Shown: positions 1 through 39,711 of the stretch, one piece after another | Layout of the letters: the number at the start of each line of letters is the position of its first letter | How positions within the stretch are numbered: the stretch's first letter is position 1 | From: a phage | DNA length: 39,711 bases | Sequence record: PZ379184.1 | Reading direction: 5' to 3' (one strand) | Translations under genes and position numbers: made by a program | The notes under the pieces: model-generated | What the model was told of the DNA's origin: nothing | The model's input: only the letters and a program-made list of their open reading frames with translations | The model's database searches: none

Positions 1-51
1 AGAACCTCAAGTCTCCCCATAGGCCCTCTTTCAGTCCAGACAAAGGCCCTA
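1..51. repeat. Partial left copy of the direct terminal repeat; identical to 39558-39608
   Basis: Exact 51-bp match between window start and 39558-39608. Downstream sequence to about 170 resembles the T7 terminal-repeat region. Confidence 0.8.
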
Positions 52-174
52 CCCCAGTCTATCATAAGGCTGGACCGATGGTCAAGACGTTAGGTCAACG
101 ATAGGTCTAGGCTATGGCTTAGGGAAGGACGATAGGTTGGGACTATTGGTCTTCTTTGAGTCTCTATCTGTATA

Positions 175-297
175 ACCATAAGTCACAACCATAGGTCACA
201 GCCTACCTCTCACAACCATAAGTCATAACCTACAGTCTCACTAACCTACAGTCTCAACCATAAGACACCAACACCTACAGTCATAGACCTACAGTTA
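175..297. repeat. Array of about 9 short direct repeats (CCTACAGTC / CCATAAGTC), analogous to T7 ACCTAAAG repeats next to the terminal repeat
   Basis: Recurring 9-mer at 12-20 bp spacing, read directly; similar motifs recur at 39469-39507. Confidence 0.7.
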
Positions 298-546
298 ATA
301 GACACAAAGCTATAGACTTGAGGTCTAAGACATGTTAGTCAAAGACTATATCCTCTTACACCATGGGGCCGACGATAGCTTAATCAATATTATTTCGAAT
401 TACCCATTGACTATAGGTCCAGACTATGGCCTAATAGCTTCCGTCAACACGACACGGCAACAACCGGATAGTGAAGACGCCGGTCCGGTCCGGTTAAGTA
501 GTCAGCCTGTAAGACATACGAACAACAGGCAACCGACAGAAAGTAG

Positions 547-576
547 TTGACAGGCAGTAACGACTTAAAGTAATAT
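547..576 (+). promoter_or_regulatory. Host sigma70 early promoter (A1-like): TTGACA, 18-nt spacer, TAATAT
   Basis: Consensus -35 and near-consensus -10 upstream of the early genes, at the position where T7 has A1-A3. Confidence 0.55.
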
Positions 577-695
577 GTACCACATCGAAACAACGGTGAT
601 GACCAACACTGAATGGTCTACCTGAAGTCCTCTGACTGAAGGGAATGCTCTTTAACAATCTGGATAAACTCTTAATGTGCGCCGATAGCGGCTAA

Positions 696-749
696 CTACA
701 GGGCCTTTGAGTCTACATCTGAAGGCCCTGACTGATAGTCACTAACTTA
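696..749 (+). promoter_or_regulatory. Intergenic hairpin element (R0.3-like RNase III site candidate); 9-bp stem CAGGGCCTT/AAGGCCCTG then CTGACTGATAGTCACTAAC
   Basis: Perfect inverted repeat 699-707/722-730. Flanking CTCTTTAACAATCTGG (642-657) matches the T7 R0.3 region as recalled. Related copies at 1018-1065 and 1748-1790. Confidence 0.5.
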
Positions 750-762
750 AAGGATGGACACT

Positions 763-1008
763 ATGAAACACTTAAGCACAATCACTAATCGCAATGAAGT
801 ATTCGTGAACACTAAAGGTTATGCTTGGATTCAGCTTAAAGAGATGACAGGAGCGCGTCACCGTGTGGTAGTGCGCAAGGTATCAAGCAAGCAGTTCAGC
901 AACTACAGCGTCGATACTGTGCGTATAGACAACGAGACATACCTGATAGACTCGCAGATAACCGTGAGTCCTACAGTGGGCGTCTCAGCTCCTTATTTCG
1001 CTAACTGA
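763..1008 (+). CDS. Hypothetical early protein, first gene of the early operon
   Basis: ORF with SD-like AAAGGATGG 9 nt upstream of ATG 763 (alternative ATG 754). No homolog recognised; no T7 gene lies upstream of 0.3. Confidence 0.6.
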   Translation: MKHLSTITNRNEVFVNTKGYAWIQLKEMTGARHRVVVRKVSSKQFSNYSVDTVRIDNETYLIDSQITVSPTVGVSAPYFAN

Positions 1009-1091
1009 GAGTGATTAACTACAGGTCGTTAGACTGATAGCGGCCTGACTGATAGTCACTAACACATAATTAACTTTGAGAGGATATAACT

Positions 1092-1595
1092 ATGGAACGT
1101 AATGCTAACGCATACTATGAGCTGCTGGCTGCAACCGTTGAGGCATTTATCGAGCGTATTCAGTACGACCACCTGACTCAAGATGACGACTACAGCGCTG
1201 CGCTGCATGAGGTCGTAGACGGTCAGGTTCCACACTATTACCACGAGATTTTTACGGTGATGGCTGCTGATGGTATAGACAACGAGTTCGAAGACTCTGG
1301 GATGATACCTGAAACCAAGGACGTAACGCGTATCCTACAAGCTCGCATCTATGAGGCACTTTATAACGACGTGTCTAATAGCTTGGATGTAGTCTGGTTT
1401 GAGGATGAAGAGGCAGACGAAGAGGATGAATATTGGGTAGTTGACGCTAAAACAGGCGCAATAATTGTGCAAGCTGTAGCTCTTGAGGTCGCTACTGCAT
1501 GTGCCAAGGTCAACTATGTGATAGGTCGCCACCTTCAGGTGGAAGACATCAATGATAACGTAGTGTTTGACCCTGCTGCTGAGGACTGCGAGTGA
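1092..1595 (+). CDS. 0.3: Ocr-like DNA-mimic anti-restriction protein (T7 gp0.3 homolog) with a C-terminal extension of about 45 aa
   Basis: VPHYYHEIFTVMAADGIDNEFEDSGMIPETKDVTRILQARIYEAL aligns closely with recalled T7 Ocr; acidic tail; 167 aa versus 117 aa in T7. Confidence 0.85.
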   Translation: MERNANAYYELLAATVEAFIERIQYDHLTQDDDYSAALHEVVDGQVPHYYHEIFTVMAADGIDNEFEDSGMIPETKDVTRILQARIYEALYNDVSNSLDVVWFEDEEADEEDEYWVVDAKTGAIIVQAVALEVATACAKVNYVIGRHLQVEDINDNVVFDPAAEDCE

Positions 1596-1744
1596 TGGTA
1601 ACTTATGGCCTCTGCCAGCACCACGTCACTAACGCCCGGCTTATGGTCAAGACCGGGCAGTTAAACCACGATGCGACTATGCGTCACCTGAAAGCGGTCT
1701 ACGAGGGCCGCAAGCGTATACACGACAGTTTACACGCTAAGTGA
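1595..1744 (+). CDS. Hypothetical small early protein (49 aa)
   Basis: ATG overlaps the Ocr stop (ATGA coupling); ends just before the next intergenic element. Below the ORF-track cutoff. Confidence 0.4.
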   Translation: MVTYGLCQHHVTNARLMVKTGQLNHDATMRHLKAVYEGRKRIHDSLHAK

Positions 1745-1807
1745 CAGACTACAGGTCATCAATGCTGGTGGCCTGACTGATAGTCATTAACAACTGAGAG
1801 GGAAGAT

Positions 1808-2035
1808 ATGAACACAATCACTGGTGCCATAACCAAAGGTTTTCGAGCAATTTTCGGTGAAACGCAAGAAGTATGCACCAATCATAAATTCGTACTTTCT
1901 TGCGTAGCAGGTGACGAGTTTGACGGGTTCGATAAACTGGTGGTTTGCGACCATTGCGGACAAGAGGCTATCCAACACTCAAACGGTAAATTTGAATTAA
2001 TAGACGATAGCCTTACAGAAGGAGACGGCGAGTAA
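1808..2035 (+). CDS. Hypothetical early protein (75 aa) with cysteine/histidine cluster; possible small zinc-binding protein
   Basis: SD GAGAGGGA before ATG; contains C..H, C..C, CDHC spacing. Confidence 0.6.
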   Translation: MNTITGAITKGFRAIFGETQEVCTNHKFVLSCVAGDEFDGFDKLVVCDHCGQEAIQHSNGKFELIDDSLTEGDGE

Positions 2036-2167
2036 CCTAAATAAACAGGAGAGAACCAAATCATAGCTTTACCATAACACTGACGTGATGGTACTGAGTG
2101 ATAGACGAGAGGTCATCGACTGATAGGTGGCCTCAAAGATTACCACTTAAATTGATAGAGGTTAACT

Positions 2168-2257
2168 ATGAGTGTTGGACATTGGGTCTGCCTAGCGCCA
2201 GTTGTCTGGATGATAGGCTATGGGTTATACGACTGTATTAAACGGAAATCACTATGA
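2168..2257 (+). CDS. Hypothetical small hydrophobic peptide (29 aa)
   Basis: SD AGAGG before ATG 2168; hydrophobic core WVCLAPVVWMIGYGLY; stop overlaps the next ATG. Confidence 0.35.
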   Translation: MSVGHWVCLAPVVWMIGYGLYDCIKRKSL

Positions 2258-2451
2258 GTATCGAACTATTGATAGCCATAGGCTATGGACTTATCGCCTA
2301 CATGCTGATGAGAGACATCAACAAGGCAAGTAAAGTCTACAGATTCAACTATGTACGTCGGGGCCGCTGGACTGTACGTCAACCTAACGGACGATTCCTG
2401 CGCAATTTAGCGAACGTCTGGGATATAGCAACTCTTGGGAGCAAACTGTAA
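2254..2451 (+). CDS. Hypothetical early protein (65 aa), N-terminal transmembrane helix and basic C-terminus
   Basis: ORF coupled to neighbours by ATGA/TAATG overlaps. Confidence 0.55.
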   Translation: MSIELLIAIGYGLIAYMLMRDINKASKVYRFNYVRRGRWTVRQPNGRFLRNLANVWDIATLGSKL

Positions 2452-2777
2452 TGAACAAGTCATACGGGATTAATCTGGTACACTCTATGGACGCAGAAAT
2501 GAACATGTTAAGCCTACTGGCTACCGGGTATCGTCACGGAACGTCAAGTCACTCCGCACGTCAACAGCAGGAGCGGGACCGGGTACTGCAAGCAAGACTC
2601 CGGGCTGAGGGCCATAAGTCCGAACTGATGTGTCTGGCGTATGGTGGACGACCAATCACCGACGATGGTAAACTTCTGGTATCAGGCTGGAAGGCGATAG
2701 ACCAACGGTCAACCATCAAGCACACGACTCATGGTGACTTCAGTCATCTCCACGCTAACCCGCTGATATGCAAGTAA
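2451..2777 (+). CDS. Hypothetical early protein (108 aa) at the position of the T7 gp0.7 kinase, unrelated to it
   Basis: ORF immediately before the RNAP gene; far too short for a protein kinase. Confidence 0.55.
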   Translation: MNKSYGINLVHSMDAEMNMLSLLATGYRHGTSSHSARQQQERDRVLQARLRAEGHKSELMCLAYGGRPITDDGKLLVSGWKAIDQRSTIKHTTHGDFSHLHANPLICK

Positions 2778-2782
2778 TTCTG

Positions 2783-2805
2783 ACTTAACTATCACTATAG
2801 GACTC
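2783..2805 (+). promoter_or_regulatory. Phage RNAP promoter directly upstream of the RNAP gene (TTAACTATCACTATAGGAC)
   Basis: Matches the consensus of the other ten phage promoters in the window. Confidence 0.65.
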
Positions 2806-2874
2806 AAGGTCTAAGACTCCAAGTGAAAGACCAAAGAGACTTTAAGTGAAAGACTAATAACAAGGACTTTAAGT

Positions 2875-5556
2875 ATGAGCGTCATCTCTATTGATAAACA
2901 CGACTTCTCTGATGTGTCGAACGCCATTGAGCCGTTTAACCTGCTGGCCGACCACTACGGGCAAGACCTTGCAGTCAAACAGCTTCAGCTTGAGCATGAG
3001 GCATATACAGAAGGCGAGCGACGTTTCATCAAGAACCTTGAGCGCCAGACCGAGCGCGGGGAACTGGCAGACAATCAGGTCGCCAAGCCTTTGATGCAGA
3101 CTCTGGTCCCTAAGATTGCGCAAGCCGTCAGGGAGTGGCACGAAGGCCTAGACGGGAAGCTGTCAACCTCGCGTCCTAGCGTAGCGTTCACCATGTTGAG
3201 CACTGAAGAGAAGGCCGTAAAGGACCGCTCTATGCGCATCCCCTGTGAGTCCGCTGCGGTTATCATACTGAAGGTCATACTCTCCAAGCTGGTCAAGCCT
3301 GAAGGGATACCGATTACACCGATGGCCTCCGCGATAGGTCGCACACTTGAGGACGAAATCCGCTTCGGTCGCATCCGTGACAAAGAGAAGGAGCACTTCA
3401 AGAAGGCGATAGCTGAGAACCTGAACAAGCGAGCTGGGGCATCCTACAAGAAAGCATACATGCAAGCGGTCGAGGCGTCCATGCTGGAGCAAGGCCAACT
3501 GGAAGATGCATGGGGGACTTGGAGTCCTACAGAGGCTGTCCACGTTGGCATCAAGATGCTCGAGATTGTCATCCAGTCAACACAACTGGTCGAGCTTAAG
3601 CGGTACGGTGCTGGTAATGCAGCGGCTGACGTAGAGATGGCCCACCTGTCAGACTTCTGGGTCAAGAAGATGGCACAACGAGGATTCAGCCTTGCGGGTA
3701 TCGCTCCAGTCTACCAGCCTTGCGTCGTTCCACCTAAGCCGTGGACTGGTGTCGTAGGTGGTGGGTACTGGGCCAAAGGTCGCAGACCGTTACCATTGAT
3801 TCGCTTAGGGTCTAAGTCTGCGGTAGCACGTTATGAAGACGTATACATGCCTGAAGTCTATGACGCTGTGAACATCATTCAGAATACACCTTGGAAAGTT
3901 AACAAGAAGGTATTGGACGTGGTGAACATGGTCGAGAAGCTGAACAACACGCCTATTGATGACATCCCTCAGTTGGAACCGCTGAAGCCTGAGGACTATG
4001 CTGGTGAAACCGAGGAGGAACTCAAGGCATGGAAGAAGGCTGCTGCTGGTATCTATCGCCGCGAGAAGGCCAGACAGTCACGCAGATTGTCCATGAGTTT
4101 CATCGTATCACAGGCCAACAAGTTCTCACAGTTTAAGGCCATCTGGTTCCCGTACAACATGGATTGGCGAGGTCGTGTCTACGCTGTCCCGATGTTCAAC
4201 CCTCAGGGTAACGACATGCAGAAGGGTCTACTGACTCTGGCGGTCGGAAAGCCTATCGGGGCGGATGGTTTCAAATGGCTTAAAGTCCACACCGCCAACT
4301 GCGCGGGTGTCGATAAGGTAACCTTTGAGGAGCGTATCAAATGGGTGGAAGACAATCACGAGAACATTCTGGCAGCAGCCAAATCACCGATGGACAGCAT
4401 CGAGTGGTGGGGGAGTATGGACAGCCCCTTCTGCTTCCTAGCGGCTTGCTTCGAGTATTCTGGGGTGATGAACCATGGCTTGACCTACAATTGCTCACTT
4501 CCGATTGCCTTCGACGGCTCGTGTTCGGGGATTCAGCACTTCAGCGCGATGCTGAGGGACCACGTAGGCGGACATGCAGTGAACTTAACGCCGTCTGGTC
4601 AGGTGCAGGACATCTACCGTATAGTCTCAGACCGTGTGTCAGACCAGTTGAAAGAGCTATTACTGAGCGGTACGGACGACGAGCTGGTGACCGTAGAGGA
4701 CAAGAAGACTGGGGAAATCAGCGAACGCCTGAAGCTTGGGACCAAGAGTCTTGCGCGTCAGTGGCTGCAATTCGGTATGTCTCGCTCGGTCACTAAGCGC
4801 TCGGTCATGACTCTGGCCTACGGGTCGAAAGAGTATGGGTTCGCCGACCAAGTGTTCGAAGACACCGTGATGCCAGCGATTGACTCCGGTAAGGGAGCAA
4901 TGTTCACCGAGCCAAGCCAAGCGTCTCGCTTCATGGCTAAGATGATTTGGGAAGCTGTGAGTGTGACAGTAGTTGCTGCGGTTGACGCGATGAAGTGGCT
5001 TCAAGGTGCCGCCAAGCTGCTGGCTGCTGAAGTGAAGGACAAGAAGACTGGTGAAATCCTGAAGCCATGCCTTCCGGTACACTGGGTCACACCTGATGGG
5101 TTCCCGGTCTGGCAGGAATACCGCAAGAAGGATACCACTCGTCTGAACCTGATGTTCTTAGGGTCCTTCAACCTTCAACCTACGGTCAACAAAGGTACGA
5201 AGAAAGAGCTGGACAAGCACAAGCAGGAGTCAGGCATTAGCCCGAACTTCGTCCACTCACAAGATGGTAGCCACCTCCGCAAGACTGTAGTCCACACTCA
5301 CCGAAAGTATGGCGTGATGTCATTCGCAGTGATTCACGATAGCTTCGGGACCATCCCGGCTGACGCTGAGTATCTGTTCCGTGGCGTCCGTGAGACGATG
5401 GTAGAGACTTACCGCGATAACGATGTGCTGCTTGACTTCTACGAGCAGTTTGAATACCAGCTTCATGAAAGTCAGCGCGACAAGTTGCCTGAGCTTCCGA
5501 AGAAAGGTAAACTGAATATCGAAGACATCTTGTCTTCAGACTTTGCATTCGCTTAA
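2875..5556 (+). CDS. 1: DNA-directed RNA polymerase, single subunit (T7 gp1 homolog, 893 aa)
   Basis: Collinear similarity to recalled T7 RNAP (FSDxxxxIEPFNLLADHYG, CVVPPKPWTG, WFPYNMDWRGRVYAV, HDSFGT, C-terminal SDFAFA). Confidence 0.97.
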   Translation: MSVISIDKHDFSDVSNAIEPFNLLADHYGQDLAVKQLQLEHEAYTEGERRFIKNLERQTERGELADNQVAKPLMQTLVPKIAQAVREWHEGLDGKLSTSRPSVAFTMLSTEEKAVKDRSMRIPCESAAVIILKVILSKLVKPEGIPITPMASAIGRTLEDEIRFGRIRDKEKEHFKKAIAENLNKRAGASYKKAYMQAVEASMLEQGQLEDAWGTWSPTEAVHVGIKMLEIVIQSTQLVELKRYGAGNAAADVEMAHLSDFWVKKMAQRGFSLAGIAPVYQPCVVPPKPWTGVVGGGYWAKGRRPLPLIRLGSKSAVARYEDVYMPEVYDAVNIIQNTPWKVNKKVLDVVNMVEKLNNTPIDDIPQLEPLKPEDYAGETEEELKAWKKAAAGIYRREKARQSRRLSMSFIVSQANKFSQFKAIWFPYNMDWRGRVYAVPMFNPQGNDMQKGLLTLAVGKPIGADGFKWLKVHTANCAGVDKVTFEERIKWVEDNHENILAAAKSPMDSIEWWGSMDSPFCFLAACFEYSGVMNHGLTYNCSLPIAFDGSCSGIQHFSAMLRDHVGGHAVNLTPSGQVQDIYRIVSDRVSDQLKELLLSGTDDELVTVEDKKTGEISERLKLGTKSLARQWLQFGMSRSVTKRSVMTLAYGSKEYGFADQVFEDTVMPAIDSGKGAMFTEPSQASRFMAKMIWEAVSVTVVAAVDAMKWLQGAAKLLAAEVKDKKTGEILKPCLPVHWVTPDGFPVWQEYRKKDTTRLNLMFLGSFNLQPTVNKGTKKELDKHKQESGISPNFVHSQDGSHLRKTVVHTHRKYGVMSFAVIHDSFGTIPADAEYLFRGVRETMVETYRDNDVLLDFYEQFEYQLHESQRDKLPELPKKGKLNIEDILSSDFAFA

Positions 5557-5571
5557 CAACAGGAGAAGTAT

Positions 5572-5802
5572 ATGTCAATGAAACTTGTAGCACACAACAG
5601 GGTATTCAACGATGGGTCGGGACGTTGCCATGTAGAGCTGACTTATAAGGATTTAATCATTCTCCGAGACAGATTACAGTCGGGTGTGACTGGGTGGATT
5701 CAACCTAACGAGTACAACCTTATAGCTTCGATTGATGAAGTTCTTAACGCGTGGATGGAAGACGAGCGCATTCAGTATCCGTCATTCCCTCTAATTAGAT
5801 AA
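5572..5802 (+). CDS. Hypothetical protein (76 aa)
   Basis: SD AGGAG before ATG; no counterpart recognised in T7 between genes 1 and 1.1. Confidence 0.55.
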   Translation: MSMKLVAHNRVFNDGSGRCHVELTYKDLIILRDRLQSGVTGWIQPNEYNLIASIDEVLNAWMEDERIQYPSFPLIR

Positions 5803-5812
5803 GGAGAGAGTT

Positions 5813-6028
5813 ATGAAATTTGCACACAAGCATACTGGCGTTAATGGTGGGACTCAAATCGTGACCGTAACAGAACACAACGGCAAGGGTCTGGTGAAGA
5901 CCACGGTCATCCCTACCGAGATGTCCAAGCAGCTTAACATCCCGTTCAAGACTCTTGTATATCTTGTGGAATCCAGCCACGAGAAATACCTGAAAGACGC
6001 AGTGACCAAGCTGGAGCAGACCAAATGA
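5813..6028 (+). CDS. Hypothetical protein (71 aa)
   Basis: SD AAGGAGAG before ATG; no homolog recognised. Confidence 0.55.
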   Translation: MKFAHKHTGVNGGTQIVTVTEHNGKGLVKTTVIPTEMSKQLNIPFKTLVYLVESSHEKYLKDAVTKLEQTK

Positions 6029-6102
6029 CAGACCTACAGTTACTGGCCTTGTGGCTGGGAGCACTCGCAGTATTCACTTTAATCCAAAGCAGAAGAGGTT
6101 AA

Positions 6103-6125
6103 CCTAAACTATCACTATAGGATTA
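6103..6125 (+). promoter_or_regulatory. Phage RNAP promoter (phi1.1 position)
   Basis: AAACTATCACTATAGGATTAG; consensus match. Confidence 0.75.
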
Positions 6126-6165
6126 GACTCAAGGTCATGACTCAAAGTCGTGGCCTTCATGATTA
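6125..6165 (+). promoter_or_regulatory. RNase III processing site candidate (R1.1-like): AGACTCAAGGTCAT..GTGGCCTTCATGATTA
   Basis: Resembles recalled T7 R1.1 (ACTCAAGGTCAT...GTGGCCTTTATGATTA); same element recurs at 13224-13261 and 36548-36588. Confidence 0.65.
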
Positions 6166-6195
6166 ACCCTAACTCATTCAATCAGGAGCTACACC

Positions 6196-6375
6196 ATGTA
6201 TCAGAACACTATCAACTTCGAGCGAATCCGTGAACGTCAGCAGACTGAAGATTATATTCCGAAGGGACGCAAGCTGAACAAGACCAAGCGTGGTGGAGGT
6301 GTCAAGGGTGCTTTCCGTAACGCTGAAGGCAAAGACTCTATGGTCAACCAAGAGAAGTATTTCGTAGGAGCGTAA
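6196..6375 (+). CDS. 1.1: gp1.1-like small basic protein (59 aa)
   Basis: Contains KGRKLNKTKR, matching the recalled T7 gp1.1 motif; below the ORF-track cutoff. Confidence 0.65.
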   Translation: MYQNTINFERIRERQQTEDYIPKGRKLNKTKRGGGVKGAFRNAEGKDSMVNQEKYFVGA

Positions 6376-6378
6376 GAC

Positions 6379-6666
6379 ATGAGCATGTTCTCAAGAGCGC
6401 ATAGCGGCAACCTGAACACTCTTCGTACAGCCATCCACAACTGGCAGACCGAGACGGACTACAATGCAGAGGTCAGCACTTGGTTTGACCAAGTGATGCA
6501 CAGGACTTGTATCAAAGCTGTAATAGTCCACGTTCACACACGAGAGGTCCTCATTGAGAAGGACTTCACGGAGTACCCGAATATCCACGACGAAGATGTG
6601 CAGACCGTAGCGGTTGCCACTTGGTTTAACAAACAGTTCAACGACTACACTGGTCGATTCCTTTAA
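6379..6666 (+). CDS. 1.2: gp1.2-like protein (in T7, inhibitor of host dGTPase)
   Basis: Shares SGNL near the N-terminus and HDEDV with recalled T7 gp1.2; position between 1.1 and ligase. Confidence 0.65.
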   Translation: MSMFSRAHSGNLNTLRTAIHNWQTETDYNAEVSTWFDQVMHRTCIKAVIVHVHTREVLIEKDFTEYPNIHDEDVQTVAVATWFNKQFNDYTGRFL

Positions 6667-6683
6667 TTCTGGAGACATTAACG

Positions 6684-7769
6684 ATGATAACTATTAAAAC
6701 TAACCCGCACCGCGCTGTAGATTACTCTGAGTCTGGCGTTAAGAAGGCTCTGGAAGCTGCCGGGTCGCTGGAAGCTGAAGTGAAGTACGATGGCGTCCGG
6801 TTGAATCTTCTGGTCTTCCCTACTGGTGAGACTCAATGGTTGAGTCGTGAGTCTAAACCTCTCCCAGCTCTTGAGTGGCTGTCAGTCCTTACCAACATCG
6901 ACAACATCGTTGATGACCAGCAAAAAGCTAGCGACTGGCGGTGGTTCCTTAAACAGGCTGGCTACGAAGGTACGGGCCTGATGATTGACGGTGAGGTAAT
7001 GGTTCCTGCAACCGACTTCAACACTTCCTCAGGTCTAGTCCGTACCATGTGGTCAGACACTAAGAACTACGCTTGGAATGGCAACCCCGATGCTGACATC
7101 GACACCAAGAAGAAGCATAAGGTCCCTTTCCATCTGGCAACCGACCACATCCGCGTGGTTGTCTACGGTATCGTTGACCTTAACGTCATCAACGACCCGA
7201 AAGCCGAAGGTCCTATCCATAGCGTCACACGCCTGAAGGCCGAAGCTATCGTCCCTCTCCTCCAGAAATACTTCCCGGAAATCGACTGGGTTCTGTCTGA
7301 GTCACACACGGTCTATGACCTTGAGTCGCTCAACTCCCTGTACGAAGAGAAGCGTCTGGAAGGACACGAGGGTCTGGTGGTCAAGGACCCACTGGGTAAA
7401 TACAAGCGCGGTAAGAAGTCAGGAATGTGGAAGATGAAGCCTGAGGAGACCATCGACGGGACCGTATGTGGCCTCGTGTGGGGGACTCCTGGTAAGGCCA
7501 ACGAAGGCAAGGTCATTGGCTTTGAGGTACTGCTGGAGGACGGCATGGTAGTGAATGCGTGCGGACTGACTGAGGAGCAGAAGGATGAGTTCACCGCTTC
7601 CGTTCTAAACTGGCGTAAGGGGTTAGGCTCAAGCACTATTTATGGAAACCCGTTTTCTGGTAATCAGGTGGAAGTCCTATTCATGGAGCGCTTCCCTGAT
7701 GGCTCCCTTCGTCATCCCAGCTTCAAGTGCTGGCGTGGAACGGAAGACAATCCAACCGTTAAGAGCTAA
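6684..7769 (+). CDS. 1.3: ATP-dependent DNA ligase (T7 gp1.3 homolog)
   Basis: Adenylation motif KYDGVR; 361 aa versus 359 aa in T7; gene order. Confidence 0.92.
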   Translation: MITIKTNPHRAVDYSESGVKKALEAAGSLEAEVKYDGVRLNLLVFPTGETQWLSRESKPLPALEWLSVLTNIDNIVDDQQKASDWRWFLKQAGYEGTGLMIDGEVMVPATDFNTSSGLVRTMWSDTKNYAWNGNPDADIDTKKKHKVPFHLATDHIRVVVYGIVDLNVINDPKAEGPIHSVTRLKAEAIVPLLQKYFPEIDWVLSESHTVYDLESLNSLYEEKRLEGHEGLVVKDPLGKYKRGKKSGMWKMKPEETIDGTVCGLVWGTPGKANEGKVIGFEVLLEDGMVVNACGLTEEQKDEFTASVLNWRKGLGSSTIYGNPFSGNQVEVLFMERFPDGSLRHPSFKCWRGTEDNPTVKS

Positions 7770-7778
7770 CTAAACGTC

Positions 7779-7815
7779 AACCCAGTGGTCTTCGGACTGC
7801 TGGGTTTCTTTGCTT
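7779..7815 (+). terminator. Rho-independent terminator after the ligase gene (TE-like)
   Basis: GC stem CCCAGTGGTC/GACTGCTGGG with TTCG loop followed by TTTCTTTGCTTTG. Confidence 0.75.
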
Positions 7816-7852
7816 TGTGCTAGAAAGCTATCGTCTGGGCCACCAGCATGAC

Positions 7853-7875
7853 ACTAAGCTATCACTATAGGAAAA
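7853..7875 (+). promoter_or_regulatory. Phage RNAP promoter
   Basis: AAGCTATCACTATAGGAAAAC; consensus match. Confidence 0.7.
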
Positions 7876-7901
7876 CCATAACTCGACCTAAGGAGGCCGA
7901 T

Positions 7902-8159
7902 ATGTTTAAGAACTTAATGTTCAATCGTTATACCAGTACATTCCACCTGTCTCACAACCCATTCGCTTGCATTAAGCGTAACGAGAAGCTGGGCTACTTC
8001 GGGAAGGCCGTTAAGCTGTCACCTACAGTCTTCGCTCTGATTACTCCGAGCAAAGCTGAAGAGGCTCTCCAGAAGCGTGAGTCCAACGTACCTGTGGTCT
8101 ACACTAAGTGGCCTCGCGTTCGTCTGTTCGTTGAGGTAATAAAGGAGCTAACAGTATGA
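7902..8159 (+). CDS. Hypothetical protein (85 aa) at the T7 gene 1.6 position
   Basis: SD AAGGAGG 6 nt before ATG 7902. The track ORF from 7848 would include the promoter, so the internal ATG is preferred. Confidence 0.6.
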   Translation: MFKNLMFNRYTSTFHLSHNPFACIKRNEKLGYFGKAVKLSPTVFALITPSKAEEALQKRESNVPVVYTKWPRVRLFVEVIKELTV

Positions 8160-8629
8160 ACGCACTTGAACAAGAGATTATCATTAAGTTGGTAGATAAT
8201 AACGAAGGTCGCCCAGATGATTTGAATGGCTGCGGTATTTTCTGCCATAATGTCCCTTGCTACCTCTGCCCTGTAAATATCAATAAAAAGATAACCTTAG
8301 GTGAAATCCGAGCGATGGACATACGTAAGCCTAAACTGGAGAAACCAGAGGTAACTACTACAGACGACCAGCCTTACGCTAAGGCTATCGACGACGTACG
8401 CAAGCCGTCCCACTATCAGGTCTTTGACGGTGTGGAGTCCATTGAGATTATCGCTCGGTCCCTGACTGTCAGCGAGTTCCGTGGTTTCTGCATGGGTAAC
8501 GTCCTGAAGTATCGACTCCGAGCTGGTAAGAAGTCCGAGCTGGCTACTATGGAGAAGGACCTAAACAAAGCGGCCTTCTATCAGGAGCTGTTCGACCTGC
8601 ATAAAGGTAAGTGCTATGCTGCCGAGTGA
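8156..8629 (+). CDS. 1.7: gp1.7-like nucleotide (dGMP/dTMP) kinase
   Basis: IIKLVDNNEGRPDDLNGCGIFCHNVPCYLCP, KITLGEIRAMD and GNVLKYRLRAGKKSEL match recalled T7 gp1.7. Confidence 0.85.
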   Translation: MNALEQEIIIKLVDNNEGRPDDLNGCGIFCHNVPCYLCPVNINKKITLGEIRAMDIRKPKLEKPEVTTTDDQPYAKAIDDVRKPSHYQVFDGVESIEIIARSLTVSEFRGFCMGNVLKYRLRAGKKSELATMEKDLNKAAFYQELFDLHKGKCYAAE

Positions 8630-8711
8630 GTGGTGCCGGGAGATGTATGAGAAGACTCTCAACCCGGACTACATTACGCTATACAACCAATGGAAGGAGC
8701 GAGGTTTATGA
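8616..8711 (+). CDS. Small protein (31 aa), gp1.8 position
   Basis: Short ORF overlapping the ends of genes 1.7 and 2, both by ATGA-type coupling. Confidence 0.4.
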
Positions 8712-8866
8712 CTGAGGTTGAGAAGAAATACATCGTGGAGCTTGAGGGTCGCGTCCAGTCCTTCGAGGTTCCTGTGTACGCAAAGTCTCTTGAAGAGGCT
8801 ACCATGAAGTCCCAAGAGTATGAGGACGCTGGGTTTGTGGTCGGACGGATTCGTCCTGAGACCTAA
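8708..8866 (+). CDS. 2: gp2-like inhibitor of host RNA polymerase (52 aa)
   Basis: [14 protein letters not shown]...[10 protein letters not shown] resembles recalled T7 gp2 (SFEVPIYAETLDEA...AGFEVTRVRP). Confidence 0.75.
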
Positions 8867-8884
8867 ACTATCACTGTAGGACAG
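8862..8884 (+). promoter_or_regulatory. Phage RNAP promoter variant (CTGTAGG instead of CTATAGG)
   Basis: TAAACTATCACTGTAGGACAG; one mismatch at -3. Confidence 0.6.
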
Positions 8885-8924
8885 ACGTCAAGTTCGTAAC
8901 TTTTAAATTAGGAGATTTACACCA

Positions 8925-9623
8925 ATGGCTAAAGAGCAACTGAAGACTTTCACCACTCCGGTAGCTGGTATCGTTGAGCCTTACGCATGGCTGAACAGAG
9001 CAGACACCAAGTTTAACGAGCGTGGTGAGCATAAGGTTAACCTGACATTCAACCTGAGCGACCCGAAGGTCCGTAAGATGATTGATGTCTTACAGAAGAT
9101 TCACGACGATGCGTATGCGAAAGCACTTGCAGACCACGAGAAGAACCCACCTCAGGTTCAGCGTGGCAAGAAGCCTATTGAACCACGAGAAGGCGACATG
9201 CCGTGGATTGAGAATGGTGACGGTACTGTTACCCTGAAGTTAAAATGCTTTGCGTCTTACCTTAAAGATGGCAAGTCCGAGCCTATCGTATTACGGTTCT
9301 ACGACACCGATGCTAAACGCATCCGTGACGTCCCGAATATTGGCGCTGGGTCTAAGCTGAAGGTCAAGTTTAAAGTCCTGCCGTTCAAGTGGAACGCTGC
9401 GACGGGTGCAAGCGTTAAGCTCCAGCTTGAGTCCTGCCTTCTGGTAGAACTGAAGGAGTGGAAAGGTGATGGTAATGGTGGCGATGGTGGCTGGGGCGAT
9501 GATGAAGACCTCGGTACTGGCTACAAAGCGTCAACCGATGGTGACTTCGGGTCTGATGACTTCGGTGACGATGGTTCCGAAGGTGGGGATGACTCCAACT
9601 CTGGTGGCGATTACGACTTCTAA
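8925..9623 (+). CDS. 2.5: Single-stranded DNA-binding protein (T7 gp2.5 homolog, 232 aa)
   Basis: Same length as T7 gp2.5; GKKPIEPREGDMPW, VPNIGAGSKLKVKFKVLPFKWNAATGASVKLQLES and acidic C-terminal tail ending DF. Confidence 0.92.
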   Translation: MAKEQLKTFTTPVAGIVEPYAWLNRADTKFNERGEHKVNLTFNLSDPKVRKMIDVLQKIHDDAYAKALADHEKNPPQVQRGKKPIEPREGDMPWIENGDGTVTLKLKCFASYLKDGKSEPIVLRFYDTDAKRIRDVPNIGAGSKLKVKFKVLPFKWNAATGASVKLQLESCLLVELKEWKGDGNGGDGGWGDDEDLGTGYKASTDGDFGSDDFGDDGSEGGDDSNSGGDYDF

Positions 9624-10075
9624 TGGCCCAATGGTCTGCAAAACGGGGGCACTCTGTGGGTGCCTACCGCTCTGGACTTGAAGCCAAGAACCAGCAGTGG
9701 CTGGAACAGAACGGCGTCAAAGCGGAGTACGAAAGCCATTATATCAACTATGTGATTCCGGCTTCCGACCACAAGTACACACCAGACTTTATCCTTCCCA
9801 ACGGTATCATCGTGGAGACCAAAGGTATCTTCGATAGTGATGACCGTAAGAAGCACCTTCTGGTACGAGAACAGCACCCAGAGTTAGACATTCGGTTCGT
9901 GTTCTCAAGTTCCCGCTCCAAGTTATACAAAGGGTCTCCGACCACGTATGGCGCATGGTGCGAAAAGAACGGCTATAAGTATGCCGATAAGTTCATCCCG
10001 GTTGAGTGGCTCAGAGAGGCGACTGTACGTCTGCCTTCCGGTATCCTCATCCCCAAGAAGAAAGGAGTTAAGTGA
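9623..10075 (+). CDS. 3: Endonuclease I, Holliday-junction resolvase (T7 gp3 homolog)
   Basis: YVIPASDHKYTPDFILPNGIIVETKG and DDRKKHLLVREQHPELDIRFVFSSSRSKLYKGSPTTYG match recalled T7 gp3. Confidence 0.92.
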   Translation: MAQWSAKRGHSVGAYRSGLEAKNQQWLEQNGVKAEYESHYINYVIPASDHKYTPDFILPNGIIVETKGIFDSDDRKKHLLVREQHPELDIRFVFSSSRSKLYKGSPTTYGAWCEKNGYKYADKFIPVEWLREATVRLPSGILIPKKKGVK

Positions 10076-10545
10076 TGACTCAGAAATATAGACTTAAGGT
10101 TAGTTGCTGCGGGTGGCCTAAAGGTACTATCGTTACGAAATGTGCGAAAGACCCGTGTACAGCATCTGGAATTGTTCTGGTGGAATCCACTGAGCGTGGC
10201 CACTTCAAGCACGGAGCAGCAGGTTATAACACTCAGCCTGACGGTATGTGGGGGGCGTGGGTTGCAAAAGCACATCTTGAGGAAATCGTAGAGGATAAAC
10301 CTCAAGTCATGCCAGCTTCGAGCGTACCGCCTGTGACTGTGAAGCGTGAAGTCCTGACCATCAACAAGATTGGTGTAGGGCAGACGTTCATCGTCCACGG
10401 TAAGCCTGACGAAGTGTACGTGAAGATTAGCAACTCTCACGTCTTCAACCATAAGTTGCTCCAGATGCACACGACTGACGCACATCGCTTCCAGTCACAT
10501 CTGAATCTAGTGGTCGTAGAATTGGTGGTGTACAATGGTAAGTAA
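10075..10545 (+). CDS. Hypothetical protein (about 156 aa) inserted between endonuclease I and lysozyme
   Basis: SD AAAGGAG 7 nt before ATG 10075 (track ORF starts at an upstream GTG, 10072); overlaps the lysozyme start by 11 nt. Confidence 0.6.
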   Translation: MTQKYRLKVSCCGWPKGTIVTKCAKDPCTASGIVLVESTERGHFKHGAAGYNTQPDGMWGAWVAKAHLEEIVEDKPQVMPASSVPPVTVKREVLTINKIGVGQTFIVHGKPDEVYVKISNSHVFNHKLLQMHTTDAHRFQSHLNLVVVELVVYNGK

Positions 10546-10993
10546 GGTACAGTTCAACCCACGGTCCCGGACTGACGCTATCTTCGTTCACTGTTCGGCT
10601 ACCAAGCCAGATATGGACATCGGGGTAGAGACCATCCGTATGTGGCACAAGCAGCAAGGATGGCTGGACGTAGGCTACCACTTTATCATCAAACGTGATG
10701 GCACTGTGGAAGAGGGTCGCCCGGTCAATGTCGTAGGGTCACACGTTAAGGACTGGAACTCCAAGTCCGTAGGCGTCTGCCTTGTAGGTGGAATTGACGC
10801 TAAGGGCAAGTTTGAAGCTAACTTCACTCCGGCCCAGATGAACTCACTGCGCAACAAGCTGGCTGACCTGAAGGCCCTGTATCCTCAGGCAGAAATAAAA
10901 GCACACCATGATGTAGCACCTAAGGCGTGTCCAAGTTTCGACTTGCAGCGCTGGCTATCTACCAATGAACTGGTAACTTCCGACCGTGGTTAA
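10535..10993 (+). CDS. 3.5: N-acetylmuramoyl-L-alanine amidase / T7 lysozyme (gp3.5 homolog)
   Basis: VQF..R..TDAIFVHCSATKP, WLDVGYHFIIKRDGTVEEGR, HHDVAPKACPSFDL and C-terminal ELVTSDRG match recalled T7 gp3.5. Confidence 0.93.
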   Translation: MVSKVQFNPRSRTDAIFVHCSATKPDMDIGVETIRMWHKQQGWLDVGYHFIIKRDGTVEEGRPVNVVGSHVKDWNSKSVGVCLVGGIDAKGKFEANFTPAQMNSLRNKLADLKALYPQAEIKAHHDVAPKACPSFDLQRWLSTNELVTSDRG

Positions 10994-11017
10994 TAAACTC
11001 TAAAGGAGAACAACTCA

Positions 11018-11233
11018 ATGATTAAACTTATCGAATTTCTTGGTCGTCTGGTGGTGCGTGGTTATCGTCGTGCTGCGGTTATGGAACGAAAGGTAGAAAA
11101 GAAGACTGCTGACAGTGCGGCTGATGCAGCTGCTCTGGCTGACAAGCTGACCATCGCGTCACTGGAAGCTGGCATGAAGGCACGTCAAGCTGACACCAAA
11201 GCTGACCAGTTGGCTCAGTTCTTCAAAGCCTAA
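11018..11233 (+). CDS. Hypothetical small protein (71 aa), N-terminal hydrophobic, alanine-rich
   Basis: SD AAAGGAG before ATG; resembles a small T7-family protein that I cannot assign to a gene number with certainty. Confidence 0.55.
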   Translation: MIKLIEFLGRLVVRGYRRAAVMERKVEKKTADSAADAAALADKLTIASLEAGMKARQADTKADQLAQFFKA

Positions 11234-11252
11234 ACTATCACCTTAGGGATGG
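11230..11252 (+). promoter_or_regulatory. Degenerate phage promoter-like sequence followed by hairpin GGGACA..TGTCCC
   Basis: TAAACTATCACCTTAGGGAT has two mismatches in the -4/-3 region; hairpin 11251-11270 then TTTGTTCGC. Confidence 0.35.
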
Positions 11253-11298
11253 GACAATAAGTCCTGTCCCTTTGTTCGCATTCGTGATTAAGGAGTGA

Positions 11299-13002
<1,704 letters not shown>

Positions 13003-13053
13003 ATGTCAATGCCCTGAGTGCGACTGGAAGTCACCATACGGAGGACACCATTA

Positions 13054-13218
13054 GTGTTTAAGAAACTTAAAGCTCGCTACCATCGGTTCATGTACAAATG
13101 GTGGAGTGATGAAGCAGCCTGCCTGTCCAACATTCTGGGAGACCAAAGGTTCGACTCTAAGGCATGGAAGAGAGCTAACCGGAAGTTTATGTATCACTTC
13201 TTGCGTACAGACTTCTAG
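13054..13218 (+). CDS. Hypothetical small basic protein (about 55 aa; 66 aa if started at GTG 13018)
   Basis: SD GGAGGA 8 nt before GTG 13054; start uncertain. Confidence 0.35.
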   Translation: MFKKLKARYHRFMYKWWSDEAACLSNILGDQRFDSKAWKRANRKFMYHFLRTDF

Positions 13219-13223
13219 GTCTA

Positions 13224-13261
13224 GACTCAAGGTCATTCACATCGAGTGGCCTTTATGATTA
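13224..13261 (+). promoter_or_regulatory. RNase III processing site candidate (R4.7-like)
   Basis: AGACTCAAGGTCATTCACATCGAGTGGCCTTTATGATTA; copy of the element at 6125 and 36548. Confidence 0.65.
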
Positions 13262-13281
13262 GACTAAACGGAGGATTAACC

Positions 13282-15297
13282 ATGTTTGACCTTAAGAGTA
13301 TCTGGGGTTCTGACATAGAGACCAACGGTCTCCTTGATACAGTATCCCAGTTTCACTGTGGGGTCCTGATTAACGCCGAGTCGAATGAGACCCTTAAGTA
13401 TGGGGTAGCTCCGATGGTCGGTATCGTCGGTGGCTTCAAAGAGTATGTACAGAAGGTGGAAGAGATTGCCGCATCACCTGATGGTATGCTGGTATTCCAC
13501 AACGGTATCAACTATGACGTCCCGGCTATTGACAAGCTGAAGCGTCTGTACTTTGGGAAACGCTTTAACTTCCCGAAACACAAGATGATTGATACCTTGG
13601 TGCTGGGACGCTTGATGTATCCAAACATTAAGTTCTCAGACATGGGCGCAGTGAAAGCTGGTCGTCTGCCACCTAAGATGATGGGACGCCAGTCTCTTGA
13701 GGCTTGGGGCTATCGTCTCGGTGAGATGAAAGGTGAGTACAAACACGATTACGTTGCCAAGTGCAAGGCTGAAGGTATCGAATATAAGGCTGGGGACGAA
13801 TGGTTGTTCCCATCTCAGGAGATGCTAGACTATAACGTTCAAGACGTTGTGGTCACACTGGCGTTGTTCAAGAAGTTCCTGACTGACAAGTATTACTTCC
13901 AGTCTGAACAGTTCGCTTTCGACCAGATTTATGCGTTGCGTCTGGAACATGATGCTGCGTGGACCTGTGCGAAGATGGAACGTAACGGCTATCCGATGAA
14001 CACCGAGATGGTCGAAGGCTTATATCGTGAACTCACCGTCAAACGTGCAGAGTTGTTGGACAAGCTGCGTTCGACTTTCGGTAGCTGGTATGCACCAAAG
14101 GGAGGCAAGGAGTTCTTCAAGCACCCACAGACAGGCAAGGACCTTCCGAAGTATCCGCAAGTCGTGTATCCTAAGGTCGGGTCAGTATTCAAGAAGCCGA
14201 AGAACAAAGCTCAACGATTAGGTCTGGAGCCTTGCGAGTTCGACTCACGAGACACGATGGAAGGAGCACCGTTCACACCTATCACTTACGTTGAGTTTAA
14301 TCCGGGAAGCGGAGACCACTTAGCGAAAGTCCTGATGGAGCGTGGCTGGGAGCCTGTGGACTTCACTGACACCGGGAAACCTGTAGTCGATGACGAGACG
14401 TTAGAACACGTTAAGTTACCAGACGAAGAGGCTCAGGCTTGCGTAGAGCTGGTCCGTGAGTATCTGGTAGTCCAGAAGCGCATCGGTCAGGCTGCTGAAG
14501 GTAAGAACGCATGGTTGAAACTTGTAGGTCCAGACGGACGTATGCACGGTTCAATCAACCCATGCGGGGCAGTAACCGGACGTGCGACTCATAGTTCACC
14601 AAACATGGCTCAGGTCCCTGCTAACGGTGCTCCGTATGGTGAGATTTGCCGTGGTGCTTTCGGTGCAGCTTGGAACAAGACGGATGGTAAGCCAGACCCT
14701 TGGATTCAAGTGGGCGTGGATGCCTCAGGTCTTGAGCTTCGTTGTCTGGGGAACCGAGCGGCCCCGTTTGATGGTGGAGCCTATGCGAAGACTGTGGTAG
14801 AAGGGGACATCCACTGGGCCAACGCAGTAAACGCTGGGTTAGCACCTAACGTCCCACGCGATAAGTCGAACCACGACCATGAGGCTTTCCGTAACAACGC
14901 TAAGACGTTCATCTATGCGTTCCTGTATGGTGCAGGGGCCGCTAAGATTGGACTGATAGTAGGTGGCGGTAAGAAGGAAGGTTCAGCTCTCATGAAGAAA
15001 TTCATTGAGGGTACACCAGCTATCAAGGATCTGCGAGAGGCTGTGAGTAATACGTTAATCTCAGACTCTAAGTGGGTGGATGGAGAGAACATCGTCAAGT
15101 GGAAACGCCGTTGGTTGCGTGGACTTGATGGTCGCCGTATCCACATCCGGTCGCCACACTCAGCACTGAACGCCTTACTTCAAGGCGATGGTGCGGTAGT
15201 CTGTAAGCACTGGATTGTCGAGACTGAACGTATGCTCGAAGAGGCAGGGTATGTTCACGGCTGGGAAGGTGACTTTGCGTACATGGCATGGGTGCAT
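13282..15297 (+). CDS. 5: DNA polymerase (T7 gp5 homolog), exon 1 (672 codons)
   Basis: Starts MFDLKSIWGSDIETNGLLD (T7 MIVSDIEANALLE) after SD GGAGGA; collinear with recalled T7 gp5 through FAYMAWVH, then an in-frame TAA at 15298. Confidence 0.9.
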
Positions 15298-15895
15298 TAA
15301 CATCATGGTGCACATTAAATCTGGTGAACTCGGTGAACTCCTAATGGGACAATACCGAGCCAAGCCATAGGGAGGATGTATGAGAGGCAAGAAGTTAATT
15401 CTTGAGGCCACTGAGACTGGCTGCATAATCCCTACGTCACATAAATTGAATCAGGATGGATACTTCCGAAAGAGGACTAACGGTGTCCTTGAGATGTATC
15501 ATAGAACTGTATGGATTAAAGCTAATGGTCCAATACCTGACGGTTTCGAAGTAGACCACAAGTGTCGTAATAGAGCTTGTTGCAACGTCGAACATCTACA
15601 AGTATTAGACCGGGACTCACACTTAGTCAAGACCAACAAAGAGCGATACGCTGCTAGGAAGCTAGAAGCACGAGACTACTGGGTAGAGACTGGGTGTACT
15701 GGAACGAAGTTAGCCGAAATATTCAATGTGTCGTTCTCAGCCGCCTGTGGGTGGATTAGAGAGTGGAAGGCGTAGAGACTATCCGAAAGGAGTAGGGCCG
15801 TGGGTGAGATTCCCACGTAACCCGAAGCGCCAGACAGTCACCTCAAAGACTGATGATATAGTCCGACACTTCCAGTAATGGGAGAATACAGAAAG
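15298..15895 (+). mobile_element. Group I self-splicing intron (598 bp) in the DNA polymerase gene, carrying an HNH homing endonuclease ORF
   Basis: Exon ends in T; intron ends in G; intron 5' GTGCA can pair with exon TGCAT (P1 with U-G wobble); R-like AGAGACTA (15775-15790) and S-like GATATAGTCC (15855-15864) elements; downstream exon restores the conserved DNAP C-terminus. Confidence 0.8.
15380..15775 (+). CDS. HNH homing endonuclease (131 aa), intron-encoded
   Basis: HNH motif HRTVWIKANGPIPDGFEVDHKCRNRACCNVEHL; SD GGGAGG before ATG; lies wholly inside the intron. Confidence 0.85.
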   Translation: MRGKKLILEATETGCIIPTSHKLNQDGYFRKRTNGVLEMYHRTVWIKANGPIPDGFEVDHKCRNRACCNVEHLQVLDRDSHLVKTNKERYAARKLEARDYWVETGCTGTKLAEIFNVSFSAACGWIREWKA

Positions 15896-16051
15896 GATGA
15901 GTTACAGATTGCTTGTCGTACTCAAGAAATAGCAGAACGTACAGTAGAAATTGCTCAACTTGCTATGCGTAAGGTGGGTGAGTTTTATAACTTTAAATGT
16001 GTCCTTGATACCGAAGGTAAGATTGGACCAACGTGGAAGGAGTGTCACTAA
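15896..16051 (+). CDS. 5: DNA polymerase (T7 gp5 homolog), exon 2 (51 codons)
   Basis: Encodes DELQIACRTQEIAERTVEIAQLAMRKVGEFYNFKCVLDTEGKIGPTWKECH, matching the recalled T7 gp5 C-terminus. Confidence 0.85.
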   Translation, partial: DELQIACRTQEIAERTVEIAQLAMRKVGEFYNFKCVLDTEGKIGPTWKECH

Positions 16052-16335
16052 TGGCTATTACTAAACGTATTCGTGTGAGTTTTGACCTGAAGATGGTTGT
16101 TAGCTCAAAGGAAGAAGAGACCGTGTGTCGCCAACTGGCTGAGATGACTAAAGCCTACGCTGAGGGTGAGAAGCTGGATGGTCTTCAGCTGGCTCTGGTC
16201 AAAGCAGCAATAGAGTCAGGCCCTGAGTCTGCCATTGAAATTGTCGCCAAGAAGACCATCAAGGAGGTGCTGGTAGCTGCCTTTGATGATTACACGTTCG
16301 GAGTATCCAACCTGCGATTCGAGGTCAAGCAATGA
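16051..16335 (+). CDS. 5.5: gp5.5-like protein (in T7, binds host H-NS)
   Basis: MAITKRIRVSFD resembles T7 MAMTKRFKVSFD; ATG overlaps the DNAP stop (TAATG). Confidence 0.7.
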   Translation: MAITKRIRVSFDLKMVVSSKEEETVCRQLAEMTKAYAEGEKLDGLQLALVKAAIESGPESAIEIVAKKTIKEVLVAAFDDYTFGVSNLRFEVKQ

Positions 16336-16541
16336 GTGAATACTTACGGGTCCTAGCGGCCCTTAAGTCCTGCCCGAAGACCTTCCAGTCCAACTATGTG
16401 CGCAACAACGCTGCACTTGTGGCTGAGGCTGCGAGTCGTGGACATCTAAGCTGCCTGTCTATGGATGGGCGTAACAACGGTGCGTGGGAGATTACCGCTG
16501 AAGGCACCAAGTTCCTAAATCAACACGGAGGCTGTCTATGA
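16332..16541 (+). CDS. 5.7: gp5.7 homolog (69 aa)
   Basis: LKSCPKTFQSNYVRNNAALVAEAASRGHLSCL...GAWEITAEGTKFL closely matches recalled T7 gp5.7. Confidence 0.85.
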   Translation: MSEYLRVLAALKSCPKTFQSNYVRNNAALVAEAASRGHLSCLSMDGRNNGAWEITAEGTKFLNQHGGCL

Positions 16542-16756
16542 ATCAAGACGTATCAGGACGAGAACTTAAGGTAGGACAGAAGGTTGCTTTCTGTCTGGCT
16601 GGAAAGTCATACGCAATGTGTATAGGCGAAGTAGTCCGGGTAATGCCTAAGACTGTAGCCATCAAGCACAAGACATTTATTCGCTGGAATGGAATGACCG
16701 AGGAGGTCGAAACGGTACGTGCCTTCTCTTCAGTTTGCATCGCTGAGGAGGCATAA
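16538..16756 (+). CDS. Hypothetical protein (72 aa) at the T7 gp5.9 position, not similar to gp5.9
   Basis: SD GGAGG before ATG; coupled to flanking genes. Confidence 0.6.
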   Translation: MNQDVSGRELKVGQKVAFCLAGKSYAMCIGEVVRVMPKTVAIKHKTFIRWNGMTEEVETVRAFSSVCIAEEA

Positions 16757-17622
16757 TGTCAGAGAAGAAAATAGCTCTGGTTCTGGATGGTGACTATCTG
16801 GTCTTCTCTTCTATGGCTGCTGCCGAGGACGAGACAGACTGGGGTGATGACATCTGGACCCTTATCTGCGACCACGCCAAGGCTCGACGTATCCTTGAGA
16901 ACACCATCGCTGAAATCGTTAAGAAGCGCAAGGCGTGGAAAGACGCTAAGATTGTGATGTGCTTCACCGACGATTACAACTGGCGTAAGGACGTTCTGCC
17001 AACCTATAAGGCCAACCGTAAAGGTTCCCGCAAGCCTGTAGGTTACAAGAAGTTCGTAGCCGAAGTGATGGCTGACCCACGGTTCAACAGCTTCCTGCGT
17101 CCTACGCTTGAAGGTGATGACTGTATGGGTATCATCGGGACCCGACCTCAGATTGTTGGCTGTGATCATGCGGTTCTGGTGTCCTGTGACAAGGACTTCA
17201 AGACCATCCCGAACTGTGAGTTCTTCTGGTTAACCACTGGTGAAATCCTGAGTCATACGACTGCCGAGGCAGACTACTGGCACATGGAGCAAACCATCAA
17301 GGGTGACACTACAGATGGCTACGGCGGTATTCCGGGGATGGGTGGGGACACCACTCGTGCGTTCCTTGACGAGCCGTACTACTTCGTGCAGGAGAGCCGT
17401 GAGCTTAAGACTGGTAAGAACAAAGGCCAGATTAAGACTGAGTGGAAGAAGTATCCAAAGCGTGAAGACATGACGCTGTGGGACTGCATGGTTACACTGG
17501 CTGCTAAGGCTGGTATGACCGAGGAGGAACTTCTGGTCCAAGCTCAGGTCGCTCGTATTTGTCGAGCCTCCGACTATGACCCTAAGTCCAAGGAGGTCAT
17601 CCTGTGGACACCATCCATGTAA
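16756..17622 (+). CDS. 6: 5'-3' exonuclease (T7 gp6 homolog)
   Basis: CDHAKARRILE, YKANRK, KPVGY, SCDKDFKTIPNC, TIKGDTTDGY and WDCM...AKAGMTEEEL match recalled T7 gp6. Confidence 0.92.
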   Translation: MSEKKIALVLDGDYLVFSSMAAAEDETDWGDDIWTLICDHAKARRILENTIAEIVKKRKAWKDAKIVMCFTDDYNWRKDVLPTYKANRKGSRKPVGYKKFVAEVMADPRFNSFLRPTLEGDDCMGIIGTRPQIVGCDHAVLVSCDKDFKTIPNCEFFWLTTGEILSHTTAEADYWHMEQTIKGDTTDGYGGIPGMGGDTTRAFLDEPYYFVQESRELKTGKNKGQIKTEWKKYPKREDMTLWDCMVTLAAKAGMTEEELLVQAQVARICRASDYDPKSKEVILWTPSM

Positions 17623-17748
17623 TTTACTGGGTCGGACTTCTGGCCCTTTACTGCATGTACAAGTGGTTCGGGTCGAACAACCGCCCTAAACACTGAGTCT
17701 AACCGATAGTCATATCCTATCAATCCAACAGTCATCCATAGGTGAAAC

Positions 17749-17771
17749 ACTAAACTATCACTATAGGGACT
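17749..17771 (+). promoter_or_regulatory. Phage RNAP promoter (phi6.5 position)
   Basis: TAAACTATCACTATAGGGACT. Confidence 0.8.
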
Positions 17772-17832
17772 TTAGGACCTAAGATATGACTATAAGATAG
17801 ACTTTAGTCTTAACTTAAAGAGGAGATTCAAG

Positions 17833-18105
17833 ATGGCTATTAATGCTATTGAAAACGTTGTTAAGCAGTTACAGGAAGAAAGACTCGATGTCCCGAACAT
17901 CTCCCAGTCTGCTATCCAGTTCCTGCACGTATTGTTCAACGCAAGCTACGCTGAGAAGATGGGAGCTATTAGTCTCCTCAAGCAGCAGGGCTACAGCGAT
18001 GCGTTCATTGCCGGATTCATCAAGGGTCTCCAGTATTGCTCTGACACTCTCGACTCTGCGATTGCTATGCGTCGTGAGCTGAAAGATACCGTTCAGTTCG
18101 ATTAA
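17833..18105 (+). CDS. Hypothetical protein (90 aa), gene 6.5 position
   Basis: SD AGAGGAG before ATG; position-based assignment only. Confidence 0.6.
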   Translation: MAINAIENVVKQLQEERLDVPNISQSAIQFLHVLFNASYAEKMGAISLLKQQGYSDAFIAGFIKGLQYCSDTLDSAIAMRRELKDTVQFD

Positions 18106-18119
18106 CTGTAGGAGGGACT

Positions 18120-18344
18120 ATGTGTTTCAGTCCAAAGATTAGCACTCCGAAGCCTTCGGTCCAAGCACCTGAACCAGCACCCCTGAGTGAGGAAGTTGCG
18201 TCAGTTGACATCGGGGCTGAATCGGATGTGGACACCAACGAGACCAAAGGTATCAAAGACCTGAAGGTCAAGAAGGAGTCTGCAACTAAAGATAAATCGT
18301 CAGTAAGTCGCGCTATGCGAGCCTCTGGCGTCAACATGGGGTAA
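18120..18344 (+). CDS. 6.7: gp6.7-like virion protein
   Basis: MCFSPKISTPK and EPAPLSEEV resemble the recalled T7 gp6.7 N-terminus. Confidence 0.75.
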   Translation: MCFSPKISTPKPSVQAPEPAPLSEEVASVDIGAESDVDTNETKGIKDLKVKKESATKDKSSVSRAMRASGVNMG

Positions 18345-18348
18345 GACA

Positions 18349-18771
18349 ATGCTACCATATCTCAACTCACGCGAAGGTCGCCACATGTGCGCTTGTCGCC
18401 TCTGGGAAGACGGGCAGTCTAACTTCAAGTCATTCGAGGACTTCAAGGCTCATACTTACCGTATTGCTGACGAGTTCGACGGTGAAGAGTACACAATCTA
18501 CGATGTCTCAGGTCAACCAGTAGCGTATCTCTACATGCTGGCTACCACATCTTGGCACCGACCGACTCCCGGTCTTGACCTTTCAATCGTCGCTATTCGT
18601 CGTGACTCGCAGTCCTCCCGCAAGGTTCTTGAGACTGTCAGGTACATCATAGACGAAGAGTGCAAGCGTTGGGGTCTTGGCTGGTATTCTCGTGTCAAGC
18701 ATGTTTCCGGGTCGGTAGACATCGTAACAACCAAGTGCGTTAGCACGAACAAGGAGATTAACCGTGGGTAA
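18349..18771 (+). CDS. 7: gp7-like virion assembly/host-range protein (140 aa)
   Basis: Position and size between 6.7 and 7.3; homology not independently verified. Confidence 0.55.
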   Translation: MLPYLNSREGRHMCACRLWEDGQSNFKSFEDFKAHTYRIADEFDGEEYTIYDVSGQPVAYLYMLATTSWHRPTPGLDLSIVAIRRDSQSSRKVLETVRYIIDEECKRWGLGWYSRVKHVSGSVDIVTTKCVSTNKEINRG

Positions 18772-19012
18772 ATCAATCAGTAAGGCCTTCAGTAAAGTAG
18801 TAAAAGGTGCTTTAGGGACCGTTGGTCTTGGTTCTAACGATGCACCTAAGGTTGTTGAGGCTCAGACCCCAGCAGCGCCAGTGGAAGTACCGAACGACAA
18901 AGTGGAAGATGTGGATACCGAAGCGACTGCATCTGACGAGAAGAAAGTGAAGCGTTCCGGTAAGCGGAGCCTTCAGGTCTCTCGCACCTCTGGTGGCGGT
19001 ATTTCTATATAA
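18764..19012 (+). CDS. 7.3: gp7.3-like tail-associated protein; GTG start
   Basis: MGKSISKAFSKVVKG start and SRTSGGGISI end resemble recalled T7 gp7.3 (MGKKVKK... SSGGGINI); SD AAGGAG 7 nt before GTG. Confidence 0.75.
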   Translation: MGKSISKAFSKVVKGALGTVGLGSNDAPKVVEAQTPAAPVEVPNDKVEDVDTEATASDEKKVKRSGKRSLQVSRTSGGGISI

Positions 19013-19023
19013 GGAGGTGACGA

Positions 19024-20592
19024 ATGGCTGAACGTGAAGGGTTCGCTGCTGAAGGCGCTAAGTCAGTTTATGATAGATTGAAGAACGGACGACAGCCTTA
19101 CGAGACCCGCGCACAGAACTGTGCTGCTGTCACTATCCCGTCACTGTTTCCTAAGGAATCAGACAACTCGTCTACTGAATATACCACTCCGTGGCAAGCT
19201 GTAGGTGCTCGCTGCTTGAACAACTTGGCTGCAAAGCTGATGTTGGCGTTATTCCCTCAGTCACCGTGGATGCGACTGACAGTCTCCGAATATGAGGCAA
19301 AGACCTTGAGTCAGGACTCAGAGGCCGCTGCTCGTGTTGACGAAGGGCTGGCTATGGTCGAGCGGGTGTTGATGGCCTACATGGAGACTAACAGTTTCCG
19401 TGTCCCATTGTTCGAAGCTCTGAAGCAGCTTATAGTCTCCGGTAACTGTCTGCTCTACATTCCAGAGCCTGAACAGGGAACCTACAGTCCTATGCGAATG
19501 TACCGCTTAGTGTCATACGTTGTTCAACGTGATGCGTTCGGTAACATCTTGCAGATTGTGACTCTCGACAAGGTAGCGTTTAGTGCTCTACCGGAGGACG
19601 TGAAGTCTCAACTCAACGCAGATGACTATGAGCCTGACACCGAGCTGGAAGTGTATACGCACATCTACCGTCAGGACGACGAGTATCTACGCTACGAGGA
19701 AGTGGAAGGCATTGAGGTAGCAGGGACCGATGGTTCTTACCCACTGACTGCCTGTCCATACATCCCGGTACGAATGGTTCGACTGGATGGTGAAGACTAC
19801 GGTCGTTCTTACTGCGAGGAGTATCTGGGAGACCTCAACTCGCTGGAGACGATTACAGAAGCTATCACCAAAATGGCTAAGGTAGCCTCCAAGGTGGTGG
19901 GCCTCGTTAACCCGAACGGTATCACACAACCTCGTCGTCTGAACAAGGCGGCTACAGGTGAGTTCGTGGCTGGTCGCGTTGAGGACATCAACTTCCTGCA
20001 ACTGACGAAAGGTCAGGACTTTACGATTGCTAAATCGGTAGCTGACGCTATCGAGCAACGTTTAGGCTGGGCCTTCCTTCTTAATAGTGCCGTTCAGCGT
20101 AATGCCGAGCGAGTCACTGCTGAAGAGATTCGTTATGTTGCTGGCGAACTGGAGGCGACCTTAGGTGGCGTGTACTCAGTACAGTCACAAGAGCTTCAGT
20201 TACCTATCGTCCGTGTGCTGATGAACCAGCTTCAGTCTGCTGGCATGATTCCTGACCTTCCGAAAGAAGCAGTAGAGCCTACTGTCTCCACAGGTCTTGA
20301 AGCGTTAGGTCGTGGTCAGGACTTGGAGAAGCTGACTCAGGCGGTTAACATGATGACTGGTCTTCAGCCACTATCTCAGGACCCGGACATCAACTTGCCG
20401 ACCCTTAAGCTACGACTCCTGAACGCTCTGGGTATCGACACCGCTGGCCTACTCCTGACGCAAGACGAGAAGATTCAGCGCATGGCTGAGCAGTCGTCTC
20501 AACAGGCAGTTGTCCAAGGTGCTGGCGCTGCTGGTGCTAACATGGGCGCTGCTGTAGGTCAGGGAGCTGGTGAGGACATGGCTCAAGCCTAA
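19024..20592 (+). CDS. 8: Head-to-tail connector (portal) protein (T7 gp8 homolog)
   Basis: Extensive collinear similarity to recalled T7 gp8 (YETRAQNCA, PWQAVGARCLNNLAAKLMLALFP, MVRLDGEDYGRSYCEEYLGDL, GITQPRRL). Confidence 0.95.
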   Translation: MAEREGFAAEGAKSVYDRLKNGRQPYETRAQNCAAVTIPSLFPKESDNSSTEYTTPWQAVGARCLNNLAAKLMLALFPQSPWMRLTVSEYEAKTLSQDSEAAARVDEGLAMVERVLMAYMETNSFRVPLFEALKQLIVSGNCLLYIPEPEQGTYSPMRMYRLVSYVVQRDAFGNILQIVTLDKVAFSALPEDVKSQLNADDYEPDTELEVYTHIYRQDDEYLRYEEVEGIEVAGTDGSYPLTACPYIPVRMVRLDGEDYGRSYCEEYLGDLNSLETITEAITKMAKVASKVVGLVNPNGITQPRRLNKAATGEFVAGRVEDINFLQLTKGQDFTIAKSVADAIEQRLGWAFLLNSAVQRNAERVTAEEIRYVAGELEATLGGVYSVQSQELQLPIVRVLMNQLQSAGMIPDLPKEAVEPTVSTGLEALGRGQDLEKLTQAVNMMTGLQPLSQDPDINLPTLKLRLLNALGIDTAGLLLTQDEKIQRMAEQSSQQAVVQGAGAAGANMGAAVGQGAGEDMAQA

Positions 20593-20610
20593 ACTATCAC
20601 TATAGGAACA
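20588..20610 (+). promoter_or_regulatory. Phage RNAP promoter (phi9 position)
   Basis: TAAACTATCACTATAGGAACA. Confidence 0.75.
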
Positions 20611-20689
20611 ACACCGTAAGTCCAACTCTAGGGGAGTAAACTAGACGAGGCAGGTGTTGCCTATTAACGACTTAAAGGAGAATGACTCA

Positions 20690-21574
20690 ATGTCTCAATC
20701 AGTTTATGCCGAGTTCGGCGTTAGCTCTAATGCAATCACTGGTTCCGTTGAGGACCTGAACGAACACCAGAAGTCTATGCTTGAACAGGACGTATCGGTT
20801 CGTGATGGCGACGATGCTATTACCTTCAAGCAACTGGAAGCTGAAACCGAAGAGGCTACCGAAGAAGACGATAACGTCGACGAGACTGAAGGTGAAGAAG
20901 ACCACGAGTCCGATGACGAAGAGTCTGAGACCGATGGTGAGCAGCCTGAGTTCATCGAACTGGGTGATGCACCAAAAGAGCTGACCGAAAGTGTCACCGC
21001 TCTGGATGAAAACGAAGCTGCATTCGACGACATGGTGTCTTCTGCTGTAGAAGCTGGCAAGGTCACTGCTGATGAAATTACCGCTATCAAGGCTGAATAC
21101 GCCAAGGACGGTAAGCTGTCTGACGCATCCTACGCTAAGTTGCAGGAAGCAGGTTACACCAAGCGTTTCGTAGATTCGTTTGTCCGTGGTCAGGAAGCTC
21201 TTGCTGAACAGTATGCTGCTGGTGTGGTTCGCTACGCTGGTGGTGCTGAACAGTTTAATCGCATCCTGTCACACCTTGAGTCCAACGACCCGTCAACTCG
21301 TGAAGCACTTGAAGCTGCTATCGTTCGTAAGGACATTGCGACTACCAAAGCTCTGCTGAATCTGGCTGGCAAGACTCTGGGTAAAGCTGTGGGTGTTAAA
21401 CCTCAGCGTACCATCACCACTCAGGCTAAACCTGTGGTCGCACCTAAGGCTCCTCAGACCGAAGCATTCAGCTCCAAGGCTGACATGATTAAGGCTATGA
21501 GTGACCCTCGATACCTGCGTGACGCTAAATACACGATGGAAGTTCGCGCTAAGGTAGCTGCCTCAAGCCTGTAG
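20690..21574 (+). CDS. 9: Capsid assembly (scaffolding) protein (T7 gp9 homolog)
   Basis: Acidic protein; VYAEFGV, SYAKLQEAGYTKRFVDSFVRGQEALAEQY and IKAMSDPRY match recalled T7 gp9. Start at ATG 20690 after SD AAGGAG (track ORF begins at an upstream GTG). Confidence 0.9.
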   Translation: MSQSVYAEFGVSSNAITGSVEDLNEHQKSMLEQDVSVRDGDDAITFKQLEAETEEATEEDDNVDETEGEEDHESDDEESETDGEQPEFIELGDAPKELTESVTALDENEAAFDDMVSSAVEAGKVTADEITAIKAEYAKDGKLSDASYAKLQEAGYTKRFVDSFVRGQEALAEQYAAGVVRYAGGAEQFNRILSHLESNDPSTREALEAAIVRKDIATTKALLNLAGKTLGKAVGVKPQRTITTQAKPVVAPKAPQTEAFSSKADMIKAMSDPRYLRDAKYTMEVRAKVAASSL

Positions 21575-21575
21575 G

Positions 21576-21598
21576 ACTAAACTATCACTATAGGGAGA
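21576..21598 (+). promoter_or_regulatory. Phage RNAP promoter (phi10 position), full consensus TAAACTATCACTATAGGGAGA
   Basis: Only copy with GGGAGA initiating sequence; precedes the major capsid gene. Confidence 0.85.
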
Positions 21599-21700
21599 CC
21601 AAGAGAAAGACTCAAGGTTTCCCTATTACTTCAGTCCATACGGATTGGGCATACAGTAAGTAATAAACTTTATCTTTCAATTGAATAGGAGAATTATCAT

Positions 21701-22750
21701 ATGGCAAACGTTCCGGGTCAGAAAGTTGGTACAGACCAAGGTAAAGGCAAATCTGGTTCCGACGCTCTGGCGTTGTTCCTGAAGGTCTTTGCTGGCGAAG
21801 TCCTGACAGCATTCACTCGCCGCTCTGTAACTGCTGACAAGCATATTGTCCGTACCATTCAGAACGGTAAGTCTGCTCAGTTCCCGGTCATGGGTCGCAC
21901 CTCTGGTGTGTATCTGGCTCCGGGTGAGCGACTGTCCGATAAGCGTAAAGGTATCAAACATACCGAGAAAGTGATTACCATTGATGGTCTGCTGACTGCC
22001 GATGTGATGATTTTCGACATTGAAGACGCGATGAACCACTATGACGTGGCTGGCGAGTACTCCAACCAGTTGGGCGAAGCTCTGGCTATCGCTGCCGATG
22101 GTGCGGTACTGGCTGAGATGGCTATTCTGTGTAACCTACCGGCTGCATCTGATGAAAACATCGCTGGTCTTGGCAAAGCGTCTGTGCTGGAAGTTGGTAC
22201 TAAAGCAGACCTGAACACTCCGGCTAAGCTGGGTGAAGCAATCATCGGTCAACTGACCATTGCTCGTGCGAAGCTGACATCCAACTACGTTCCTGCTGGC
22301 GACCGTTACTTCTACACCACGCCGGACAACTACTCTGCAATCCTCGCGGCTCTGATGCCGAACGCTGCTAACTATGCTGCGCTGATTGACCCAGAGACTG
22401 GTAACATCCGTAACGTAATGGGCTTCGTGGTTGTTGAAGTTCCACACTTGACTCAGGGTGGTGCTGGGGAAACTCGTGGTGCCGATGGTATCACTATTGC
22501 GACTGGTCAGAAGCACGCCTTCCCAGCTACTGCTACTGGTGATGTTAAAGTTGCTCTGGACAACGTTGTGGGCCTGTTCTCTCACCGTTCTGCTGTAGGT
22601 ACTGTTAAGCTGCGTGACTTGGCGCTGGAACGTGACCGTGACGTCGATGCTCAGGGCGACCTGATTGTTGGTAAGTACGCTATGGGTCACGGTGGTCTGC
22701 GTCCAGAAGCAGCAGGCGCACTGGTTTTCACAGCGGCGTCAGCGGGTTAA
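21701..22750 (+). CDS. 10A: Major capsid protein 10A (T7 gp10A homolog, 349 aa)
   Basis: DALALFLKVFAGEVLTAF, SAQFPV, IKHTEKVITIDGLLTADVMIFDIEDAMNHYDV, AILAALMPNAANYAALIDPE and AMGHGGLRPEAAGA match recalled T7 gp10A. Confidence 0.96.
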   Translation: MANVPGQKVGTDQGKGKSGSDALALFLKVFAGEVLTAFTRRSVTADKHIVRTIQNGKSAQFPVMGRTSGVYLAPGERLSDKRKGIKHTEKVITIDGLLTADVMIFDIEDAMNHYDVAGEYSNQLGEALAIAADGAVLAEMAILCNLPAASDENIAGLGKASVLEVGTKADLNTPAKLGEAIIGQLTIARAKLTSNYVPAGDRYFYTTPDNYSAILAALMPNAANYAALIDPETGNIRNVMGFVVVEVPHLTQGGAGETRGADGITIATGQKHAFPATATGDVKVALDNVVGLFSHRSAVGTVKLRDLALERDRDVDAQGDLIVGKYAMGHGGLRPEAAGALVFTAASAG

Positions 22751-23013
22751 CGACCTTTAAGGCCCTCTCTACAGAGGGTCCTACCTTAGAGACGTATAGT
22801 TCTACGGTGGGAACCAGCCTGAAGGTTGACTTCCCTGAGCTTTCAGATGTGACCGATTGGTCGCTGCTTGAGGTGACTACGCCTGATGGTGTTAGCTACT
22901 CCCGTAGAACCAACAGTCTCTACTTCAAGGCCACCTCTGGCGTGGAAGGTCTGGTGATTGTTGGGTATGACGGTACGCCTGTGCGTTCCTTCAACGTATC
23001 TTTCACAAACTAA
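21701..23013 (+). CDS. 10B: Minor capsid protein 10B, predicted product of a -1 frameshift at GGTTTTC (22723-22729)
   Basis: The -1 frame is open from the slip site through track ORF 22807-23013 with no stop; mirrors T7 10A/10B. Confidence 0.6.
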
Positions 23014-23015
23014 TT

Positions 23016-23058
23016 GAAACCCCTTGGGTGCCTTCGGGTGCTTGAGGGGTTTTTTTGC
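23016..23058 (+). terminator. Tphi-like rho-independent terminator
   Basis: AAACCCCTTGGGTGCCTTCGGGTGCTTGAGGGGTTTTTTTG; resembles recalled T7 Tphi. Confidence 0.85.
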
Positions 23059-23071
23059 TTAAGGAGGGACT

Positions 23072-23161
23072 ATGGTCCTTATTTACACAGGGTTAGCACT
23101 ATTCGTCTTATTCTGGGCGTACCTGCTGTCCAGCTCACCGTCTAGCGCCTATGACCGTTAA
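23072..23161 (+). CDS. Hypothetical small membrane peptide (29 aa) between Tphi and gene 11
   Basis: Strong SD AAGGAGGG 5 nt before ATG; hydrophobic core LALFVLFWAYLL. Confidence 0.4.
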   Translation: MVLIYTGLALFVLFWAYLLSSSPSSAYDR

Positions 23162-23172
23162 GGAGTAAACCT

Positions 23173-23739
23173 ATGGCTCAATACATTCCACTGAATGCTA
23201 ACGATGACTTAGATGCCATCAACGATATGTTAGCAGCTATCGGTGAACCAGCAGTCCTACAGCTTGACGAAGGTAACGCTGACGTCTCGAACGCTCAACG
23301 TATCCTGCATCGTGTCAATCGTCAGGTCCAAGCTAAAGGCTGGAACTTTAACATCAACGAAGCTGCTGTCCTGACACCTGATGTCCAAGACAATAGGATT
23401 CGATTCCTGCCGTCTTACCTTCGGGTCATGACTGCTGGTGCTACCAGTTACTACAGCAACATGGGGGGCTATCTCTATGACCTGTCCACTCAGTCCACGA
23501 CCTTCACTGGACCAATTACAGTCGAACTGGTGGAGATGAAACCGTTCGCTGAGATGCCTGTAGTATTCCGTGACTACATCGTTACCAAGGCTAGCCGTGA
23601 GTTCAACGCTAAGTTCTTCGGTAGCCCAGAGTCTGAACTGTACCTTCGTGAGCAGGAAGCAGAACTCTACCAGCAGGTGATGGAGTACGAGATGGACACT
23701 GGTCGCTACAACATGATGTCCGACATCGGGAGGGACTAA
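23173..23739 (+). CDS. 11: Tail tubular protein A (T7 gp11 homolog)
   Basis: INDMLAAIGEP, NAQRILHRVNRQVQAKGWNFN, YIVTKASREFN and MEYEMD match recalled T7 gp11. Confidence 0.92.
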   Translation: MAQYIPLNANDDLDAINDMLAAIGEPAVLQLDEGNADVSNAQRILHRVNRQVQAKGWNFNINEAAVLTPDVQDNRIRFLPSYLRVMTAGATSYYSNMGGYLYDLSTQSTTFTGPITVELVEMKPFAEMPVVFRDYIVTKASREFNAKFFGSPESELYLREQEAELYQQVMEYEMDTGRYNMMSDIGRD

Positions 23740-23966
23740 TGGCTAGTCACAACCTGAAGATTCACCGCCAGCACTTTGGTCCGGTACAACTGGGTCTAAA
23801 GACAGCAGAGCTGAGACTTAACGACCGGGACTTTAAGGTTGGCGATTGGCTTATCCTGAATGAGTGGGACAACGGGTATACTGGACAACAGGTAGCACGT
23901 AAGGTTGTCCATGTGGCTGACGTTGGTGACATCGCTGAAGGATACGTCCTAATCAGTATGATTTAA
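23739..23966 (+). CDS. ASCH-like (PUA-fold) small protein, 75 aa, inserted between tail genes 11 and 12
   Basis: Carries GLKTAELR, which fits the ASCH-superfamily GxKxxExR signature; SD GGGAGG; ATG overlaps gene 11 stop. Confidence 0.6.
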   Translation: MASHNLKIHRQHFGPVQLGLKTAELRLNDRDFKVGDWLILNEWDNGYTGQQVARKVVHVADVGDIAEGYVLISMI

Positions 23967-23975
23967 GGAGGGCCT

Positions 23976-26333
23976 ATGCCACTTATCACACAAAGCATAA
24001 AAAATCTTAAAGGTGGAATTAGCCAGCAGCCTGACATACTGAGGTTCTCAGACCAAGGCGAGGCGCAGGTTAACTGCTGGTCATCAGAGAGTGATGGCCT
24101 CCAGAAGCGTCCACCTACAGTCTTCAAGCGACGTCTTAACATCGACGTTGGGAGCAACCCTAAGTTCCACCTGATTAATCGTGACGAGCAGGAGCAGTAC
24201 TATATAGTGTTCAATGGGTCCAACATTCAGGTAGTTGACTTGAGCGGTAATCAATACTCAGTGTCCGGTGCGGTAGACTACGTTAAGTCCTCCAACCCAC
24301 GAGATGACATCCGTGTCGTTACCGTGGCAGACTATACGTTCGTCGTTAACCGTAAGGTTGTCGTCAAAGGTGGAAGCGAGAAGTCACACTCTGGTTATAA
24401 CCGCAAAGCACGAGCTTTAATTAACCTGCGTGGTGGGCAGTATGGTCGAACCCTTAAAGTTGGAATCAACGGTGGCGTTAAGGTCTCGCATAAGCTACCA
24501 GCAGGTAATGATGCCGAGAATGACCCACCTAAGGTGGACGCTCAAGCCATTGGGGCAGCTCTGAGAGACCTTCTTGTTGCTGCTTACCCTACCTTCACGT
24601 TCGACCTTGGGTCTGGCTTCCTGTTAATCACTGCCCCTTCAGGGACTGACATTAACTCAGTGGAGACGGAGGATGGTTACGCTAACCAGCTAATCAGCCC
24701 AGTACTCGACACAGTGCAGACAATCTCTAAGTTACCTCTTGCAGCTCCAAATGGGTACATCATTAAGATTCAAGGTGAGACCAACAGTAGCGCCGATGAA
24801 TACTACGTGATGTATGACTCCAACACTAAGACGTGGAAGGAGACAGTGGAGCCGGGAGTTGTCACTGGGTTCGATAACACCACAATGCCACACGCTCTGG
24901 TACGACAATATGATGGCTCCTTTGAGTTCAAGACTCTGGATTGGTCCAAGCGTGGTGCTGGTAACGATGACACAAACCCTATGCCTAGCTTCGTGGATGC
25001 TGCGATTAATGATGTGTTCTTCTACAGGAATAGGCTGGGGTTCTTGTCAGGCGAGAACGTAATCATGAGCCGTTCAGCCAGCTACTTTGCGTTCTTCCCT
25101 AAGAGTGTGGCGACACTGAGTGATGCTGATCCTATTGATGTAGCTGTAAGTCACCCTCGAATCTCAATCCTTAAGTATGCCGTTCCGTTTAGCGAGCAGC
25201 TACTACTTTGGTCGGATGAGGTTCAGTTCGTGATGACAAGCTCTGGGGTCCTTACCTCGAAGTCTATCCAGCTTGATGTAGGCTCAGAGTTTGCTTTAGG
25301 AGATAATGCCAGACCGTTCGCTGTAGGACGCTCAGTCTTCTTCTCAGCTCCTCGTGGGTCATTCACCAGCATTAAGCGATACTTCGCTGTAGCTGATGTG
25401 TCTGATGTGAAGGATGCTGATGATACAACCGGTCACGTATTGTCCTACATCCCTAACGGGGTGTTTGACATTCAGGGGACAGGGACTGAGAACTACATCT
25501 GCGTCAACTCTACAGGTGCATACAACCGAATCTACATCTACAAGTTCTTGTTTAAGGACGGCGTACAGCTTCAAGCCTCTTGGTCACACTGGGAGTTCCC
25601 TAAAGCTGATAAGATTCTGGCGTCTGCGTCGATTGGCTCTACCATGTTCATTGTTCGTCAGCACCAAGGCGGCGTGGACCTTGAGCACCTTAAGTTCATC
25701 AAGGAGGCAACTGACTTTCCGTTAGAGCCATATAGACTCCACGTTGACTCCAAGGTGTCTATGGTAATACCAATTGGCTCATACAACGCTGACACCTATA
25801 AGACTACGGTTGACATTGGTTCTGCTTATGGTGGAAACGCTCCGTCTCCCGGTAGGTACTATCTGATTGACAGTCAGGGTGCCTACGTGGACCTTGGTGA
25901 ATTGACCGACATCTCAACTGTGGCTGTACTCAATGGTGATTGGTCAGGACGTACAGTGTTCATCGGACGGTCTTATCTGATGTCCTACAAGTTCTCACGG
26001 TTCCTGATTAAGATTGAAGACGAGAGTGGCACTCAGTCTGAAGACACTGGTCGTCTACAGCTTCGTCGTGCTTGGGTAAACTACAAGGACACTGGCGCTC
26101 TTAGACTCATTGTCAGAAACGGTGAGCGGGAGTTCGTGAACACCTTTAATGGGTACACCCTTGGTCAGCAAACCATAGGGACTACCAACATTGGGGATGG
26201 TCAGTATCGATTCGCTATGAATGGCAACGCATTAACCACGAGTCTAACCTTAGAGTCCGACTATCCTACCCCGGTGTCCATCGTTGGGTGTGGCTGGGAG
26301 GCGTCATACGCTAAGAAAGCTCGTTCCGTCTAA
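23976..26333 (+). CDS. 12: Tail tubular protein B (T7 gp12 homolog, 785 aa)
   Basis: Size and position; assignment not checked residue by residue. Confidence 0.9.
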   Translation: MPLITQSIKNLKGGISQQPDILRFSDQGEAQVNCWSSESDGLQKRPPTVFKRRLNIDVGSNPKFHLINRDEQEQYYIVFNGSNIQVVDLSGNQYSVSGAVDYVKSSNPRDDIRVVTVADYTFVVNRKVVVKGGSEKSHSGYNRKARALINLRGGQYGRTLKVGINGGVKVSHKLPAGNDAENDPPKVDAQAIGAALRDLLVAAYPTFTFDLGSGFLLITAPSGTDINSVETEDGYANQLISPVLDTVQTISKLPLAAPNGYIIKIQGETNSSADEYYVMYDSNTKTWKETVEPGVVTGFDNTTMPHALVRQYDGSFEFKTLDWSKRGAGNDDTNPMPSFVDAAINDVFFYRNRLGFLSGENVIMSRSASYFAFFPKSVATLSDADPIDVAVSHPRISILKYAVPFSEQLLLWSDEVQFVMTSSGVLTSKSIQLDVGSEFALGDNARPFAVGRSVFFSAPRGSFTSIKRYFAVADVSDVKDADDTTGHVLSYIPNGVFDIQGTGTENYICVNSTGAYNRIYIYKFLFKDGVQLQASWSHWEFPKADKILASASIGSTMFIVRQHQGGVDLEHLKFIKEATDFPLEPYRLHVDSKVSMVIPIGSYNADTYKTTVDIGSAYGGNAPSPGRYYLIDSQGAYVDLGELTDISTVAVLNGDWSGRTVFIGRSYLMSYKFSRFLIKIEDESGTQSEDTGRLQLRRAWVNYKDTGALRLIVRNGEREFVNTFNGYTLGQQTIGTTNIGDGQYRFAMNGNALTTSLTLESDYPTPVSIVGCGWEASYAKKARSV

Positions 26334-26357
26334 CTTATTGAAGGGCCTATAGATTTA

Positions 26358-26380
26358 CCTTAACTATCACTATAGGGACT
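26358..26380 (+). promoter_or_regulatory. Phage RNAP promoter (phi13 position) within a 12-bp inverted repeat
   Basis: TTAACTATCACTATAGGGACT; flanked by AAGGGCCTATAG (26341-26352) and CTATAGGCCCTT (26379-26390). Confidence 0.8.
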
Positions 26381-26409
26381 ATAGGCCCTTAAGGTTATAA
26401 GGAGACTTT

Positions 26410-26880
26410 ATGTATATTCGCAAGGCTACGGAACAGGATGTCCACTACTTTCTGTGGCATCTTTCAGCAGATGATGTTAATGAGTGCAAAGCAAACTATG
26501 GGTCAACCGTTGGTCTCTCTGAAAGACTGCTTAAGCATCTATCTCCGTCATCTGTGGTTTTAACGAATGGTGTAGGCGAAGTGTTTGCCTATGGTGGAAA
26601 CCAAGGGGATAACGTATGGTTCTTGACTTCAGGTCTGGTCAACAAGCTGAGACCTAAAGAGAAGCGAGAGTTCATAAAGCGTATCTCTGAGTACAGGGAC
26701 TTAATGTTAGACCAATACGGGACCATCTGGAACTACGTGTGGTCAGGCAATAAGTCTCACATTAAATTCTTGAAGTTGCTTGGGGCTAAATTCCATGATG
26801 ATTGGACTATAAGCCCAGTAACTGGTGATCGTTTTCAACTATTCACTATCTCTAAGGAGGACGTATGTGCGAGCCAGTAA
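26410..26880 (+). CDS. 13: Internal virion protein A (gp13 position)
   Basis: SD AAGGAG; position and size; homology not verified. Confidence 0.6.
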   Translation: MYIRKATEQDVHYFLWHLSADDVNECKANYGSTVGLSERLLKHLSPSSVVLTNGVGEVFAYGGNQGDNVWFLTSGLVNKLRPKEKREFIKRISEYRDLMLDQYGTIWNYVWSGNKSHIKFLKLLGAKFHDDWTISPVTGDRFQLFTISKEDVCASQ

Positions 26881-27452
26881 GTATCGGCATGGGCATTATG
26901 ACTGTAGCTGGTGCCACTATGTCCGCATCTCAACAGGCAAAGGCTGAGGGTGCTGCTATCGACGCTCAGAACCGGCAGGCTCAGGAGATGATTAAACAGA
27001 TGAACTACTCTGACGCCAACCTGAGGATGCAGGAGCGAGACCTTAAGGAGCAACAGGTCGCTGAACTGACTGAGACAACTCTGAATGGTGTTCGCAATCA
27101 AGGCATGGTCCGAGCAGCAGTGGCTGAGTCCGGTCTGGAAGGTAACTCTATGGATAGGATTGAACGTCAAGTCGCGGGAGACACAGTCAAGGAGAGAGCC
27201 GGGATTACCGAAAGCTACAACCGTGACTATGCGGCTATCTTCGGGAACCGTATCGCCAACATTGAGAACACCAAGTCTGCTATCCGTGGTCAGGGTAAAA
27301 TCATCAAGACCAGCCCACTGGCTCATGCACTTAATGTTGCTACCGCCGGGATGCAAGGTTACGCCGCTGGTAAGTCAATCTCTGGAGCGTCCAGCTCTGG
27401 TGGTGCTGCACCAATTAGTGCTGCTAAAGGTACACCTACAGGTCATAGCTAA
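26865..27452 (+). CDS. 14: Internal virion protein B (T7 gp14 homolog)
   Basis: 195 aa versus 196 aa in T7; MC start, SMDRI and C-terminal AAKGT match recalled T7 gp14. Confidence 0.8.
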   Translation: MCEPVSIGMGIMTVAGATMSASQQAKAEGAAIDAQNRQAQEMIKQMNYSDANLRMQERDLKEQQVAELTETTLNGVRNQGMVRAAVAESGLEGNSMDRIERQVAGDTVKERAGITESYNRDYAAIFGNRIANIENTKSAIRGQGKIIKTSPLAHALNVATAGMQGYAAGKSISGASSSGGAAPISAAKGTPTGHS

Positions 27453-27463
27453 GAGGAGGACTA

Positions 27464-29746
27464 ATGGCTAGTAATATTGAATCAGCTCTGGCTAATCGGA
27501 CTATGGGTCGCGGCAGAGCGCCGGGTAAAACTATCGCCGTCAACTATCAAGCAGCCAACGTTCAGGCTCCGACTGGGGACTCCGGTCTGGCTCGTGCGTT
27601 AACCAACTTCGTTGAGTCTGGGACTGGATTGTACAAGCAGTTCAAGGACGAGGAGAAGACCAGAGCTGACGAGCGGTCTAACGAGATTATCCGTAAACTG
27701 ACACCTCAGCAAAGACGTGAGGCTATCCAGAACGGCACATTGCTGTATCAGGATGACCCTTACGCTATGGAAGCACTTCGAGTCAAGACTGGTCGTAATG
27801 CTGCCTTTTCTGTAGACGACGAGATTAACGTTAAGATTCAGAACGGTGAGTTCCGTACACGTCAGGACATGGAAGAGTATCGCCACCAGCGACTTCAGGA
27901 CGCCGCTAAGTCCTATGCTGAAGAGGCAGGTATTAACCCTACAGACGAGTTCTTCCAGCGTGGTTTCAACGATAACATCACAGACCGCAACATCGCTATC
28001 TACGGGTCATTCAATAAGTATTTCAGCAAGCAGTCTGAAGAGACAGCAATGTTGAACACTCGTATTGAGATGAACTCGTTCCTTAACGATGGGGACCTGA
28101 TGCGTTCGCCTGAGTCTGGAAAGACCTTCATGGCCTACCTTCGGGATGGACTAACGACTGCCGCTATCCCTTCGGACCAGCGAGCACGAGAGGTCATTGC
28201 CCAGACGGTCCGTGACGCAATCCAGAAGTCAGGCGGCTCAAACTTCCTACAGCAAGTACGAGGCGAGCGAATCACCCTTAACGGCGTGGATGCTACAGTC
28301 GAAGAGATTGTAGGACCTGATGTCTTCAACGCTGCTATTGTTGAGGCACAAGGAACTGAGTACAAGCTGGTGGCTAAGTATCAGGAAGACTTAGCGTTAG
28401 GCGTGCAGTCTGCGATTCTTCAGGACGACCCAACCATCGGTCTGGCCCAGATTCAAAAACTCAAGGAGCAGAACAACCTGCTTCAACCGGGTGAAGAACT
28501 CACACCTCAGCGTCAGATGCTTATTAATGCCGAAGCCAGCTTACTGGAAGCGGTAAAGCGTAAGTCCGCTGAACAGGCGAAGGAGAACACTAAGTTAATC
28601 CAGACCCAGAACAAGCAACTGGTCATAGACCAAGTATATCAGCGACGGCTGGCTGGTGACAACGTGTCCACTAACTATGAGGACCTTCCGGTCTCAGATG
28701 CTACAGGCGAGTTCAAGCGTTCTGACATGAACAATTATGCGTCTGCCAAGCTACAGCAGATTGACCAGATGGACATCCCTGAGGCTGCTAAAGACGCGCA
28801 AAAGGTTGCATTGTTAAGGGCTGACACTAACAATGGTCCGTTCCGTAATGCCTTCCAGACGCTGACTCAGGACGCTGCTGGTGAGTGGCAAGCTGCGGTC
28901 ATCCGTGGGCAGTACGACCCAGACAAGATGCAACGCTTCGAATCTCTTCGTCGTGCCTACACTCAGGACCCTTCAAGTTTTGCTGCTCTGTATCCTGACC
29001 AAGCTCAGTTGTTCTCTACGTTCGACCAGATGGACAAGATGGGTCTGGACCCTCAGACGATGATTGAAGCTGATAAGCAAGCTGCAAGTCAAAGCCGTGA
29101 GATGCGCATGGAGTCAGACAAGGCGTGGCAGGAGTTGAAGAACGACTCTCGGAATAAGGACCTTTCGCGTCTTCCTACGTCTCTAGACTCAAGTGCTCGT
29201 AAGGTCTGGGACTCATGGTACTATCGTACAGGTAACGCTGACGCTGCAACTCAGCAGACTCAACGCTGGCTGAATGAGAATACAGTAACGTTCCAGTCTG
29301 AAGGTTCTGACGGTAAGTCCATCGGCATGGTGTCCAAGCACCAGCTTATGGTAGGGGATAACCCAGAGTCATGGCAGGTTGGTCGAGACATTATCGACAC
29401 CGCTCGTAAGCAGCTCATTAAGGCCAACCCTTGGGTAGTGAACTCTCAGTTGTCCGTTGTTGAACAGAACGGCTCTATCTTCCTCCAAGACGCTACAGGG
29501 ACTATTCGTATTCGGTACGATAAAGAACTTGTAGGTAAACTCTACCGCGAACAACAGCAGAAGGCACAAGATGCCGCATACGCTCAGGCAGAACGTGACG
29601 CTAACAAGCGAGCGCGTATAGTCGGTACTAAAGCTGCTGGTGACAAACGTCGAGCTGACCGAGAGGCCAACATCGAGAAGCGCGGTGGGATGTATAATGA
29701 CGTCTCACTGGAGGGTATCGCAAACGTACTAATTGGTAAGGAGTAA
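27464..29746 (+). CDS. 15: Internal virion protein C (T7 gp15 homolog)
   Basis: 760 aa versus 747 aa in T7; gene order. Confidence 0.85.
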   Translation: MASNIESALANRTMGRGRAPGKTIAVNYQAANVQAPTGDSGLARALTNFVESGTGLYKQFKDEEKTRADERSNEIIRKLTPQQRREAIQNGTLLYQDDPYAMEALRVKTGRNAAFSVDDEINVKIQNGEFRTRQDMEEYRHQRLQDAAKSYAEEAGINPTDEFFQRGFNDNITDRNIAIYGSFNKYFSKQSEETAMLNTRIEMNSFLNDGDLMRSPESGKTFMAYLRDGLTTAAIPSDQRAREVIAQTVRDAIQKSGGSNFLQQVRGERITLNGVDATVEEIVGPDVFNAAIVEAQGTEYKLVAKYQEDLALGVQSAILQDDPTIGLAQIQKLKEQNNLLQPGEELTPQRQMLINAEASLLEAVKRKSAEQAKENTKLIQTQNKQLVIDQVYQRRLAGDNVSTNYEDLPVSDATGEFKRSDMNNYASAKLQQIDQMDIPEAAKDAQKVALLRADTNNGPFRNAFQTLTQDAAGEWQAAVIRGQYDPDKMQRFESLRRAYTQDPSSFAALYPDQAQLFSTFDQMDKMGLDPQTMIEADKQAASQSREMRMESDKAWQELKNDSRNKDLSRLPTSLDSSARKVWDSWYYRTGNADAATQQTQRWLNENTVTFQSEGSDGKSIGMVSKHQLMVGDNPESWQVGRDIIDTARKQLIKANPWVVNSQLSVVEQNGSIFLQDATGTIRIRYDKELVGKLYREQQQKAQDAAYAQAERDANKRARIVGTKAAGDKRRADREANIEKRGGMYNDVSLEGIANVLIGKE

Positions 29747-29750
29747 CATA

Positions 29751-32700
29751 ATGGCGACTCGTGGTATTCGCAATAACAATCCGGGTAACATCCGGGTAAG
29801 TAAGGACCAATGGGAAGGAATGACTGGAGATGATGGCGCATTCGTCACCTTCGATAGTCCAGAGTCTGGCGTCCGAGCTTTAGGTAAAAACCTGCTGTCC
29901 TACGGTCGCCAAGGCTATGACTCCATCGAGAAGATTATCAACCGATGGGCACCTCCTAACGAGAACGACACTAAGGCTTATATCGACTCAGTGGTGGCTG
30001 CAACTGGTATTCCAGCTACCCAGAGTCTCGACCTATCGAACCCGGACACCCTGTCTGCTCTGGCGCAAGCTATCAGCTTCCATGAGACAGGCTCCCGGTA
30101 CAATCCTGAAGTCTATCAGAAGGGAGTCGAAAGAGCACTTAACGGCATTAGCCCAAAGACTCCACCAGTAAGCGCTAACGTATTTGACGCACTCACGGAA
30201 GGACTCAAGGCTAAACCTAAAGTAGCTCTGGGTGAGAACCTTCCGACCGCTGCTGGTCTAAACATTGAGGGTCAAGCACCTGAAGCTCCCAACGAATCGT
30301 TCGGTGAGATGTTCTATAAGTCTACTGGCGAGACCATGCAGGAACGAGAGGATCGTTCTACGTGGTTCGGTTTCGACTCGGCTACAGAAGCTGAAGTGAA
30401 GAACTCTATGGTCGGCGTGGCTATCCGCGCTGGTCAGACCGAGGACTCACTTGATGTCATTGGTGATGTGTTCAACCCTACCCGCTGGAACAACCATAAG
30501 TGGTCTCGTGAGGAGCTGGACCAGATTCGTAACGCTGGAGTTCTCCCTCAGTATTACGGTGTCATTACTGGTGGCTCTCCTCAGAACCTGACCGAGCTTA
30601 TTAACTTGGCGCTTGAGAACCAGAAGTTGGACCAAGAGAAGGCCAAGGCTGGGACTGGTGCTCAGCTAGCAGCTGGTGTGATTGGGGCTGGTGTAGACCC
30701 GCTGACCTACGTTCCTATCGCTGGACAGGTTGGCAAAGGTGCGAAGCTGGTCAACAAGATGTTCACCGTGGCTGCTCAATCTGGAGCACTTGCTGGTGTA
30801 TCAGAGATGGCCCGTACCTCAGTGGCTGGTGGGGATGCTCATGTGGCTGAAGCTATCCTTGGTGGTGCTCTCTTTGGTGGTGGTATGACTGCCATAGCTG
30901 ATGGGTTAGGCAGAGCCTTAGGTCGCAACACTAATGAGTTTGCTGGCCCAGCTACACGTCTGGAAGCTCGTGAGACCGCTCGTAACGTTGATGGTCAGGA
31001 CCTGTCTCGTCTTCCTATTCAGGAAGGTGAGCAGACCTTTAGTCATCAAGGCGTTAAGTTCGCTGACGTTCCTAATGAGCCGGGAAGTGTACGATTAGAA
31101 GATGGTTCAATCCTGATTGGTGAGAACCCTCTGAACCCTAAGACACGTCAAGTCTTCGACGAAGTGATTGAGCCGGAGCGTGCCGCTGCTGGTGTGAACC
31201 TTGGTGGACTTACCGAGATTGGACTGAAGCTGCTTCGGTCTGAGAACCCTGAGATTCGTGGAGTAGCTGCTGACTTAGTTCGTTCACCGACTGGTATGCA
31301 GTCTGGGGCCTCAGGTAAAATAGGGACAACTGCGTCAGACGTGTTCGAGAGACTTCGTGCTGTGGACCATCGGTTTTACAACGACATCGACGATGCGGTT
31401 ACTGAGGCGCTAAAGGACCCGTACTTCCAGACAGCATTCTGGAGAGACTCTGGAGCATTCCGTCAGGACATCTACCAGCGCGTGTCTATGGCTATCGAAG
31501 ATGGTAGCGGAAACCTGAAGGCTGAACTGACTCCGGGAGAACTGAAAGTCTATGACCTGCTGAAGAACCAGTTCGACGCCAAGCGTGAGATGATGGAGAA
31601 CCCAGCTATGTTTGGTCGCCCAGACGCTCAGCCTATCTTTCCGGGTAGCCGCTTCAAGGGGACCTACGTCCCTCATGTGTATAGCAAACAGATGAAGGAG
31701 CTGTACATCAAGGAGCTTGGGAGTCCAGAGGCGTTGCAGGAGGCCATCAAGAAGTCATGGTTGACCAGCTATGCGTCTCGACCTGAAGTCAAGAAACGCG
31801 TGGACGAGGCACTCTTAGAGGCTGACCCTACGTTGACTCCAGAGGGACTTGCTGCTGCGGTCGATAAGTACGCCAACGATAAGGCTTACGGTATCTCTCA
31901 CACCGAGCAGTTCGAACGTTCATCCGTAATGGAAGAGAACATCAACGGTCTGGTTGGTCTGGAGAACAACAGCTTCCTTGAGGCTCGTAACCTGTTCGAT
32001 AGTGATATGTCAATCGTCCTGCCTAACGGTCAGACCTTCAGTGTCAACAACCTGCGTGAGTGGGACATGGACAAGATTGTCCCGGCCTACAACCGTCGAG
32101 TTAATGGCGATATTGCTATCATGGCTGGTACAGGCAAAACCACGAAGGACATGAAGGACTTGGTTGAGACGATGATGAACAAGGCTGGGGATGACGGTAA
32201 GTTGAAAGGTGAGGTATCTACCTTACGTGACACCCTGAAGATTCTCACTGGTCGTGCTCGACGTGATGGTGCTGATGATGCTGCCTTCGCTACCGTGATG
32301 CGCACGATGACAGACCTATCGTTCTTCGCTAAGAATGCCTACATGGGTGTTCAGAACTTAACGGAGATTGGTGGTATGCTGGCTCGCGGTAACGTTCGTG
32401 CAATGCTTCATGGAGTCCCGATGTTCCGTGACCTAGCCTTCCGTAACAAGAAGGTCGGAGCCTCAGAGATTAAGGACCTTCACAATGTTCTCTTCGGTAA
32501 GGAACTTGATGACTCAATCCGCCCGTCTAAACAGGATGTCATTGACCGTCTGCGCTCCTATAGCGACCTAGGTCGCGGGGCAGCTACAGCTCTGGGGACT
32601 GCCAAGTATTACACTGGTGAACTTGCAGTGCGCTCTCCGTTCACTAAAGTCCTCAACGGTACGACCAACTACCTGTTAGATGCTGGACGTCAAGGCTTCC

Positions 32701-33638
32701 TGTCTGACATCGTGGAGCATAGCCTGACTGGCAGTAAGCGTAAGTTCGATGACCGCTGGCTGAAGACCGCTGGTATCTCTGACGAGCAGTGGAAGGGCAT
32801 TAAGTCCCTAATCCGTGAGTCAGTGACTCGTGGTCCAGACGGGAAGTATACCATCAAGGATAAGAAGGCATTCAGTCAGGACCCAAGGGCTATGGACCTG
32901 TGGCGTATGGGTGATACCATCGCTGACGAAACGTTACTCCGTCCTCATAAGCTGTCCAACATGGACGCCAAGGCTTATGGCCCACTCGCTAAGACTGTCC
33001 TTCAGTTTAAGAACTTCGTCATCAAGTCCATCAATGGGCGAACCATGCGTACCTTCTATAACGCCACGAAGAACAACCGAGCGATTGACGCTGCACTATC
33101 GACCGTGATGTCTATGGGTCTGGCTGGTATCTACTACATGGCTCAGGCGCACGTCAAGGCTTATGCTATGCAGGATGGTCGAGACCGAGATTATCTCAAG
33201 CAAGCTCTGGACCCAACGATGATTGGCTATGCGGCCCTGTCCCGTAGTTCACATCTGGGTGGACCACTTGGGGTAGCTAACATTCTAGGTGGCATCGCTG
33301 GGTATGAGGACACTAAGATGCTCCGTTCGTCTATCCTACCTCGTTCTCCTACAGAGAAGCCTGAACGTGCCATCGCGTATGGTGCAGCTACAAGTGACCC
33401 TGTGATGAATGTTGTTGGTAACTTCTTGGAGCAGGTTCCAGCTTTCGGATATGCTGCTAACGTTGGCGCTTCGGCTTACAACTTGGCTGGCTACCTCAAG
33501 GCTGATACTCGTGTTAACGAGCGTGACTACATGACCGGGATGTATAATACGTTCCGTGAACTGGTTCCGAACGACCCAATTACCCAGAAACTATTGCTTG
33601 GAACGTTTGAGGAGCAGGGTATCCACATCAAGGACTAA
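29751..33638 (+). CDS. 16: Internal virion protein D (T7 gp16 homolog) with a divergent N-terminal domain
   Basis: Residues after about 200 are collinear with recalled T7 gp16 (SVAGGDA, RLEARETARN, DLVRSPTGMQSGASGK, ILTGRARR, C-terminal VPNDP). The N-terminal 130 aa (GIRNNNPGNIR...) do not match the T7 SLT domain. Start at ATG 29751 after SD AAGGAG. Confidence 0.9.
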   Translation: MATRGIRNNNPGNIRVSKDQWEGMTGDDGAFVTFDSPESGVRALGKNLLSYGRQGYDSIEKIINRWAPPNENDTKAYIDSVVAATGIPATQSLDLSNPDTLSALAQAISFHETGSRYNPEVYQKGVERALNGISPKTPPVSANVFDALTEGLKAKPKVALGENLPTAAGLNIEGQAPEAPNESFGEMFYKSTGETMQEREDRSTWFGFDSATEAEVKNSMVGVAIRAGQTEDSLDVIGDVFNPTRWNNHKWSREELDQIRNAGVLPQYYGVITGGSPQNLTELINLALENQKLDQEKAKAGTGAQLAAGVIGAGVDPLTYVPIAGQVGKGAKLVNKMFTVAAQSGALAGVSEMARTSVAGGDAHVAEAILGGALFGGGMTAIADGLGRALGRNTNEFAGPATRLEARETARNVDGQDLSRLPIQEGEQTFSHQGVKFADVPNEPGSVRLEDGSILIGENPLNPKTRQVFDEVIEPERAAAGVNLGGLTEIGLKLLRSENPEIRGVAADLVRSPTGMQSGASGKIGTTASDVFERLRAVDHRFYNDIDDAVTEALKDPYFQTAFWRDSGAFRQDIYQRVSMAIEDGSGNLKAELTPGELKVYDLLKNQFDAKREMMENPAMFGRPDAQPIFPGSRFKGTYVPHVYSKQMKELYIKELGSPEALQEAIKKSWLTSYASRPEVKKRVDEALLEADPTLTPEGLAAAVDKYANDKAYGISHTEQFERSSVMEENINGLVGLENNSFLEARNLFDSDMSIVLPNGQTFSVNNLREWDMDKIVPAYNRRVNGDIAIMAGTGKTTKDMKDLVETMMNKAGDDGKLKGEVSTLRDTLKILTGRARRDGADDAAFATVMRTMTDLSFFAKNAYMGVQNLTEIGGMLARGNVRAMLHGVPMFRDLAFRNKKVGASEIKDLHNVLFGKELDDSIRPSKQDVIDRLRSYSDLGRGAATALGTAKYYTGELAVRSPFTKVLNGTTNYLLDAGRQGFLSDIVEHSLTGSKRKFDDRWLKTAGISDEQWKGIKSLIRESVTRGPDGKYTIKDKKAFSQDPRAMDLWRMGDTIADETLLRPHKLSNMDAKAYGPLAKTVLQFKNFVIKSINGRTMRTFYNATKNNRAIDAALSTVMSMGLAGIYYMAQAHVKAYAMQDGRDRDYLKQALDPTMIGYAALSRSSHLGGPLGVANILGGIAGYEDTKMLRSSILPRSPTEKPERAIAYGAATSDPVMNVVGNFLEQVPAFGYAANVGASAYNLAGYLKADTRVNERDYMTGMYNTFRELVPNDPITQKLLLGTFEEQGIHIKD

Positions 33639-33656
33639 ACTATCACTATAGGAAAC
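33634..33656 (+). promoter_or_regulatory. Phage RNAP promoter (phi17 position)
   Basis: TAAACTATCACTATAGGAAAC. Confidence 0.8.
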
Positions 33657-33702
33657 TGGAGGCGCTACCATAGGTCTCCATTTAAATCACAAAGGAGGCA
33701 TA

Positions 33703-35976
33703 ATGTCCACGATTACACAATTCCCTTCAGGAAACACTCAGTACAGGATTGAGTTCGACTACCTAGCCAGAACGTTTGTTGTTGTTACTCTGGTGAATAG
33801 CTCTAACCCTACCCTGAACCGTGTACTGGAAGTTGGTAGAGATTACCGATTCATTAATCCAACGGTGATTGAGATGTTGATTGACCAATCGGGTTTCGAC
33901 ATCGTTCGTATTCACCGTCAGACTGGAACTGACTTAGTGGTAGACTTCAGGAATGGCTCAGTATTGACAGCTAGTGACCTGACCAATGCAGAGCTTCAGG
34001 CTATCCATATTGCAGAAGAAGGTCGAGACCAAACTGTTGACTTAGCGAAGGAATATGCCGATGCTGCTGGTAGCTCTGCTGACAACGCTAAGGATAGCGA
34101 GGACGAAGCACGACGAATCGCTGATAGTATCAAGGCATCTGGTCTAATTGGCTATATTACCCGTCGCTCCTTCGAGAAAGGCTTCAACGTTACAACATGG
34201 AACGAGGTCCTGCTATGGGAAGAGGATGGTGGGTATTACCGCTGGGATGGTGCTCTTCCAAAGAACGTTCCTGTCGGTTCGACCCCTGAAGCTACTGGAG
34301 GTGTTGGTCTGGGTGCATGGGTTAGCGTTGGTGATGCGTCATTACTAGCAAGGCTAAAAAGCAATAGCGCTGGTGAGGGCGCCTCCCTTATTACATTTGA
34401 AAATGGCAATTCTGTTGAGAGTCTTTCCGACAGTGATGGTGCTAAAAACATAGGTAGTGGTGGGAGAAGTTTGCATGAACGTAATAATGATATTAAGCAT
34501 TCTGGGGATTTCCCTACCTTACAAGCTGCGATAGATTCATCGTTACCAAAAAATGACTTACTTATTTCCCCTGGTGAATATACTGAAAAAGTTACTATTG
34601 GTAACGCACAGTTAAAAGGCGTTGGTGGGGCTGCAGTACTAAAAACACCAGCAGACTTTACAAACACTGTTCAGGTTAATTCATCTACACCCCATTGGCA
34701 ATTCCGCCATAGTGGTGGTTTTGCTATAGATGGCTCTGGAACAATCGGGAGCGCAGGCATTAGTTTTGACCCGTCAGACCAATATTCTGGGCGCCATAAT
34801 TTTAGTGATGTATACATCCACAACATCAATAAGGCCCTTCAGAAGCCTTCCGGGAACATCGGTAATACATGGAGAAATATTGGGATATCTACGTGTGATT
34901 GGGGTTACTGGGCGCAGTCTGCTTCTGAGATGCACTTAGGCACCGATACCCTTCAGAACATGCACTTTGATGGCATTAGTACTTACTGCGTTTATATGAA
35001 TGCTACAGTAGGTGCAGTGCCGGGTACATTCGGAGGTGGGGTAGGCGGTTGGTGGATTAAGGATAGTATCATGGAATCCTCTGGCGGCGGTGGCATCTAT
35101 CTCAAGAACAAGGCCGGAGACTGTCCTTCTGCTCCGTGCGGTGTATCCAATGTATGGGTGGAAGCTATCGCTACTACCCCAGCTGTTAATGTAGATGGCG
35201 TAGCTCAGAAGCCTCGTGTGCTTAAGCTCATTGACACCAGTATCTTCTTTGCAGAGTACACGTATCTGAACAACGTAGAGCTTCAGAACTCCAACCTTGT
35301 TGCTTATGGATGTCGTGTAGATAACTCAGATGGACACATGGATATCTCTGTAGATGCCAGCAGCAGCTTTGTGGCTGAGCAATTGTACCTGAACGGTAGT
35401 TCTGGCAAGGATGTAATGGTGCGCTCTGTAGCGGCCCAGACGGGTATGATTGGGCAGAGCTGGACACCTAATATGAGTATGCGTGGTTACCTGCCGGAAG
35501 GATACATCTATCGAGTATCTGGTAATAAGCTAGTAGCTAAACCATTCGATAGCGGTACTGCTGTGTTCGGCGGTACGGCAAGCAGTTCTGGCAGCTTGCA
35601 CCCACAAGGACAGTTATCCCAGAACTGCATGTATTTTGAATTCCAAGGTGCTGCTGAGTTTGAACTTACTGATGCAGCATGGCAGGTAACCTCAGGTAAT
35701 TGGTACGTATGGGGCATTAGCACTGAGCTGCTTCAGGGAACTCCTGCGAGCTTCCGTATTGGTGGGGATATCGGCGTAGGTGAAGTCTTTACTAAGCAGG
35801 GTCAGTGGGTGAGTACCTTCGGCGTAGCTCAAGCAAGTGCTTCAGGTGCAGTGAACCTCAGACTAAGTACTGCTGCAGGTGGCGTAGTAATGCGCTTAGC
35901 TGACTACTTTGTTGCTGAGTTCGCTACTCAGGCAGAGGCTATGCGCTTCGTGAACAGTAGGCGTGCTCTGCGTTAA
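33703..35976 (+). CDS. 17: Tail fibre / tailspike protein (gp17 homolog); N-terminal adaptor plus divergent C-terminal receptor-binding domain
   Basis: N-terminal 150 aa share FDYLARTFVVVTL, DYRF, LVDF.NGS.L.A.DL, IHIAEE with recalled T7 gp17. The C-terminal 600 aa are Gly/Ser/Asn-rich with no T7 counterpart. Confidence 0.88.
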   Translation: MSTITQFPSGNTQYRIEFDYLARTFVVVTLVNSSNPTLNRVLEVGRDYRFINPTVIEMLIDQSGFDIVRIHRQTGTDLVVDFRNGSVLTASDLTNAELQAIHIAEEGRDQTVDLAKEYADAAGSSADNAKDSEDEARRIADSIKASGLIGYITRRSFEKGFNVTTWNEVLLWEEDGGYYRWDGALPKNVPVGSTPEATGGVGLGAWVSVGDASLLARLKSNSAGEGASLITFENGNSVESLSDSDGAKNIGSGGRSLHERNNDIKHSGDFPTLQAAIDSSLPKNDLLISPGEYTEKVTIGNAQLKGVGGAAVLKTPADFTNTVQVNSSTPHWQFRHSGGFAIDGSGTIGSAGISFDPSDQYSGRHNFSDVYIHNINKALQKPSGNIGNTWRNIGISTCDWGYWAQSASEMHLGTDTLQNMHFDGISTYCVYMNATVGAVPGTFGGGVGGWWIKDSIMESSGGGGIYLKNKAGDCPSAPCGVSNVWVEAIATTPAVNVDGVAQKPRVLKLIDTSIFFAEYTYLNNVELQNSNLVAYGCRVDNSDGHMDISVDASSSFVAEQLYLNGSSGKDVMVRSVAAQTGMIGQSWTPNMSMRGYLPEGYIYRVSGNKLVAKPFDSGTAVFGGTASSSGSLHPQGQLSQNCMYFEFQGAAEFELTDAAWQVTSGNWYVWGISTELLQGTPASFRIGGDIGVGEVFTKQGQWVSTFGVAQASASGAVNLRLSTAAGGVVMRLADYFVAEFATQAEAMRFVNSRRALR

Positions 35977-36087
35977 GTGTACTGGAATTACTATTGGTGG
36001 TTCAGGTGCGTGAGTAGTTACTTTATCGCCGACCAACGTATGTAACAACTTTGGGTCACGGACGACCCGCTTTAAACTGGAGGTTTT

Positions 36088-36282
36088 ATGATTGAGTTAG
36101 ACTTCAAGAATGAGGTCCTTAAAGCCTCTCCTATCGTCGGGACCGCTGCGGCTGATGGTGCCAGTCGGTTCTTCTTCGGACTTACACTGAACGAATGGTT
36201 CTACGTTGCAGCTATCGCGTACACCGTTGTCCAGATTGGTGTGCTAGTCTACAAAACGATTAAAGGAGGTGGTAAAACATGA
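36088..36282 (+). CDS. 17.5: Holin (T7 gp17.5 homolog)
   Basis: LDFKNEVLKASPIVGT and FFFGLTLNEWFYVAAIAYTVVQIG match recalled T7 gp17.5. Confidence 0.9.
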   Translation: MIELDFKNEVLKASPIVGTAAADGASRFFFGLTLNEWFYVAAIAYTVVQIGVLVYKTIKGGGKT

Positions 36283-36542
36283 CGCAGATGGACTTAGAGA
36301 AGTTCCTCTTGATGCTTGATACTGAACGTGCTCGACTCATGCTGCAAGACTTGCGGGATGACACTAAGCGTTCACCTCAGCTCTACAACTCCATTGAGAA
36401 GCTGCTTGCTCGTCACAACTTTGTGTTAAGCAAGGTGTCTGTGGACGAGAAGACGCTGGCTGATATGGAGGCCCTGAACGCAGAGTACGATAGGGTTCTT
36501 TCAGCGACTGAGGATAATGACACAGGGTATGGTGTTCAATAA
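36279..36542 (+). CDS. 18: Terminase small subunit (T7 gp18 homolog)
   Basis: LLMLDTERARLMLQDL and KRSPQLYNSIEKLLARH match recalled T7 gp18. Confidence 0.88.
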   Translation: MTQMDLEKFLLMLDTERARLMLQDLRDDTKRSPQLYNSIEKLLARHNFVLSKVSVDEKTLADMEALNAEYDRVLSATEDNDTGYGVQ

Positions 36543-36547
36543 GTGTT

Positions 36548-36588
36548 AGACTCAAGGTCATTACTATATGTAGTGGCCTTTATGGTTA
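36548..36588 (+). promoter_or_regulatory. RNase III processing site candidate (R18.5-like)
   Basis: AGACTCAAGGTCATTACTATATGTAGTGGCCTTTATGGTTA; third copy of the conserved element. Confidence 0.65.
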
Positions 36589-36643
36589 ACACTAACTAGT
36601 GGAGGCAACTCTACGTGAAATCTGATAAACCGGGAGGGCAACT

Positions 36644-37093
36644 ATGCTCGAATTTTTAAAGAGAGCGGCTCCGTGGTTACTTGCAGCAGTGATGTTTGCT
36701 GGTGGCTACCACACCGCTAACAATAAGTGGGAGGCTAAGGTCAATGCAGAATACACCTCGAATCTTAAGGCATCGGAAGATACAAGGCTTGCTGTCCAAG
36801 CTGAAGTCAACAAAGTGTCCAAACGGTTTCAGGACGAAATGTCCTCGTTGGAAGGCAGCACTGATAGGATTATTGCTGACCTTCAGTCTGACAATAAGCG
36901 GCTGCGCATCCGAGTCAAACCAACGAGTGGAACCACGCAAAGTGACGGTCGATGCGTCATTGATGGTTACGCCGAACTTGACGAACGAGATGCTAAACGT
37001 CTTATCGCCATCGGAGTGAAAGGAGACAAGTGGATTAAGGCCCTTCAGGACACTGTGAGAGCCTTGCAGCAAGATAAGGAGGTGACGCATTGA
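36644..37093 (+). CDS. 18.5: i-spanin (Rz-like, T7 gp18.5 homolog)
   Basis: N-terminal transmembrane segment [11 protein letters not shown]; 149 aa; encloses the Rz1-like ORF in the +1 frame. Confidence 0.85.
36744..37019 (+). CDS. 18.7: o-spanin lipoprotein (Rz1-like, gp18.7 position), embedded in the Rz gene
   Basis: Signal peptide plus lipobox [12 protein letters not shown]; start assumed at the Met of MQNTPRIL (track ORF opens at 36696). Confidence 0.75.
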   Translation: MQNTPRILRHRKIQGLLSKLKSTKCPNGFRTKCPRWKAALIGLLLTFSLTISGCASESNQRVEPRKVTVDASLMVTPNLTNEMLNVLSPSE

Positions 37094-38853
37094 GTAAAGA
37101 TTTAGTGGCGCGTCAGGCGCTAATGACTGCCCGTATGAAGGCAGACTTCGTGTTCTTCCTGTTCGTCCTGTGGAAAGCTCTGTCACTACCAGTCCCGACT
37201 CGCTGTCAGATTGACATGGCGAAGAAACTATCGGCTGGGGACAACAGGCGTTTCATCCTACAGGCGTTCCGTGGTATCGGGAAGTCATTCATTACGTGCG
37301 CATTCGTGGTATGGAAACTGTGGAACAACCCAGACTTGAAGTTCATGATTGTGTCGGCCTCAAAGGAACGAGCCGATGCGAACTCCATCTTCATCAAGCG
37401 AATCATCGACCTCATGCCTCAGCTTCAGGAACTTAAACCTAAGCAGGGGCAGCGAGATGCGGTTATCAGCTTCGACGTTGGACCAGCCAAGCCAGATCAC
37501 TCACCTTCGGTTAAGTCCGTTGGTATCACTGGTCAGTTGACTGGTAGTCGTGCTGACATCCTGATTGCCGATGACGTGGAGGTTCCGAACAACTCAGCGA
37601 CTCAGGCTGCACGAGACCGTCTGTCAGAGCTTGTGAAAGAGTTCGACGCTATCCTGAAGCCGGGAGGTACAATCATCTATCTGGGTACTCCTCAGAACGA
37701 GATGACCTTGTATCGTGAGCTGGAAGGCCGAGGATACACCACTACTATCTGGCCTGCTCGTTATCCACGCGATAAGAAGGACTGGCAGTCTTACGGCGAC
37801 CGTCTGGCTCCTATGCTTCAGGCAGAGCTGGAAGAGGACCCTGAGTCCTTCTACTGGCGTCCGACCGATGAAGTACGATTCGATGATACGGACCTGAAGG
37901 AACGTGAGCTGTCCTATGGTAAAGCTGGATTCGCTCTACAGTTCATGCTTAACCCAAACCTGAGTGATGCTGAGAAGTACCCTCTGAAGCTCCGTGACCT
38001 TATCGTAGCCGACTTGGACCCAGCGTCTAGCCCAATGGTATACCAATGGCTTCCTAACCCTCAGAACAAGCGTGAGGACGTTCCTAACGTTGGACTCATG
38101 GGTGACTCATACCACACGTATCAGACTGTAGGTTCTGCCTTCAGCTCATACACCCAGAAGATTCTGGTCATTGACCCTAGTGGTCGTGGTAAGGATGAAA
38201 CTGGTTATGCGGTACTGTACCAGCTCAACGGCTACATCTTCGCTATGGAAGTTGGTGGTATGCGTGGTGGCTATGAAGACTCTACGCTGGAAGCATTGGC
38301 TAAGATTGGTCGTAAGTGGAAGGTCAACGAATACGTCATTGAGGGTAACTTCGGCGATGGTATGTACCTTGAGCTATTCAAGCCTGTAGCGGCCCGTATT
38401 CATCCTGCTGCTGTAACTGAAGTGAAGAGTAAGGGTCAGAAGGAACTCCGCATCTGTGACGTTCTGGAGCCTATCATGGGGTCTCACCGACTTATCGTCA
38501 ACGCTGCTGCTATAGTCCAAGACTACCAGACAGCCTCTGACAAGGATGGAGTGCGTAACCCTATCTACTCTCTCTTCTATCAGATGACCCGTATCTCTCG
38601 TGAACGTGGAGCCTTGGCACACGATGACCGACTTGATGCGCTGGCTATCGGTGTACAGTTCTTCGTTGAGTCTATGGCTAAGGATGCCAACAAAGGCGAA
38701 CGTGAAGTCACTGAGGAGTGGCTGGAGGAACAGATGGAGAACCCACGGAAAGGCTTCGAGTCCATCCACACTGAGTTCTGGGACAATGGGGTCCGGGTGA
38801 CTCACGATACGGACGACGGGCTGGGACTAGGGTCCTACGTTACGTTCCACTAG
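37090..38853 (+). CDS. 19: Terminase large subunit (T7 gp19 homolog); probable TTG start
   Basis: Collinear with recalled T7 gp19 ([106 protein letters not shown]). SD GGAGG 7 nt before TTG 37090. Confidence 0.95.
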
Positions 38854-38947
38854 CTGAATGAATAACTATAGGCGAAAACTGAGTTAATAAGCAGTTAGTA
38901 ACCTATAGTTACTACCAGTCTAACCTACTGTTTTACAAGGAGTTTGG

Positions 38948-38970
38948 ACTTAACTATCACTATAGGGAAG
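38948..38970 (+). promoter_or_regulatory. Phage RNAP promoter near the right end (phiOR position)
   Basis: TTAACTATCACTATAGGGAAG. Confidence 0.8.
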
Positions 38971-39149
38971 ACCCCCGGTTACTTATAGTATTACTATAGT
39001 GAATATACATATGCAGACTTTATGCAAGACCTTAGGAGGCAGACTCCGAGTTCTTACCTAAGGCTTGCACCGATGGGAGGAGGTGATATTAATCATAATA
39101 CCTCCAATACAGATAGTCACAGACCATAGATACAGGAGGTATGTAGCAT

Positions 39150-39308
39150 ATGGCAAAGACCAAAGCTGTACTTAAAGCTCTGGCGACCAATCGAGCTACA
39201 TACAGGTTTCTTGCTGCTGTTCTACTTGCTGCTGGCGTTACTGCTGGAAGTCAGTGGGTCGGGTGGGTCGAGACTCTCGTATGTTCTCTGGTGTCTGAGT
39301 GTCGTTAA
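39150..39308 (+). CDS. Hypothetical small membrane protein (52 aa), gene 19.5 position
   Basis: SD AGGAGG before ATG; hydrophobic stretch FLAAVLLAAGVTAG. Confidence 0.5.
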   Translation: MAKTKAVLKALATNRATYRFLAAVLLAAGVTAGSQWVGWVETLVCSLVSECR

Positions 39309-39468
39309 CGCCGTAATGGTAACAATCAACGAAAGCAAGACCTAAGGTCAGTTCATAGCTGACGCTACTCTACTGACCTTAGCTACTGTAGTCAAGGACT
39401 TTAGGTAACACCTTAATAGAAGCTCACTTAGGGTCATCCTACTTATTGGTCTATCCTAGTGTCGCCTG

Positions 39469-39507
39469 ACCTACGGTCCTTGACCTACAGTGGCTGTGGC
39501 CTACAGT
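39469..39507. repeat. Right-end short repeats (CCTACGGTC / CCTACAGTG / CCTACAGTA), counterpart of the 175-297 array
   Basis: Same motif family as the left end, read directly. Confidence 0.6.
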
Positions 39508-39545
39508 AGTGACGATGAGTTTTGGACCAAAAGTTTGAGACCACA

Positions 39546-39608
39546 TCTCACAGTTCAAGAACCTCAAGTCTCCCCATAGGCCCTCTTTCAGTCCAGACAA
39601 AGGCCCTA
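39546..39608. repeat. Right copy of the terminal repeat, starting TCTCACAGT as in T7; only 63 bp of it present here
   Basis: 39558-39608 equals 1-51; TCTCACAGTTCA matches the recalled first bases of the T7 genome (TCTCACAGTGTA). Confidence 0.7.
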
Positions 39609-39711
39609 TGAAGCGGCGCACGAAAAACGCGAAAGCGTTTCACGATAAATGCGAAAACTTCATGCCACCTGTTGAGTAGTGAGGTTAAACACCCAACATG
39701 CAACTGAAATC
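39609..39711. other. 103 bp of unassigned sequence after the truncated terminal repeat, not found elsewhere in the window
   Basis: Identity to the left end stops at 39608; contains palindrome AAACGCGAAAGCGTTT. Confidence 0.5.

Follow-up and report, generated by a model that had tools for sequence, protein, structure and literature searches.

A long Ocr with a predicted folded domain inserted in its acidic tail, and its neighbour gene 0.2, in the early region of a Kayfunavirus

Ocr is the textbook DNA-mimic anti-restriction protein, and it is also known as an inhibitor of BREX and as a trigger of PARIS. In the window, by which we mean the whole analysed stretch of phage DNA (39,711 nucleotides, sequence record PZ379184.1), an early Ocr-like gene encodes a product considerably longer than T7 Ocr and is preceded by a small gene. 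An earlier note, made from the letters of the DNA, had read these two genes as an anti-defence pair and the additional part of Ocr as a C-terminal extension forming an extra module. The locus raises two questions: what was added to this Ocr and what it could contribute, and whether the two neighbouring genes belong together.

Genomic setting and the early transcription unit

A megablast search with bases 600-2900 matched 241 phage records, the best of which were Escherichia phages of the genus Kayfunavirus (LM33_P1 at 98.2%, PSK1 at 95% with a query coverage of 100%). The window is a Kayfunavirus genome, that is, the genome of a K1F-like coliphage, and the region corresponds to its leftmost early (class I) transcription unit. 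In related phages the two genes are annotated as 'hypothetical protein' and as 'protein Ocr / ocr-like anti-restriction protein', and the K1F RefSeq record names the same two genes 0.2 and 0.3. As both are annotated in public genomes, the observation concerns already annotated genes: neither is new as a sequence, K1F annotation already listing gp0.2 and gp0.3, and the long-Ocr architecture has been in the databases since the K1F genome, as an annotated but unstudied variant and not as a new type of system. A description of the extra Ocr domain or of gp0.2 was not found by the literature search, and none of the papers searched discusses the domain.

Upstream of the first early gene lies a sigma-70-type promoter candidate composed of TTGACA, an 18-nt spacer and TAATAT (547..576, + strand). 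It is the best consensus match in positions 1-3000 (10 of 12 positions), a call made on position and consensus only, promoter-like matches in this region being no more frequent than in shuffles.

Three RNase III-like hairpins are predicted on the + strand, preceding ATG 763, ATG 1092 and ATG 1808, respectively. The first (690..746; -22.6 kcal/mol, z -4.25) consists of a variable upper stem followed by the invariant CTGACTGATAGTCACTAAC and ends 17 nt before ATG 763. The second (1010..1063; -23.3 kcal/mol, z -4.39) is situated between genes 0.2 and 0.3 and is conserved and covarying in nine related phages. The third (1740..1792; -19.0 kcal/mol, z -2.31) carries the motif CTGACTGATAGTCATTAAC and closes the 0.3-0.4 unit. 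Each hairpin ends in the 19-nt motif CTGACTGATAGTCA(C/T)TAAC, which occurs in the window at these three places only, all of them in the early region, and the upper stems covary between copies and between phages, with double changes in 4 of 13 pairs. T7 early mRNA contains RNase III processing sites, and by analogy we infer that the three hairpins serve the same purpose; cleavage at them would release gene 0.2 as one message and gene 0.3 together with a 49-aa open reading frame as another. This frame (1595..1744, + strand) encodes a T7 gp0.4 homologue (39% identity to the T7 gene 0.4 product, pairwise E 1e-6; PHROG 5058), and the TGATG overlap of its start with the ocr stop points to translational coupling to gene 0.3, as in T7 0.3/0.4.

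The RNA polymerase gene is located at 2875-5556, and no gene 0.7 kinase is present in the window between gene 0.3 and gene 1. An Rfam scan of the entire window returned no family. The earlier description of both genes as early is borne out: they lie on the + strand, downstream of the sigma-70-like promoter candidate, each behind an RNase III-like hairpin and ahead of gene 1, a placement which, together with the predicted elements, would make them T7-type early (class I) genes.

The Ocr core and the domain inserted in its acidic tail

Gene 0.3 (1092-1595, + strand) encodes a product of 167 aa with matches to both Pfam and PHROG. The Pfam family PF08684 'DNA mimic ocr' covers residues 8-94 (profile positions 6-92 of 101, E 5.2e-28) with a score of 97.9 bits against a gathering cut-off of 25, and PHROG 2568 'ocr-like anti-restriction' was matched at E 2e-51. 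Identity with T7 Ocr reaches 58% over residues 17-94, and the sequence relatives found in the PDB were T7 Ocr chains only (1s7z and others, E 1.3e-23). The claim that this 167-aa product aligns with the core of the 117-aa T7 Ocr is thus upheld by Pfam, PHROG, PDB and pairwise identity alike. AF2 modeled the core with moderate confidence (mean pLDDT 68.9) and predicts the helical Ocr fold seen in 1s7z; a Foldseek search of the PDB with the gene 0.3 model recovered six Ocr chains at probabilities of 0.99-1.0.

The core comprises residues 1-103 (1092..1400, + strand), a predicted helical DNA-mimic domain with the dimer-interface residues F54 and L82. Among homologues F54 is invariant and L82 is at least 90% conserved, and both align with T7 Ocr, in which they are the dimer-interface residues sensed by PARIS (PMC9122126, PMC10802264). 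The whole product contains 39 acidic and 8 basic residues with a pI of 4.05, against 34 and 6 with a pI of 4.05 for T7 Ocr. The dN/dS of the core is 0.18 (Nei-Gojobori, eight long ocr genes, 28 pairs), and tblastn detected the core in 573 phage records. Every comparison by which membership could be tested agrees, and the core of gene 0.3 very probably belongs to the Ocr family. Anti-restriction activity would be expected of the long Ocr from homology only.

To locate the additional sequence, the window protein was aligned with K1F gp0.3 (169 aa), CR44b gp0.3 (114 aa), Przondovirus Ocr (116 aa) and T7 Ocr. Short Ocr proteins end in ...VWFEAEESDEE-DCE, and long ones in ...EEADEEDE-[YWVVDAKTG...VVFDPAA]-EDCE. 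At the DNA level, the alignment with CR44b and Przondovirus Ocr contains one in-frame indel of about 160 bp, with GAGGA microhomology at both edges. The single in-frame indel and the shared EDCE end place the module within the acidic tail, with a poly-acidic linker ahead of it and EDCE behind it. The alignments therefore argue for an insertion of about 50 aa, and the 45-aa C-terminal extension proposed earlier is retained as extra sequence, with a corrected length and not as a simple tail, given that it precedes the shared EDCE.

Three elements follow the core on the + strand. The poly-acidic linker EDEEADEEDE (residues 104-113; 1401..1430) is predicted at pLDDT <50 for residues 104-110, and its length among homologues ranges from about 2 residues in CLB_P1, where it is almost absent, to about 24. 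The inserted domain (residues 114-161; 1431..1574) has a predicted strand-strand-helix-strand-strand order and an invariant acidic hairpin, G-x-H-x-x-VEDINDNVVFDP. The terminal acidic motif AAEDCE with the stop codon (1575..1595) closes the gene; its EDCE is common to short Ocr, and the stop overlaps the next start as TGATG. The earlier characterization of the added part as hydrophobic agrees with its GRAVY of +0.50, and 'non-acidic' applies roughly and in relation to the 90%-acidic linker, the domain having 6 acidic and 3 basic residues and a net charge of -3.

The domain is a recurrent component of long Ocr proteins. The best 120 Ocr protein clusters all measure 162-179 aa, and the domain is present in all but one fusion variant among the 40 clusters aligned. 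By tblastn it was found in 71 phage genomes, K1F gp0.3 included, and always within an ocr-like gene; with 71 of the 573 phage records that carry an Ocr core, most Ocr-encoding phages are without it. AF2, given a 41-sequence alignment, predicts strands at 114-118 and 124-129, a helix at 131-143 and strands at 148-151 and 157-159, with a pLDDT of 84-89 over residues 111-160. The orientation of the domain relative to the core, itself of moderate confidence, is not fixed by the model.

The dN/dS of the domain was estimated at 0.28 (Nei-Gojobori, the same eight long ocr genes, 28 pairs) and is unevenly distributed: 0.23 in strands 1-2, 0.72 in the helix, and 0.05 at a dS of 0.86 in the hairpin of strands 3 and 4. 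The invariant residues cluster in G145-x-H147-x-x-V150-E-D-I-N-D-N-V-V-F-D-P161. Taken together, the domain is confidently predicted to be folded, as a small alpha/beta unit, and appears conserved and under purifying selection, in keeping with the earlier suggestion of an extra module. The outcome that had been named as contrary to that suggestion, an extension both disordered and dispensable, is not what the structure prediction gives, the pLDDT speaking against disorder; that nature can dispense with the domain in an Ocr gene is nevertheless shown by its clean deletion in CR44b, a phage of this genus.

Possible roles of the inserted domain

As in T7, the core would act as a dimeric mimic of bent B-DNA; by filling the groove in which type I R-M methyltransferase cores and BREX BrxX/PglX take up DNA, it would protect the incoming genome from restriction. 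The C-terminus of T7 Ocr is situated at the distal tip of each monomer, so in the Ocr dimer a small domain would hang from either end by a flexible poly-acidic tether. We hypothesize that the domain is an accessory protein-binding module, with the invariant acidic hairpin (HLxVEDINDNVVFDP) as a second contact surface. The hairpin could contact these enzyme complexes once more or bind a further host factor, and inhibition would become wider or stronger on wild, defence-rich E. coli. Basic Ocr function would need no such domain, because same-genus phages have the clean deletion. For the domain as a functional binding module the chances appear evenly balanced, and we lean slightly towards the composite as a whole, i.e., an Ocr-core mimic with an accessory binding domain, and gp0.2 as a separate host-directed early factor.

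[quoted passage not shown] In this version gp0.2 would separately be a new anti-defence protein that moves among T7-like, N4-like, phiKT-like and phi92-like phages and takes its place beside the anti-restriction gene at hand; we regard it as rather unlikely.

A more modest reading, in which the domain has no separate target and is a structural cap or a solubility or self-association element, nearly neutral for Ocr function, has several observations in its favour. CR44b has lost the domain cleanly, with a core 84.5% identical over the aligned part, the proportion of Ocr-encoding records that have it is small (71 of 573), and the helix evolves at a dN/dS of 0.72. From this near-neutral helix and the clean loss it follows that the contribution of the domain may be small or conditional. 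However, the strand 3-strand 4 hairpin is essentially invariant, at a dN/dS that is very low for its dS (0.05 at 0.86), and the exposed residues E151, D152, N154, D155 and D160 are conserved over more than 100 clusters, which is more typical of an interaction surface. A cap or solubility element is accordingly a minority possibility.

Less probable still is that the domain is an anti-sensor addition directed against abortive infection of the PARIS (AriA/AriB) type, which would sterically hinder Ocr capture or stabilise the dimer. PARIS senses Ocr via the F54/L82 dimer interface and binds it as a monomer (PMC10802264, PMC9122126). Since neither residue is altered in the present protein, its escape from PARIS sensing would require a different route, and the variable presence of the domain and its fast-evolving helix are as expected for an arms-race element. 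Against this, judging from the T7 structure, the long C-terminal helix places the domain, at its end, a long way from the dimer interface, and the almost absent linker rules out contact with that interface in at least one variant, CLB_P1.

The search for relatives of the domain bears on a further candidate, a ClpS-like module that would engage the ClpA N-domain or the N-degron machinery and either link Ocr to ClpAP proteolysis or shield it from it. The domain matched no Pfam and no NCBIfam family, and against PDB sequences nothing significant was obtained, the best matches (E 0.06-0.2) being a botulinum toxin segment and a cadherin 'KVKDINDN' motif. Matches to PepSY and to the cadherin 'DxNDN'-like motif were likewise not significant and were set aside as chance at the level of motifs. 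A profile built from 27 domain sequences and run against 1.84 billion representatives returned only two large repetitive proteins without an informative Pfam domain; the power of a 56-position profile is limited against so many sequences, and the domain's own family was not returned either, presumably because at 50% identity its cluster is represented by a short Ocr. By these searches the domain appears to be without detectable sequence relatives elsewhere. Its fold match is ambiguous: Foldseek against the PDB gave weak matches only, to the L7/L12 C-terminal domain (probability 0.47) and to T4 Dmd (0.18).

ClpS was not recovered by this Foldseek search. None of the 27 domain sequences gave a match to Pfam ClpS at E up to 10, and when the domain profile was compared by hhalign with E. 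coli ClpS, in a sequence identical to 1mbu_C, the probability was 0.4%. Compared with the ClpS adaptor (3o2o, 4yjm, 9ayn), to which it has no sequence or profile similarity, the domain is half the size and has another order of secondary-structure elements. The literature search for an Ocr-ClpS connection found only unrelated uses of the abbreviations, and we consider a ClpS-like module very doubtful. Finally, an artefact of frameshift or read-through, or a disordered and meaningless tail, is ruled out for practical purposes by the recurrence of the same frame and domain in 71 independent phage genomes and more than 100 protein clusters, by the confident fold prediction and by purifying selection.

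Gene 0.2, the question of a pair and comparison with known systems

Gene 0.2 (763..1008, + strand) encodes a homologue of K1F gp0.2 (96% identity), an 81-aa basic (pI 9.7) early protein predicted to be all-beta. The frame can be opened at 754 or at 763 and ends at 1008, giving 84 or 81 aa. ATG 763 is the most likely start and ATG 754 less likely, because the AGGA at 751-754 overlaps ATG 754 but is 8 nt upstream of ATG 763, and because Kayfunavirus homologues begin with MKHLS and related annotations give 81 aa. Of the 81-84 aa reported earlier for this upstream frame, the shorter length is thus favoured over the longer. It was also correctly observed that T7 has no gene at this place, as the T7 record examined shows none annotated upstream of 0.3.

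The product matched PHROG 10124, of unknown function, over profile positions 1-77 of 77 (E 1e-39). The family is small: searching with a single sequence yields 41 clusters and searching with a profile 71, the contigs on record all being phage-sized; 17 columns are invariant in 32 gp0.2 sequences, and the dN/dS of gene 0.2 is 0.16. Both + strand reading frames are consequently real and neither is a chance frame, gene 0.2 in view of its PHROG match, its 71 clusters and its dN/dS, and gene 0.3 in view of a tail retained throughout the best 120 Ocr clusters. AF2 predicts six beta strands with an overall pLDDT of 72.6, an all-beta arrangement without a known fold. The C-terminal peptide SAPYFAN is conserved and predicted with low confidence; such a conserved, apparently disordered peptide suggests docking onto a host protein.

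Occurrence of the two genes was compared across phages. In Kayfunavirus, gp0.2 is followed by the long Ocr, and in Przondovirus phages of Klebsiella by a 112-aa short Ocr. In the Ermolevavirus PGT2, the homologue abuts the S-adenosylmethionine (SAM) lyase gene, directly after it, and in a T3-like metagenomic phage gp0.2 is the first early gene, two genes before the SAM lyase and upstream of a T7-type kinase. Four lineages of T7-related podophages (Autographiviridae) thus have gp0.2 next to, or a short distance from, a gene for Ocr or SAM lyase, both anti-restriction proteins. Beyond these, gp0.2 also occurs in N4-like, phiKT-like and phi92-like phages: in Gamaleyavirus (N4-like) it lies in the early region after homologues of N4 gp1/gp2, and in the Phapecoctavirus phiWec179 and in a 151-kb phage recorded as a Pseudomonas phage it is surrounded by runs of small genes of unknown function. 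In the N4-like and phi92-like phages, the neighbouring genes scanned or on record gave no match to ocr or to SAM lyase. ST31 has gp0.2 and reportedly no ocr. In the other direction, gp0.2 is missing from SH3, EPr2, Ro45lw and KE18, all of them phages with a long Ocr, and CLB_P1, also with a long Ocr, has an unrelated rV5-like gene in the gp0.2 slot.

This distribution identifies gp0.2 as a mobile early accessory gene and not as a fixed partner of the long Ocr. A two-component anti-defence system of gp0.2 and long Ocr would fit their adjacency in K1F-like phages and the placement of gp0.2 homologues next to Ocr or SAM lyase in four lineages, but each gene occurs without the other, gp0.2 also with a short Ocr, with SAM lyase and in families that are not T7-like, and an RNase III-like site separates the two. 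The obligate pair is largely ruled out by the distribution, a two-component system is highly improbable, and the 'anti-defence pair' of the earlier note is not sustained.

For gp0.2 itself, an independent host-directed early factor, in anti-defence or in host takeover, is on balance the probable reading. It would move between phage families and tend to settle beside whatever anti-restriction gene is present. The case for anti-defence, made from position and neighbourhood only, is weaker than the earlier note stated, and its proximity to anti-restriction genes may have no other cause than the leftmost early position common to both. Nevertheless, the presence of gp0.2 in at least four phage groups and its recurrent location by anti-restriction genes make it a reasonable candidate for an anti-defence screen.

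Kayfunaviruses (K1F, LM33_P1, CLB_P1) are used as candidates for treating infections with pathogenic E. coli, and what they encode against host defences is thus of practical relevance. A natural two-domain Ocr and a precise domain deletion in the same genus provide a ready allele pair for asking how the addition of a protein-binding module benefits a DNA mimic. The locus is of interest chiefly for this clearly defined experimental question, for which nature supplies both long and short alleles and a neighbouring gene that is mobile; it is not a surprise.

Among known systems, the T3-type gp0.3 SAM lyase fills the equivalent early anti-restriction slot and has gp0.2 homologues beside it in PGT2 and in the T3-like metagenomic phage; it is an unrelated protein that acts by SAM cleavage, in contrast to DNA mimicry, and is not found in this window. 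T7 Ocr (gp0.3; 1s7z; PF08684) shares with the present protein a homologous core, the retained F54 and L82, a very negative charge with a pI of about 4, the early genome position and the coupling of gene 0.3 to a gp0.4-like frame. It differs in its length of 117 aa against 167 aa, the folded domain of about 50 aa being inserted here in the acidic tail; in addition, T7 has no gene 0.2 upstream, and the window has no gene 0.7 kinase between 0.3 and gene 1. The short Ocr proteins of CR44b (114 aa) and Przondovirus (112-116 aa) have a core more than 80% identical, the acidic run and the terminal DCE/DC, with exactly the inserted domain missing at a junction with GAGGA microhomology. The long Ocr proteins of other Kayfunaviruses (K1F gp0.3, LM33_P1, SH3, CLB_P1, Ro45lw and EPr2), annotated as antirestriction or ocr-like, have the same order of core, acidic linker, domain and EDCE, are 69-100% identical in the domain and show only allelic differences; the LM33_P1 Ocr is identical to the window allele over residues 1-100 and 113-167.

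The gp0.4-like gene and a natural Ocr fusion

Downstream of the gene encoding the long Ocr (gene 0.3, 1092–1595), a 49-aa ORF is located on the plus strand at 1595–1744, its ATG sharing bases with the ocr stop codon (TGATG). In pairwise comparison, its product is 39% identical to that of T7 gene 0.4 (E 1e-6), and it also matches PHROG 5058; a homologue is labelled gp0.35 in the K1F annotation. T7 gp0.4 is an inhibitor of FtsZ. One long-Ocr homologue, the natural variant P0099, was set against positions 1530–1744 of the window. It reads as long Ocr up to GRHLK, where it is fused to the C-terminal portion of the gp0.4-like product (…KAVYEGHKRIHDSLHA), and lacks the conserved last hairpin (strands 3 and 4) of the inserted Ocr domain. 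The fusion looks like the product of a deletion between RHLK-coding stretches common to ocr and the gp0.4-like gene.

Early-region hairpins and the slot upstream of gene 0.3

A structured element is present in three copies (690–746, 1010–1063 and 1740–1792), confined to the early region, each with the invariant 19-mer CTGACTGATAGTCA(C/T)TAAC at its 3′ end. The upper stems display covariation, and a search of Rfam returned no family for these elements, which are presumably RNase III sites.

The slot 5′ of gene 0.3, occupied here by gp0.2 (763–1008), varies among related phages (loci L019–L023): it is empty in SH3, EPr2, Ro45lw and KE18, and in CLB_P1 a 106-aa gene unrelated to gp0.2 fills it (L020, 452–772), with an annotation that notes similarity to rV5 gp170. 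The slot has the look of a minor hotspot where early accessory genes settle. Further upstream, a 72-aa ORF (332–550, plus strand) is the counterpart of K1F 'gp0.1'. Its status as a coding gene is doubtful; the best early promoter candidate sits downstream of it, and the CR44b counterpart is an annotated pseudogene with an internal stop.

Homologues of gp0.2 are also found in more distant settings. In Gamaleyavirus vB_Eco_F22, the second gene after the N4-like gp0.2 homologue encodes a SLOG-family protein related to YAcAr/YspA (Pfam PF10686, E 4.9e-12; L006, 3459–3815), possibly a nucleotide-binding early protein. In the 151-kb 'Pseudomonas phage PsgM04F' (OR584014.1, L010), a gp0.2 homologue that shares 72% identity with its coliphage counterpart lies within a gene array colinear with that of the E. 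coli Phapecoctavirus phiWec179; the recorded Pseudomonas host looks mismatched with this very close kinship.

Window ends and the region preceding the RNA polymerase gene

Bases 1–51 are repeated exactly at 39558–39608, but the next ~100 bases are unrelated; therefore, the window ends without a clean direct terminal repeat, whereas the annotations of its relatives SH3 and Ro45lw give one of ~180 bp. Assembly or permutation may account for the difference.

Between gene 0.3 and the RNA polymerase gene (2875–5556), the stretch 1744–2875 contains only small ORFs, matching PHROGs 32657, 2385 and 7066, each of unknown function, and no T7-type gene 0.7 protein kinase; in contrast, Przondovirus and a T3-like metagenomic phage possess a kinase of this type.

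Follow-up and report, generated by a model that had tools for sequence, protein, structure and literature searches.

In phage T7 the interval between Ocr and the RNA polymerase gene holds genes 0.4, 0.5 and 0.6, followed by the 359-aa kinase gp0.7. This was described correctly in an earlier note on the DNA that we analyse here. T7 gp0.6 is an MreB inhibitor, and T7 gp0.4 is an inhibitor of FtsZ (Kiro et al. 2013; PMC13423816). Phage K1F reportedly lacks gene 0.7, according to its genome paper, and the K1F record indeed contains no such gene.

The residues V15, V22, W28, M32, L35 and Y39 of T7 gp0.4 are needed for FtsZ binding and toxicity, and the CapRel-Ebc sensor contacts five residues of the same protein (PMC13423816). 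Kinases of the gp0.7 type are broad anti-defence factors (PMC12345140). Infection by K1F results in FtsZ mislocalisation and multi-ring filamentous cells; the 2022 paper stated that gene 0.4 is missing from K1F and called the responsible protein unknown (PMC9372555).

In this work we describe the equivalent early region of a Kayfunavirus. The window, a stretch of 39,711 nucleotides (PZ379184.1), shares ~98% nucleotide identity with phage LM33_P1, which is one of the therapeutic Kayfunaviruses. Between ocr and the RNA polymerase gene it carries five small ORFs (1595-2777), of 49, 75, 29, 65 and 108 aa. These are on the + strand, as is every other feature described below. To judge from gene content and order, this five-gene block is ordinary for a K1F-like (Kayfunavirus) coliphage without the T7 kinase.

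Results

The block and its boundaries

The left boundary of the block is ocr (1092-1595), a gene 0.3 homologue of 167 aa that matches Pfam ocr at 5.2e-28 and phrog_2568 at 2e-51. It is the long form of the protein, with a C-terminal extension, and is 47% identical to T7 gp0.3. The right boundary is a full-consensus phage RNA polymerase promoter (2783-2805), directly upstream of gene 1, an ORF for a T7-type RNA polymerase of 893 aa (2875-5556) that is annotated as RNA polymerase in all relatives. The promoter reads CTTAACTATCACTATAGG, the same as eight other promoter cores in the window. Its position is kept in relatives, and its variants co-vary by phage subgroup. A scan for sigma-70 promoters and terminators gave no excess over the shuffled expectation and added nothing inside the interval.

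The layout is nothing unusual; it is the standard K1F-type early region, found in >200 deposited phage genomes. Genes of the block are annotated in K1F as gp0.35, gp0.37 and gp0.38. Profile searches with all five proteins against Pfam-A and NCBIfam returned no match.

Coding status of the five ORFs

The earlier note had listed five ORFs of these lengths, and all five are real genes at the coordinates given below. Chance yields many ORFs of this size (96 with 20 aa or more were counted in 6.5 kb), so their existence alone is no proof and we judged coding status by conservation. All five are under purifying selection, with dN/dS between 0.05 and 0.36. The pooled values in the annotated frame are 0.27 (49 aa), 0.15 (29 aa), 0.36 (65 aa) and 0.25 (108-aa core), against about 0.78-2.0 in the other frames of these four ORFs; the 75-aa ORF has the lowest value, 0.05.

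Could the 29- and 49-aa ORFs be chance reading frames in leader or spacer RNA? Besides the frequency of short ORFs, this idea can draw on the original annotation of LM33_P1, in which both are missing, and on the 29-aa ORF, which has no family in Pfam, PHROGs or NCBIfam. We consider it highly improbable. Both ORFs are constrained in frame and not out of frame, Shine-Dalgarno sequences and stop/start overlaps are kept, the 29-codon length is constant over 17 loci at 55-86% identity, and the 49-aa ORF has profile-level homology to a characterized protein.

Translational coupling, which had been noted for the short ORFs, holds at three junctions. These are the stop/start overlaps TGATG between ocr and the 49-aa gene (1593-1597), ATGA between the 29- and 65-aa genes and TAATG between the 65- and 108-aa genes. 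The 75-aa ORF is an exception; it is uncoupled and has its own Shine-Dalgarno sequence.

Putative processing sites

Two hairpins between the early cistrons appear, from their alignment and folding, to be RNase III-type processing sites of the T7 group. The first (1747-1785) is of the R0.3 sequence type and is an extra copy placed before the 75-aa gene. It folds at -18.5 kcal/mol (z = -2.4), can be aligned both with the hairpin before ocr and with the R0.3 sites annotated in T7 and T3, and is missing in relatives without the 75-aa gene. The second (2095-2149) is a putative RNase III site homologous to T7/T3 R0.5, with a lower stem, an internal loop and an upper stem. It lies inside a fold with z = -3.1, and its sequence lines up with the R0.5 region of T7 and with R0.5 as annotated in T3. 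In relatives without cargo the R0.5-type hairpin is found directly 3' of the gp0.4-like gene. Across the hairpin set, the folds have z from -2.4 to -4.2.

The kinase is absent and is not replaced

A gp0.7-type kinase is absent from the whole window, in agreement with the earlier note. T7 gp0.7 has no match in the window when used as a tblastn query, and PHROGs assigns no kinase family to any ORF of the block; genuine kinases are picked up by PHROGs at 1e-114 to 1e-169. Sensitive profile searches had been put forward as the way in which a kinase domain might still come to light. None was found with a gp0.7-family HMM among the 635 six-frame ORFs of the whole window, where the best E was 2.8. 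In addition, an hhalign comparison of the 108-aa family with a 17-sequence gp0.7 alignment gave a probability of 0.13% (E 0.45), and we therefore rejected the idea that the 108-aa protein is what remains of the shut-off domain of gp0.7. Pfam-A misses a genuine 244-aa gp0.7-type kinase, therefore a negative Pfam result is uninformative on this question.

To place the block in context we used a mosaic map of 28 Kayfunavirus-type early regions. All 28 loci have the 108-aa gene and 27 have the 65-aa gene; the 49-aa gene occurs in 22 of them, the 29-aa gene in 17 and the 75-aa gene in three. Six loci have a kinase, the 244-aa gp0.7-type protein, in each case together with a T3-type SAMase and in no case together with Ocr. 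In this sample the kinase is therefore linked to early regions of the SAM-hydrolase type, and those of the Ocr type are without it. This segregation is relevant when one wishes to predict which therapeutic Kayfunaviruses can overcome Dnd, Qat and related defences.

The map bears on the wording of the earlier note, in which the small genes were carried "instead" of the kinase. All six kinase-bearing loci also carry both the 65-aa and the 108-aa gene, hence these genes coexist with the kinase and do not replace it. A stronger version of this idea is that the five small genes stand in functionally for gp0.7 and jointly provide host shut-off and anti-defence activity. The five genes do fill the interval that holds gp0.7 in T7, the 108-aa gene is exactly at the place of the 3' end of T7 gene 0.7, and a phage without such a broad anti-defence factor might need alternatives. 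Nevertheless, we think that substitution is very unlikely, given the six loci above, the presence of the 49-aa family beside the kinase in both T7 and Przondovirus KpV289, and the lack of profile similarity between the 108-aa family and gp0.7, shut-off domain included. Our preferred reading is that the missing kinase would not be compensated by the five small genes.

A diverged gp0.4 homologue

The 49-aa ORF (1595-1744) has an ATG start that overlaps the ocr stop codon, and belongs to the K1F gp0.35 family (phrog_5058). Profile comparisons identify it as a diverged homologue of the T7 FtsZ inhibitor gp0.4. Blastp finds 39% identity to T7 gp0.4 over 41 aa, the two proteins have reciprocal PHROG cross-matches (2.2e-5 and 9e-5), and hhalign aligns the two families over 46 columns with a probability of 94.7% (E 5.6e-8). 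A bridging homologue, KpV289 orf03, is 45% identical to the 49-aa protein (E 2e-14). Every homologue of the 49-aa protein in a large protein database is tagged PF26807.

The earlier note had set the block apart from T7 genes 0.4 and 0.6. This contrast does not hold, as the 49-aa protein is a gp0.4 homologue and the 65-aa protein, discussed below, groups with the T3 gene 0.6 family.

The FtsZ-contact residues V15, V22, M32, L35 and Y39 of T7 gp0.4 are identical in the 49-aa protein, and W28 is replaced by H25 (5/6 identical, hypergeometric P = 0.023). The five CapRel-contact residues of T7 gp0.4 all differ. The 49-aa protein would most likely bind FtsZ on its synergy-loop surface and block Z-ring assembly. 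Inhibition of FtsZ by this protein would explain the mislocalisation and filamentation seen in K1F infection, and we name the K1F gp0.35 family as a candidate for the FtsZ inhibitor of K1F.

W28 is essential for FtsZ binding by gp0.4 but is a histidine in the 49-aa family, so the target could have shifted. The 49-aa protein would then be a gp0.4 descendant that no longer targets FtsZ, and the K1F-type division block would have a different source, such as the membrane pair or the 108-aa protein. Changes of target are frequent among small phage proteins, identity to T7 gp0.4 is only 35-39%, the histidine is nearly invariant, and the turn between the helices contains a one-residue insertion. Such a shift seems to us unlikely when weighed against the pattern of conservation: five of the six residues at which alanine substitutions abolish toxicity are identical, surface residues without a part in FtsZ binding have diverged, and the family is under purifying selection. 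Furthermore, K1F does inhibit FtsZ and no other known FtsZ inhibitor has been reported there (PMC9372555).

Under the FtsZ-binding reading, the diverged gp0.4 may be an escape variant, in which FtsZ inhibition is kept and the surface sensed by CapRel-type systems is remodelled. The gene is a named candidate for the K1F inhibitor, so that a direct experiment is possible, and offers a natural case in which to test whether immune sensing can be evaded by a phage without loss of the effector function.

A coupled pair of predicted membrane proteins

Two hydrophobic N-termini had been noticed among the five ORFs, and we recover both. The clearer case is the 65-aa protein, with a Kyte-Doolittle value of 1.98 over residues 3-19; the 29-aa ORF, at 1.47, is borderline but clear.

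The 29-aa ORF (2168-2257) is a predicted single-helix membrane peptide, coupled by ATGA to the 65-aa gene and a positional analogue of T7 gene 0.5. It is exactly 29 codons long in 17 of the 28 loci, with amino-acid identity down to 55%, and has a GAGG Shine-Dalgarno sequence 6-9 nt upstream. We considered whether it could be a homologue of T7 gp0.5 and rejected this, with no blastp match at E <=10 and a different PHROG for gp0.5.

The 65-aa protein (2254-2451; K1F gp0.37) has a predicted N-terminal TM helix, a basic C-terminal domain and a pI of 11.0. Family matching places it in the T3 gene 0.6 family, phrog_2385, which is matched at 7.2e-30 by the window protein, at 9.1e-30 by T3 gp0.6 and at 1.2e-28 by KpV289 orf05. 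Blastp against T3 gp0.6 gives 42% identity over 60 aa (E 4e-9). The protein is present in 656 phage records, and its K1F counterpart is labelled '0.6' in NC_007456. Homology of either the 65- or the 108-aa ORF to T7 gp0.6 was rejected, as there is no blastp match and T7 gp0.6A/B belong to phrog_8393, not to 2385 or 7066.

Among relatives the slot before the 65-aa gene is filled by three different small hydrophobic peptides, of 29, 34 or 55 aa. At least two natural isolates (L003 and L026) have a 65-aa gene that is frameshifted or fused, and LM33_P1 and K1F are without the 29-aa gene. Both genes are therefore dispensable in some settings. We hypothesize that they encode a translationally coupled pair of small inner-membrane proteins, in which the upstream partner would be interchangeable among relatives and is followed by the conserved protein of the T3 gp0.6 type. 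The basic C-terminal domain of the latter probably interacts with a conserved host target in the envelope or close to the membrane.

An orphan next to gene 1

The 108-aa protein (2451-2777; K1F gp0.38 family, phrog_7066) is a genus-specific orphan. Its core is the C-terminal ~83 aa; the N-termini vary, giving lengths of 83 to 139 aa. An exhaustive HMMER search of 1.84 billion representatives with its profile yielded 14 matches and no link to a larger or characterized family. All matches are small phage-type proteins save one, a 1594-aa protein that matches only at a low-complexity RQQQERDR stretch. The family also has no match in PDB, Pfam or NCBIfam, and an AlphaFold2 model built from a 42-sequence alignment is unusable (pLDDT 55.8). 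The gene is a genus signature next to gene 1. Its product probably uses an invariant C-terminal motif, HTTxGDFSHL, to bind a host protein, and may be a host-takeover factor peculiar to the genus, with a new fold and target.

A cassette shared with siphophages

The 75-aa gene (1808-2035) is a rare accessory gene for an acidic Cys/His protein (phrog_32657; pI 4.5, 14 Asp/Glu vs 5 Lys/Arg). It lies in a cassette (1788-2061) that consists of an RBS, the gene itself and the vestige of an RBS that in Kagunavirus belongs to the next gene. Over 275 bp the cassette is 87% identical at the nucleotide level to Escherichia phage vB_EcoS_XY1. The match runs on beyond the gene: the XY1 sequence AACAGGAGAGAAACAAATG is the start of XY1 gp59, and at 2044-2062 the window reads AACAGGAGAGAACCAAATC. 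This match indicates that the cassette was horizontally acquired from Kagunavirus-type siphophages. The protein is found in 57 phage records, which are a subset of Kayfunavirus and Kagunavirus, and in just 5 full-length protein clusters among 5.8 billion sequences.

The Cys/His cluster that had been pointed out in one of the five ORFs belongs to this protein. All six members of the family have C23, H26, C32, C47 and C50 without variation, and two metal-ligand knuckles are conserved, C-x2-H ... C-x2-C (C23, H26, C47, C50). The protein is probably zinc-ribbon-like; the AF2 model has a four-strand core at low confidence. A PDB profile search with the family found no match, and none of the known anti-defence or host-takeover families matches the protein.

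In XY1 the homologue is the first gene after a sigma-70 promoter, divergent from a DicA-like repressor gene. This neighbourhood, together with the fact that zinc ribbons often bind nucleic acids, raises the possibility that the 75-aa protein is a small regulator, acting in transcription or by binding DNA, from the early switch region of Kagunavirus, carried as inert baggage in the podovirus and not as an anti-host factor. We regard this as unlikely. An acidic pI is unusual for a DNA binder, and purifying selection across the two phage families is very strong. Moreover, in the podovirus the gene has its own RBS and its own RNase III-type hairpin, which argues for a retained function.

We favour the view that the gene is a recent acquisition, probably zinc-binding, from Kagunavirus siphophages in which it is the first early gene, and that the most likely target of its product is an Escherichia coli-specific factor of the host or its defences. 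The product could be an anti-defence protein of a new kind, directed against a system specific to this host. The cassette neatly illustrates the passage of an early gene between unrelated phage families, which makes it a priority candidate for anti-defence screens.

Discussion

Our main reading, to which we give a probability of roughly 70%, is that the block is the standard class I accessory operon of an Ocr-type Kayfunavirus, including the expression units and the roles proposed for the five genes. Host RNA polymerase would transcribe the block right after DNA entry, and the RNase III-type hairpins would split the transcript into three units: ocr with the 49-aa gene, the 75-aa gene, and the 29-, 65- and 108-aa genes together.

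The earlier note had suggested host-takeover or anti-defence roles for these proteins. This is a sensible class for early genes, and every biochemical activity proposed here for the five proteins is one that we infer. The literature searched contained no experiments on any of them, and peptide strings of four of the proteins have no match in the supplements of papers on accessory-gene screens. It is possible, if doubtful, that the 75-aa protein and the 108-aa orphan are each a new kind of host-manipulating protein; separately, the idea of a gp0.4 escape variant is similarly tentative.

Comparison with known systems

The closest relative of the block is the early region of K1F and other Kayfunaviruses, which is likewise without the kinase and shares the order ocr, 49-aa gene (gp0.35), 65-aa gene (gp0.37), 108-aa gene (gp0.38), phage promoter and gene 1. 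K1F differs in having a 55-aa membrane peptide in place of the 75-aa cassette and the 29-aa peptide of the window, and its gp0.38 reading frame is shorter than the 108-aa ORF. The gp0.7 kinase/shut-off protein of T7 and T3 and the 244-aa kinase of some Kayfunaviruses occupy the same neighbourhood, from the small early genes to gene 1, but are absent from the window in every test.

For the individual genes, T7 gp0.4 resembles the 49-aa protein in its size (~50 aa), in its position right after ocr with a stop/start overlap (T7 gene 0.4 begins at the last base of gene 0.3), in profile-level homology with common YGL...LK..Y invariants and in five of the six FtsZ-contact residues. It differs through low identity, the one-residue insertion, the histidine at the position of W28 and a different PHROG family (7202 vs 5058). 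T7 gene 0.5 also encodes a hydrophobic peptide right after R0.5 with a 4-nt overlap with the next gene; however, it is 47 aa long vs 29 here and has no sequence similarity, so the analogy is one of position only. The T3 gene 0.6 protein and its Przondovirus homologues share with the 65-aa protein the length of 65 aa, the N-terminal TM helix, the basic C-terminal domain, the motif R-F-T-V-R-x-x-N-G-R-F and an early position upstream of gene 0.7 or gene 1. Identity is ~40%, and the gene precedes the kinase in T3 and KpV289 but the 108-aa gene here. Finally, the 75-aa cassette is comparable to the morons swapped between unrelated phage families, being patchy, nearly identical as DNA in a podovirus and a siphovirus genus and equipped with its own expression signals, although its protein matches no known anti-defence or host-takeover family.

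Layout and coding status of the early block

The first 3 kb of the window show 95-98% nucleotide identity to LM33_P1, an Escherichia phage, and to some 20 further genomes, all of them classified as Kayfunavirus (K1F-like phages, Studiervirinae). The five small ORFs that the earlier note had claimed are found exactly where it placed them, following ocr (1092-1595, Pfam ocr 5e-28) and ahead of the gene for a T7-type RNA polymerase (2875-5556): the 49-aa (1595-1744), 75-aa (1808-2035), 29-aa (2168-2257), 65-aa (2254-2451) and 108-aa (2451-2777) ORFs. The translational coupling that it described is visible as stop/start overlaps at three junctions (TGATG, ATGA and TAATG). This arrangement is the known K1F-type early region; what our analysis adds is a gp0.4 assignment with its residue pattern, a T3 gp0.6 assignment and evidence that the 75-aa cassette has crossed between phage families.

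Short ORFs arise by chance, and 6.5 kb here contain 96 that are 20 aa or longer; coding status was therefore judged by comparison, using orthologues located in 27 related early regions. In the annotated frame, the pooled dN/dS (Nei-Gojobori) is 0.27 (49-aa), 0.15 (29-aa), 0.36 (65-aa) and 0.25 (108-aa core), against 0.8-2.0 in the two other frames; for the 75-aa gene, compared with its homologue in a siphovirus, the ratio is 0.05. In 17 loci the 29-aa ORF is always 29 codons long and retains both its Shine-Dalgarno sequence and its ATGA overlap, even though amino-acid identity is as low as 55%. Given the low in-frame dN/dS and the fixed length and signals of the 29-aa ORF, all five are, on comparative grounds, real genes.

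The Ocr of the window has 167 aa, compared with 117 aa in T7, and the Pfam domain covers residues 8-94 only. Since the protein exists among relatives in a short form of 110-114 aa and a long one of 166-176 aa, the C-terminal extension of ~50 aa (residues ~115-167) is an optional extra module. The protein P0094 (129 aa; NCBI 'hypothetical protein ML277_005058 [Escherichia coli]', on a 1867-bp contig) is a natural chimera, in which the N-terminal ~105 residues of Ocr are joined to the C-terminal 24 residues of the 75-aa protein. It is a deletion variant, which retains neither the Ocr extension nor the gp0.4-like gene and has lost most of the 75-aa gene.

The kinase as an optional module

The reported absence of a gp0.7 kinase is borne out by tblastn, PHROGs, a gp0.7-family HMM and hhalign. 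T7 gp0.7 has no tblastn match in the window, none of the five proteins matches a kinase PHROG (genuine kinases score 1e-114 to 1e-169), and an HMM of 18 gp0.7-family sequences gave a best E of 2.8 among all 635 six-frame ORFs. The 108-aa family was also tried as a relative of gp0.7, the C-terminal shut-off domain included, and rejected (hhalign probability 0.13%). Pfam negatives carry no weight here, because Pfam-A misses even a true 244-aa gp0.7-type kinase.

The small genes do not, as had been proposed, take the place of the kinase. When gene families were mapped over 28 loci, each had at its left end a gene for Ocr (17 loci), for a 174-aa protein (5) or for a T3-type SAM hydrolase (6). The six SAM-hydrolase loci, and no others, also have a 244-aa gp0.7-type kinase (phrog_15752, 4.5e-114), and in all six the 65- and 108-aa genes are retained; the small genes thus form a constant or mosaic background of the genus. 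The same order is known from phage B1, where the kinase is followed by 53-, 64- and 108-aa genes and then the polymerase gene (PMC12785254). The kinase is an optional module, missing from this phage as from K1F and LM33_P1. Since kinases of the gp0.7 type act against Dnd, Qat and further defences (PMC12345140), its absence has practical meaning for host range.

The 174-aa protein (phrog_11084) stands in place of Ocr in 5/28 loci (L026-L029 and L042, e.g. L026 1168-1692), overlapping the gp0.4-like gene the way Ocr does. By eye, its N-terminal GKGAFTKCY and a C-terminal stretch, LILVDCFF, bear a vague resemblance to kinase sequences; it has no Pfam match.

A gp0.4-like gene

The 49-aa protein shares 39% identity over 41 residues with gp0.4, the FtsZ inhibitor of T7. 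Their PHROG matches are reciprocal: the 49-aa protein scores 4e-28 with phrog_5058 and 2e-5 with phrog_7202, and gp0.4 scores 5e-33 with phrog_7202 and 9e-5 with phrog_5058. A comparison of family alignments (25 sequences for the 49-aa protein, 10 for gp0.4) by hhalign gave a probability of 94.7% and an E of 5.6e-8 over 46 columns, and orf03 of the Przondovirus KpV289, at 45% identity, forms a bridge between the two families. In both cases the start codon begins with the final base of the ocr stop codon. By homology, then, the 49-aa gene is a diverged gp0.4. All 88 of its homologues carry the precomputed Pfam accession PF26807.1.

Substitutions have identified V15, V22, W28, M32, L35 and Y39 of gp0.4 as needed for FtsZ inhibition, and the immune sensor CapRel-Ebc contacts A12, T14, L16, S19 and R23 (PMC13423816, 2026). 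At the first set the 49-aa protein has V, V, H, M, L and Y, with 5/6 identical (hypergeometric P = 0.023); at the second it has Q, H, T, R and K, with 0/5 identical. We infer that it binds FtsZ, the change of W28 to H being a genuine uncertainty.

This bears on K1F, whose infection produces filamentous, multi-ring cells; the phage was said to be without "the 0.4 genes", BLAST finding no similarity, and its inhibitor to be "currently unknown" (PMC9372555, 2022). The K1F protein YP_338091 (gp0.35 in another annotation) matches phrog_5058 at 1.2e-24, and because it belongs to the same family as the 49-aa protein it is the obvious candidate for the division inhibitor.

A cassette shared with siphophages

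The 75-aa gene occurs in only 57 deposited genomes, from LM33_P1-like Kayfunaviruses and Kagunavirus siphophages (44-45 kb), the latter with 90-93% amino-acid identity; in 5.8 billion sequences the protein forms only five full-length clusters. At the nucleotide level, 1788-2061 of the window and phage vB_EcoS_XY1 share 87% identity. In XY1 a sigma-70 promoter has this gene as its first, in divergent orientation to the gene for a DicA-like repressor. The shared stretch takes in the ribosome-binding site of the 75-aa gene and, past its stop codon, that of the next Kagunavirus gene, whose ATG is ATC in the window. This remnant suggests that a Kagunavirus-like genome was the donor of the cassette and the podovirus its recipient. 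In front of the cassette is an additional hairpin of the RNase III type (1747-1785); relatives lacking the cassette also lack the hairpin, and their gp0.4-like gene runs directly into the R0.5 site.

The Cys/His cluster noticed earlier in one ORF belongs to this acidic protein (pI 4.5), with C23, H26, C32, C47 and C50 invariant. The arrangement C-x2-H ... C-x2-C suggests a zinc ribbon. The structural model is of low confidence (pLDDT 54.7), and a fold search found no match.

A further element of the early-region mosaic, missing from the window, is a Cys-containing protein of 41-59 aa (MYQITYSSEQAFYDGCYEMM...) that follows the gp0.4-like gene in 15/28 loci (e.g. L005 1536-1661).

The distal genes

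The hairpin at 2095-2149, just upstream of the 29-aa gene, can be aligned both with R0.5, an annotated RNase III site of T3, and with the equivalent stretch of T7, and thus the gene occupies the position of T7 gene 0.5, by positional analogy only. Gene 0.5 likewise encodes a small hydrophobic peptide and has a 4-bp overlap with the next gene; blastp finds no sequence similarity between the two proteins. The 29-aa protein has no family in Pfam, PHROGs or NCBIfam. Its gene always abuts the 65-aa gene, and in other relatives the slot is taken by a different peptide, likewise small and hydrophobic, with 34 aa in LM33_P1 and 55 aa in K1F, or sometimes by a 55-aa peptide together with the 29-aa one.

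The 65-aa protein, T3 gp0.6 and KpV289 orf05 are each 65 aa long and match phrog_2385 at about 1e-29. With 42% pairwise identity to gp0.6 (E 4e-9), the 65-aa gene is, by homology, T3 gene 0.6. T7 gp0.6 was considered as a relative and is unrelated by blastp and PHROGs comparison. The family spans 656 deposited phage genomes, mainly Klebsiella Przondoviruses and Kayfunaviruses; in KpV289 it lies directly upstream of the kinase gene. We found no functional study of it in the literature searched. The membrane-spanning N-terminus predicted earlier is seen clearly here, as a transmembrane helix ahead of a very basic C-terminal part (pI 11).

In locus L026 (2458-2601) an in-frame fusion joins the 29- and 65-aa genes, giving a product of 47 aa, and in L003 (vB_EcoP-101118UKE1, 1861-2074) the 65-aa gene is frameshifted. 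Given these natural variants, the membrane pair appears dispensable in at least some isolates. The 65/108-aa junction is a recurrent insertion point: in 4/28 loci (L029, L037, L038 and L041, e.g. L029 2176-2598) it holds a 140-144-aa protein, by eye a putative HNH-type homing endonuclease from its Cys/His motifs.

The 108-aa gene is present in 28/28 loci and is a genus-specific orphan. The family occurs in 224 deposited genomes, all Kayfunavirus-like, and an exhaustive HMMER search gave only 14 matches among 1.84 billion representative proteins; PDB, Pfam and NCBIfam hold no match. The C-terminal ~83 residues are conserved, with invariant DDGKLL and HTTxGDFSHL motifs, and variable N-termini give products of 83 to 139 aa. 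The AlphaFold2 model is unusable (pLDDT 55.8).

Transcription and RNA processing

The biochemical roles that we propose for the block are drawn from homology, motifs and context. Host RNA polymerase would transcribe it from early promoters upstream. Hairpins at ~690-740, 1010-1060, 1747-1785 and 2095-2149 resemble T7/T3 RNase III sites, and cleavage there would divide the transcript into the 84-aa gene, ocr with the gp0.4-like gene, the 75-aa gene, and the 29-, 65- and 108-aa genes together. The first three have a motif in common, CCTGACTGATAGTCAyTAAC, and can be aligned with the R0.3 sites of T7/T3; the 1747-1785 copy occurs only in genomes with the 75-aa cassette. No convincing hairpin lies between the 108-aa gene and gene 1 (fold z = -0.8).

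Directly upstream of the polymerase gene is a full-consensus phage RNA polymerase promoter (2783-2805, CTTAACTATCACTATAGG, +1 about 2800), kept at the same position across relatives, which would let the polymerase amplify its own transcription. In contrast, the only elements before this gene in T7 and T3 are a promoter for the E. coli polymerase and a site for RNase III.

Follow-up and report, generated by a model that had tools for sequence, protein, structure and literature searches.

A conserved cognate promoter directly before the RNA polymerase gene of a K1F-like phage and its likely part in polymerase self-transcription

The window analysed here, 39,711 nucleotides of sequence record PZ379184.1, is the complete genome of a phage of the genus Kayfunavirus (K1F-like, Studiervirinae; T7 family). 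We conclude that its positions 2783-2805, referred to below as phi1, probably form a functional promoter of the middle class (class II-like) that is used by the phage's own RNA polymerase (RNAP), and that no promoter of this kind lies further left in the mature genome. Four aspects evident from sequence comparison underlie this view, namely the identity of the element, its conservation, its co-evolution with the RNAP and the lack of a terminator between promoter and gene. The element itself is already known, being annotated in phage EcoDS1, and the concept of feedback has been published for other Autographiviridae; with the site annotated and the idea in print, the observation opens no new question. 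What we consider most worth keeping is a joint switch of promoter and RNAP specificity loop in two related loci and the apparent exclusivity of two promoter arrangements, one close to gene 1 and one at the left end of the genome, the position of T7 phiOL.

A consensus K1F-type promoter before gene 1

Over positions 1-8000 the window is ~94% identical to several Escherichia phages of Kayfunavirus, and its genes follow the order of T7: ocr (1092-1595), small early genes of unknown function, gene 1, a dGTPase inhibitor, ligase (6684-7769), a nucleotide kinase, a gp2-type gene, gp2.5 and a gp3.5-type gene. Gene 1 (2875-5556, plus strand; phrog_414, E = 0) encodes a single-subunit RNAP of 893 amino acids, which is 99.7% identical to the RNAP of IME177 and ~95% identical to K1F-type RNAPs, and whose specificity loop, RLNLMFLGSFNLQPTVNK, is identical to that of K1F. 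The gene upstream, a gp0.38-like early gene of unknown function (2451-2777, plus strand; phrog_7066), ends with a stop codon at 2775-2777, 5 nt before phi1. Because this reading frame stops at 2777, phi1 is intergenic and lies entirely in the 97-nt gap between that stop codon and the RNAP start codon.

On the plus strand, phi1 covers -17 to +6 of a K1F-type phage-RNAP promoter and reads ACTTAACTATCACTATA followed by GGACTC, with a predicted +1 at G2800. The string quoted by the earlier note, the 19-mer TTAACTATCACTATAGGAC, corresponds to 2785-2803. The RNAP ATG at 2875 follows +1 by 75 nt and the end of the 19-mer by 71 nt, which agrees with the distance of about 70 nt that the note had given. 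When up to three mismatches are allowed, the 19-mer has 10 matches in the window, all on the plus strand, where 0.01 would be expected, and a looser search with the core alone adds an eleventh cognate site at 11234. A 23-nt weight matrix places these 11 sites at 30.9-37.4 bits and the next best position on either strand at 14.7 bits, while phi1 scored in leave-one-out fashion reaches 31.0 bits. It carries the exact consensus, comprising the TCACTATAGG core and the K1F-type bases ACTAT at -12 to -8. The claim of a consensus phage promoter at 2783-2805 is thus upheld by the size of the promoter set, the small chance expectation and the leave-one-out score.

All 11 cognate promoters are co-oriented with the genes and lie between genes or at gene ends. 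To the right of phi1, and likewise on the plus strand, they comprise a phi1.1-like site (6103-6125, start 6120) that is followed by an RNase III-type hairpin, a phi1.6-like site (7853-7875, start 7870), a phi2.5-like site (8862-8884, start 8879), the weakest match of the set (11229-11251, start 11246), a late-type site with a GGGA start (17749-17771, start 17766), a site at 20588-20610 (start 20605), a phi10-like site beginning with GGGAGA (21576-21598, start 21593), two further sites at 26358-26380 (start 26375) and 33634-33656 (start 33651), and a phiOR-like site (38948-38970, start 38965). The layout of the start sites mirrors the T7 map, with phi1.1, 1.6, 2.5 ... 6.5, 9, 10, 13, 17 and OR. 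At 2800 the initial transcript would begin with GGA, as at 6120, 7870 and 8879, the remaining early and middle promoters, and GGGA is found at the later promoters at 17766, 21593, 26375 and 38965. These two kinds of start resemble the distinction between class II and class III promoters in T7, and the non-GGG start together with the class II-like character of phi1 suggests a promoter of moderate strength.

Two further likenesses within the set deserve mention. The phi1 promoter and those starting at 38965 and 26375 share a CTTAAC variant at -15 to -10, and the upstream flank of the phiOR-like promoter resembles that of phi1. The likeness of the flanks and the shared variant may reflect an old duplication or an extended upstream element.

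Conservation and co-change with the polymerase

We took 80 loci around RNAP homologues from IMG/VR, built a promoter consensus for each locus from its own sequence, seeded on CACT[AG][TA]AGG, and located the closest site preceding the RNAP gene; 7 loci without a usable consensus were left out of the counts, and Pasteurella phage ZA29 yielded no resolved promoter motif. Among sequences whose RNAP is at least 78% identical, 24 of 24 (the window, two K1F records and 21 IMG/VR loci) have a promoter of their own consensus before the ATG, with +1 at 75-93 nt before the aligned RNAP start. For the 23 sequences with an RNAP at least 87% identical, the distance from +1 to the ATG narrows to 75-81 nt. 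The most distant member, L016 (RNAP 78%), has its site 93 nt from the aligned start and 63 nt from the corrected ATG. A different arrangement prevails in T7-, T3- and K11/KP32-type loci, where no site lies less than 617 nt away in any of the 52 that gave a usable consensus, and the nearest cognate site typically lies 2000-4000 nt upstream of gene 1, at the phiOL position. At a larger scale, the 136-nt stretch 2745-2880 recurs in 219 INPHARED records, each covering at least 80% of it, a number that nearly equals the 221 records with an RNAP at least 80% identical.

The most telling comparison comes from two IMG/VR loci, L017 and L040, whose RNAPs are 87% identical to that of the window. Both loci differ little from the window in the leader and in the closing stretch of the upstream gene (9900-10003 in L017 and 9900-10003 in L040 against 2745-2877), but the promoter before gene 1 reads TTAAACCCTCACTATAGGA in these loci and CTTAACTATCACTATAGGA in the window, with the specificity bases at -12 to -8 switched from ACTAT to ACCCT (AACTATCACT to AACCCTCACT). 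All other promoters in L017 and L040 share the TTAAACCCTCACTATAGGA type as their consensus, and this type is T3-like (ACCCTCACTATAGG). The specificity loops differ at T7 positions 748 and 756, with changes of the N748D and N756R types (RLDLMFLGTFRLQ in L017 and L040 versus RLNLMFLGSFNLQ in the window). In L016 there is a third loop and a third consensus, GGTACACTATAGG, which is likewise present before gene 1. A T7 RNAP chimera given the K1F loop has been reported to be active on a promoter with the K1F bases at -12 to -7 (PMC3458549). Since the promoter was rewritten in step with the RNAP loop while its flanks were conserved, selection appears to keep the site cognate, and as far as aligned sequences can tell, L017 and L040 represent a clean natural case of promoter-polymerase co-evolution. 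Taken with the consensus match and the genus-wide conservation, this co-change of the specificity loop bears out the proposal that a cognate promoter fronts the phage's own RNAP gene.

Outside the genus, the Ghunavirus representative, Pseudomonas phage PCW2 (L084), has a gh-1-type promoter, TTAAAAACCCTCACTGTGGCTGCA, at 7983-8006, ~100 nt before the RNAP ATG (8103), so that proximal promoters of this kind are not confined to kayfunaviruses. The AAACCCTCAC core recurs in PCW2 at 4784 and marks a possible further upstream site, as judged by the core alone. A proximal promoter is absent in Dickeya phage Luksen (L085) and in Yersinia phage fPS-52 (L087, annotated).

Leader, expected circuit and alternative roles

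The 75-nt leader of gene 1 (2800-2874, plus strand) contains repeated GACTYYAAGT motifs and a Shine-Dalgarno sequence, AAGGA, at 2862-2866. Its positions 2806-2877 (counted into the start codon) resemble the leader between phi1.1B and gene 1.1 of T7 (L003, 5929-6009) with a local score of 27, against 9.2 +/- 1.8 for shuffled sequences, none of which reached 27 in 1000 trials, and the two leaders end identically in AGGACTTTAAGTATG. Both the GGA start and the style of the leader match T7 class II units, of which phi1.1B to gene 1.1 is an example. This suggests a class II promoter-leader cassette that may have been shared or transferred between T7 phi1.1B and phi1.

The earlier note had also described a GGTCT..AGACC hairpin after the promoter. 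The arms exist (GGTCT at 2808-2812 and AGACC at 2828-2832, forming an inverted repeat over 2808-2832 on the plus strand), but as a structure the repeat finds no support: the 5' UTR folds at -12.7 kcal/mol (z = -0.21), with 74 of 200 shuffles equally or more stable, an alignment fold of 11 distinct homologous leaders gives a consensus of -5.3 kcal/mol with zero compensatory pairs, and the fifth stem pair, T2812-A2828, is lost in 84-nt variants of the leader. In T7, the gap before gene 1 holds the RNase III site R1. The leader shows no similarity to the T7 R1 region (score 7), and an Rfam scan of positions 1-9000 with E up to 1 returned zero matches. We therefore rejected the hairpin as a regulator or RNase III site on the basis of the single-sequence fold, the 11-leader fold and the comparison with T7 R1.

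Elements that look more like processing sites are found elsewhere in the genome. The hairpin after the promoter at 6120, spanning 6123-6174, has z = -2.8 and aligns with the T7 RNase III site R1.1. This 52-nt element occurs a second time at 36546-36597, in a copy 85% identical to the first, which aligns with a T7 stretch within 36800-36920 that we presume may be the R18.5 RNase III site; judging by these alignments, the elements at 6123-6174 and 36546-36597 are likely RNase III processing sites. The sequence GGCCTGACTGATAGTCACTAAC occurs three times (718-747, 1035-1064 and 1763-1792), just upstream of the early genes starting at 754, 1092 and 1808. These copies show weak similarity to T7 R1 (score 9) and could represent 3' halves of sites at which early mRNA is processed; no such element lies just before gene 1.

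Two host sigma70-type early promoters can be placed to the left of gene 1 on the plus strand, one at 407-443, homologous to the 'host RNAP promoter' of EcoDS1 at 469-505 (93.5% over 77 nt), and one at 547-585 with the layout TTGACA-18-TAATAT, homologous to EcoDS1 609-647. A strong TE-like intrinsic terminator with a 12-bp stem and a T-run follows the ligase gene (7779-7806, plus strand) and would end the host-transcribed early unit; its surroundings are 94.5% identical to the EcoDS1 region that holds the annotated TE (7668-7697). No terminator-like site was found on the plus strand from the left end to gene 1, nor anywhere before 6642. With host-type promoters upstream and no terminator before gene 1, host RNAP should make the first gene 1 mRNA, as in T7. 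The arrangement is that of an autogene, with a cognate promoter upstream of the RNAP reading frame on the same strand, no terminator between them, and an independent host-RNAP route to the first polymerase that is indicated by sequence and homology. As a side observation, a 72-aa reading frame at 332-550 (phrog_30192; gp0.1 in the K1F record AM084414) overlaps the host promoter homologue at 407-443, and either this reading frame or the promoter call may be wrong.

The sequence of events that we envisage would begin with host RNAP starting at the sigma70-type promoters at ~407-585 and reading through the early genes and gene 1 to TE at 7779-7806, yielding the first phage RNAP. These first molecules would then initiate at G2800 and transcribe gene 1, followed by genes 1.1-1.3 and beyond. 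Any initiation at this promoter means that the polymerase transcribes its own gene, and its synthesis would become self-amplifying and independent of host RNAP once the gp2-like inhibitor of the host enzyme (8690-8866, plus strand; phrog_1307, 1.6e-23) has acted. There is no cognate site left of 2783 in the window or in its linear kayfunavirus relatives, so after the gp2 block gene 1 mRNA could come from phi1 alone. In T7, the gp3.5 lysozyme inhibits the phage RNAP, preferentially at class II promoters. By analogy, the gp3.5-like amidase/lysozyme of the window (10535-10993, plus strand; phrog_822, 4.6e-81) is a plausible brake on the loop and would probably limit it later in infection. Self-transcription of the polymerase gene is, in our judgement, the most likely consequence of phi1 and a fairly probable one, and the supply of polymerase in K1F-like phages is probably self-sustaining once triggered. 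The literature that we searched yielded no kayfunavirus transcript, 5'-end, transcription-start or protein data.

A promoter to the left of any gene necessarily 'transcribes' that gene, and the benefit of phi1 may therefore lie elsewhere than in RNAP dosage; it could, for example, concern genome entry or the transcription of genes 1.1-1.3, and T7 thrives without a proximal site. One version of this argument holds that phi1 mainly substitutes for phiOL as the left-most promoter for genome entry and the earliest middle transcription, with its adjacency to gene 1 and any self-amplification being incidental. In linear kayfunavirus genomes phi1 is the sole cognate site to the left of gene 1, T7-, T3- and K11/KP32-type loci have a left-end site (~2000-4000 nt upstream) and none nearby, and in the sample examined the proximal and left-end arrangements look mutually exclusive. 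RNAP-driven genome internalisation is, moreover, established for T7 (summarised in PMC4517105). Against this, the tight distance to the ATG (75-81 nt in 23 sequences) and the conserved Shine-Dalgarno leader suggest a unit of promoter, leader and gene, the leader resembles the mRNA leader between phi1.1B and gene 1.1 in T7, and PCW2 combines its proximal promoter with the possible upstream site at 4784 (a AAACCCTCAC core only). We consider this explanation unlikely as the main one, and the two roles are in any case compatible.

A role in DNA replication, in which phi1 would prime or activate an origin instead of expressing gene 1, appears very improbable. The 38 nt upstream of phi1 (2745-2782) share 61% identity with those upstream of the phiOR-like promoter (38910-38947), compared with 27 +/- 10% over all promoter pairs, which favours such a role weakly; the downstream leader is A/T-rich by eye, and in T7 the promoters phi1.1A/B are tied to the primary origin and phiOL and phiOR to secondary origins. 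However, a specific origin signature is absent, the leader resembles a T7 mRNA leader and finishes with a good Shine-Dalgarno sequence and an ATG, and the T7 primary-origin position is occupied by the phi1.1-like promoter at 6120. That phi1 might be a chance match or a decaying, functionless remnant is barely conceivable and is effectively refuted by the comparative data, given the expectation of 0.01 for the 19-mer, the presence of the site in 219 records and the switch of its specificity bases with the RNAP loop while the flanks stayed unchanged. A promoter serving the polymerase's own gene thus remains our preferred reading.

Known counterparts, significance and genome ends

The closest counterpart is EcoDS1 (NC_011042), whose record annotates a 'promoter phi' at 2244-2266 directly before gene 1. 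Its 23-mer is identical to 2783-2805, the phage belongs to the same genus, the intergenic position is the same and the leader is identical up to the ATG, so that the window represents another isolate with no difference of substance; the record names the promoter only and attaches no functional statement. K1F has the phi1 site at 2479-2492. A kayfunavirus paper from 2026 lists a CTWAACTATCACTATAGG repeat at the end of the gene that precedes the RNAP gene (PMC13298934), and this repeat has the same consensus as phi1.

Beyond the genus, positive feedback has been proposed for the Pseudomonas T7-like phage LUZ100, in which a start upstream of the RNAP gene, also named phi1, was mapped by ONT-cappable-seq (PMC10134795). 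LUZ100 resembles the window in having a phage promoter directly before the RNAP gene, with host read-through proposed as the trigger, but it also has a MarR-like regulator, an integrase and a terminator in front, as parts of a proposed lysis/lysogeny switch, all of which the window lacks. No regulator or integrase was found among the early ORFs of the window, whose matches are restricted to ocr and families of unknown function, and a LUZ100-like repressor switch was rejected for this reason. By its predicted gene content, the window would work like an autogene and not like a lysogeny switch of the LUZ100 type. In the Vibrio phage phiA318, the predicted promoter phi-A8 upstream of the RNAP gene was read by the authors as autoregulation (PMC4099482). 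It differs from phi1 in preceding a kinase gene as well as the RNAP gene, and it belongs to an SP6/K1E-like phage with an unrelated promoter consensus and is known from prediction only.

The comparison with T7 is a matter of position. T7 phiOL (nt 405), like phi1, serves as a phage-RNAP promoter, precedes gene 1 and has no other promoter of its kind to its left, but it lies 2.8 kb upstream and before the host promoters, whereas phi1 is proximal to gene 1 and is neither within the first few hundred bases nor upstream of the host early promoters. In the gap before its gene 1, T7 has the E. coli minor promoter C. The earlier note had contrasted the window with T7 on the grounds that T7 gene 1 is transcribed by the host polymerase. 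As to position, proximal versus left end, this contrast holds; as a matter of presence or absence it was overstated, since phiOL lies upstream of the whole T7 early region and the difference is therefore one of distance and not of kind.

Dubendorff and Studier reportedly constructed in 1991 a synthetic T7 autogene, with the T7 RNAP gene under a T7 promoter. The pairing of phi1 with gene 1 has the same circuit topology, a polymerase gene driven by its cognate promoter. The T7 autogene is engineered and needs tight repression for cloning, whereas the phi1 circuit would be natural and embedded in a lytic programme. The T7 autogene concept has since been used in PMC6395690.

If phi1 acts as we suppose, the textbook scheme of T7, in which the RNAP gene is strictly a host-transcribed early gene, would fail for the large K1F-like genus, to which many candidate phages for therapy against E. 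coli, Salmonella, Enterobacter and Citrobacter belong. Such knowledge could be used in models of infection timing and in the engineering of orthogonal expression systems of the K1F type. More speculatively, though still as a serious possibility, kayfunaviruses might have shifted their left-most phage promoter away from the genome end, the place of phiOL, into a cassette of promoter and leader joined to gene 1, turning the RNAP gene into an autocatalytic middle gene. Dependence on the site would then be so strong that every change of polymerase specificity forces it to be re-tuned, as the step from ACTAT to ACCCT in L017 and L040 would illustrate. On this reading the pairing of phi1 with gene 1 would be a natural autogene, maintained by evolution in a strictly lytic phage, and would offer a ready system for the study of promoter-polymerase co-evolution.

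Finally, some observations concern the ends of the sequence record. A short direct-repeat array of ACCATAAGTCACA and ACCTACAGTC types follows the terminal repeat at 170-300, similar to arrays near the concatemer junctions of T7-group phages, and the left-end ACCTACAGTC repeats dominated our first de novo motif search. The right end has a partial terminal repeat, a copy of no more than the first 51 nt of the left end (39558-39608), and the last 103 nt (39609-39711) are non-phage sequence. A 53-nt sequence that occurs at scattered positions on the chromosomes of 40 E. coli genomes matches positions 39608-39660 with 100% identity and is presumably the right end of phage Mu as used in MuA-transposase library kits. 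The non-phage right end thus probably entered the assembly as an artefact, derived from an adapter or a transposon.

Follow-up and report, generated by a model that had tools for sequence, protein, structure and literature searches.

T7 devotes several small proteins (gp2, gp5.5, gp5.7, gp5.9, gp4.5 and Ocr) to the binding and inhibition of host factors. They do not look like enzymes, they are restricted to particular lineages, and their genes lie among the essential early and middle genes of the phage. The protein discussed here, gp3.2 of the K1F-like phages (Kayfunavirus), is likewise small, non-enzymatic in appearance, lineage-restricted and encoded among such genes, but it has no sequence relationship, nor any demonstrated structural one, to the T7 inhibitors; and we know of no description, for any of these, of a constant core combined with a swappable module, the architecture that gp3.2 possesses. 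In T7 itself gene 3, for endonuclease I, is presumably followed directly by gene 3.5, for lysozyme, with no gene 3.2 between them. Orthologues of the gene described below are named 3.2 in K1F (YP_424930), 3.01 in CR44b and gp3.2 in EcoDS1 and Dev2. Those of K1F, CR44b and EcoDS1 agree with the gene in our sequence in length, in lying between genes 3 and 3.5 and in the overlaps at either end, and do not differ from it structurally. Their N-terminal module shows 65–87% nucleotide identity to ours, compared with 97–98% in gene 3. Dev2 (from Cronobacter) and SH3 and SH4 (from Citrobacter) have at the same position a short gp3.2 of 74–75 amino acids, homologous to residues 87–156 of our protein (80% identity in the case of phage SH3), but without the N-terminal SH3-like module and without the proline-rich linker. 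In the searchable literature we found no functional study of any of these proteins, and mentions of gp3.2 only in the tables of genome announcements.

The window (the whole stretch of phage DNA that we analysed, 39 711 nucleotides, record PZ379184.1) has an exact direct repeat at its ends (1–51 and 39558–39608, probably extending to 39711), compatible with a terminal redundancy of the T7 type some 154 bp long, and contains about eleven to a dozen copies of a 20-nucleotide motif, CTAAACTATCACTATAGG(G/A)A, which is the consensus of repeat families D1, D3 and D5 (Table 1). These copies are likely to be promoters of the phage's own RNA polymerase. With a terminal repeat and phage promoter copies, the window is apparently a whole linear Kayfunavirus genome. 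None of the motif copies lies inside gene 3.2, and since the nearest are at about 8863 and about 11229, gene 3.2 would belong to a transcription unit comprising genes 2.5, 3, 3.2 and 3.5. Scans for sigma-70 promoters and for terminators gave sites no more numerous than in shuffled sequence, and there was no Rfam match anywhere in the window.

Three further features of the window may be recorded here. The sequence GGCCTGACTGATAGTCA(C/T)TAAC (repeat family D17) is present in three copies in the early region (718–747, 1035–1064 and 1763–1792), the first and last of them shortly upstream of an ATG, and may represent early-region processing or regulatory sites. The repeat TAGACTCAAGGTCAT is found at 6118–6138, 13216–13236 and 36541–36561, in a longer form of about 52 nucleotides at 6123 and 36546; the copy at 6118 is just 3' of a phage promoter copy, and the element may be a conserved leader or an RNase III-type site. 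Finally, a 157-amino acid DUF3310 protein (E 6.7e-21) encoded at 8156–8629 has an N-terminal cysteine cluster, CGIFCHNVPCYLCP.

Table 1. Gene 3.2, its parts, its neighbours and the phage promoter copies, in window coordinates
Feature	Position	Strand	Remarks
Phage promoter copies	~2785, 6104, 7854, 8863, 11229, 17750, 20589, 21577, 26359, 33635, 38950		Repeat motif
Nearest upstream promoter copy, CTAAACTATCACTGTAGGAC	8863..8882	+	Before gene 2.5
Gene 3, endonuclease I (upstream neighbour)	9623..10075	+	Pfam Phage_endo_I, E 2.8e-81
Shine-Dalgarno sequence, AAGGAG	10062..10067	+	7 nt 5' of the ATG, within the end of gene 3; read from the sequence
Gene 3.2, coding sequence	10075..10545	+	ATG at 10075, TAA at 10543-10545; 156 amino acids plus stop; orthologue of PHROG 16385
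N-terminal module, type A, residues 1-72	10075..10290	+	Predicted SH3-like small β-barrel; motifs GWPxGTIVTKC and QPDGMWGAW
Proline-rich linker, residues 73-86, EDKPQVMPASSVPP	10291..10332	+	From alignments; dN/dS 0.115
Conserved C-terminal core, residues 87-156	10333..10542	+	Defining part of the family; dN/dS 0.11
Overlap of genes 3.2 and 3.5, 11 nt	10535..10545	+	ATG of gene 3.5 at 10535
Gene 3.5, N-acetylmuramoyl-L-alanine amidase of T7-lysozyme type (downstream neighbour)	10535..10993	+	Amidase_2, E 1.1e-16
Next downstream promoter copy, CTAAACTATCACCTTAGGGA	11229..11248	+	Family D5; before primase/helicase gene

Is the open reading frame between genes 3 and 3.5 really a gene? Its length alone does not prove it, since an antisense open reading frame of 170 codons (9973–10485, minus strand) overlaps it; this antisense frame is interrupted in five of six relatives, and was set aside as a chance occurrence. 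The frame at 10075–10545 is a real gene, because it is preserved in more than 250 homologues, occupies a constant position and has been under purifying selection: in a comparison of seven phages with the same form of the protein, dN/dS was 0.25 for residues 1–72 and 0.11 for residues 87–152, with dS values of 1.17 for the N-terminal and 0.47 for the C-terminal half. A first-pass annotation had already called this frame, with endonuclease I and lysozyme as its neighbours, and both its coordinates and its neighbours stand (Table 1), as does its status as an extra gene with respect to T7 (for which the gene order is that of the annotation and of textbooks). The signals for its expression are likewise borne out: a Shine-Dalgarno sequence lies 7 nucleotides upstream; the stop codon of gene 3 (TGA, 10073–10075) ends with the A that begins the ATG of gene 3.2, giving an overlap of one nucleotide; and the 11-nucleotide overlap with gene 3.5, which is annotated also in K1F, CR44b, LM33_P1, EPr2, ST31 and yong1, points to translational coupling of the two genes. 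Coupling is thus tight on both sides. An internal start at M80 would give a separate core protein, but reading by eye showed no Shine-Dalgarno sequence upstream of that codon. In one database protein (P0122), residues from about 5 to 60 correspond to the +1 frame of this region (window 10142–10291), after which the gp3.2 frame is resumed; this suggests paired frameshifts in the record, or errors in its assembly, and not a second gene.

Profile searches place the protein in PHROG 16385, a family of 'unknown function', along its whole length (residues 1–156 against profile positions 1–157, E 8.7e-91), and its C-terminal part (residues 87–156) also in PHROG 15211 (E 7.4e-40). Kayfunavirus LI10P1 has 99.8% nucleotide identity in this region and an identical gp3.2 protein, and many K1F-like phages of Escherichia coli, Salmonella, Citrobacter, Hafnia and Providencia show 88–97% nucleotide identity. 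(The region is also 93% identical to that of a phage deposited as 'Enterococcus phage EFA-1', GenBank MT350292, for which the host assignment looks doubtful.) The statement in the first-pass annotation that no homologue could be recognised thus fails as regards sequence, there being more than 250, and holds as regards function: all are annotated as 'hypothetical'; no Pfam, NCBIfam or PADLOC profile matched the window protein in scans that covered the whole protein, each of its halves and eight divergent relatives, two of these relatives giving chance-level matches to PADLOC defence-component profiles; and sequence and profile searches of the PDB gave a single chance-level match (E 0.16). To a large extent, then, the extra gene proves to be a known conserved gene of the T7 family, K1F gene 3.2, of a family with no assigned function: judged from these matches, it has been catalogued already, and never studied.

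Alignments divide the window protein into a moderately conserved N-terminal part (residues 1–72), the proline-rich linker (73–86) and a strongly conserved C-terminal part (87–156). Comparison of the homologues shows that the family consists of one conserved core of about 70 amino acids and an optional, exchangeable N-terminal module. The N-terminal modules that can precede this core are of seven types or more, none of them related to another, which we term A (that of the window protein), B, C, D, E, F and G; types A and D also occur in tandem in a three-domain form of 226–227 amino acids (P0085, P0099 and P0101). At the other extreme is the core standing alone, with 74–75 amino acids, in Citrobacter phage SH3 and, according to a published genome table, in Dev2 and related Citrobacter phages, and there are natural in-frame deletions (P0137 and P0139) that have removed most of module A and left the core intact. 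The proline-rich linker is kept behind modules A, B, D and E, and is missing from the stand-alone form of 74 amino acids. When the module types and the core were compared with each other by hhalign, no probability exceeded 36% (for a 16-residue hairpin shared by type D and the core), so that an origin of the two halves by tandem duplication is unsupported. Since the core can stand by itself, and has persisted where the module was deleted, it is there that the conserved function must reside.

How widespread are these forms? An exhaustive profile search, run against 1.84 billion representative proteins, yielded only 17 clusters; in their sequences, and in those from a search with the core alone, the core is the one constant element. 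Among 50 697 deposited phage genomes there are 221 with the core; the full type A form is present in 55 of these, type D in about 24 and type B in about 12, while types C, E and G each account for one or two. In a search with phage records evenly sampled, about 45% matched residues 87–156 only. Among the deposited phage genomes the N-terminal modules were found exclusively at the gene 3.2 locus. The module does not follow the host in any simple way, since the phages with a given module type infect several genera.

The first-pass annotation had drawn attention to the cysteines near the N-terminus. The window protein does have four (C11, C12, C23 and C28) within its first 28 residues, but only C23 is kept across the family. 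It is invariant in the 108 type A relatives, of which 18 have C11, 30 have C12 and just four have C28; positions 11 and 28 are among those of highest entropy in the protein. A single cysteine is present in 44 of the 108 modules. In these 108 sequences there is nothing resembling the three or four conserved Cys/His ligands of a zinc finger or similar cysteine-rich protein, and the 'CC...C...C' pattern is, by this comparison, a peculiarity of one isolate and not a metal site. The idea that gp3.2 is a metal-binding, zinc-finger-like protein or a small nuclease could draw further on two invariant histidines of the core, H122 and H132. It is nevertheless highly improbable: conservation largely refutes the version based on the cysteines, and with the motif not a family feature the zinc-binding or nuclease reading is left without support. 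No HNH, zinc-finger or nuclease profile in Pfam or NCBIfam matched gp3.2, whereas a neighbouring open reading frame in phage STP-SP3, serving as a positive control, matched HNH_3 (E 9.8e-15); and at the position of H108, the sole histidine of the core with a spacing like that of HNH enzymes, relatives have D, N, R or A.

Structure prediction was informative for the N-terminal module. AlphaFold2 modelled residues 1–70 with pLDDT values of 88–96, and the module is predicted to be a five-stranded small β-barrel with the topology of SH3 domains; W14, W59 and W62 are invariant in the module alignment. At the level of fold, then, it would belong with SH3 and SH3-like barrels such as those of spectrin, Grb2, PsaE, KorB-C and the N-terminus of Hpy99I, from which it differs in having no profile membership in any SH3 family: neither the whole protein nor the module alone matched the Pfam families SH3_1/2/9 or SH3_3/4/5 at E values up to 10. 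Foldseek comparison with BFVD and the PDB, from which both models of the core were left out, gave no match at E 0.001 or better. A barrel of this kind is too generic to point to a particular ligand.

Within the type A module, the only positions with an entropy above 2.5 bits are 11, 28, 30, 31, 43, 64, 66 and 67. The variable stretches (about 9–12, 28–34, 39–44 and 64–67) fall mostly at non-strand positions of the model. At 25 hand-picked variable positions dN/dS was about 0.7, compared with 0.12 at the remaining, scaffold positions. This does not demonstrate positive selection, because the value is below 1 and the sites had been chosen for their variability; relaxed constraint accounts for the variable positions equally well.

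Might the barrel act together with the amidase encoded by the next gene? It could be an SH3b-like, cell-wall-binding lysis helper, or else gp3.2 might modulate the amidase in the latter's second role, the inhibition of phage RNA polymerase. The 11-nucleotide overlap, with its implied coupling, would suit such a partnership in those relatives in which gene 3.5 follows directly, but other genes can intervene between the two (see below), SH3b-type Pfam families (SH3_3, SH3_5 and similar ones) gave no match even at E values up to 10, reading of the sequence by eye revealed neither a signal peptide nor a membrane segment, and the part of the protein that has been conserved is the core and not the SH3-like module. 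We regard this partnership as quite unlikely.

The core itself is recognised by the pattern V..VG..F...Y...SNSH.F....QMHTT...RF, the columns of which do not vary even among the most divergent members. The motif Y.(K/V).SNSH.F....QMHTT...RF occupies residues 115–139 of the window protein, where the sequence reads YVKISNSHVFN..QMHTT..RF. The structure prediction that succeeded for the module gave nothing usable here: pLDDT was below 50 when the whole protein was modelled, and 57.8 for the core alone with the most diverse alignment. Its invariant polar residues (S-N-S-H, Q-M-H-T-T and R) could, instead of a binding surface, make up a site for catalysis or for a metal, as might happen in an oligomer.

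With a pI of 9.5 the core is mildly basic, and gene 3.2 adjoins, and is coupled to, gene 3 within the 2.5–3–3.2–3.5 unit. These features would suit a nucleic-acid-binding helper that recognises DNA or branched DNA, as small β-barrels do in Sso7d, the integrase C-terminal domain, KorB-C and Hpy99I, and that modulates endonuclease I or gp2.5 in recombination or in the breakdown of host DNA. Positive charge is, however, not a consistent property of the family (the pI of the N-terminal modules ranges from an acidic 4.4 to a mildly basic 8.9, and that of the divergent P0136 core is 6.3), and T7, which going by the first-pass annotation lacks gene 3.2, has the same gene 3. Such a helper role seems to us somewhat unlikely.

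The position of the gene is fixed: in all the relatives examined, down to core identities of 36–40% and including P0129, P0130, P0136 and P0142, with cores 40–64% identical to that of the window protein, it lies between genes for Phage_endo_I and Amidase_2 proteins, in a gene order like that of T7. Adjacency to the amidase gene is not obligatory, since in two cases another gene intervenes. In Salmonella phage STP-SP3 (OR485019) a 149-amino acid HNH gene (L001:1751–2200) is found between gene 3.2 and the amidase gene, and looks like a homing-type insertion; in a metagenomic T7-like contig (L010:6456–6812), an open reading frame of 118 amino acids with no Pfam match, situated between the P0136 gene and the amidase gene, is another insertion at this hotspot after gene 3.

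The locus is also an island of divergence. Across Kayfunavirus, nucleotide identity to the window is 97–98% in gene 3, 73–93% in the core and 86–97% in gene 3.5, whereas the type A module shows 65–87% identity, or is replaced, or is absent, and the break in identity coincides with the stop codon of gene 3. In Citrobacter phage SH3 the gp3 protein is identical to that of the window, yet the core stands alone, at 80% identity. In the most distant phage the core is 40% identical, compared with 67% for gp3 and 55% for gp3.5; because it diverges somewhat faster than its neighbours at such distances, we describe the core as well, but not exceptionally, conserved. A reason at the DNA level (such as a promoter) for its conservation can be dismissed, the core dS of 0.47 being greater than that of the flanks (0.11 and 0.21) and no phage promoter lying inside it. 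The GC profile is flat and gives no hint that the DNA was recently acquired from a foreign source.

The sharp boundary at the gene 3 stop codon raises the question of whether the N-terminal modules do anything much at all. They might be debris of recombination or of mobile elements, accumulated at a hotspot after gene 3 and fused in frame to a core that alone matters, and this would accord with the natural deletions in P0137 and P0139, with the homing-type HNH gene at the same locus in STP-SP3, and with the many sampled phage records (about 45%) in which only the core is matched. We think it unlikely, in view of the behaviour of module A: purifying selection on its scaffold (dN/dS 0.12) has been as strong as on the core, the module is predicted with confidence to be a compact domain, and it is intact in more than 100 sequence clusters.

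What, then, might gp3.2 do? We tentatively favour the possibility that it is a non-enzymatic accessory protein, a binding or adaptor protein in which the core is combined with a specificity contributed by a lineage-variable N-terminal module. Binding is favoured over catalysis because there is no enzyme signature, because each of the parts is only about 70 amino acids long, and because the predicted fold of the N-terminal part is typical of binding modules. On this proposal gene 3.2 would be a middle-period (class II) gene, co-transcribed and translationally coupled with those for endonuclease I and the amidase, so that gp3.2 would be made together with the proteins of DNA metabolism. The core would carry the conserved function of the family and contact a conserved partner, and the N-terminal barrel would add, through its variable loops, a second binding specificity that differs among lineages. 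The locus would then supply an accessory factor for interaction with, or take-over of, the host, rather than an enzyme of DNA metabolism. The first-pass annotation had also raised the idea of an accessory factor, which remains plausible, and gains from the module swapping and from the divergence island.

A bolder version of the binding or adaptor proposal may be sketched, although in this full form we consider it on the unlikely side. Gp3.2 might be a modular counter-defence or host-take-over adaptor, the core of which docks onto a conserved machine while each barrel neutralises or recruits its own host protein, one that varies among strains. Cassettes would then be exchanged at a hotspot just after gene 3, and this would help to set host range below the level of the receptor in K1F-like therapeutic phages. 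Kayfunaviruses are widely isolated as candidates for phage therapy directed at E. coli K1, Salmonella and Enterobacter. We found no description in the searchable literature of the combination seen here, of a constant core with swappable modules and a sharp island within a block that is otherwise 97–98% identical. If the modules do not determine specificity, gene 3.2 simply joins the other small orphan genes of the T7 family; if they do set specificity for the host inside the cell, the locus would offer a compact handle for explaining, and for engineering, the range of strains that these phages can infect.

Follow-up and report, generated by a model that had tools for sequence, protein, structure and literature searches.

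The interrupted DNA polymerase gene

The window analysed here, 39,711 bp of record PZ379184.1, is the essentially complete genome of a K1F-like coliphage (Autographiviridae, Studiervirinae, Kayfunavirus). Kayfunavirus genomes match its first 25 kb with 93-96% identity over 90-94% of the length, and in the region 14800-16400 the identity is 96% for K1F and 94.4% for CLB_P1. No record identical to the window was found in the phage collection searched. Non-phage sequence is present at the right end of the window, and the assembly is imperfect.

The product of gene 5 is a family A DNA polymerase, encoded in two pieces on the plus strand as join(13246..15297,15896..16051). Exon 1 (13246..15297, 684 codons) was delimited from the list of open reading frames, from tblastn comparison to relatives and from the Pfam profile DNA_pol_A, of which it covers positions 28-324 of 381. 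Its reading frame (13246..15300) has the C-terminus ...GDFAYMAWVH and then stops at the TAA in 15298-15300, with U15297 as the last base of the exon. Exon 2 (15896..16051, 51 codons plus stop) was found by tblastn and completes the Pfam profile to 381/381. It encodes the 51 aa DELQIACRTQEIAERTVEIAQLAMRKVGEFYNFKCVLDTEGKIGPTWKECH followed by a stop (DELQIACRT...GPTWKECH), is homologous to the C-terminus of T7-type polymerases and opens with the catalytic Asp-Glu of motif C (VH/DE); translation and homology thus agree with the 51 C-terminal codons from 15896 that had been proposed in the original prediction. In-silico removal of the 598 nt between the exons (15298-15895) fuses both frames into a protein of 735 aa, which spans positions 28-381 of the 381 in DNA_pol_A (123 bits), compared to 95 bits and an end at position 324 for exon 1 alone.

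The insert boundaries are observed directly in an intron-less allele. Across the junction the Kayfunavirus ST1749 reads TGGGTGCAT immediately followed by GATGAATTGCAG, i.e. GTGCAT/GATGA, and the match is lost if either boundary is moved by one base, which makes the length of 598 nt unambiguous. The same allele bears out the original claim that the frame stops straight after FAYMAWVH, resumes at 15896 and rejoins exactly, and also the claim that the exon ends in U (U15297) and the insert in G (G15895, the terminal or omega-G). The insertion point lies between the His and the Asp of motif C (VH/DE). According to PMC3428280, the DNA polymerase introns of phages PhiI and W31 are located at E. coli Pol I position 881, which equals the His/Asp site found here. 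The original remark on such introns in T7-like phages was correct.

The first codon of the insert is the in-frame TAA, and its open reading frame is in another frame. An intein, already discounted in the original prediction on these two grounds, was rejected here as well, with HNH_3 as the only domain found. We likewise rejected a group II intron: within the window no Rfam match to group II introns, or to any other family besides the one described below, was obtained at E-values up to 0.1, and instead of a reverse transcriptase the open reading frame encodes an HNH protein of 131 aa. A translational bypass or frameshift site is no better candidate, as 598 nt far exceeds known bypass elements. 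Such other intervening elements have nothing in their favor beyond the interruption of an essential gene, and we consider them the most improbable of all the readings discussed in this work.

Group I identity and fold of the insert RNA

When the insert was compared to Rfam at the gathering threshold, no match was reported. In E-value mode the whole window gave a sole match, Intron_gpI (RF00028) at 15288-15885 on the plus strand, with full coverage of the model (positions 1-253) and 35.8 bits vs. a gathering score of 50 (E-value 2.3e-7 in the local search, 1.1e-5 for the whole window). This is the covariance-model search that the original prediction had named as a check. We attribute the low score to the 396-nt open reading frame in P6a, to the absence of P2 and to a mis-aligned R element: the model alignment sets R 5’ of the open reading frame, which we judge to be wrong, the true R/P7 strand being located 3’ of its stop codon. 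This misplacement, too, is put down to the inserted reading frame and the lack of P2. Homologous introns of phage MQM1 (61 bits) and of Salmonella phage Arash (58.9 bits, without an open reading frame) exceed the gathering score.

A related insert was found in 71 phage records by blastn. We delimited 14 introns, every one of which is located at the same His/Asp codon boundary of a family A polymerase and carries a 3’-terminal G ahead of exon 2 (14/14). These 14 introns stem from Kayfunavirus, Teseptimavirus (13a, Sal_R1S), Teetrevirus (mtp4), the Aeromonas phages PT2 and MQM1, autographivirids of Edwardsiella and Klebsiella, kuraviruses (PE006, SU7, PAS59) and Vibrio phage Vp_R1.

For the analysis of the fold, 13 ORF-deleted intron cores were aligned with MAFFT, and the alignment was left unfitted to any structure, which avoids circularity. 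Our manual model comprises P1, P3, P4, P5, P6, P6a, P7 (forming a pseudoknot), P7.1, P7.2, P8 and P9 with a total of 55 pairs. It pairs 91.7% of 711 cells, compared to 37-46% after a shift of the 3’ partners by 1-3 columns. Double-sided (compensatory) changes occur in 23 pairs of the model vs. 4-10 after shifting, and the covariation score of 0.303 (0.044-0.081 shifted) was attained by none of 500 shuffles. Most of the cells that stay unpaired lie in P3’, P7.2 and P8 of the introns from kuraviruses and MQM1, where the MAFFT alignment is visibly off; in these helices they are therefore alignment errors, and the pair counts are conservative. RNAalifold independently yielded P1, P3, P4, P5, P7.1, P8 and P9, with compensatory changes in 19 pairs. 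The program also proposed a helix of GUCC (15861-15864) with the 3’ splice junction; it was rejected because it competes with the 3’ strand of P7, a pseudoknot that RNAalifold is unable to model. With Intron_gpI as the only Rfam match in the window and covariation in the 13 homologues, the fold of the insert goes beyond chance.

All helices are encoded on the plus strand, and every one is intact in the window’s own sequence. P1 (15292..15313) is formed by 15292-15299 (GUGCAU/UA, the slash marking the splice site) and the internal guide 15306-15313 (UGGUGCAC). The pairing between exon and 5’ part of the insert that had been predicted is found here, intron GUGCAC (15308-15313) facing exon GUGCAU (15292-15297) with a U·G pair at the splice site. 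This pair, U15297·G15308, is kept in 13/13 sequences, and the outermost pair of P1, G-C in 8 and A-U in 4 of the 13 aligned sequences, changes in step with the exon codon, which is GUG (Val) or AUG (Met). As read from the sequences, the P1 loop (CAUC, 15301-15304) could pair with exon 2 (GAUG, 15896-15899) to give a P10, and 13a, PT2 and the kuraviruses would allow a longer one of 6-7 bp. P3 pairs 15320-15326 (UCUGGUG) with 15828-15834 (CGCCAGA) and shows changes on both sides in 5 of its 7 pairs. P4 (15329-15334 / 15354-15359) encloses P5 (15339-15341 / 15347-15349); over both helices (15329..15359) 100% of the cells are paired, and compensatory changes are seen in 4 pairs. In P6 (15360-15361 / 15769-15770) a C-G pair is replaced by U-A in 4 sequences, and P6a (15365-15367 / 15764-15766) holds the HNH reading frame in its loop.

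P7 pairs 15777-15781 (GACUA) with 15859-15863 (UAGUC) and forms the pseudoknot with P3. Its two strands lie within the R-like (AGAGACTA) and S-like (GATATAGTCC) elements that had been recognized in the original prediction. P7 is complementary but invariant in 13/13 sequences and thus contributes no evidence from covariation, and the same is true for the invariant P7.1 (15782-15784 / 15789-15791). An invariant GUA linker (15792-15794) leads from P7.1 to P7.2 (15795-15797 and 15800-15804 / 15812-15816 and 15821-15823), the inner helix of which has 3 compensatory pairs. The hairpins P8 (CAGUC ... GACUG, 15835..15852) and P9 (CUUCC ... GGGAG, 15869..15884) both show double-sided changes in 4 of 5 pairs. 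P2 is absent from the intron of the window and present in some relatives (Edwardsiella and Klebsiella phages, MQM1). What sets subgroup IA2 apart is two more helices in the stretch from P7 to P3’, namely P7.1 and P7.2, joined through G-U-A (PMC3428280), and the presence of both helices with the invariant GUA assigns the intron to this subgroup.

The first reading to be weighed against these results does without splicing. The polymerase would be split into exon 1 (684 aa) and a separate protein of 57 aa, ‘gp5.4’, starting at an in-frame ATG (15878..16051), and the insert would be a free-standing HNH cassette. Some GenBank entries are in line with this: K1F AM084414 annotates gp5, gp5.3 and gp5.4, and two ‘DNA polymerase’ coding sequences are given in the records of CLB_P1 and Ro45lw. 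However, the polymerase is annotated as a two-piece join in K1F DQ111067, CLB_P1 and 13a. The ATG at 15878 is not preceded by a Shine-Dalgarno sequence and is located in the loop of P9, and the split would part the His from the Asp of motif C. Furthermore, distant phages have in common a group I fold with covariation in the non-coding flanks of about 200 nt, while the synonymous sites of the open reading frame are saturated; a plain gene cassette leaves this unexplained. We thus regard a split polymerase as very unlikely. With the exact gap to the ST1749 allele, the match to RF00028 and the covariation among homologues, the group I identity proposed in the original prediction is supported, and 15298..15895 (598 nt, plus strand) is, with high confidence, a mobile IA2 group I intron in gene 5 that encodes an HNH endonuclease.

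The HNH endonuclease encoded in P6a

The open reading frame in the P6a loop (15380..15775, plus strand) encodes 131 aa and is an orthologue of I-TslI and of K1F gp5.3, in agreement with the HNH endonuclease of this length named in the original prediction. It matches Pfam HNH_3 with E = 9.4e-16 (57.6 bits vs. a cut-off of 24.8), and the motif E-V-D-H-x-C-x-N-R-x-C-x-N-x-x-H-L is kept in 11 homologues. Aligned over the full length and without gaps, 104 of the 131 residues (79%) are identical to I-TslI of phage PhiI (AAV53690.1, E = 2e-82). Among the PDB sequences the HNH protein had no meaningful match; I-HmuI is undetectable by sequence. As described in PMC8136825, I-TslI is a nicking enzyme with a core site of 9 bp, and by analogy the protein of the window probably nicks its target as well.

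Compared to the homologues of CHRF_10037, 13a and mtp4 the gene shows dN/dS values of 0.06-0.17, which indicates that it is maintained by purifying selection; for more distant homologues the synonymous sites are saturated. The exact protein of the window is present on 16 independent public contigs, and K1F gp5.3 is a member of the same 90% cluster. Coding sequence and ribozyme are interlocked at the 3’ end of the gene, where the final codons (...W-K-A-stop) also supply both P6a and P6 with their 3’ strands. A Shine-Dalgarno-like GGGAGGA (15370..15376, plus strand) is located 4 nt 5’ of the start, and GGAGG is kept in the homologues. No phage promoter of the TAAACTATCACTATAGG type was found within the intron. 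Translation of the endonuclease must hence start at its own GGGAGGA and ATG either on gene 5 transcripts or on excised intron RNA.

These data also bear on whether the intron might be a decayed passenger, splicing poorly or carrying an inactive endonuclease, in a window derived from a defective or mis-assembled genome. The Rfam score below gathering and the non-phage sequence at the right end of the imperfect assembly could be taken in this sense. Yet the viable isolates K1F and CLB_P1 have exactly the ribozyme core of the window (15298-15379 and 15776-15895, 100% identity), in which all helices are preserved. The HNH reading frame is also undamaged, with its catalytic motif kept, a low dN/dS and the identical protein on the 16 contigs mentioned above. 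Decay is accordingly hard to reconcile with the data, and we give it very little credence.

Relatives of the intron, proposed splicing and mobility

The intron is the gene 5 intron of K1F and as such already known. In K1F (DQ111067 / AM084414), CLB_P1, Ro45lw and CHX131 it has the same insertion point as in the window, the same length of 598 nt and 99.2-99.7% nucleotide identity, rising to 100% in the ribozyme core, and the reading frame in the K1F intron differs from that of the window by five substitutions. PMC4925675 attributes a putative group I intron to K1F.

Beyond Kayfunavirus, to which the window belongs, the introns of the Teseptimavirus phages PhiI (AY769989) and W31 (AY769990) have in common with it the host gene, the site, the IA2 subgroup and the position of the open reading frame in P6a. 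Bonocora and Shub reportedly described the PhiI and W31 introns (2004, J Bacteriol 186:8153), which are said to self-splice in vitro and in vivo, and reportedly returned to them as group I introns with I-TslI (2009, Curr Biol 19:223). PhiI was linked to the window by way of the HNH protein cluster, and the intron of phage 13a served as proxy for the PhiI intron RNA; it is 80% identical to that of the window at the nucleotide level (about 20% divergence), and its HNH protein is 87% identical to I-TslI. PMC3428280 places the PhiI and W31 DNA polymerase introns in group I, subgroup IA2, with the open reading frame in P6a.

Group I introns with HNH nicking homing endonucleases in family A polymerase genes are also found in the Bacillus phages SPO1, SP82 and Bastille (I-HmuI, I-HmuII, I-BasI) and in cyanophage Pf-WMP3 (I-PfoP3I). 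The Pf-WMP3 intron resembles that of the window in belonging to IA2, in lacking P2 and in carrying its open reading frame in P6a (PMC3428280). In contrast to position 881 for the intron of the window, these four introns are inserted at Pol I position 674, and blastn detected no DNA similarity between them and the window’s intron.

A different arrangement is seen in T3/phiYeO3-12-like phages, where free-standing gp5.3 HNH proteins are encoded just 3’ of gene 5 (for example at 15843-16112 in Citrobacter phage SH2). They are 47-50% identical to residues 6-95 of the HNH protein of the window, but they are not embedded in an intron, have about 110 aa and lack its conserved C-terminal ...WIREWK tail, which in the window overlaps the 3’ strands of P6 and P6a. 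The presumed target of such free-standing enzymes is the same site in the polymerase gene (PMC3984707), and their position 3’ of gene 5 fits the scenario of ‘collaborative homing’ outlined there.

From homologues and literature a course of splicing can be proposed for the window. Gene 5 would be transcribed through the intron, and the RNA would adopt the core of P1 and P3-P9 with P7.1 and P7.2, lacking P2. Free guanosine would then attack 3’ of U15297, held in P1 by the U·G pair to the guide GUGCAC, and the freed end of exon 1 would in turn attack after G15895, joining CAU/GAU, restoring VH-DE and giving the polymerase of 735 aa. The spliced junction is expected to read GGGUGCAU directly followed by GAUGAGUUA. 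Unspliced RNA would give a protein of 684 aa that lacks the catalytic Asp. In a mixed infection the HNH enzyme, translated from its own Shine-Dalgarno sequence and ATG, may cut (probably nick) intron-less alleles near the insertion site, and repair off the intron-bearing genome would copy the intron together with a short stretch of flanking exon.

The exons next to the intron carry an apparent co-conversion footprint. Over the adjacent 200 nt of exon 1 the identity to K1F and CLB_P1 drops to 82-94%, compared to the near identity of the introns themselves. Downstream, positions +1 to +50 of exon 2 are identical in 5/5 genomes with the K1F-type intron (window, K1F, CLB_P1, Ro45lw, CHX131). The four intron-less genomes (ST1749, phiYIO1-1, YZ1, SH5) share another haplotype, which departs from the first at 16-18 positions from +6 to +54 and at -10. 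Further upstream, beyond about -28, the window is close to the intron-less ST1749 lineage (3 differences in 240 nt) and distant from the other intron-bearing genomes (20-32 differences). As the exon 1 backbone of the window is ST1749-like and not K1F-like, the window represents a new mosaic that carries a known element. The distribution is sporadic, as is typical of mobile introns: 14 of the 247 records that match the region contain the intron of the window at ≥95% identity.

Judged from these alignments, the haplotype pattern is as expected from homing in which the co-conversion tract is short on the upstream side and longer on the downstream side. A K1F-type intron may have been copied, together with only 10-27 nt of the exon upstream and no less than 54 nt of the exon downstream, into a polymerase gene whose upstream 240 nt are those of an ST1749-like and otherwise intron-less lineage. 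Ordinary phage recombination, with no endonuclease driving it, could in principle have produced the same exon mosaic. On a wider scale, the intron family occupies the identical His/Asp site in at least four unrelated groups (Studiervirinae, other Autographiviridae, Gordonclarkvirinae, Grimontviridae) and in Aeromonas phage MQM1, which points to repeated transfer between phage families. We lean slightly towards a footprint of recent homing in the window combined with such repeated cross-family transfer. If this is true, the haplotype linkage in the nine genomes would mark out a co-conversion tract of unequal arms and hence the polarity of repair started by an I-TslI-type nickase.

The scientific gain from one more copy of the characterised mobile intron family of PhiI, W31 and K1F is small. 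For annotation the case is of practical use, since in many deposited relatives, and with any automatic gene caller run on the window, the polymerase comes out too short and is accompanied by a false 57-aa fragment named ‘gp5.4’ or ‘DNA polymerase’; in several GenBank records 15878..16051 is mis-called as a separate ‘gp5.4’. The exon co-conversion haplotypes may be of interest to those who study the spread of homing endonucleases among therapeutic coliphages, as may the recurrence of an intron family at a single polymerase site in several phage families, though neither is biology of a new kind.

Polymerase genes split in annotation

The intron has left its mark on the annotation of related phages. 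An ORF of 57 aa (15878-16051) begins with an ATG in the P9 loop of the intron and continues in frame with exon 2. In the GenBank records of K1F (AM084414), CLB_P1, Ro45lw, PT2, PE006 and SU7 this ORF has been entered as a separate protein, named either 'gp5.4' or 'DNA polymerase', and in other GenBank relatives the polymerase is merely truncated. Both kinds of entry are mis-annotations that recur because of the intron.

A homologous intron in Salmonella phage Arash (L012, OQ632216) occupies positions 1049-1320, with a 3' core 74% identical to that of the window intron. As it lies between separately annotated CDSs, 'DNA polymerase nu' and 'DNA polymerase theta', Arash probably holds another unrecognised split polymerase gene. 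In Aeromonas phage MQM1 (L007, OQ628262; 434-1074), also a carrier of a homologous intron, the HNH ORF continues across the 5' strand of P7 and across P7.1 (...GCAGAGACTATCCGTAAGGAGTAG), which makes part of the catalytic core protein-coding as well. For the MQM1 polymerase gene the annotation lists three exons, meaning that a second intron lies upstream.

Other features and the right end of the window

Between gp5.7 and the exonuclease gene there is an ORF of 72 aa (16538-16756) that is missing in K1F and ST1749, where the comparison shows a 218-nt gap, and present in CLB_P1 under the name 'gp5.8'; it is a small accessory-gene indel. A motif search of the window for the phage-RNA-polymerase-type promoter core (CT)AAACTATCACTATAGG(G/A)A yielded eight copies (2787, 6104, 17750, 20589, 21577, 26362, 33635 and 38952), none of them inside the intron.

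Positions 39558-39608 are an exact copy of positions 1-51, and this copy is the start of a T7-type terminal repeat. The final 103 nt of the window (TGAAGCGGCGCACGAAAAACGCGAAAGCGTTTCACGATAAATGCGAAAAC...) had no match among the phage records searched; 100% matches to 39608-39660 were found in 40 E. coli genomes at scattered sites, in BW2952 at a trpB-lacZ / malF fusion joint. We take this sequence to be a phage Mu end of the type used in Mu-transposon library kits. Most likely it is a library or assembly artefact, which cuts off the right terminal repeat.

Exon mosaic and distant carriers of the intron

Comparison of the flanks 15058-15297 and 15896-15995 shows that gene 5 of the window is a mosaic: 5' of the intron it resembles the intron-less ST1749, and the intron and the initial ~55 nt of exon 2 resemble K1F and CLB_P1. 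At -10, +6 and +9, adjoining the insertion site, the polymorphisms follow the presence of the intron strictly across the nine genomes of the comparison.

The same intron family was found at the identical His|Asp polymerase site in Vibrio phages SJSY21 and Vp_R1 (L008/L016), in kuraviruses (L009/L013/L017) and in Edwardsiella/Klebsiella phages (L010/L011). Their introns carry orthologous HNH genes with 55-59% aa identity, and their host polymerases are merely 27-40% identical to that of the window in the region compared by tblastn. Taken together, the shared intron family, orthologous HNH, identical site and divergent polymerases point to transfer of this intron family across phage families.

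Follow-up and report, generated by a model that had tools for sequence, protein, structure and literature searches.

A predicted SH3-like barrel protein at the gene 5.9 position of a K1F-like phage, and its pairing with gp5.9 in other phages

Phages of the T7 family are used heavily in phage therapy and in research on defence and counter-defence. In T7 the products of genes 5.5, 5.7 and 5.9 each disable a specific host system, with gp5.5 targeting H-NS and gp5.7 targeting sigma-S RNA polymerase. Gene 5.9 lies between genes 5.7 and 6, a point on which the T7 annotation agrees with an earlier note on the DNA studied here. The gp5.9 protein is an acidic parallel coiled-coil dimer that blocks RecBCD as a DNA mimic (PMC9836394), and it also blocks MukBEF (PMC7617805).

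Here we describe the equivalent interval in a phage sequence of 39,711 nucleotides (record PZ379184.1; the window, meaning the whole stretch of DNA that was analysed), in which the slot between genes 5.7 and 6 holds an open reading frame (ORF) for a 72-aa protein. The gene has been in GenBank since phage EcoDS1, which carries the same gene annotated as 'unknown product', and its family is already catalogued as phrog_2251 and as DUF7205. In the literature library searched, no paper names PF23835, DUF7205 or phrog_2251; an accessory-gene screen preprint (10.1101/2023.04.06.535777) mentions neither gp5.9 nor T7-like phages nor K1F, and in the SH4/SH5 genome paper the only remark on the slot gene is its similarity to a K11 ORF. 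What is new here is the fold assignment, the finding that several T7-family genera regularly have a member of this family in the 5.9 slot, a catalogue of what the slot contains, and a conserved fusion between the barrel and gp5.9.

A single-gene cassette between genes 5.7 and 6

Over the 8 kb around the ORF, identity to K1F-like phages (Kayfunavirus, Studiervirinae, T7 family) is 93-98%, and the order of the locus is DNA polymerase, gp5.5, gp5.7, the 72-aa ORF and the gene 6 exonuclease. With a phrog_1334 protein encoded upstream and a phrog_107 protein downstream (Table 1), the 72-aa protein does sit at the gp5.9 position, as had been claimed for it. The ORF is translationally coupled to both of its neighbours, and it is a middle (class II) gene of this K1F-like phage.

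Table 1. Coordinates, in the window, of the features discussed in the text
Feature	Position	Strand	Details
72-aa ORF, stand-alone predicted SH3-like beta-barrel, phrog_2251 / DUF7205	16538..16756 (stop included)	+	ATG start; TAA stop at 16754-16756
Gene 5.7 homologue, 69 aa	16332..16541	+	phrog_1334, E 1e-38; TGA stop overlaps ORF start (ATGA)
Gene 6 5'-3' exonuclease, 288 aa	16756..17622	+	phrog_107, E 3e-78; directly downstream of the ORF; ATG (16756-16758) overlaps the TAA stop of the ORF (TAATG)
Shine-Dalgarno GGAGG	16527..16531	+	6 nt 5' of the ORF ATG
GAGGAGG, gene 6 ribosome-binding site (RBS)	16745..16751	+	within the final ORF codons (..AEEA*)
167-aa ORF, ocr DNA-mimic family	1092..1595	+	
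DNA polymerase gene 5, split	13246..16051		exon 1 ends ..FAYMAWVH (15300)
Gene 5 C-terminal exon, 57 aa	15878..16051		
HNH endonuclease ORF	15380..15775		Pfam HNH_3; between the gene 5 exons
Rfam Intron_gpI match	15288..15885		whole model, E 2e-7, 35.8 bits, under the gathering score of 50

ORFs of about 72 aa are also present by chance in other frames of the region, so a length of 72 aa proves nothing by itself, and this much speaks for regarding the ORF as a chance reading frame or a decaying remnant without function. Comparison of five Kayfunavirus copies gave dN/dS values of 0.09-0.14 for the diverged pairs, and a ratio of about 0.1 indicates a protein-coding gene under purifying selection. 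Because this ratio is joined by a match to phrog_2251, by homologues in 154 phage records and by a confident predicted fold, we conclude that the 72-aa ORF is a genuine gene. Conservation across distant phage groups and coupling signals that are intact at both ends weigh on the same side, and we regard the probability of a chance or decaying ORF as negligible.

In K1F, gene 5.7 abuts gene 6 and the slot is empty. Alignment of the junctions with K1F revealed an exact insertion of one gene, in which the ORF takes over the RBS and ATG of K1F gene 6. A 769-bp query running from gene 5.7 through the ORF into the first part of gene 6 had matches in 226 records, only 28 of which contain the 72-aa ORF; slot contents were then counted in 60 evenly spaced records, 11 of these rows being partial matches (Table 2). 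At least eight alternative slot contents occur in Kayfunavirus, and the 5.7-6 slot of Przondovirus is equally variable. The gene is dispensable, as many siblings with flanking genes of about 95% identity are without it. Together, these comparisons show that the 5.7-6 interval is a recombination hot spot. The 72-aa gene is one of several cassettes, each a single gene, that are exchanged there, and the proteins swapped in this way are gp5.9, the DUF7205 barrel, barrel-gp5.9 fusions and other small proteins.

Table 2. Contents of the 5.7-6 slot in 60 evenly spaced records (11 rows are partial matches)
Slot content	Records	Phages
Empty slot	17	K1F, PE3-1
Window-type barrel, 72 aa	8	ECG4, EcoDS1
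Acidic protein, about 150 aa	8	pO2, phiYIO1-1
Acidic protein, about 110 aa	7	ST37, vB_EclP_26
Divergent barrel, about 92 aa	4	Vec13, SH5, IMM-002
Unannotated CxxC...CxxC ORF, 41 aa	2	216Ecol046PP, TM1
IMEP24 type, 103 aa	1	IMEP24
CLB_P1 type, 78 aa	1	CLB_P1
GW1 type, 66 aa	1	GW1

Several of the other slot proteins can be placed in families of their own. Two unrelated acidic proteins alternate in the slot: that of pO2 (locus L006) and phiYIO1-1 (L010) belongs to phrog_4382, and that of ST37 (L007) and vB_EclP_26 (L014) to phrog_18166. The 41-aa ORF is zinc-ribbon-like (216Ecol046PP, L011:207-332, with the same slot length in TM1), and a similar Cys pattern is found C-terminal to the barrel in the 136-aa protein P0020. 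Otherwise unrelated slot proteins have the tails ..A(T/K)GGLDDGC and ..VPAMSKAKAVS(N/D)E in common, just 5' of gene 6, and these shared tails probably mark the recombination junction carrying the gene 6 RBS.

Sequence family and predicted fold of the 72-aa protein

The 72-aa protein matches phrog_2251 with E 1.4e-20 and 74.4 bits, residues 2-71 aligning with profile positions 2-71 of 74; the annotation of this profile is 'unknown function'. The same profile also fits proteins of Vec13, IMEP24 (N-terminal part), KA1-1, Kp168, PPWS4 and KKE5P, as well as PAK_P1 gp165c (E 6e-12 to 2e-25). A precomputed PF23835.2 tag is borne by all homologues that we found in a collection of 5.8 billion proteins, including those 96% identical to the 72-aa protein and all 57 full-length clusters, and PF23835 is named DUF7205 in the Pfam copy used. 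The PF23835.1 model (128 positions) gave no match to the 72-aa protein at E <= 10 and reached only E 0.01 with the IMEP24 protein, so the Pfam assignment of the 72-aa protein depends on the precomputed tag. The two versions are evidently different in reach, with PF23835.2 tagging every full-length family member.

This family is confined to phages. A profile search of 1.84 billion representative proteins returned only 90 clusters at E <= 1e-3, most of them stand-alone proteins of 60-90 aa. By tblastn, homologues were found in a total of 154 phage records: 28 of Kayfunavirus type, at 80-96% identity, and 126, at about 40-49% identity, from Pseudomonas myoviruses, those that were checked being Pakpunavirus. 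Further locus searches with closer queries recovered only known Kayfunavirus, Pakpunavirus and Przondovirus genomes. In an alignment of 34 diverse members including the 72-aa protein, residues D4, G13, K38 and R61 are invariant.

Within phrog_2251/DUF7205, the 72-aa protein belongs to the subtype of the window and EcoDS1, which at 40-49% identity is nearer to the Pakpunavirus proteins than to the Przondovirus/Vec13 subtype, only 21-33% identical to it in the family alignment. It is without a C-terminal extension, whereas other members add a gp5.9 domain, a zinc knuckle or ribbon, or a ..GGLDDGC tail. Members of the family use the same slot 5' of gene 6 in several Studiervirinae genera.

The nearest relatives outside Kayfunavirus are encoded by Pseudomonas aeruginosa myoviruses of about 93 kb, for example PAK_P1 gp165c (L004:3998-4210) and phage EM gp042 (L005:2998-3216). 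Their presence implies horizontal transfer between unrelated virulent phage lineages with different hosts. In Pakpunavirus the gene is one of a series of small anonymous genes that precede dCMP deaminase and DNA ligase; no gp5.9 was found nearby, and for the neighbours Pfam gave no informative domain.

The protein had been described as basic and Cys-containing rather than acidic. It does contain 3 Cys and is not acidic, but with a net charge of +2 and a pI of 8.55 it is basic only mildly, compared with a net charge of -8 and a pI of 4.1 for T7 gp5.9. The median pI of the phrog_2251 family is 8.8. A protein of this mildly basic composition is not a DNA mimic, and since gp5.9 works as an acidic DNA mimic, the 72-aa barrel cannot act in that way. 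Cys19 and Cys67 are conserved in close homologues only, with Gly, Tyr or Val elsewhere in the family, and a zinc or disulphide site formed by Cys was rejected because these two residues are not family-wide.

AlphaFold2 predicted a model with five strands for the 72-aa protein (pLDDT 87.8, pTM 0.74), and on the basis of this model the fold is a five-stranded SH3-like barrel of the Tudor/KOW type. Foldseek comparison with the PDB gave no match at E <= 1e-3, and the best matches, all weaker than this threshold, were ribosomal SH3 barrels of the eL21 type. In a viral structure library (BFVD), all matches at E <= 0.001 were uncharacterised phage proteins, several from T7-like phages, and the top ones were family members of other phages. 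A sequence-profile search of solved structures yielded none below E 0.2, and NCBIfam and PADLOC gave no matches for the 72-aa protein. Known Tudor/KOW/PWWP barrels (Spt5 KOW, the NusG C-terminal domain, SMN Tudor and eL21) are 6-21% identical to it, and there is no Pfam Tudor match.

Although the model has the five-stranded SH3-like barrel of a KOW domain, membership of that family fails at the sequence level: Pfam KOW gave no match at E <= 10, and hhalign probabilities were 0.5% for the E. coli NusG C-terminal domain and 0.4% for E. coli L24. As Tudor and PWWP domains score as well as KOW, the fold match is generic, and the fold as modelled points to no specific target. Two other candidates were set aside. 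The sole local Pfam match, to the CusF_Ec copper-binding domain (E 0.0036, 17.5 bits against a cut-off of 27), spans 29 residues of a generic barrel and was therefore rejected as a weak fold-level echo. Sub-threshold matches to Phage_ProQ_C_like in a few homologues fit a Tudor-like barrel and not membership of that family.

Barrel and gp5.9 as neighbouring and fused modules

T7 gp5.9 resembles the 72-aa protein in its position between genes 5.7 and 6, its small size and its accessory status, and it is physically linked to the barrel family in being found adjacent and fused to it. The two differ in isoelectric point and in architecture, a coiled-coil dimer in gp5.9 (PMC9836394) versus a predicted beta-barrel here. 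They also share no sequence similarity, which bears out the earlier statement that the slot protein is unrelated to gp5.9: BLASTP of the 72-aa protein against T7 gp5.9 produced no alignment at E <= 100, and PF25708 (Phage_T7_Gp5_9), which does detect the GW1, CLB_P1, IMEP24 and T7 proteins, gave no match to it at E <= 10.

We found no gp5.9 domain elsewhere in the window when a custom gp5.9 HMM was run on all six frames, and a Pfam scan of 56 small ORFs on the plus strand of the first 19 kb gave no gp5.9 either, while it did recover ocr, the gp2 RNA polymerase inhibitor and gp1.2. The ocr match has E 5e-28 for an early ORF, and phmmer with a T7 Ocr sequence gave a match at 1080-1592 (E 6e-26). 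With an ocr match and no gp5.9, this phage retains one DNA mimic, for anti-restriction, while being without the other.

Among other phages, we observed barrel and gp5.9 as independent modules in every combination. The barrel alone is present in this window, EcoDS1, Kp168, K2044-HW and PPWS4, and gp5.9 alone in T7, GW1 and CLB_P1; the K1F slot has neither. As separate genes, gp5.9 comes first in JSS2 (Berlinvirus) and KA1-1, and the barrel comes first in an IL33-like Przondovirus. Fusions with the barrel at the N-terminus form six 90%-identity clusters of 103-104 aa that bear both Pfam tags and comprise 26 member sequences; the clusters are 56-94% identical to each other and lie on contigs of up to about 40 kb. 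The 103-aa IMEP24 protein, for example, matches phrog_2251 in its N-terminal part (E 6e-12), PF25708 at residues 64-97 (E 1.5e-13) and phrog_6234, 'host RecBCD nuclease inhibitor' (E 1e-11). An AlphaFold2 model of a barrel-gp5.9 fusion was poor (pLDDT 59), lending weak support to a beta-then-helix order. At most of the barrel-bearing loci examined, gp5.9 was absent within the stretch fetched around the barrel.

The fusions (IMEP24, L009:207-515; proteins P0111, P0113, P0115, P0117, P0120 and P0133) are annotated only as 'hypothetical protein', as is CLB_P1 gp5.8 (L012:207-443; PF25708 E 1e-10), and the GW1 slot protein (L016:207-407; PF25708 E 4e-15) is annotated as 'putative tail spike protein'. 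The gp5.9 proteins of GW1 and CLB_P1 share an ..AGGVDNWxGY.. motif, which JSS2 gp5.9 ties to a T7-type N-terminus.

Possible roles of the barrel

The adjacency and fusion of the barrel with gp5.9 indicate that the two are not alternatives, and argue against simple redundancy. The earlier note had proposed that the 72-aa protein may be a functional replacement of gp5.9, acting on RecBCD or another nuclease-based defence, and as a like-for-like replacement this proposal is not supported by the comparison: the barrel adjoins or is fused to gp5.9 in other phages, the slot is empty in close relatives such as K1F, a mildly basic beta-barrel stands in place of an acidic coiled-coil DNA mimic, and Pseudomonas myoviruses have homologues in settings remote from gp5.9 or gene 6. 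The same observations make it unlikely that the barrel is a RecBCD inhibitor that replaces gp5.9 by a non-mimic mechanism, for instance by binding a subunit as P22 Abc2 binds RecC, since co-occurrence and fusion speak against redundancy, K1F-type relatives cope with an empty slot, the protein is not acidic and the Pseudomonas homologues stand in an unrelated context. Such an inhibitor would nevertheless suit a barrel that occupies the gp5.9 position in a genome without a gp5.9 domain, as well as the fact that barrel-only and gp5.9-only slots are both common. Linear T7-type genomes are moreover expected to require protection from RecBCD, and Abc2 offers a precedent, though only as an analogy of mechanism, for a small phage protein acting on RecBCD without DNA mimicry (PMC9836394).

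Somewhat less doubtful, and still improbable in our estimate, is that the barrel is a nucleic-acid-binding helper of phage DNA metabolism with no anti-host action, which might serve the gene 6 exonuclease as cofactor or regulator, or bind RNA or single-stranded DNA. SH3-like, KOW and Sm-type barrels frequently bind nucleic acid, ribosomal proteins are the best Foldseek matches, and the mildly basic charge of the family would suit a nucleic-acid binder too. In Kayfunavirus, Przondovirus, Pektosvirus and Berlinvirus the gene also lies directly 5' of the exonuclease gene, to which it is coupled, and the Pakpunavirus copies lie just 5' of dCMP deaminase and DNA ligase. Set against this, the gene is missing from many siblings, a net charge of just +2 is weak for a nucleic-acid binder, and its small neighbours 5.5, 5.7 and 5.9 are all host-directed in T7. 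We give a still lower chance to a KOW/Tudor-like decoy against host transcription or translation, for example a competitor of the NusG C-terminal domain for Rho or S10 or a binder of RNA polymerase, which would extend the host shut-off by gp5.5 and gp5.7. The position of the gene beside these two, both of which act on host transcription, is in keeping with a decoy, but the generic fold match and the lack of a sequence relation to KOW (Pfam at E <= 10; hhalign below 1%) are not, and a decoy would leave the association with gp5.9 unexplained.

The reading that we tentatively prefer, while putting it at clearly less than an even chance, is that the 72-aa barrel is a small binding module that acts alongside gp5.9 and not in its place. 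The fusion has persisted in sequences that have diverged, and adjacency is seen in both orders; these are the sole positive hint of function, and they point to the DNA-end arena of gp5.9. We infer that the barrel would engage a host component in this arena, which may be DNA-end processing, RecBCD or RecBCD-dependent defences, and that its action would add to that of gp5.9 rather than substitute for it. Like Tudor and KOW domains, the barrel would bind through its loop end, using the beta1-beta2 loop and the loop of Trp50, a residue that is near-invariant among close homologues only. Position, adjacency and the conserved fusion suggest, but no more than suggest, a functional tie to RecBCD or DNA-end defence. 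Both the fusion and the adjacency could have arisen by chance where small, coupled genes are densely packed in a recombination hot spot shared with unrelated genes. The absence of gp5.9 around most of the barrel genes examined also counts against the preferred reading, and the Pakpunavirus context lends no support to a RecBCD link.

In its broadest form, which we consider doubtful, the proposal is that phrog_2251/DUF7205 barrels may be a widespread, unrecognised class of counter-defence proteins directed at RecBCD, another DNA-end nuclease or a RecBCD-guarding system, which would bind proteins without mimicry and serve as modular partners of gp5.9, here acting alone. If a RecBCD-linked counter-defence role is true, it would account for how phages without gp5.9 cope with RecBCD and would provide a function for a DUF that is encoded by well over 100 sequenced genomes of enterobacterial phages and by 126 records of Pseudomonas phages; natural near-isogenic phages with and without the cassette would then allow direct tests. 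If it is not true, the barrel gene is an ordinary accessory gene.

Upstream of this interval, the DNA polymerase gene 5 of the window is split (Table 1). The insert resembles the group I intron already known from polymerase genes of T7-like phages, and K1F gp5 is annotated as a two-piece join with the same layout.

Follow-up and report, generated by a model that had tools for sequence, protein, structure and literature searches.

The window, a 39,711-nucleotide stretch of phage DNA (sequence record PZ379184.1), carries a small gene between those for the tail tubular proteins A (gp11) and B (gp12), whose product belongs to the DUF3850 family of minimal ASCH/PUA-like proteins (Table 1). A nucleotide search with positions 23000–24800 returned 222 phage records, almost all of them Kayfunavirus at 90–99% identity, and by this similarity the window is a Kayfunavirus genome (K1F-like; Autographiviridae, Studiervirinae). 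The window gp11 is 50% identical to that of T7 gene 11. As the initial annotation had it, T7 has no further gene between genes 11 and 12, which a gap of 23 nt separates, and in K1F too they are adjacent; the 75-residue open reading frame that it placed here, with a Shine-Dalgarno (SD) sequence and a stop-start overlap, proved exact in its coordinates and lies on the + strand.

Table 1. Features of the gp11–gp12 region and its flanking signals, in window coordinates
Feature	Position	Strand	Description or basis
Nearest upstream phage RNA polymerase promoter, before the capsid gene	21577..21600	+	Promoter repeat family, motif scan
T-phi-like intrinsic terminator, upstream of gp11	23016..23053	+	17-bp stem, then T run
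gp11 (tail tubular protein A)	23173..23739	+	188 aa; PHROG 446 'tail protein', E 9e-68
Start region of the DUF3850 gene	23728..23741	+	SD GGGAGGG, 4-nt spacer, ATG in TAATG; sequence, junction alignment
DUF3850 (minimal ASCH/PUA-like) gene	23739..23966	+	75 aa, 8.5 kDa, pI 6.4, ATG start
Codons 19–26, GLKTAELR	23793..23816	+	ASCH GxKxxExR motif (G19, K21, E24, R26)
gp12 (tail tubular protein B), downstream	23976..26333	+	PHROG 457, E 1.5e-281
Next downstream phage RNA polymerase promoter, before gene 13	about 26359–26382		

At the 5′ junction (...GGGAGGGACTAATGGCT...) the SD sequence GGGAGGG lies at 23728–23734, with GGAGG 5 nt 5′ of the ATG, and the gp11 stop codon TAA (23737–23739) shares one nucleotide with the ATG of the DUF3850 gene (23739–23741), giving TAATG. 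At the 3′ junction the SD sequence of gp12, AAGGAGGG (23965–23972), overlaps the TAA of the DUF3850 gene (23964–23966). The GC content of the gene (48.7%) is close to the genome value of 50.0% and ranks at the 33rd percentile among segments of the same size, so that base composition gives no sign of a recent foreign origin. Minus-strand reading frames overlapping the gene found no support. Searching the entire window for Rfam families and tRNAs gave no matches, hence no hidden RNA element at this locus.

The promoter of the phage RNA polymerase, (C)TAAACTATCACTATAGG(G/A)A, was identified in ten copies in the window as a repeat family and by motif scanning, and between the copy preceding the capsid gene and that preceding gene 13 (about 21577 to about 26359) no further phage promoter was detected by these means. 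Terminator-like sites were likewise absent between gp11 and gp12, and no sigma-70-like or phage promoter, and no terminator, flanks the DUF3850 gene. This layout of promoters and terminators implies that gp11, gp12 and the DUF3850 gene between them are transcribed late as a single unit which, as judged from the positions of these signals, must be reached by read-through of the T-phi-like terminator, as in T7. A 68-residue open reading frame (PHROG 7473) between the capsid gene and this terminator is variably present among relatives. The DUF3850 gene itself is, to judge from the TAATG junction, translationally coupled to gp11; since it borrows the SD sequence and TAATG with which gp12 starts in K1F, it would be made late, together with gp11.

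At the right end of the window the last 103 nt (39609–39711) are not phage sequence, the Kayfunavirus matches ending at 39608. Positions 39608–39660 have an identical counterpart at the right end of Mu-like prophages, adjoining mom and com, and we suspect that this terminal Mu-like sequence is a residue of a MuA-transposase sequencing library. The terminal repeat at the two ends of the window measures only 51 nt.

Family, fold and conservation

The protein matches the Pfam family DUF3850 (PF12961) with an E value of 3e-19 and 69.4 bits, against a gathering cut-off of 22.9 bits, residues 4–73 aligning with profile positions 2–76 of 77. It also matches ASCH (PF04266; E 1.4e-5, 26.2 bits versus a gathering score of 21.2), in this case spanning only profile positions 2–61 of 103, i.e. 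the N-terminal 60%, with the C-terminal part absent. Among PHROGs the match is to phrog_986, 'RNA-binding protein' (E 8.7e-35); NCBIfam gave no match for the protein, and a partial match to PADLOC PDC-M07B (14.7 bits, E 0.006) was treated as noise.

A sequence search of the PDB identified 3IUW, with E values of 1.7e-10 for the single sequence and 5.8e-23 for the family profile. The AlphaFold2 model, built from 74 diverse homologues (mean pLDDT 95.8), predicts a strand, a helix (α1, residues 10–17) and four more strands, of which strand 2 (β2) comprises residues 23–27. Foldseek comparison of this model with 3IUW gave a TM-score of 0.92, and the next best structural neighbors are the ASCH proteins PH0355, YqfB, PF0470, 3S9X and ZmASCH. 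The predicted fold is an ASCH/PUA-like barrel, nearly identical to 3IUW. In the model GxKxxExR falls between α1 and β2; the same motif has been defined in ASCH proteins and placed in the α1-β2 cavity (PMC6803910). The initial annotation had read GLKTAELR (residues 19–26) as the GxKxxExR signature of the ASCH superfamily, and this assignment is borne out by the position of the segment between α1 and β2, by two profile matches above their gathering scores and by the predicted barrel.

Over 269 DUF3850 domains the four signature residues G19, K21, E24 and R26 are 96–99% conserved. Residues conserved in at least 95% of these domains are H4, K7, G19, K21, E24, R26, N28, D29, R30, G35, D36, L40, E42, G49, V70 and S73, while T48, H58 and Y69 are conserved in about 90%; all residues of both sets are present in the window protein. 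The family is large: an exhaustive HMM search (E up to 1e-3) recovered 18,654 DUF3850 clusters at 50% identity, non-phage proteins among them. Among 14 kayfunavirus copies (the window and 13 relatives) the median pairwise dN/dS is 0.13, and the reading frame is intact in 14/14 relatives examined, including the more divergent copy of LET1, which stood outside the dN/dS set. By these measures, the DUF3850 gene is under purifying selection where present.

Distribution among kayfunaviruses and in other phages

Comparison of the window with K1F revealed a clean 237-nt indel between gp11 and gp12, in agreement with the earlier description of the gene as inserted between genes 11 and 12. K1F lacks the DUF3850 gene, and there the stop codon of gp11 shares a nucleotide with the start codon of gp12 (TAATG). 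The 5′ end of the 237-nt insert reuses the K1F gp12 SD sequence and ATG, and its 3′ end brings a second, similar SD sequence and ATG (GGAGGGaCTAATG versus GGAGGGcCTATG); this microhomology could, in principle, mediate deletion. In SH3 and many other relatives, which are also without the DUF3850 gene, gp11 and gp12 are separated by a spacer of 11–13 nt (TAATAGGAGGTGATATG). Among IMG/VR loci with a gp11 of the type found in the window, the gene is present in 13/24 and absent in 11/24. In GenBank, 157 phage records contain the protein (at least 80% identity) compared with 218 that contain such a gp11, i.e. ∼70%, an approximate share that is a difference of two counts. From these searches the gene would be carried by roughly 55–70% of relatives.

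Neighbor-joining trees were built for gp11 and for the 5′-terminal 1200 nt of gp12 (L110 left out). In both trees K1F and a second gene-negative relative, L090, are nested within a gene-positive clade, implying that they represent recent losses, while gene-positive L097 (GA2A-like) and LET1 are scattered among gene-negative lineages. In K1F and L090 gp12 is 97.6–98.6% and gp11 98.9% identical. Absence of the DUF3850 gene from relatives with 97–99% identical gp11 and gp12 implies that it is dispensable for virion building.

The DUF3850 alleles diverge much faster than gp11. The LET1 proteins are 94% (gp11), 58.7% (DUF3850) and 69% (gp12) identical to those of the window, and the corresponding values for L110 are 83% for gp11 and 46.6% for DUF3850 (gp12 not compared). 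In the L110 copy E24 is replaced by aspartate and the NDR motif is gone. The shared 5′ codons (MASH) and a shared central block of these divergent alleles argue for common descent with fast divergence over independent acquisitions at one site, as far as sequence comparison can tell.

By tblastn the domain was found in 559 phage records, including Rtpvirus and other T1-like phages, Kagunavirus, P2-like phages (orf91), Listeria, Enterococcus, Streptococcus, Gordonia and cyanobacterial phages, and jumbo phages; the Gordonia phage copy is labeled 'ASC-1 transcription coactivator'. The closest homologue outside the kayfunaviruses, Erwinia phage Midgardsormr38 ORF68 (66% identical), lies in a lambdoid nin region, orf91 of the P2-like phage L-413C is directly 3′ of replication gene A, and the Rtpvirus copy precedes a DNA helicase gene. 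A survey of about 60 non-kayfunavirus viral loci, in which Pfam families were assigned to two genes on each side, identified P2 replication protein A, NinB, NinG, primase/helicase and CII, together with Dam (D12), N6/N4 methyltransferases, HNH and Mu Gam. Families of tail or head proteins are absent from the 25 most frequent of the 48 matched families. The tail-operon position is thus, on the loci compared, peculiar to the kayfunaviruses, and it says more about a tolerated, expressed insertion site than about function. The view of the gene as an accessory rather than a part of the tail, which was implicit in its first description, is supported both by its absence in close relatives and by this replication/nin context elsewhere.

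DUF3850 domains also occur in fusions, with Bac_DnaA_C (L072, the one fusion found among the viral loci), with LexA_DNA_bind (P0105) and, in prophages, with ParB-CTPase domains (PMC12704722 and a preprint). In ten long DUF3850 proteins no second Pfam domain was detected, and the fusions thus gave little guidance on function.

The gene of the window is already known and catalogued in databases, and the locus as such matters little: a 100% identical protein of Escherichia virus ECG4 is in GenBank, RefSeq orthologues are labeled 'RNA-binding protein' (e.g. LM33_P1 YP_009324512), and the record of Providencia phage EPr2 labels its orthologue 'DUF3850'. What interest is left attaches to the family, very large and phage-associated, and to its unexplained biochemistry: it comprises >18,000 clusters (50% identity), is enriched in phages, prophages and ICEs, and combines an enzyme-like set of invariant residues with a solved structure (3IUW). 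Near-isogenic kayfunaviruses with the gene (LM33_P1, ECG4 and the window) and without it (K1F) constitute a natural experiment.

Proposed role and comparison with known systems

We consider it likely that the window carries a genuine, expressed DUF3850 accessory gene for a non-structural protein with a cavity for a nucleobase derivative, possibly a hydrolase or processing enzyme. The protein would be soluble and not a tail component. Its cavity would be lined by K21, E24 and R26 of GxKxxExR together with the family-specific N28-D29-R30, D36, E42, H4, K7 and H58, homologous structures suggesting that the conserved residues cluster around one pocket. The conserved cavity may accommodate a nucleobase derivative, either as a free nucleoside/nucleotide or as a flipped-out base of a single-stranded nucleic acid. 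Over pure binding we slightly favor a small enzyme that hydrolyzes or otherwise processes a modified base, because the characterized stand-alone ASCH proteins are hydrolases, because about 13 polar residues are near-invariant and because the pI is near-neutral. During infection such an enzyme would serve counter-defence or the upkeep of nucleotide pools or nucleic acids; to be expressed late, with the tail genes, sits oddly with a function in nucleotide metabolism.

The precedents are found in other ASCH proteins, and experimental work on any DUF3850 protein was not found in the literature searched. E. coli YqfB, which does not bind RNA, deacetylates free N4-acetylcytidine (ac4C) by means of K21, T24, R26 and E74 (PMC9599836). 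For human EOLA1, deacetylation of free ac4C with K21, E24 and R26 has been reported (bioRxiv 10.64898/2026.08.01.741249; PMC9599836), although a structural study mentioned in that preprint (bioRxiv 10.64898/2026.08.01.741249) described murine EOLA1 as inactive, such that the activity of EOLA1 is disputed. ZmASCH is described, in work cited by another report, as a Mg-dependent ssRNA nuclease (PMC7641849).

It is possible, though in our view doubtful, that the barrel is a pure reader or binder, which would bind RNA or modified DNA (e.g. m6A) without catalysis and so modulate nucleic-acid transactions of host or phage. Databases imply such a role by the label 'RNA-binding protein', and the ASCH family was first predicted to be RNA-binding (PMC7641849); the Bac_DnaA_C, LexA_DNA_bind and ParB-CTPase fusions and the presence of Dam and N6/N4 methyltransferases among the neighboring genes are also consistent with it. 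However, the sequence (pI 6.4) has no evident basic surface, stand-alone ASCH proteins of the YqfB type showed no binding to nucleic acids (PMC9599836), and E24, D29 and E42, which are acidic and invariant, seem made for catalysis or metal binding and not for contact with a nucleic-acid backbone. The fusions to DnaA-C, LexA and ParB are as compatible with a sensor or reader as with an enzyme. Given the pI, the enzyme-like conservation and the fusions to DNA-binding domains, a nucleobase-pocket enzyme or reader appears no less probable than an RNA binder of the classical kind.

A further reading, to which we give rather low probability, is that DUF3850 is a phage-borne enzyme or sponge, in which the pocket formed by H4, K7, K21, E24, R26, N28-D29-R30, D36 and E42 hydrolyzes or sequesters a specific modified nucleotide. 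Candidate targets would be a base with an N-acyl or other modification, released from RNA or DNA of the host, or an immune signal derived from a nucleotide. If so, many unrelated phages (T7-like, T1-like, P2-like, lambdoid, Listeria, Enterococcus and Gordonia) would have recruited the same counter-defence or salvage activity, which the kayfunaviruses would supply late, possibly packaged and ejected with the DNA.

The location of the gene between gp11 and gp12, its coupling to gp11 and its late expression might instead indicate a small virion- or tail-associated protein, e.g. an assembly factor, a protein that decorates the gp11/gp12 tail tube or one that is ejected. Other small proteins, such as gp6.7 and gp7.3 of T7, are found in T7-like virions, and the presence of DUF3850 tends to track particular gp12 alleles. 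We regard such a role as improbable in view of K1F and L090, which have near-identical gp11 and gp12 but no DUF3850 gene, of homologues that elsewhere lie in replication/nin modules and not with tail genes (among the 25 most frequent of 48 neighboring families), and of a fold and conserved residues typical of an enzyme/reader family with >18,000 clusters, including non-phage ones. In the proteomic analysis of phage B1, a carrier of the gene, which covered eight excised gel bands only, the DUF3850 protein was not reported, and literature searches gave no usable virion proteomics for any kayfunavirus with the gene. In SH3 and SH4 no gene separates gp11 from gp12, as verified in sequence for SH3 and inferred from published coordinates for SH4, and the proteomes of these two phages (PMC4925675) are therefore uninformative on this point.

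Patchy presence and repeated loss, together with the L110 copy, which is only 46.6% identical and has lost both E24 (to aspartate) and NDR, could reflect a neutral hitch-hiker, i.e. a decaying remnant from a temperate phage held in place by linkage to the essential tail genes. This is very unlikely: the dN/dS of 0.13, the lack of frameshifts and stops in the 14 relatives examined and the retention of every family-invariant residue all speak against it, and compact T7-like genomes shed useless DNA quickly, the feasibility of which is demonstrated by the clean K1F-type deletion. A chance reading frame without a gene, for which one might argue since the window contains 132 mechanical open reading frames of at least 60 residues and a length of 75 residues alone is no proof, is refuted by the HMM matches (E 3e-19 and 8.7e-35), the confident fold, the purifying selection and the SD sequence with start-stop coupling.

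The proposed non-structural accessory protein can be compared with several known systems. A virion structural protein of the T7 type would be expected in every phage that builds the same tail; in contrast, the DUF3850 gene is missing from K1F, L090, SH3 and 11/24 IMG/VR loci. With classical morons, among which the initial annotation had tentatively placed it, the gene shares its nature as an extra, optional and patchily distributed gene between genes that are adjacent in relatives, and to that extent the idea stands; contrary to classical morons, it has neither a promoter and terminator of its own nor an atypical base composition.

P2 orf91 and the lambdoid nin-region gene (Midgardsormr38 ORF68) belong to the same family and are likewise accessory genes of enterobacterial phages, which probably represent the donor pool for the kayfunavirus gene. 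They differ in context, being located in the early/replication regions of temperate phages, whereas the window copy, in a virulent T7-like phage, belongs to the tail operon, which is expressed late, and some have C-terminal extensions (orf91 encodes 150 residues).

In YqfB (PDB 1TE7, 9KYF and 9KYH), K21 and R26 align with K21 and R26 of the window protein, while the nucleophile Thr24 corresponds to Glu24 in a profile alignment that is marginal (E 0.2–0.3) and covers YqfB residues 6–52 only. YqfB, with 103 residues, has a C-terminal part containing Glu74, for which this alignment shows no counterpart in the 75-residue window protein. Given the replacement of the threonine nucleophile by glutamate and the missing C-terminal third with Glu74, a YqfB-type mechanism is not simply transferable, although E42 might substitute spatially for Glu74. 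The EOLA1/TRIP4-like clade has the identical K21/E24/R26 triad in the α1-β2 cavity, with an absolutely conserved Glu24. In contrast to EOLA1 (about 158 residues), in which extra helices surround the barrel, the window protein is predicted to be a bare barrel of 75 residues; Ser/Thr7 of the EOLA1/TRIP4 clade is replaced by Lys7 (97% conserved in DUF3850), and DUF3850 has the extra invariants N28-D29-R30, D36, E42 and H4 of its own.

Kayfunavirus orthologues, which are 93–100% identical, occupy the same locus between gp11 and gp12 with the same start-stop coupling. The closest protein of known structure, 3IUW (83 residues, from Enterococcus faecalis; a structural genomics entry designated 'activating signal cointegrator'), is 38–40% identical to the window protein. 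It differs in having a tyrosine at the position of H58, which is 90% conserved in the family, and otherwise in nothing of substance; the two proteins have in common the signature H-x-L-K ... G-x-K-x-A-E-L-R-x-N-D-R ... G-D ... E ... T-G ... S.

Variation at the gp11/gp12 junction and in a second small ORF

At the gp11/gp12 junction of the IMG/VR kayfunavirus locus L110 (UViG_2700988881, 2067–2291), the same position as in the window, lies a DUF3850 allele 46.6% identical to the window protein. In this allele Glu24 is changed to aspartate and Lys7 to serine, and the Asn28-Asp29-Arg30 motif is replaced, which could reflect decay or altered function. Enterobacter phage B1, also a kayfunavirus, has a further ORF (ORF41, 24,315–24,791, encoding a 158-aa hypothetical protein) after the DUF3850 gene (ORF40) and before gp12 (PMC12785254); this additional ORF suggests that insertions have occurred repeatedly at the junction.

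The 68-aa ORF that follows the major capsid gene (see the table) is a second variable small ORF of the late region. It matches PHROG 7473, a family of unknown function (E 4e-35), and is present in the related phages LM33_P1 and LET1 and in the relatives L003, L006, L009 and L013. It was not found by tblastn in the relatives L002, L005, L007 and L010–L012, or in the phages K1F and SH3.

Features of the window
Feature	Position	Strand	Remarks
Intrinsic terminator, strong	23016–23053	+	17-bp stem and T run; same position as T7 T-phi
Phage RNA-polymerase promoter core (n = 10)	2788, 6108, 8867, 11234, 17754, 20593, 21581, 26363, 33639, 38953	+	
68-aa ORF	22807–23013	+	GTG start; between major capsid gene and T-phi-like terminator
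~50-nt repeat element	6123–6174, 13216–13261, 36546–36597	+	
GGCCTGACTGATAGTCA(C/T)TAAC repeat (3 copies)	718–747, 1035–1064, 1763–1792	+	
Exact terminal repeat, 51 nt	1–51 and 39558–39608		Comparison of window ends
Non-kayfunavirus stretch, last 103 nt	39609–39711		Kayfunavirus matches stop at 39608

Transcription signals and repeated elements

Transcription of gp11, the DUF3850 gene and gp12 is possible only via read-through of the intrinsic terminator. The window has 10 promoter cores for the phage RNA polymerase, ACTATCAC(T/C)NTAGG, with a full consensus of approximately CTAAACTATCACTATAGGGA. Two copies of the ~50-nt repeat (TTAGACTCAAGGTCAT...GTGGCCTT(C/T)ATG(A/G)TTA) lie directly downstream of promoters; T7 has RNase III processing sites, and the repeats may correspond to these. 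Each copy of the GGCCTGACTGATAGTCA(C/T)TAAC repeat is directly 5′ of an early ORF, and these copies are candidates for left-end early promoters of the host RNA polymerase, or for operators.

The right end of the window

The two window ends, when compared, are identical over 51 nt only and diverge beyond; since the reported length of the K1F terminal repeat is 179 bp, the right end looks truncated or chimeric in assembly. Window positions 39608–39660 match, at 100% identity, the end of Mu-like prophages beside mom and com; these prophages occur in 40 E. coli genomes at scattered integration sites. A technical origin, either as the adaptor of a MuA-transposase library or as an artefact of assembly, is more probable for the 103-nt stretch than a biological one.

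DUF3850 in longer proteins

Exhaustive HMM searching identified an N-terminal DUF3850 in many enterobacterial proteins of 150–400 aa (e.g. P0126, P0140, P0154, P0167 and P0213), in which a ...NSPVIPDGWxLVPVEPT... motif recurs after the domain. The long regions C-terminal of DUF3850 in these proteins gave no Pfam match; the proteins carrying the motif may resemble the lambdoid Ea22-like early proteins.

Follow-up and report, generated by a model that had tools for sequence, protein, structure and literature searches.

The internal virion protein D (gp16) of phage T7 begins with an SLT-type lytic transglycosylase head, which T7 needs to internalise its genome where the peptidoglycan is highly cross-linked (PMC8954989). 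A K1F-like (Kayfunavirus) coliphage (PZ379184.1; the whole 39,711-nt stretch that was analysed is referred to below as the window) encodes a gp16 homologue with a different head, and the question raised by this locus is which domain took the place of the transglycosylase and what it may do there. Our overall reading, to which we assign a probability of about 0.8, is that the SLT head was exchanged for a peptidoglycan glycosidase of the Enc34 type that is used during DNA ejection.

Gene 16 and the junction between head and body

An open reading frame at 29733-33638 on the plus strand, to which all features named here belong, contains gene 16 (29751..33638). Based on the ORF list, alignment with T7 gp16 and a match to phrog_342 (E = 0), this gene encodes internal virion protein D, the inner-membrane component of the ejectosome, with 1295 residues. 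Its true start is the ATG at 29751, because the Shine-Dalgarno sequence AAGGAG (29738..29743) read from the DNA lies 7 nt upstream and overlaps the end of gene 15, whose stop codon occupies 29744-29746, and because both the K1F gp16 annotation and PDB chain 9vvp_L (1295 aa, beginning MATRG) start at the identical residue. Upstream lie homologues of gene 15 (27464..29746), assigned by synteny with K1F and T7 as the 760-residue periplasmic tunnel protein, and of gene 14 (26865..27452; Pfam T7_gp14, 1.7e-46), the outer-membrane component of the ejectosome. The order 14-15-16-17 is that of K1F and T7, and gp17 carries the T7 tail-fibre N-terminal domain.

A preliminary description of this DNA had proposed that the first ~130 residues of gp16 do not align with T7 gp16 while the rest is collinear with it, and both statements held. 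A phmmer search of the PDB aligned residues 128-1294 with T7 residues 155-1314 (7eyb_I and 6yt5_G; E = 0, 1308 bits), and identity to T7 over the gp16 body is ~53%; ahead of residue 128, comparison of residues 1-140 with T7 gp16 1-165 by BLASTP gave E = 0.54. A near-identical protein (~99%, 1295 aa, 'Gp29') accounts for 4 chains of PDB entry 9VVP, 'Core proteins of the bacteriophage E1004'. The capsid-core location is established for the E1004 protein and, given the ~99% identity, probably applies to window gp16 as well.

In a MAFFT alignment of gp16 from the window, K1F, MmP1 and T7, the first block common to SLT-type and Enc34-type proteins was the motif G-I-S/T-P-K, which corresponds to G132-I-S-P-K136 in the window (30144..30158) and to G159-I-T-P-K163 in T7. 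The swap junction lies just upstream of this motif, where the gp15-binding 'molecular tape' of T7 starts. The T7 tape comprises residues 157-228 and binds gp15 in the periplasmic tunnel (PMC8954989); its equivalent in the window aligns to residues ~128-206 (30132..30368) and would, by extension from the T7 literature, function likewise. GC content was level at 0.49-0.53 across the junction, a compositional trace of recent horizontal acquisition thus being absent, and a scan for promoters and terminators near the junction returned nothing above chance.

Family identity and active site of the head

Residues 1-~140 matched no Pfam family at E <= 1, and a search of the head against NCBIfam likewise gave no match. 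The domain search of the N-terminus proposed in the preliminary description was nevertheless productive: phmmer aligned residues 3-124 with PDB 7Q47, the Enc34 endolysin, at E = 2.8e-14, and the head matched phrog_873 at 5.7e-56. An AlphaFold2 model (pLDDT 89.3, pTM 0.84) displayed a compact, mainly helical fold that was superposable on 7q47, its best Foldseek match (TM-score 0.80, E = 1e-9), and a profile made from head homologues retrieved 18,771 cluster representatives. The head is clearly a member of the Enc34/M4Lys/PM2-P5 family (NCBI CDD PHA02564, 'V virion protein'), with the Enc34-type muralytic domain spanning residues 1-127 (29751..30131) in place of the T7 SLT domain (T7 residues 1-~156). 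The interval suggested earlier, 29751-30150 (residues 1-133), is an almost exact fit to this domain, and the N-terminal peptide quoted for it was exact. The earlier inference that SLT had been swapped for a different cell-wall-active module is likewise borne out by the match to a muralytic family, but the term 'unidentified' is not, since a crystal structure (7Q47) and two active relatives are known for the family (PMC8943055, PMC7143992). The head swap is an ordinary module exchange involving an already characterised family.

We considered whether the head could instead be a highly diverged SLT/GH23 lytic transglycosylase, inherited vertically from a T7-like ancestor and never swapped. Its position is the same, its size is comparable (127 vs ~156 aa) and a conserved glutamate is present, while a very remote kinship of the family with the GH73/GH23 lysozyme fold, involving circular permutation and a spatially equivalent glutamate, is argued for in the Enc34 study (PMC8943055). 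Yet a diverged SLT domain retaining the catalytic glutamate, the outcome that the preliminary description had set against its own proposal, was found by none of four approaches: the head lacked a Pfam SLT match at E <= 1, whereas the positive control, T7 gp16 1-165, matched this family at 2.8e-31; BLASTP gave the E of 0.54 noted above; hhalign of the two heads returned a probability of 0.14%; and the fold search related the head neither to SLT nor to GH23, the model failing to qualify as a GH23 lysozyme-like fold. Moreover, the helix bearing the catalytic glutamate is circularly permuted relative to GH23 (PMC8943055), this residue being E112 here, close to the C-terminus of the domain, and E37 in T7, near the N-terminus. 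Finally, relatives of the domain in unrelated phages reach 50-57% identity, far closer than any SLT-type gp16, even though the body is 53% identical to that of T7. Vertical descent from an SLT head is effectively refuted. Relocation of the SLT domain to another part of the genome was also rejected, as a tblastn search of the window with the T7 head gave a best E of 4.9, and the gene 15 homologue had no Pfam match and no recognisable lysozyme domain.

Residues of the Enc34-type active site are conserved in the head. The N-terminal signature of the family, R-G-I-R-N-N-N-P-G-N-I-R (residues 4-15; 29760..29795), is also found in Enc34; in an alignment of 117 homologues, N8, N13 and R15 were invariant and the remaining positions from R4 to G12 as well as I14 were at least 90% conserved. 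Alignment to 7Q47, combined with the numbering of the Enc34 study (PMC8943055), equates W66 (29946..29948) with Enc34 Trp79, a substrate-positioning aromatic residue, Y77 (29979..29981) with Tyr95, and E112 (30084..30086), within the motif H-E-T/N-G, with Glu131, the proposed catalytic glutamate. Y77 and E112 were invariant across the 117 homologues and in gp16 of K1F, IMM-002, Pisces, ENT2, SH4 and MmP1, while W66 was retained in 6 Kayfunavirus gp16 proteins and is Tyr in MmP1. In the sections of the Enc34 study consulted, Trp79, Tyr95 and Glu131 were assigned via structural superposition and conservation rather than mutagenesis (PMC8943055). The head is under purifying selection, with dN/dS of 0.04-0.13 in 5 pairwise comparisons between the window and other Kayfunavirus gp16 genes.

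Purifying selection cannot separate catalysis from binding, and, like residue conservation, it would also be compatible with a role in structure or binding alone. The head might accordingly be catalytically inert in gp16, serving the periplasmic tunnel as a 'wing' that binds peptidoglycan or lends structure, or helping to pack the core inside the capsid. Sugar binding could not be demonstrated in the Enc34 crystals (PMC8943055), and the enzymatic activity of T7 gp16 is dispensable under many conditions. However, the head keeps all three proposed catalytic residues as well as the RNNNPGN motif, E112 and Y77 without exception, whereas inactivated enzyme domains usually lack the catalytic acid, and standalone relatives are active lysins. 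We therefore regard an inert head as improbable. Since the T7 enzymatic head is dispensable in standard laboratory conditions, a phenotype for the window head may be conditional.

Predicted activity and use at entry

Muralytic activity within the family was measured for two members, Enc34 ORF39 and M4Lys, and is predicted for the gp16-borne copies. Once freed of its C-terminal transmembrane domain, Enc34 ORF39 lyses cells of E. coli, P. aeruginosa and H. alvei whose outer membrane has been permeabilised (PMC8943055), and M4Lys without its transmembrane domain breaks down E. coli murein, yielding a glucosaminidase-type product (PMC7143992). The M4Lys data were interpreted as glucosaminidase plus possible endopeptidase activity, with muramidase given in one figure legend (PMC7143992); these readings of the family's bond specificity disagree. 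By analogy with what was proposed for Enc34 and M4Lys, the window head is probably a hydrolytic N-acetylglucosaminidase rather than a lytic transglycosylase.

Annotated members of the family are mostly endolysins in lysis cassettes (SSU5, Chivirus, JBD30), in keeping with the possibility that the gp16 head is a late auxiliary endolysin that aids lysis from within rather than an entry enzyme. This we consider highly improbable, because the N-terminus of gp16 has neither a signal nor a signal-anchor-release sequence, the near-identical E1004 protein is part of the capsid core (9VVP), and fusion to the ejectosome at the position of the T7 entry enzyme favours a role in entry. In addition, the window encodes an Rz-type spanin and a separate lysis enzyme, a T7-lysozyme-type N-acetylmuramoyl-L-alanine amidase (10535..10993; Pfam Amidase_2, 1.1e-16), which shows that the lysis endolysin is another protein than gp16. 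The family also has members in virions: P5 is a structural protein of PM2, GP11 of NO16 has been found in virions, and the domain occurs within a Uetakevirus minor structural protein, tape-measure-type families and a giant virion protein.

The head of window gp16 is most likely a virion-borne peptidoglycan hydrolase for DNA ejection, as judged from its relatives and its position. According to this model, gp16 would be stored in the capsid core and leave through the tail at infection, carrying an all-helical Enc34-type glycosidase domain of ~127 residues fused just before G-I-S/T-P-K. Once in the periplasm, the head would cut glycan strands locally, with E112 acting as the catalytic acid and W66 and Y77 positioning the substrate. 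Local cleavage would open the murein layer to passage of the gp15-gp16 tunnel, and the remainder of gp16 would then insert into the inner membrane, as in T7.

Distribution, significance and comparison with known systems

A tblastn search of whole gp16 against 50,697 phage records, split at 60% identity, found the Enc34-type head in ~225 of 1318 records with a T7-type gp16, or roughly one in six. Records at 60% identity or above (~227) were covered from residue 1-17 among the matches listed, save those with a cut gene, whereas in the 1091 records below 60% the alignment began no earlier than residue ~123 (between 123 and 132 in most of the matches listed). Carriers are Kayfunavirus phages of E. 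coli, Salmonella, Citrobacter, Enterobacter, Klebsiella and Cronobacter. Among the T7-like phages examined, the Morganella phage MmP1 was the only carrier outside Kayfunavirus; its gp16 body is nearer to T7 (54-67% per alignment segment) than to Kayfunavirus, yet its head is of the Enc34 type. The domain was also present in 16 records with organism names beginning with Providencia, presumably Providencia phages. In a neighbour-joining tree of 42 domains (200 bootstraps), built to count acquisition events, the Kayfunavirus clade received 97% and every deeper node 10% or less.

Many head-bearing records carry annotations transferred from T7, such as 'lytic transglycosylase', 'peptidoglycan lytic exotransglycosylase' or 'MltF', and this label is very probably wrong for the Enc34-type enzyme family. 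As neither Pfam nor NCBIfam has a model for the family, Pfam-based surveys of ejectosome lysins would score such phages as lacking a hydrolase; a recent survey listed 78 of 205 Autographivirales genomes without an identifiable lysozyme domain in their ejectosome proteins. The domain is not linked to T7-like gp16 in the papers found to mention 7Q47 or in the titles and abstracts of 32 of 37 papers listed for Enc34, and a 2026 preprint that cites E1004/9VVP gives no detail on the gp16 head; the E1004 structure paper may already describe the Enc34-type head.

Whether the exchange was adaptive rather than neutral is a separate matter. A hydrolytic glycosidase of other bond specificity could open murein that a lytic transglycosylase handles poorly, such as that with O-acetylated MurNAc, which prevents formation of the 1,6-anhydro bond. 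Morganella is among the group with O-acetylated peptidoglycan, and the host of MmP1 together with the 16 presumed Providencia phage records is suggestive in this respect. Alternatively, altered products could avoid anhydromuropeptide signalling. We nonetheless consider the adaptive reading doubtful. Independently of it, the gp16 head can be named, with T7-derived annotations very probably mislabelling many database records, and the mosaicism already known among ejection proteins gains a clean same-position example. T7 and K1F-type phages form a natural pair in which the importance of entry-enzyme chemistry can be tested, and, with Kayfunaviruses under development for therapy, the 127-residue domain is a candidate small lysin active against Gram-negative bacteria.

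Compared with T7 gp16 (PDB 7EYB, 6YT5, 7K5C), window gp16 is the same protein from residue 128 onward, with the same gene order and head position and a similar head size, and its near-identical homologue is also resolved in the capsid core. In contrast, the T7 head is of the SLT/GH23 type with its catalytic glutamate at position 37, whereas the window head is of the Enc34 type with glutamate at 112 and probably works by hydrolysis, not by lytic transglycosylation. The closest relatives of the head are ORF39 of Hafnia phage Enc34 (7Q47) and M4Lys of Salmonella phage BSPM4; unlike these, the window domain heads an ejected virion protein of 1295 residues, has no adjoining transmembrane anchor and presumably works from the periplasmic side at entry. 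P5 of the corticovirus PM2 and its Vinavirales homologues (such as NO16 GP11) belong to the same domain family and are likewise virion-associated, not lysis enzymes alone, but they are small, standalone proteins of tailless, membrane-containing phages and are not fused to an ejectosome component. In GH73 N-acetylglucosaminidases (FlgJ, C. difficile Ecd09610, T. maritima TM0633), sequence similarity to the head is absent and the helix order is permuted, the β-lobe being replaced in the head by a loop or short hairpin. Relocated lysozyme domains in ejection proteins of other podoviruses (the K1E/K1-5/SP6 and phiKMV-like gp15 homologues) similarly illustrate that the ejectosome can exchange its peptidoglycan-degrading module and is mosaic in this respect; in those phages a lysozyme- or transglycosylase-type domain resides on another protein, whereas in the window the position was kept and the enzyme family changed.

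Identity of the gp16 head

The open reading frame at 29733-33638 (+ strand, from the ORF list) contains gene 16, which in fact starts at the ATG at 29751; AAGGAG (29738-43) and the stop codon of gene 15 (29744-46) lie ahead of it, and this start agrees with both the K1F annotation and the 1295-residue PDB chain 9vvp_L. The preliminary description had held that the N-terminal ~130 aa of gp16 cannot be aligned with T7 gp16, and that the rest is collinear with it. Both statements were borne out: T7 gp16 aligned only from residue 128 (T7 155) to 1294 (phmmer, all PDB sequences), and BLASTP of residues 1-140 against T7 gp16 1-165 returned E = 0.54. The interval proposed there, 29751-30150, brackets the head (residues 1-127) well.

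That description further took the head to be a different, unidentified cell-wall module, and called for a domain search of the N-terminus. The first part holds. While the T7 head, serving as a control, matched Pfam SLT at 2.8e-31, the head of the window's gp16 matched nothing in Pfam at E <= 1 and nothing in NCBIfam, and a profile of 117 homologues compared to the T7 head gave a probability of 0.14% (hhalign). The Pfam and hhalign results rule against a diverged SLT domain, and no SLT-like sequence was found elsewhere in the window. The second part does not hold, since residues 3-124 match PDB chain 7q47_A, 'Endolysin', with E = 2.8e-14 (phmmer, all PDB sequences). [quoted passage not shown] Likewise, phrog_873 'endolysin' matched at 5.7e-56; the head domain also occurs in phrog_992 'head protein', phrog_2276 'tape measure' and phrog_7182 'tail injection transglycosylase', and the PHROGs label for gp16 already reads 'internal virion protein with endolysin domain'. 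An AlphaFold2 model of residues 1-140, with the 117 homologues as input, folds into five helices and a short hairpin (pLDDT 89.3, pTM 0.84), and Foldseek ranked 7q47 first (TM-score 0.80, E = 1e-9). We regard membership of the head in the Enc34-type family as almost certain.

In the model (me0d01c604f37), the short beta-hairpin is predicted at residues 24-34 (29820-29852), with strands 24-27 and 31-34. Its site in Enc34 is a long loop that stands where the lysozyme beta-lobe would be, and the crystal structure was described as devoid of beta elements (PMC8943055), in contrast to the predicted hairpin of the gp16 head.

Superposition with GH73/GH23 enzymes led to the assignment of Glu131 of Enc34 as catalytic acid, and of Trp79 and Tyr95 as the residues that position the substrate (PMC8943055). 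After allowing for the PDB chain index, which is shifted by one relative to that paper, the HMMER alignment places these residues at E112 (30084-86), W66 (29946-48) and Y77 (29979-81), respectively, all on the + strand. Across the alignment of 117 sequences Y77 and E112 do not vary, and neither do N8, N13 and R15, which belong to the R-N-N-N-P-G-N-I-R motif. All three counterparts are present in gp16 of K1F, IMM-002, Pisces, ENT2 and SH4; gp16 of MmP1 has Tyr at position 66 and Met in place of R15. Head dN/dS was 0.04-0.13 in five pairwise comparisons of the window with other Kayfunavirus gp16 genes, and the head is under purifying selection.

The phage and the extent of the exchange

Over its first 600 bases, gene 16 shares 97.7-99.5% identity with the best Kayfunavirus coliphages among the matches listed, including PSK1, ECG4, LS2 and vB_EcoP_F, and gp16 residues 1-130 share 97.7% protein identity with K1F (tblastn). 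Since gene order is also T7-like (RNA polymerase, SSB, endonuclease I, amidase, then genes 14, 15, 16 and 17), the source belongs to the genus Kayfunavirus, among the podoviruses of the T7 family. Direct terminal repeats >150 bp are normal in T7-like genomes, and none of at least 60 bp was found between the ends of the window (1-39711); thus, the repeat may have been collapsed or trimmed in assembly. Separate lysis genes, for an amidase endolysin and an Rz-type spanin, lie elsewhere in the genome. By its Pfam domains, gene 17 (33703-35976, +) encodes a 757-aa tailspike with the T7 tail-fibre N-terminal adaptor (Phage_T7_tail, residues 10-115), followed by a TSP1/Gp66 receptor-binding N-terminal domain (155-211) and a C-terminal part without a family assignment. 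Because the product is far shorter than the annotated endo-N-acetylneuraminidase tail protein of K1F, and the Pfam search matched no endosialidase family, receptor specificity probably differs between the two phages.

PV615262.1, 'Acinetobacter phage vB_Aba_01KA', matches the window at 97.8% identity across the initial 600 bases of gene 16 (database match H20). Its gp16 shares 98.8% protein identity with ours (H86) in three separately annotated pieces, which points to a questionable host name, frameshift errors in the record, or both.

T7-type gp16 was found in 1318 phage records (tblastn, full protein). The alignment begins at the N-terminus in ~227 (at least 60% identity), and in the 1091 below 60% it starts at residue ~123 or later, mostly 123-132 among the matches listed; the exception is SPN1S, where the match is confined to the head. 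With the head alone as the query, 753 records matched, and 223 of these reached 60% identity or more. Morganella phage MmP1 (Minipunavirus) carries the same head type at 44% identity (gp16 at 4456-8394 of its region), on a body nearer to T7 than to Kayfunavirus. This mismatch would imply either that the exchange happened more than once or that lineages recombined with one another; a bootstrap NJ tree did not separate one from two head acquisitions by the Kayfunavirus and MmP1 lineages.

In the alignment, the first block common to gp16 of the window, K1F, MmP1 and T7 is G-I-S/T-P-K (residues 132-136, 30144-30158, +; T7 159-163). In T7, residues 1-156 form the transglycosylase domain and 157-228 the 'molecular tape', which fixes gp15 in place within the periplasmic tunnel (PMC8954989). 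Taken together, the shared block and these limits argue that the swap replaced exactly the enzymatic head and kept the assembly-relevant part whole. No shift in GC content marks the junction, and the exchange is therefore old. Compared to gp16 of IMM-002, Pisces, ENT2 and SH4, head plus tape (29751-30440) is 78-86% identical in amino acids, and the remaining ~1065 residues are 92-94% identical. In these comparisons dS is raised only in the head, where it reaches 1.0-1.5; the tape has 0.6-0.8 and the body 0.76-0.90. Kayfunavirus heads apparently fall into two allele types, 'RNNNPGNIR' and 'RNNNIGNIR', which, together with the raised divergence, hints at recombination within the genus, of the head at least.

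Other contexts of the domain

The domain serves as endolysin in holin-endolysin-spanin cassettes (SSU5, Chivirus), and occurs as a small standalone protein in Mu-like Pseudomonas phages, in a 937-aa Uetakevirus minor structural protein (56% identity), in a giant virion protein of an Achromobacter phage, and in the tailless Vinavirales. The Vinavirales counterpart is PM2 structural protein P5; another, NO16 GP11, was detected in virions. When a profile of the family was run against 1.84 billion cluster representatives, it recovered 18,771 members at E <= 0.001 (13,479 at E <= 1e-10), in which the domain is standalone, N-terminal, internal or C-terminal within many architectures.

One protein of the family (P0121) has four matched stretches. 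Among the head's three closest metagenomic relatives, the closest (P0001) resembles a gp16-type fragment, and the other two (P0002 and P0003) carry a hydrophobic N-terminal segment ahead of the domain. The latter look like signal-anchor (SAR-like) endolysins, which would represent a third delivery route beside the C-terminal transmembrane domain of Enc34 and fusion to a virion protein.

Proposed function and comparison with known lysins

A near-identical protein forms four chains of PDB 9VVP, 'Core proteins of the bacteriophage E1004'. The catalytic domains of Enc34 (PMC8943055) and of M4Lys from Salmonella phage BSPM4 (PMC7143992) degrade Gram-negative murein, and the T7 gp16 head helps genome internalisation where murein is highly cross-linked (PMC8954989). 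We propose, with a probability of roughly 80%, that the swapped-in Enc34-type head acts as the entry peptidoglycan hydrolase: once ejected, it would cut glycan strands locally, such that the gp15-gp16 tunnel could cross the wall. By analogy, its chemistry is probably that of a hydrolytic N-acetylglucosaminidase rather than lytic transglycosylation; the Enc34 authors concluded N-acetylglucosaminidase (PMC8943055), and the M4Lys data leave other bond specificities possible (PMC7143992).

Kayfunavirus gp16 proteins with this head are labeled 'peptidoglycan lytic exotransglycosylase', 'peptidoglycan transglycosylase', 'endo-type membrane-bound chitopentaose' or 'hypothetical' (GenBank examples: MN518894, OQ860982, KX689784, MK903277). 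These labels look carried over from T7 and unfit for the domain present. In practice, our findings serve to correct 'lytic transglycosylase' annotations, which are widespread, and draw attention to a very large lysin family for which neither Pfam-A nor NCBIfam has a model.

The literature searched, which did not extend to 9VVP's own paper, held no link between Enc34-type domains and T7-like gp16. The enzyme family itself is already known and structurally characterised, and it is well established that peptidoglycan-hydrolase modules are exchanged or relocated among the ejection proteins of podoviruses (T7 work: PMC8954989). The gp16 head thus places an already known type of lysin in an equally familiar virion-lysin role, at the site that SLT occupies in T7.
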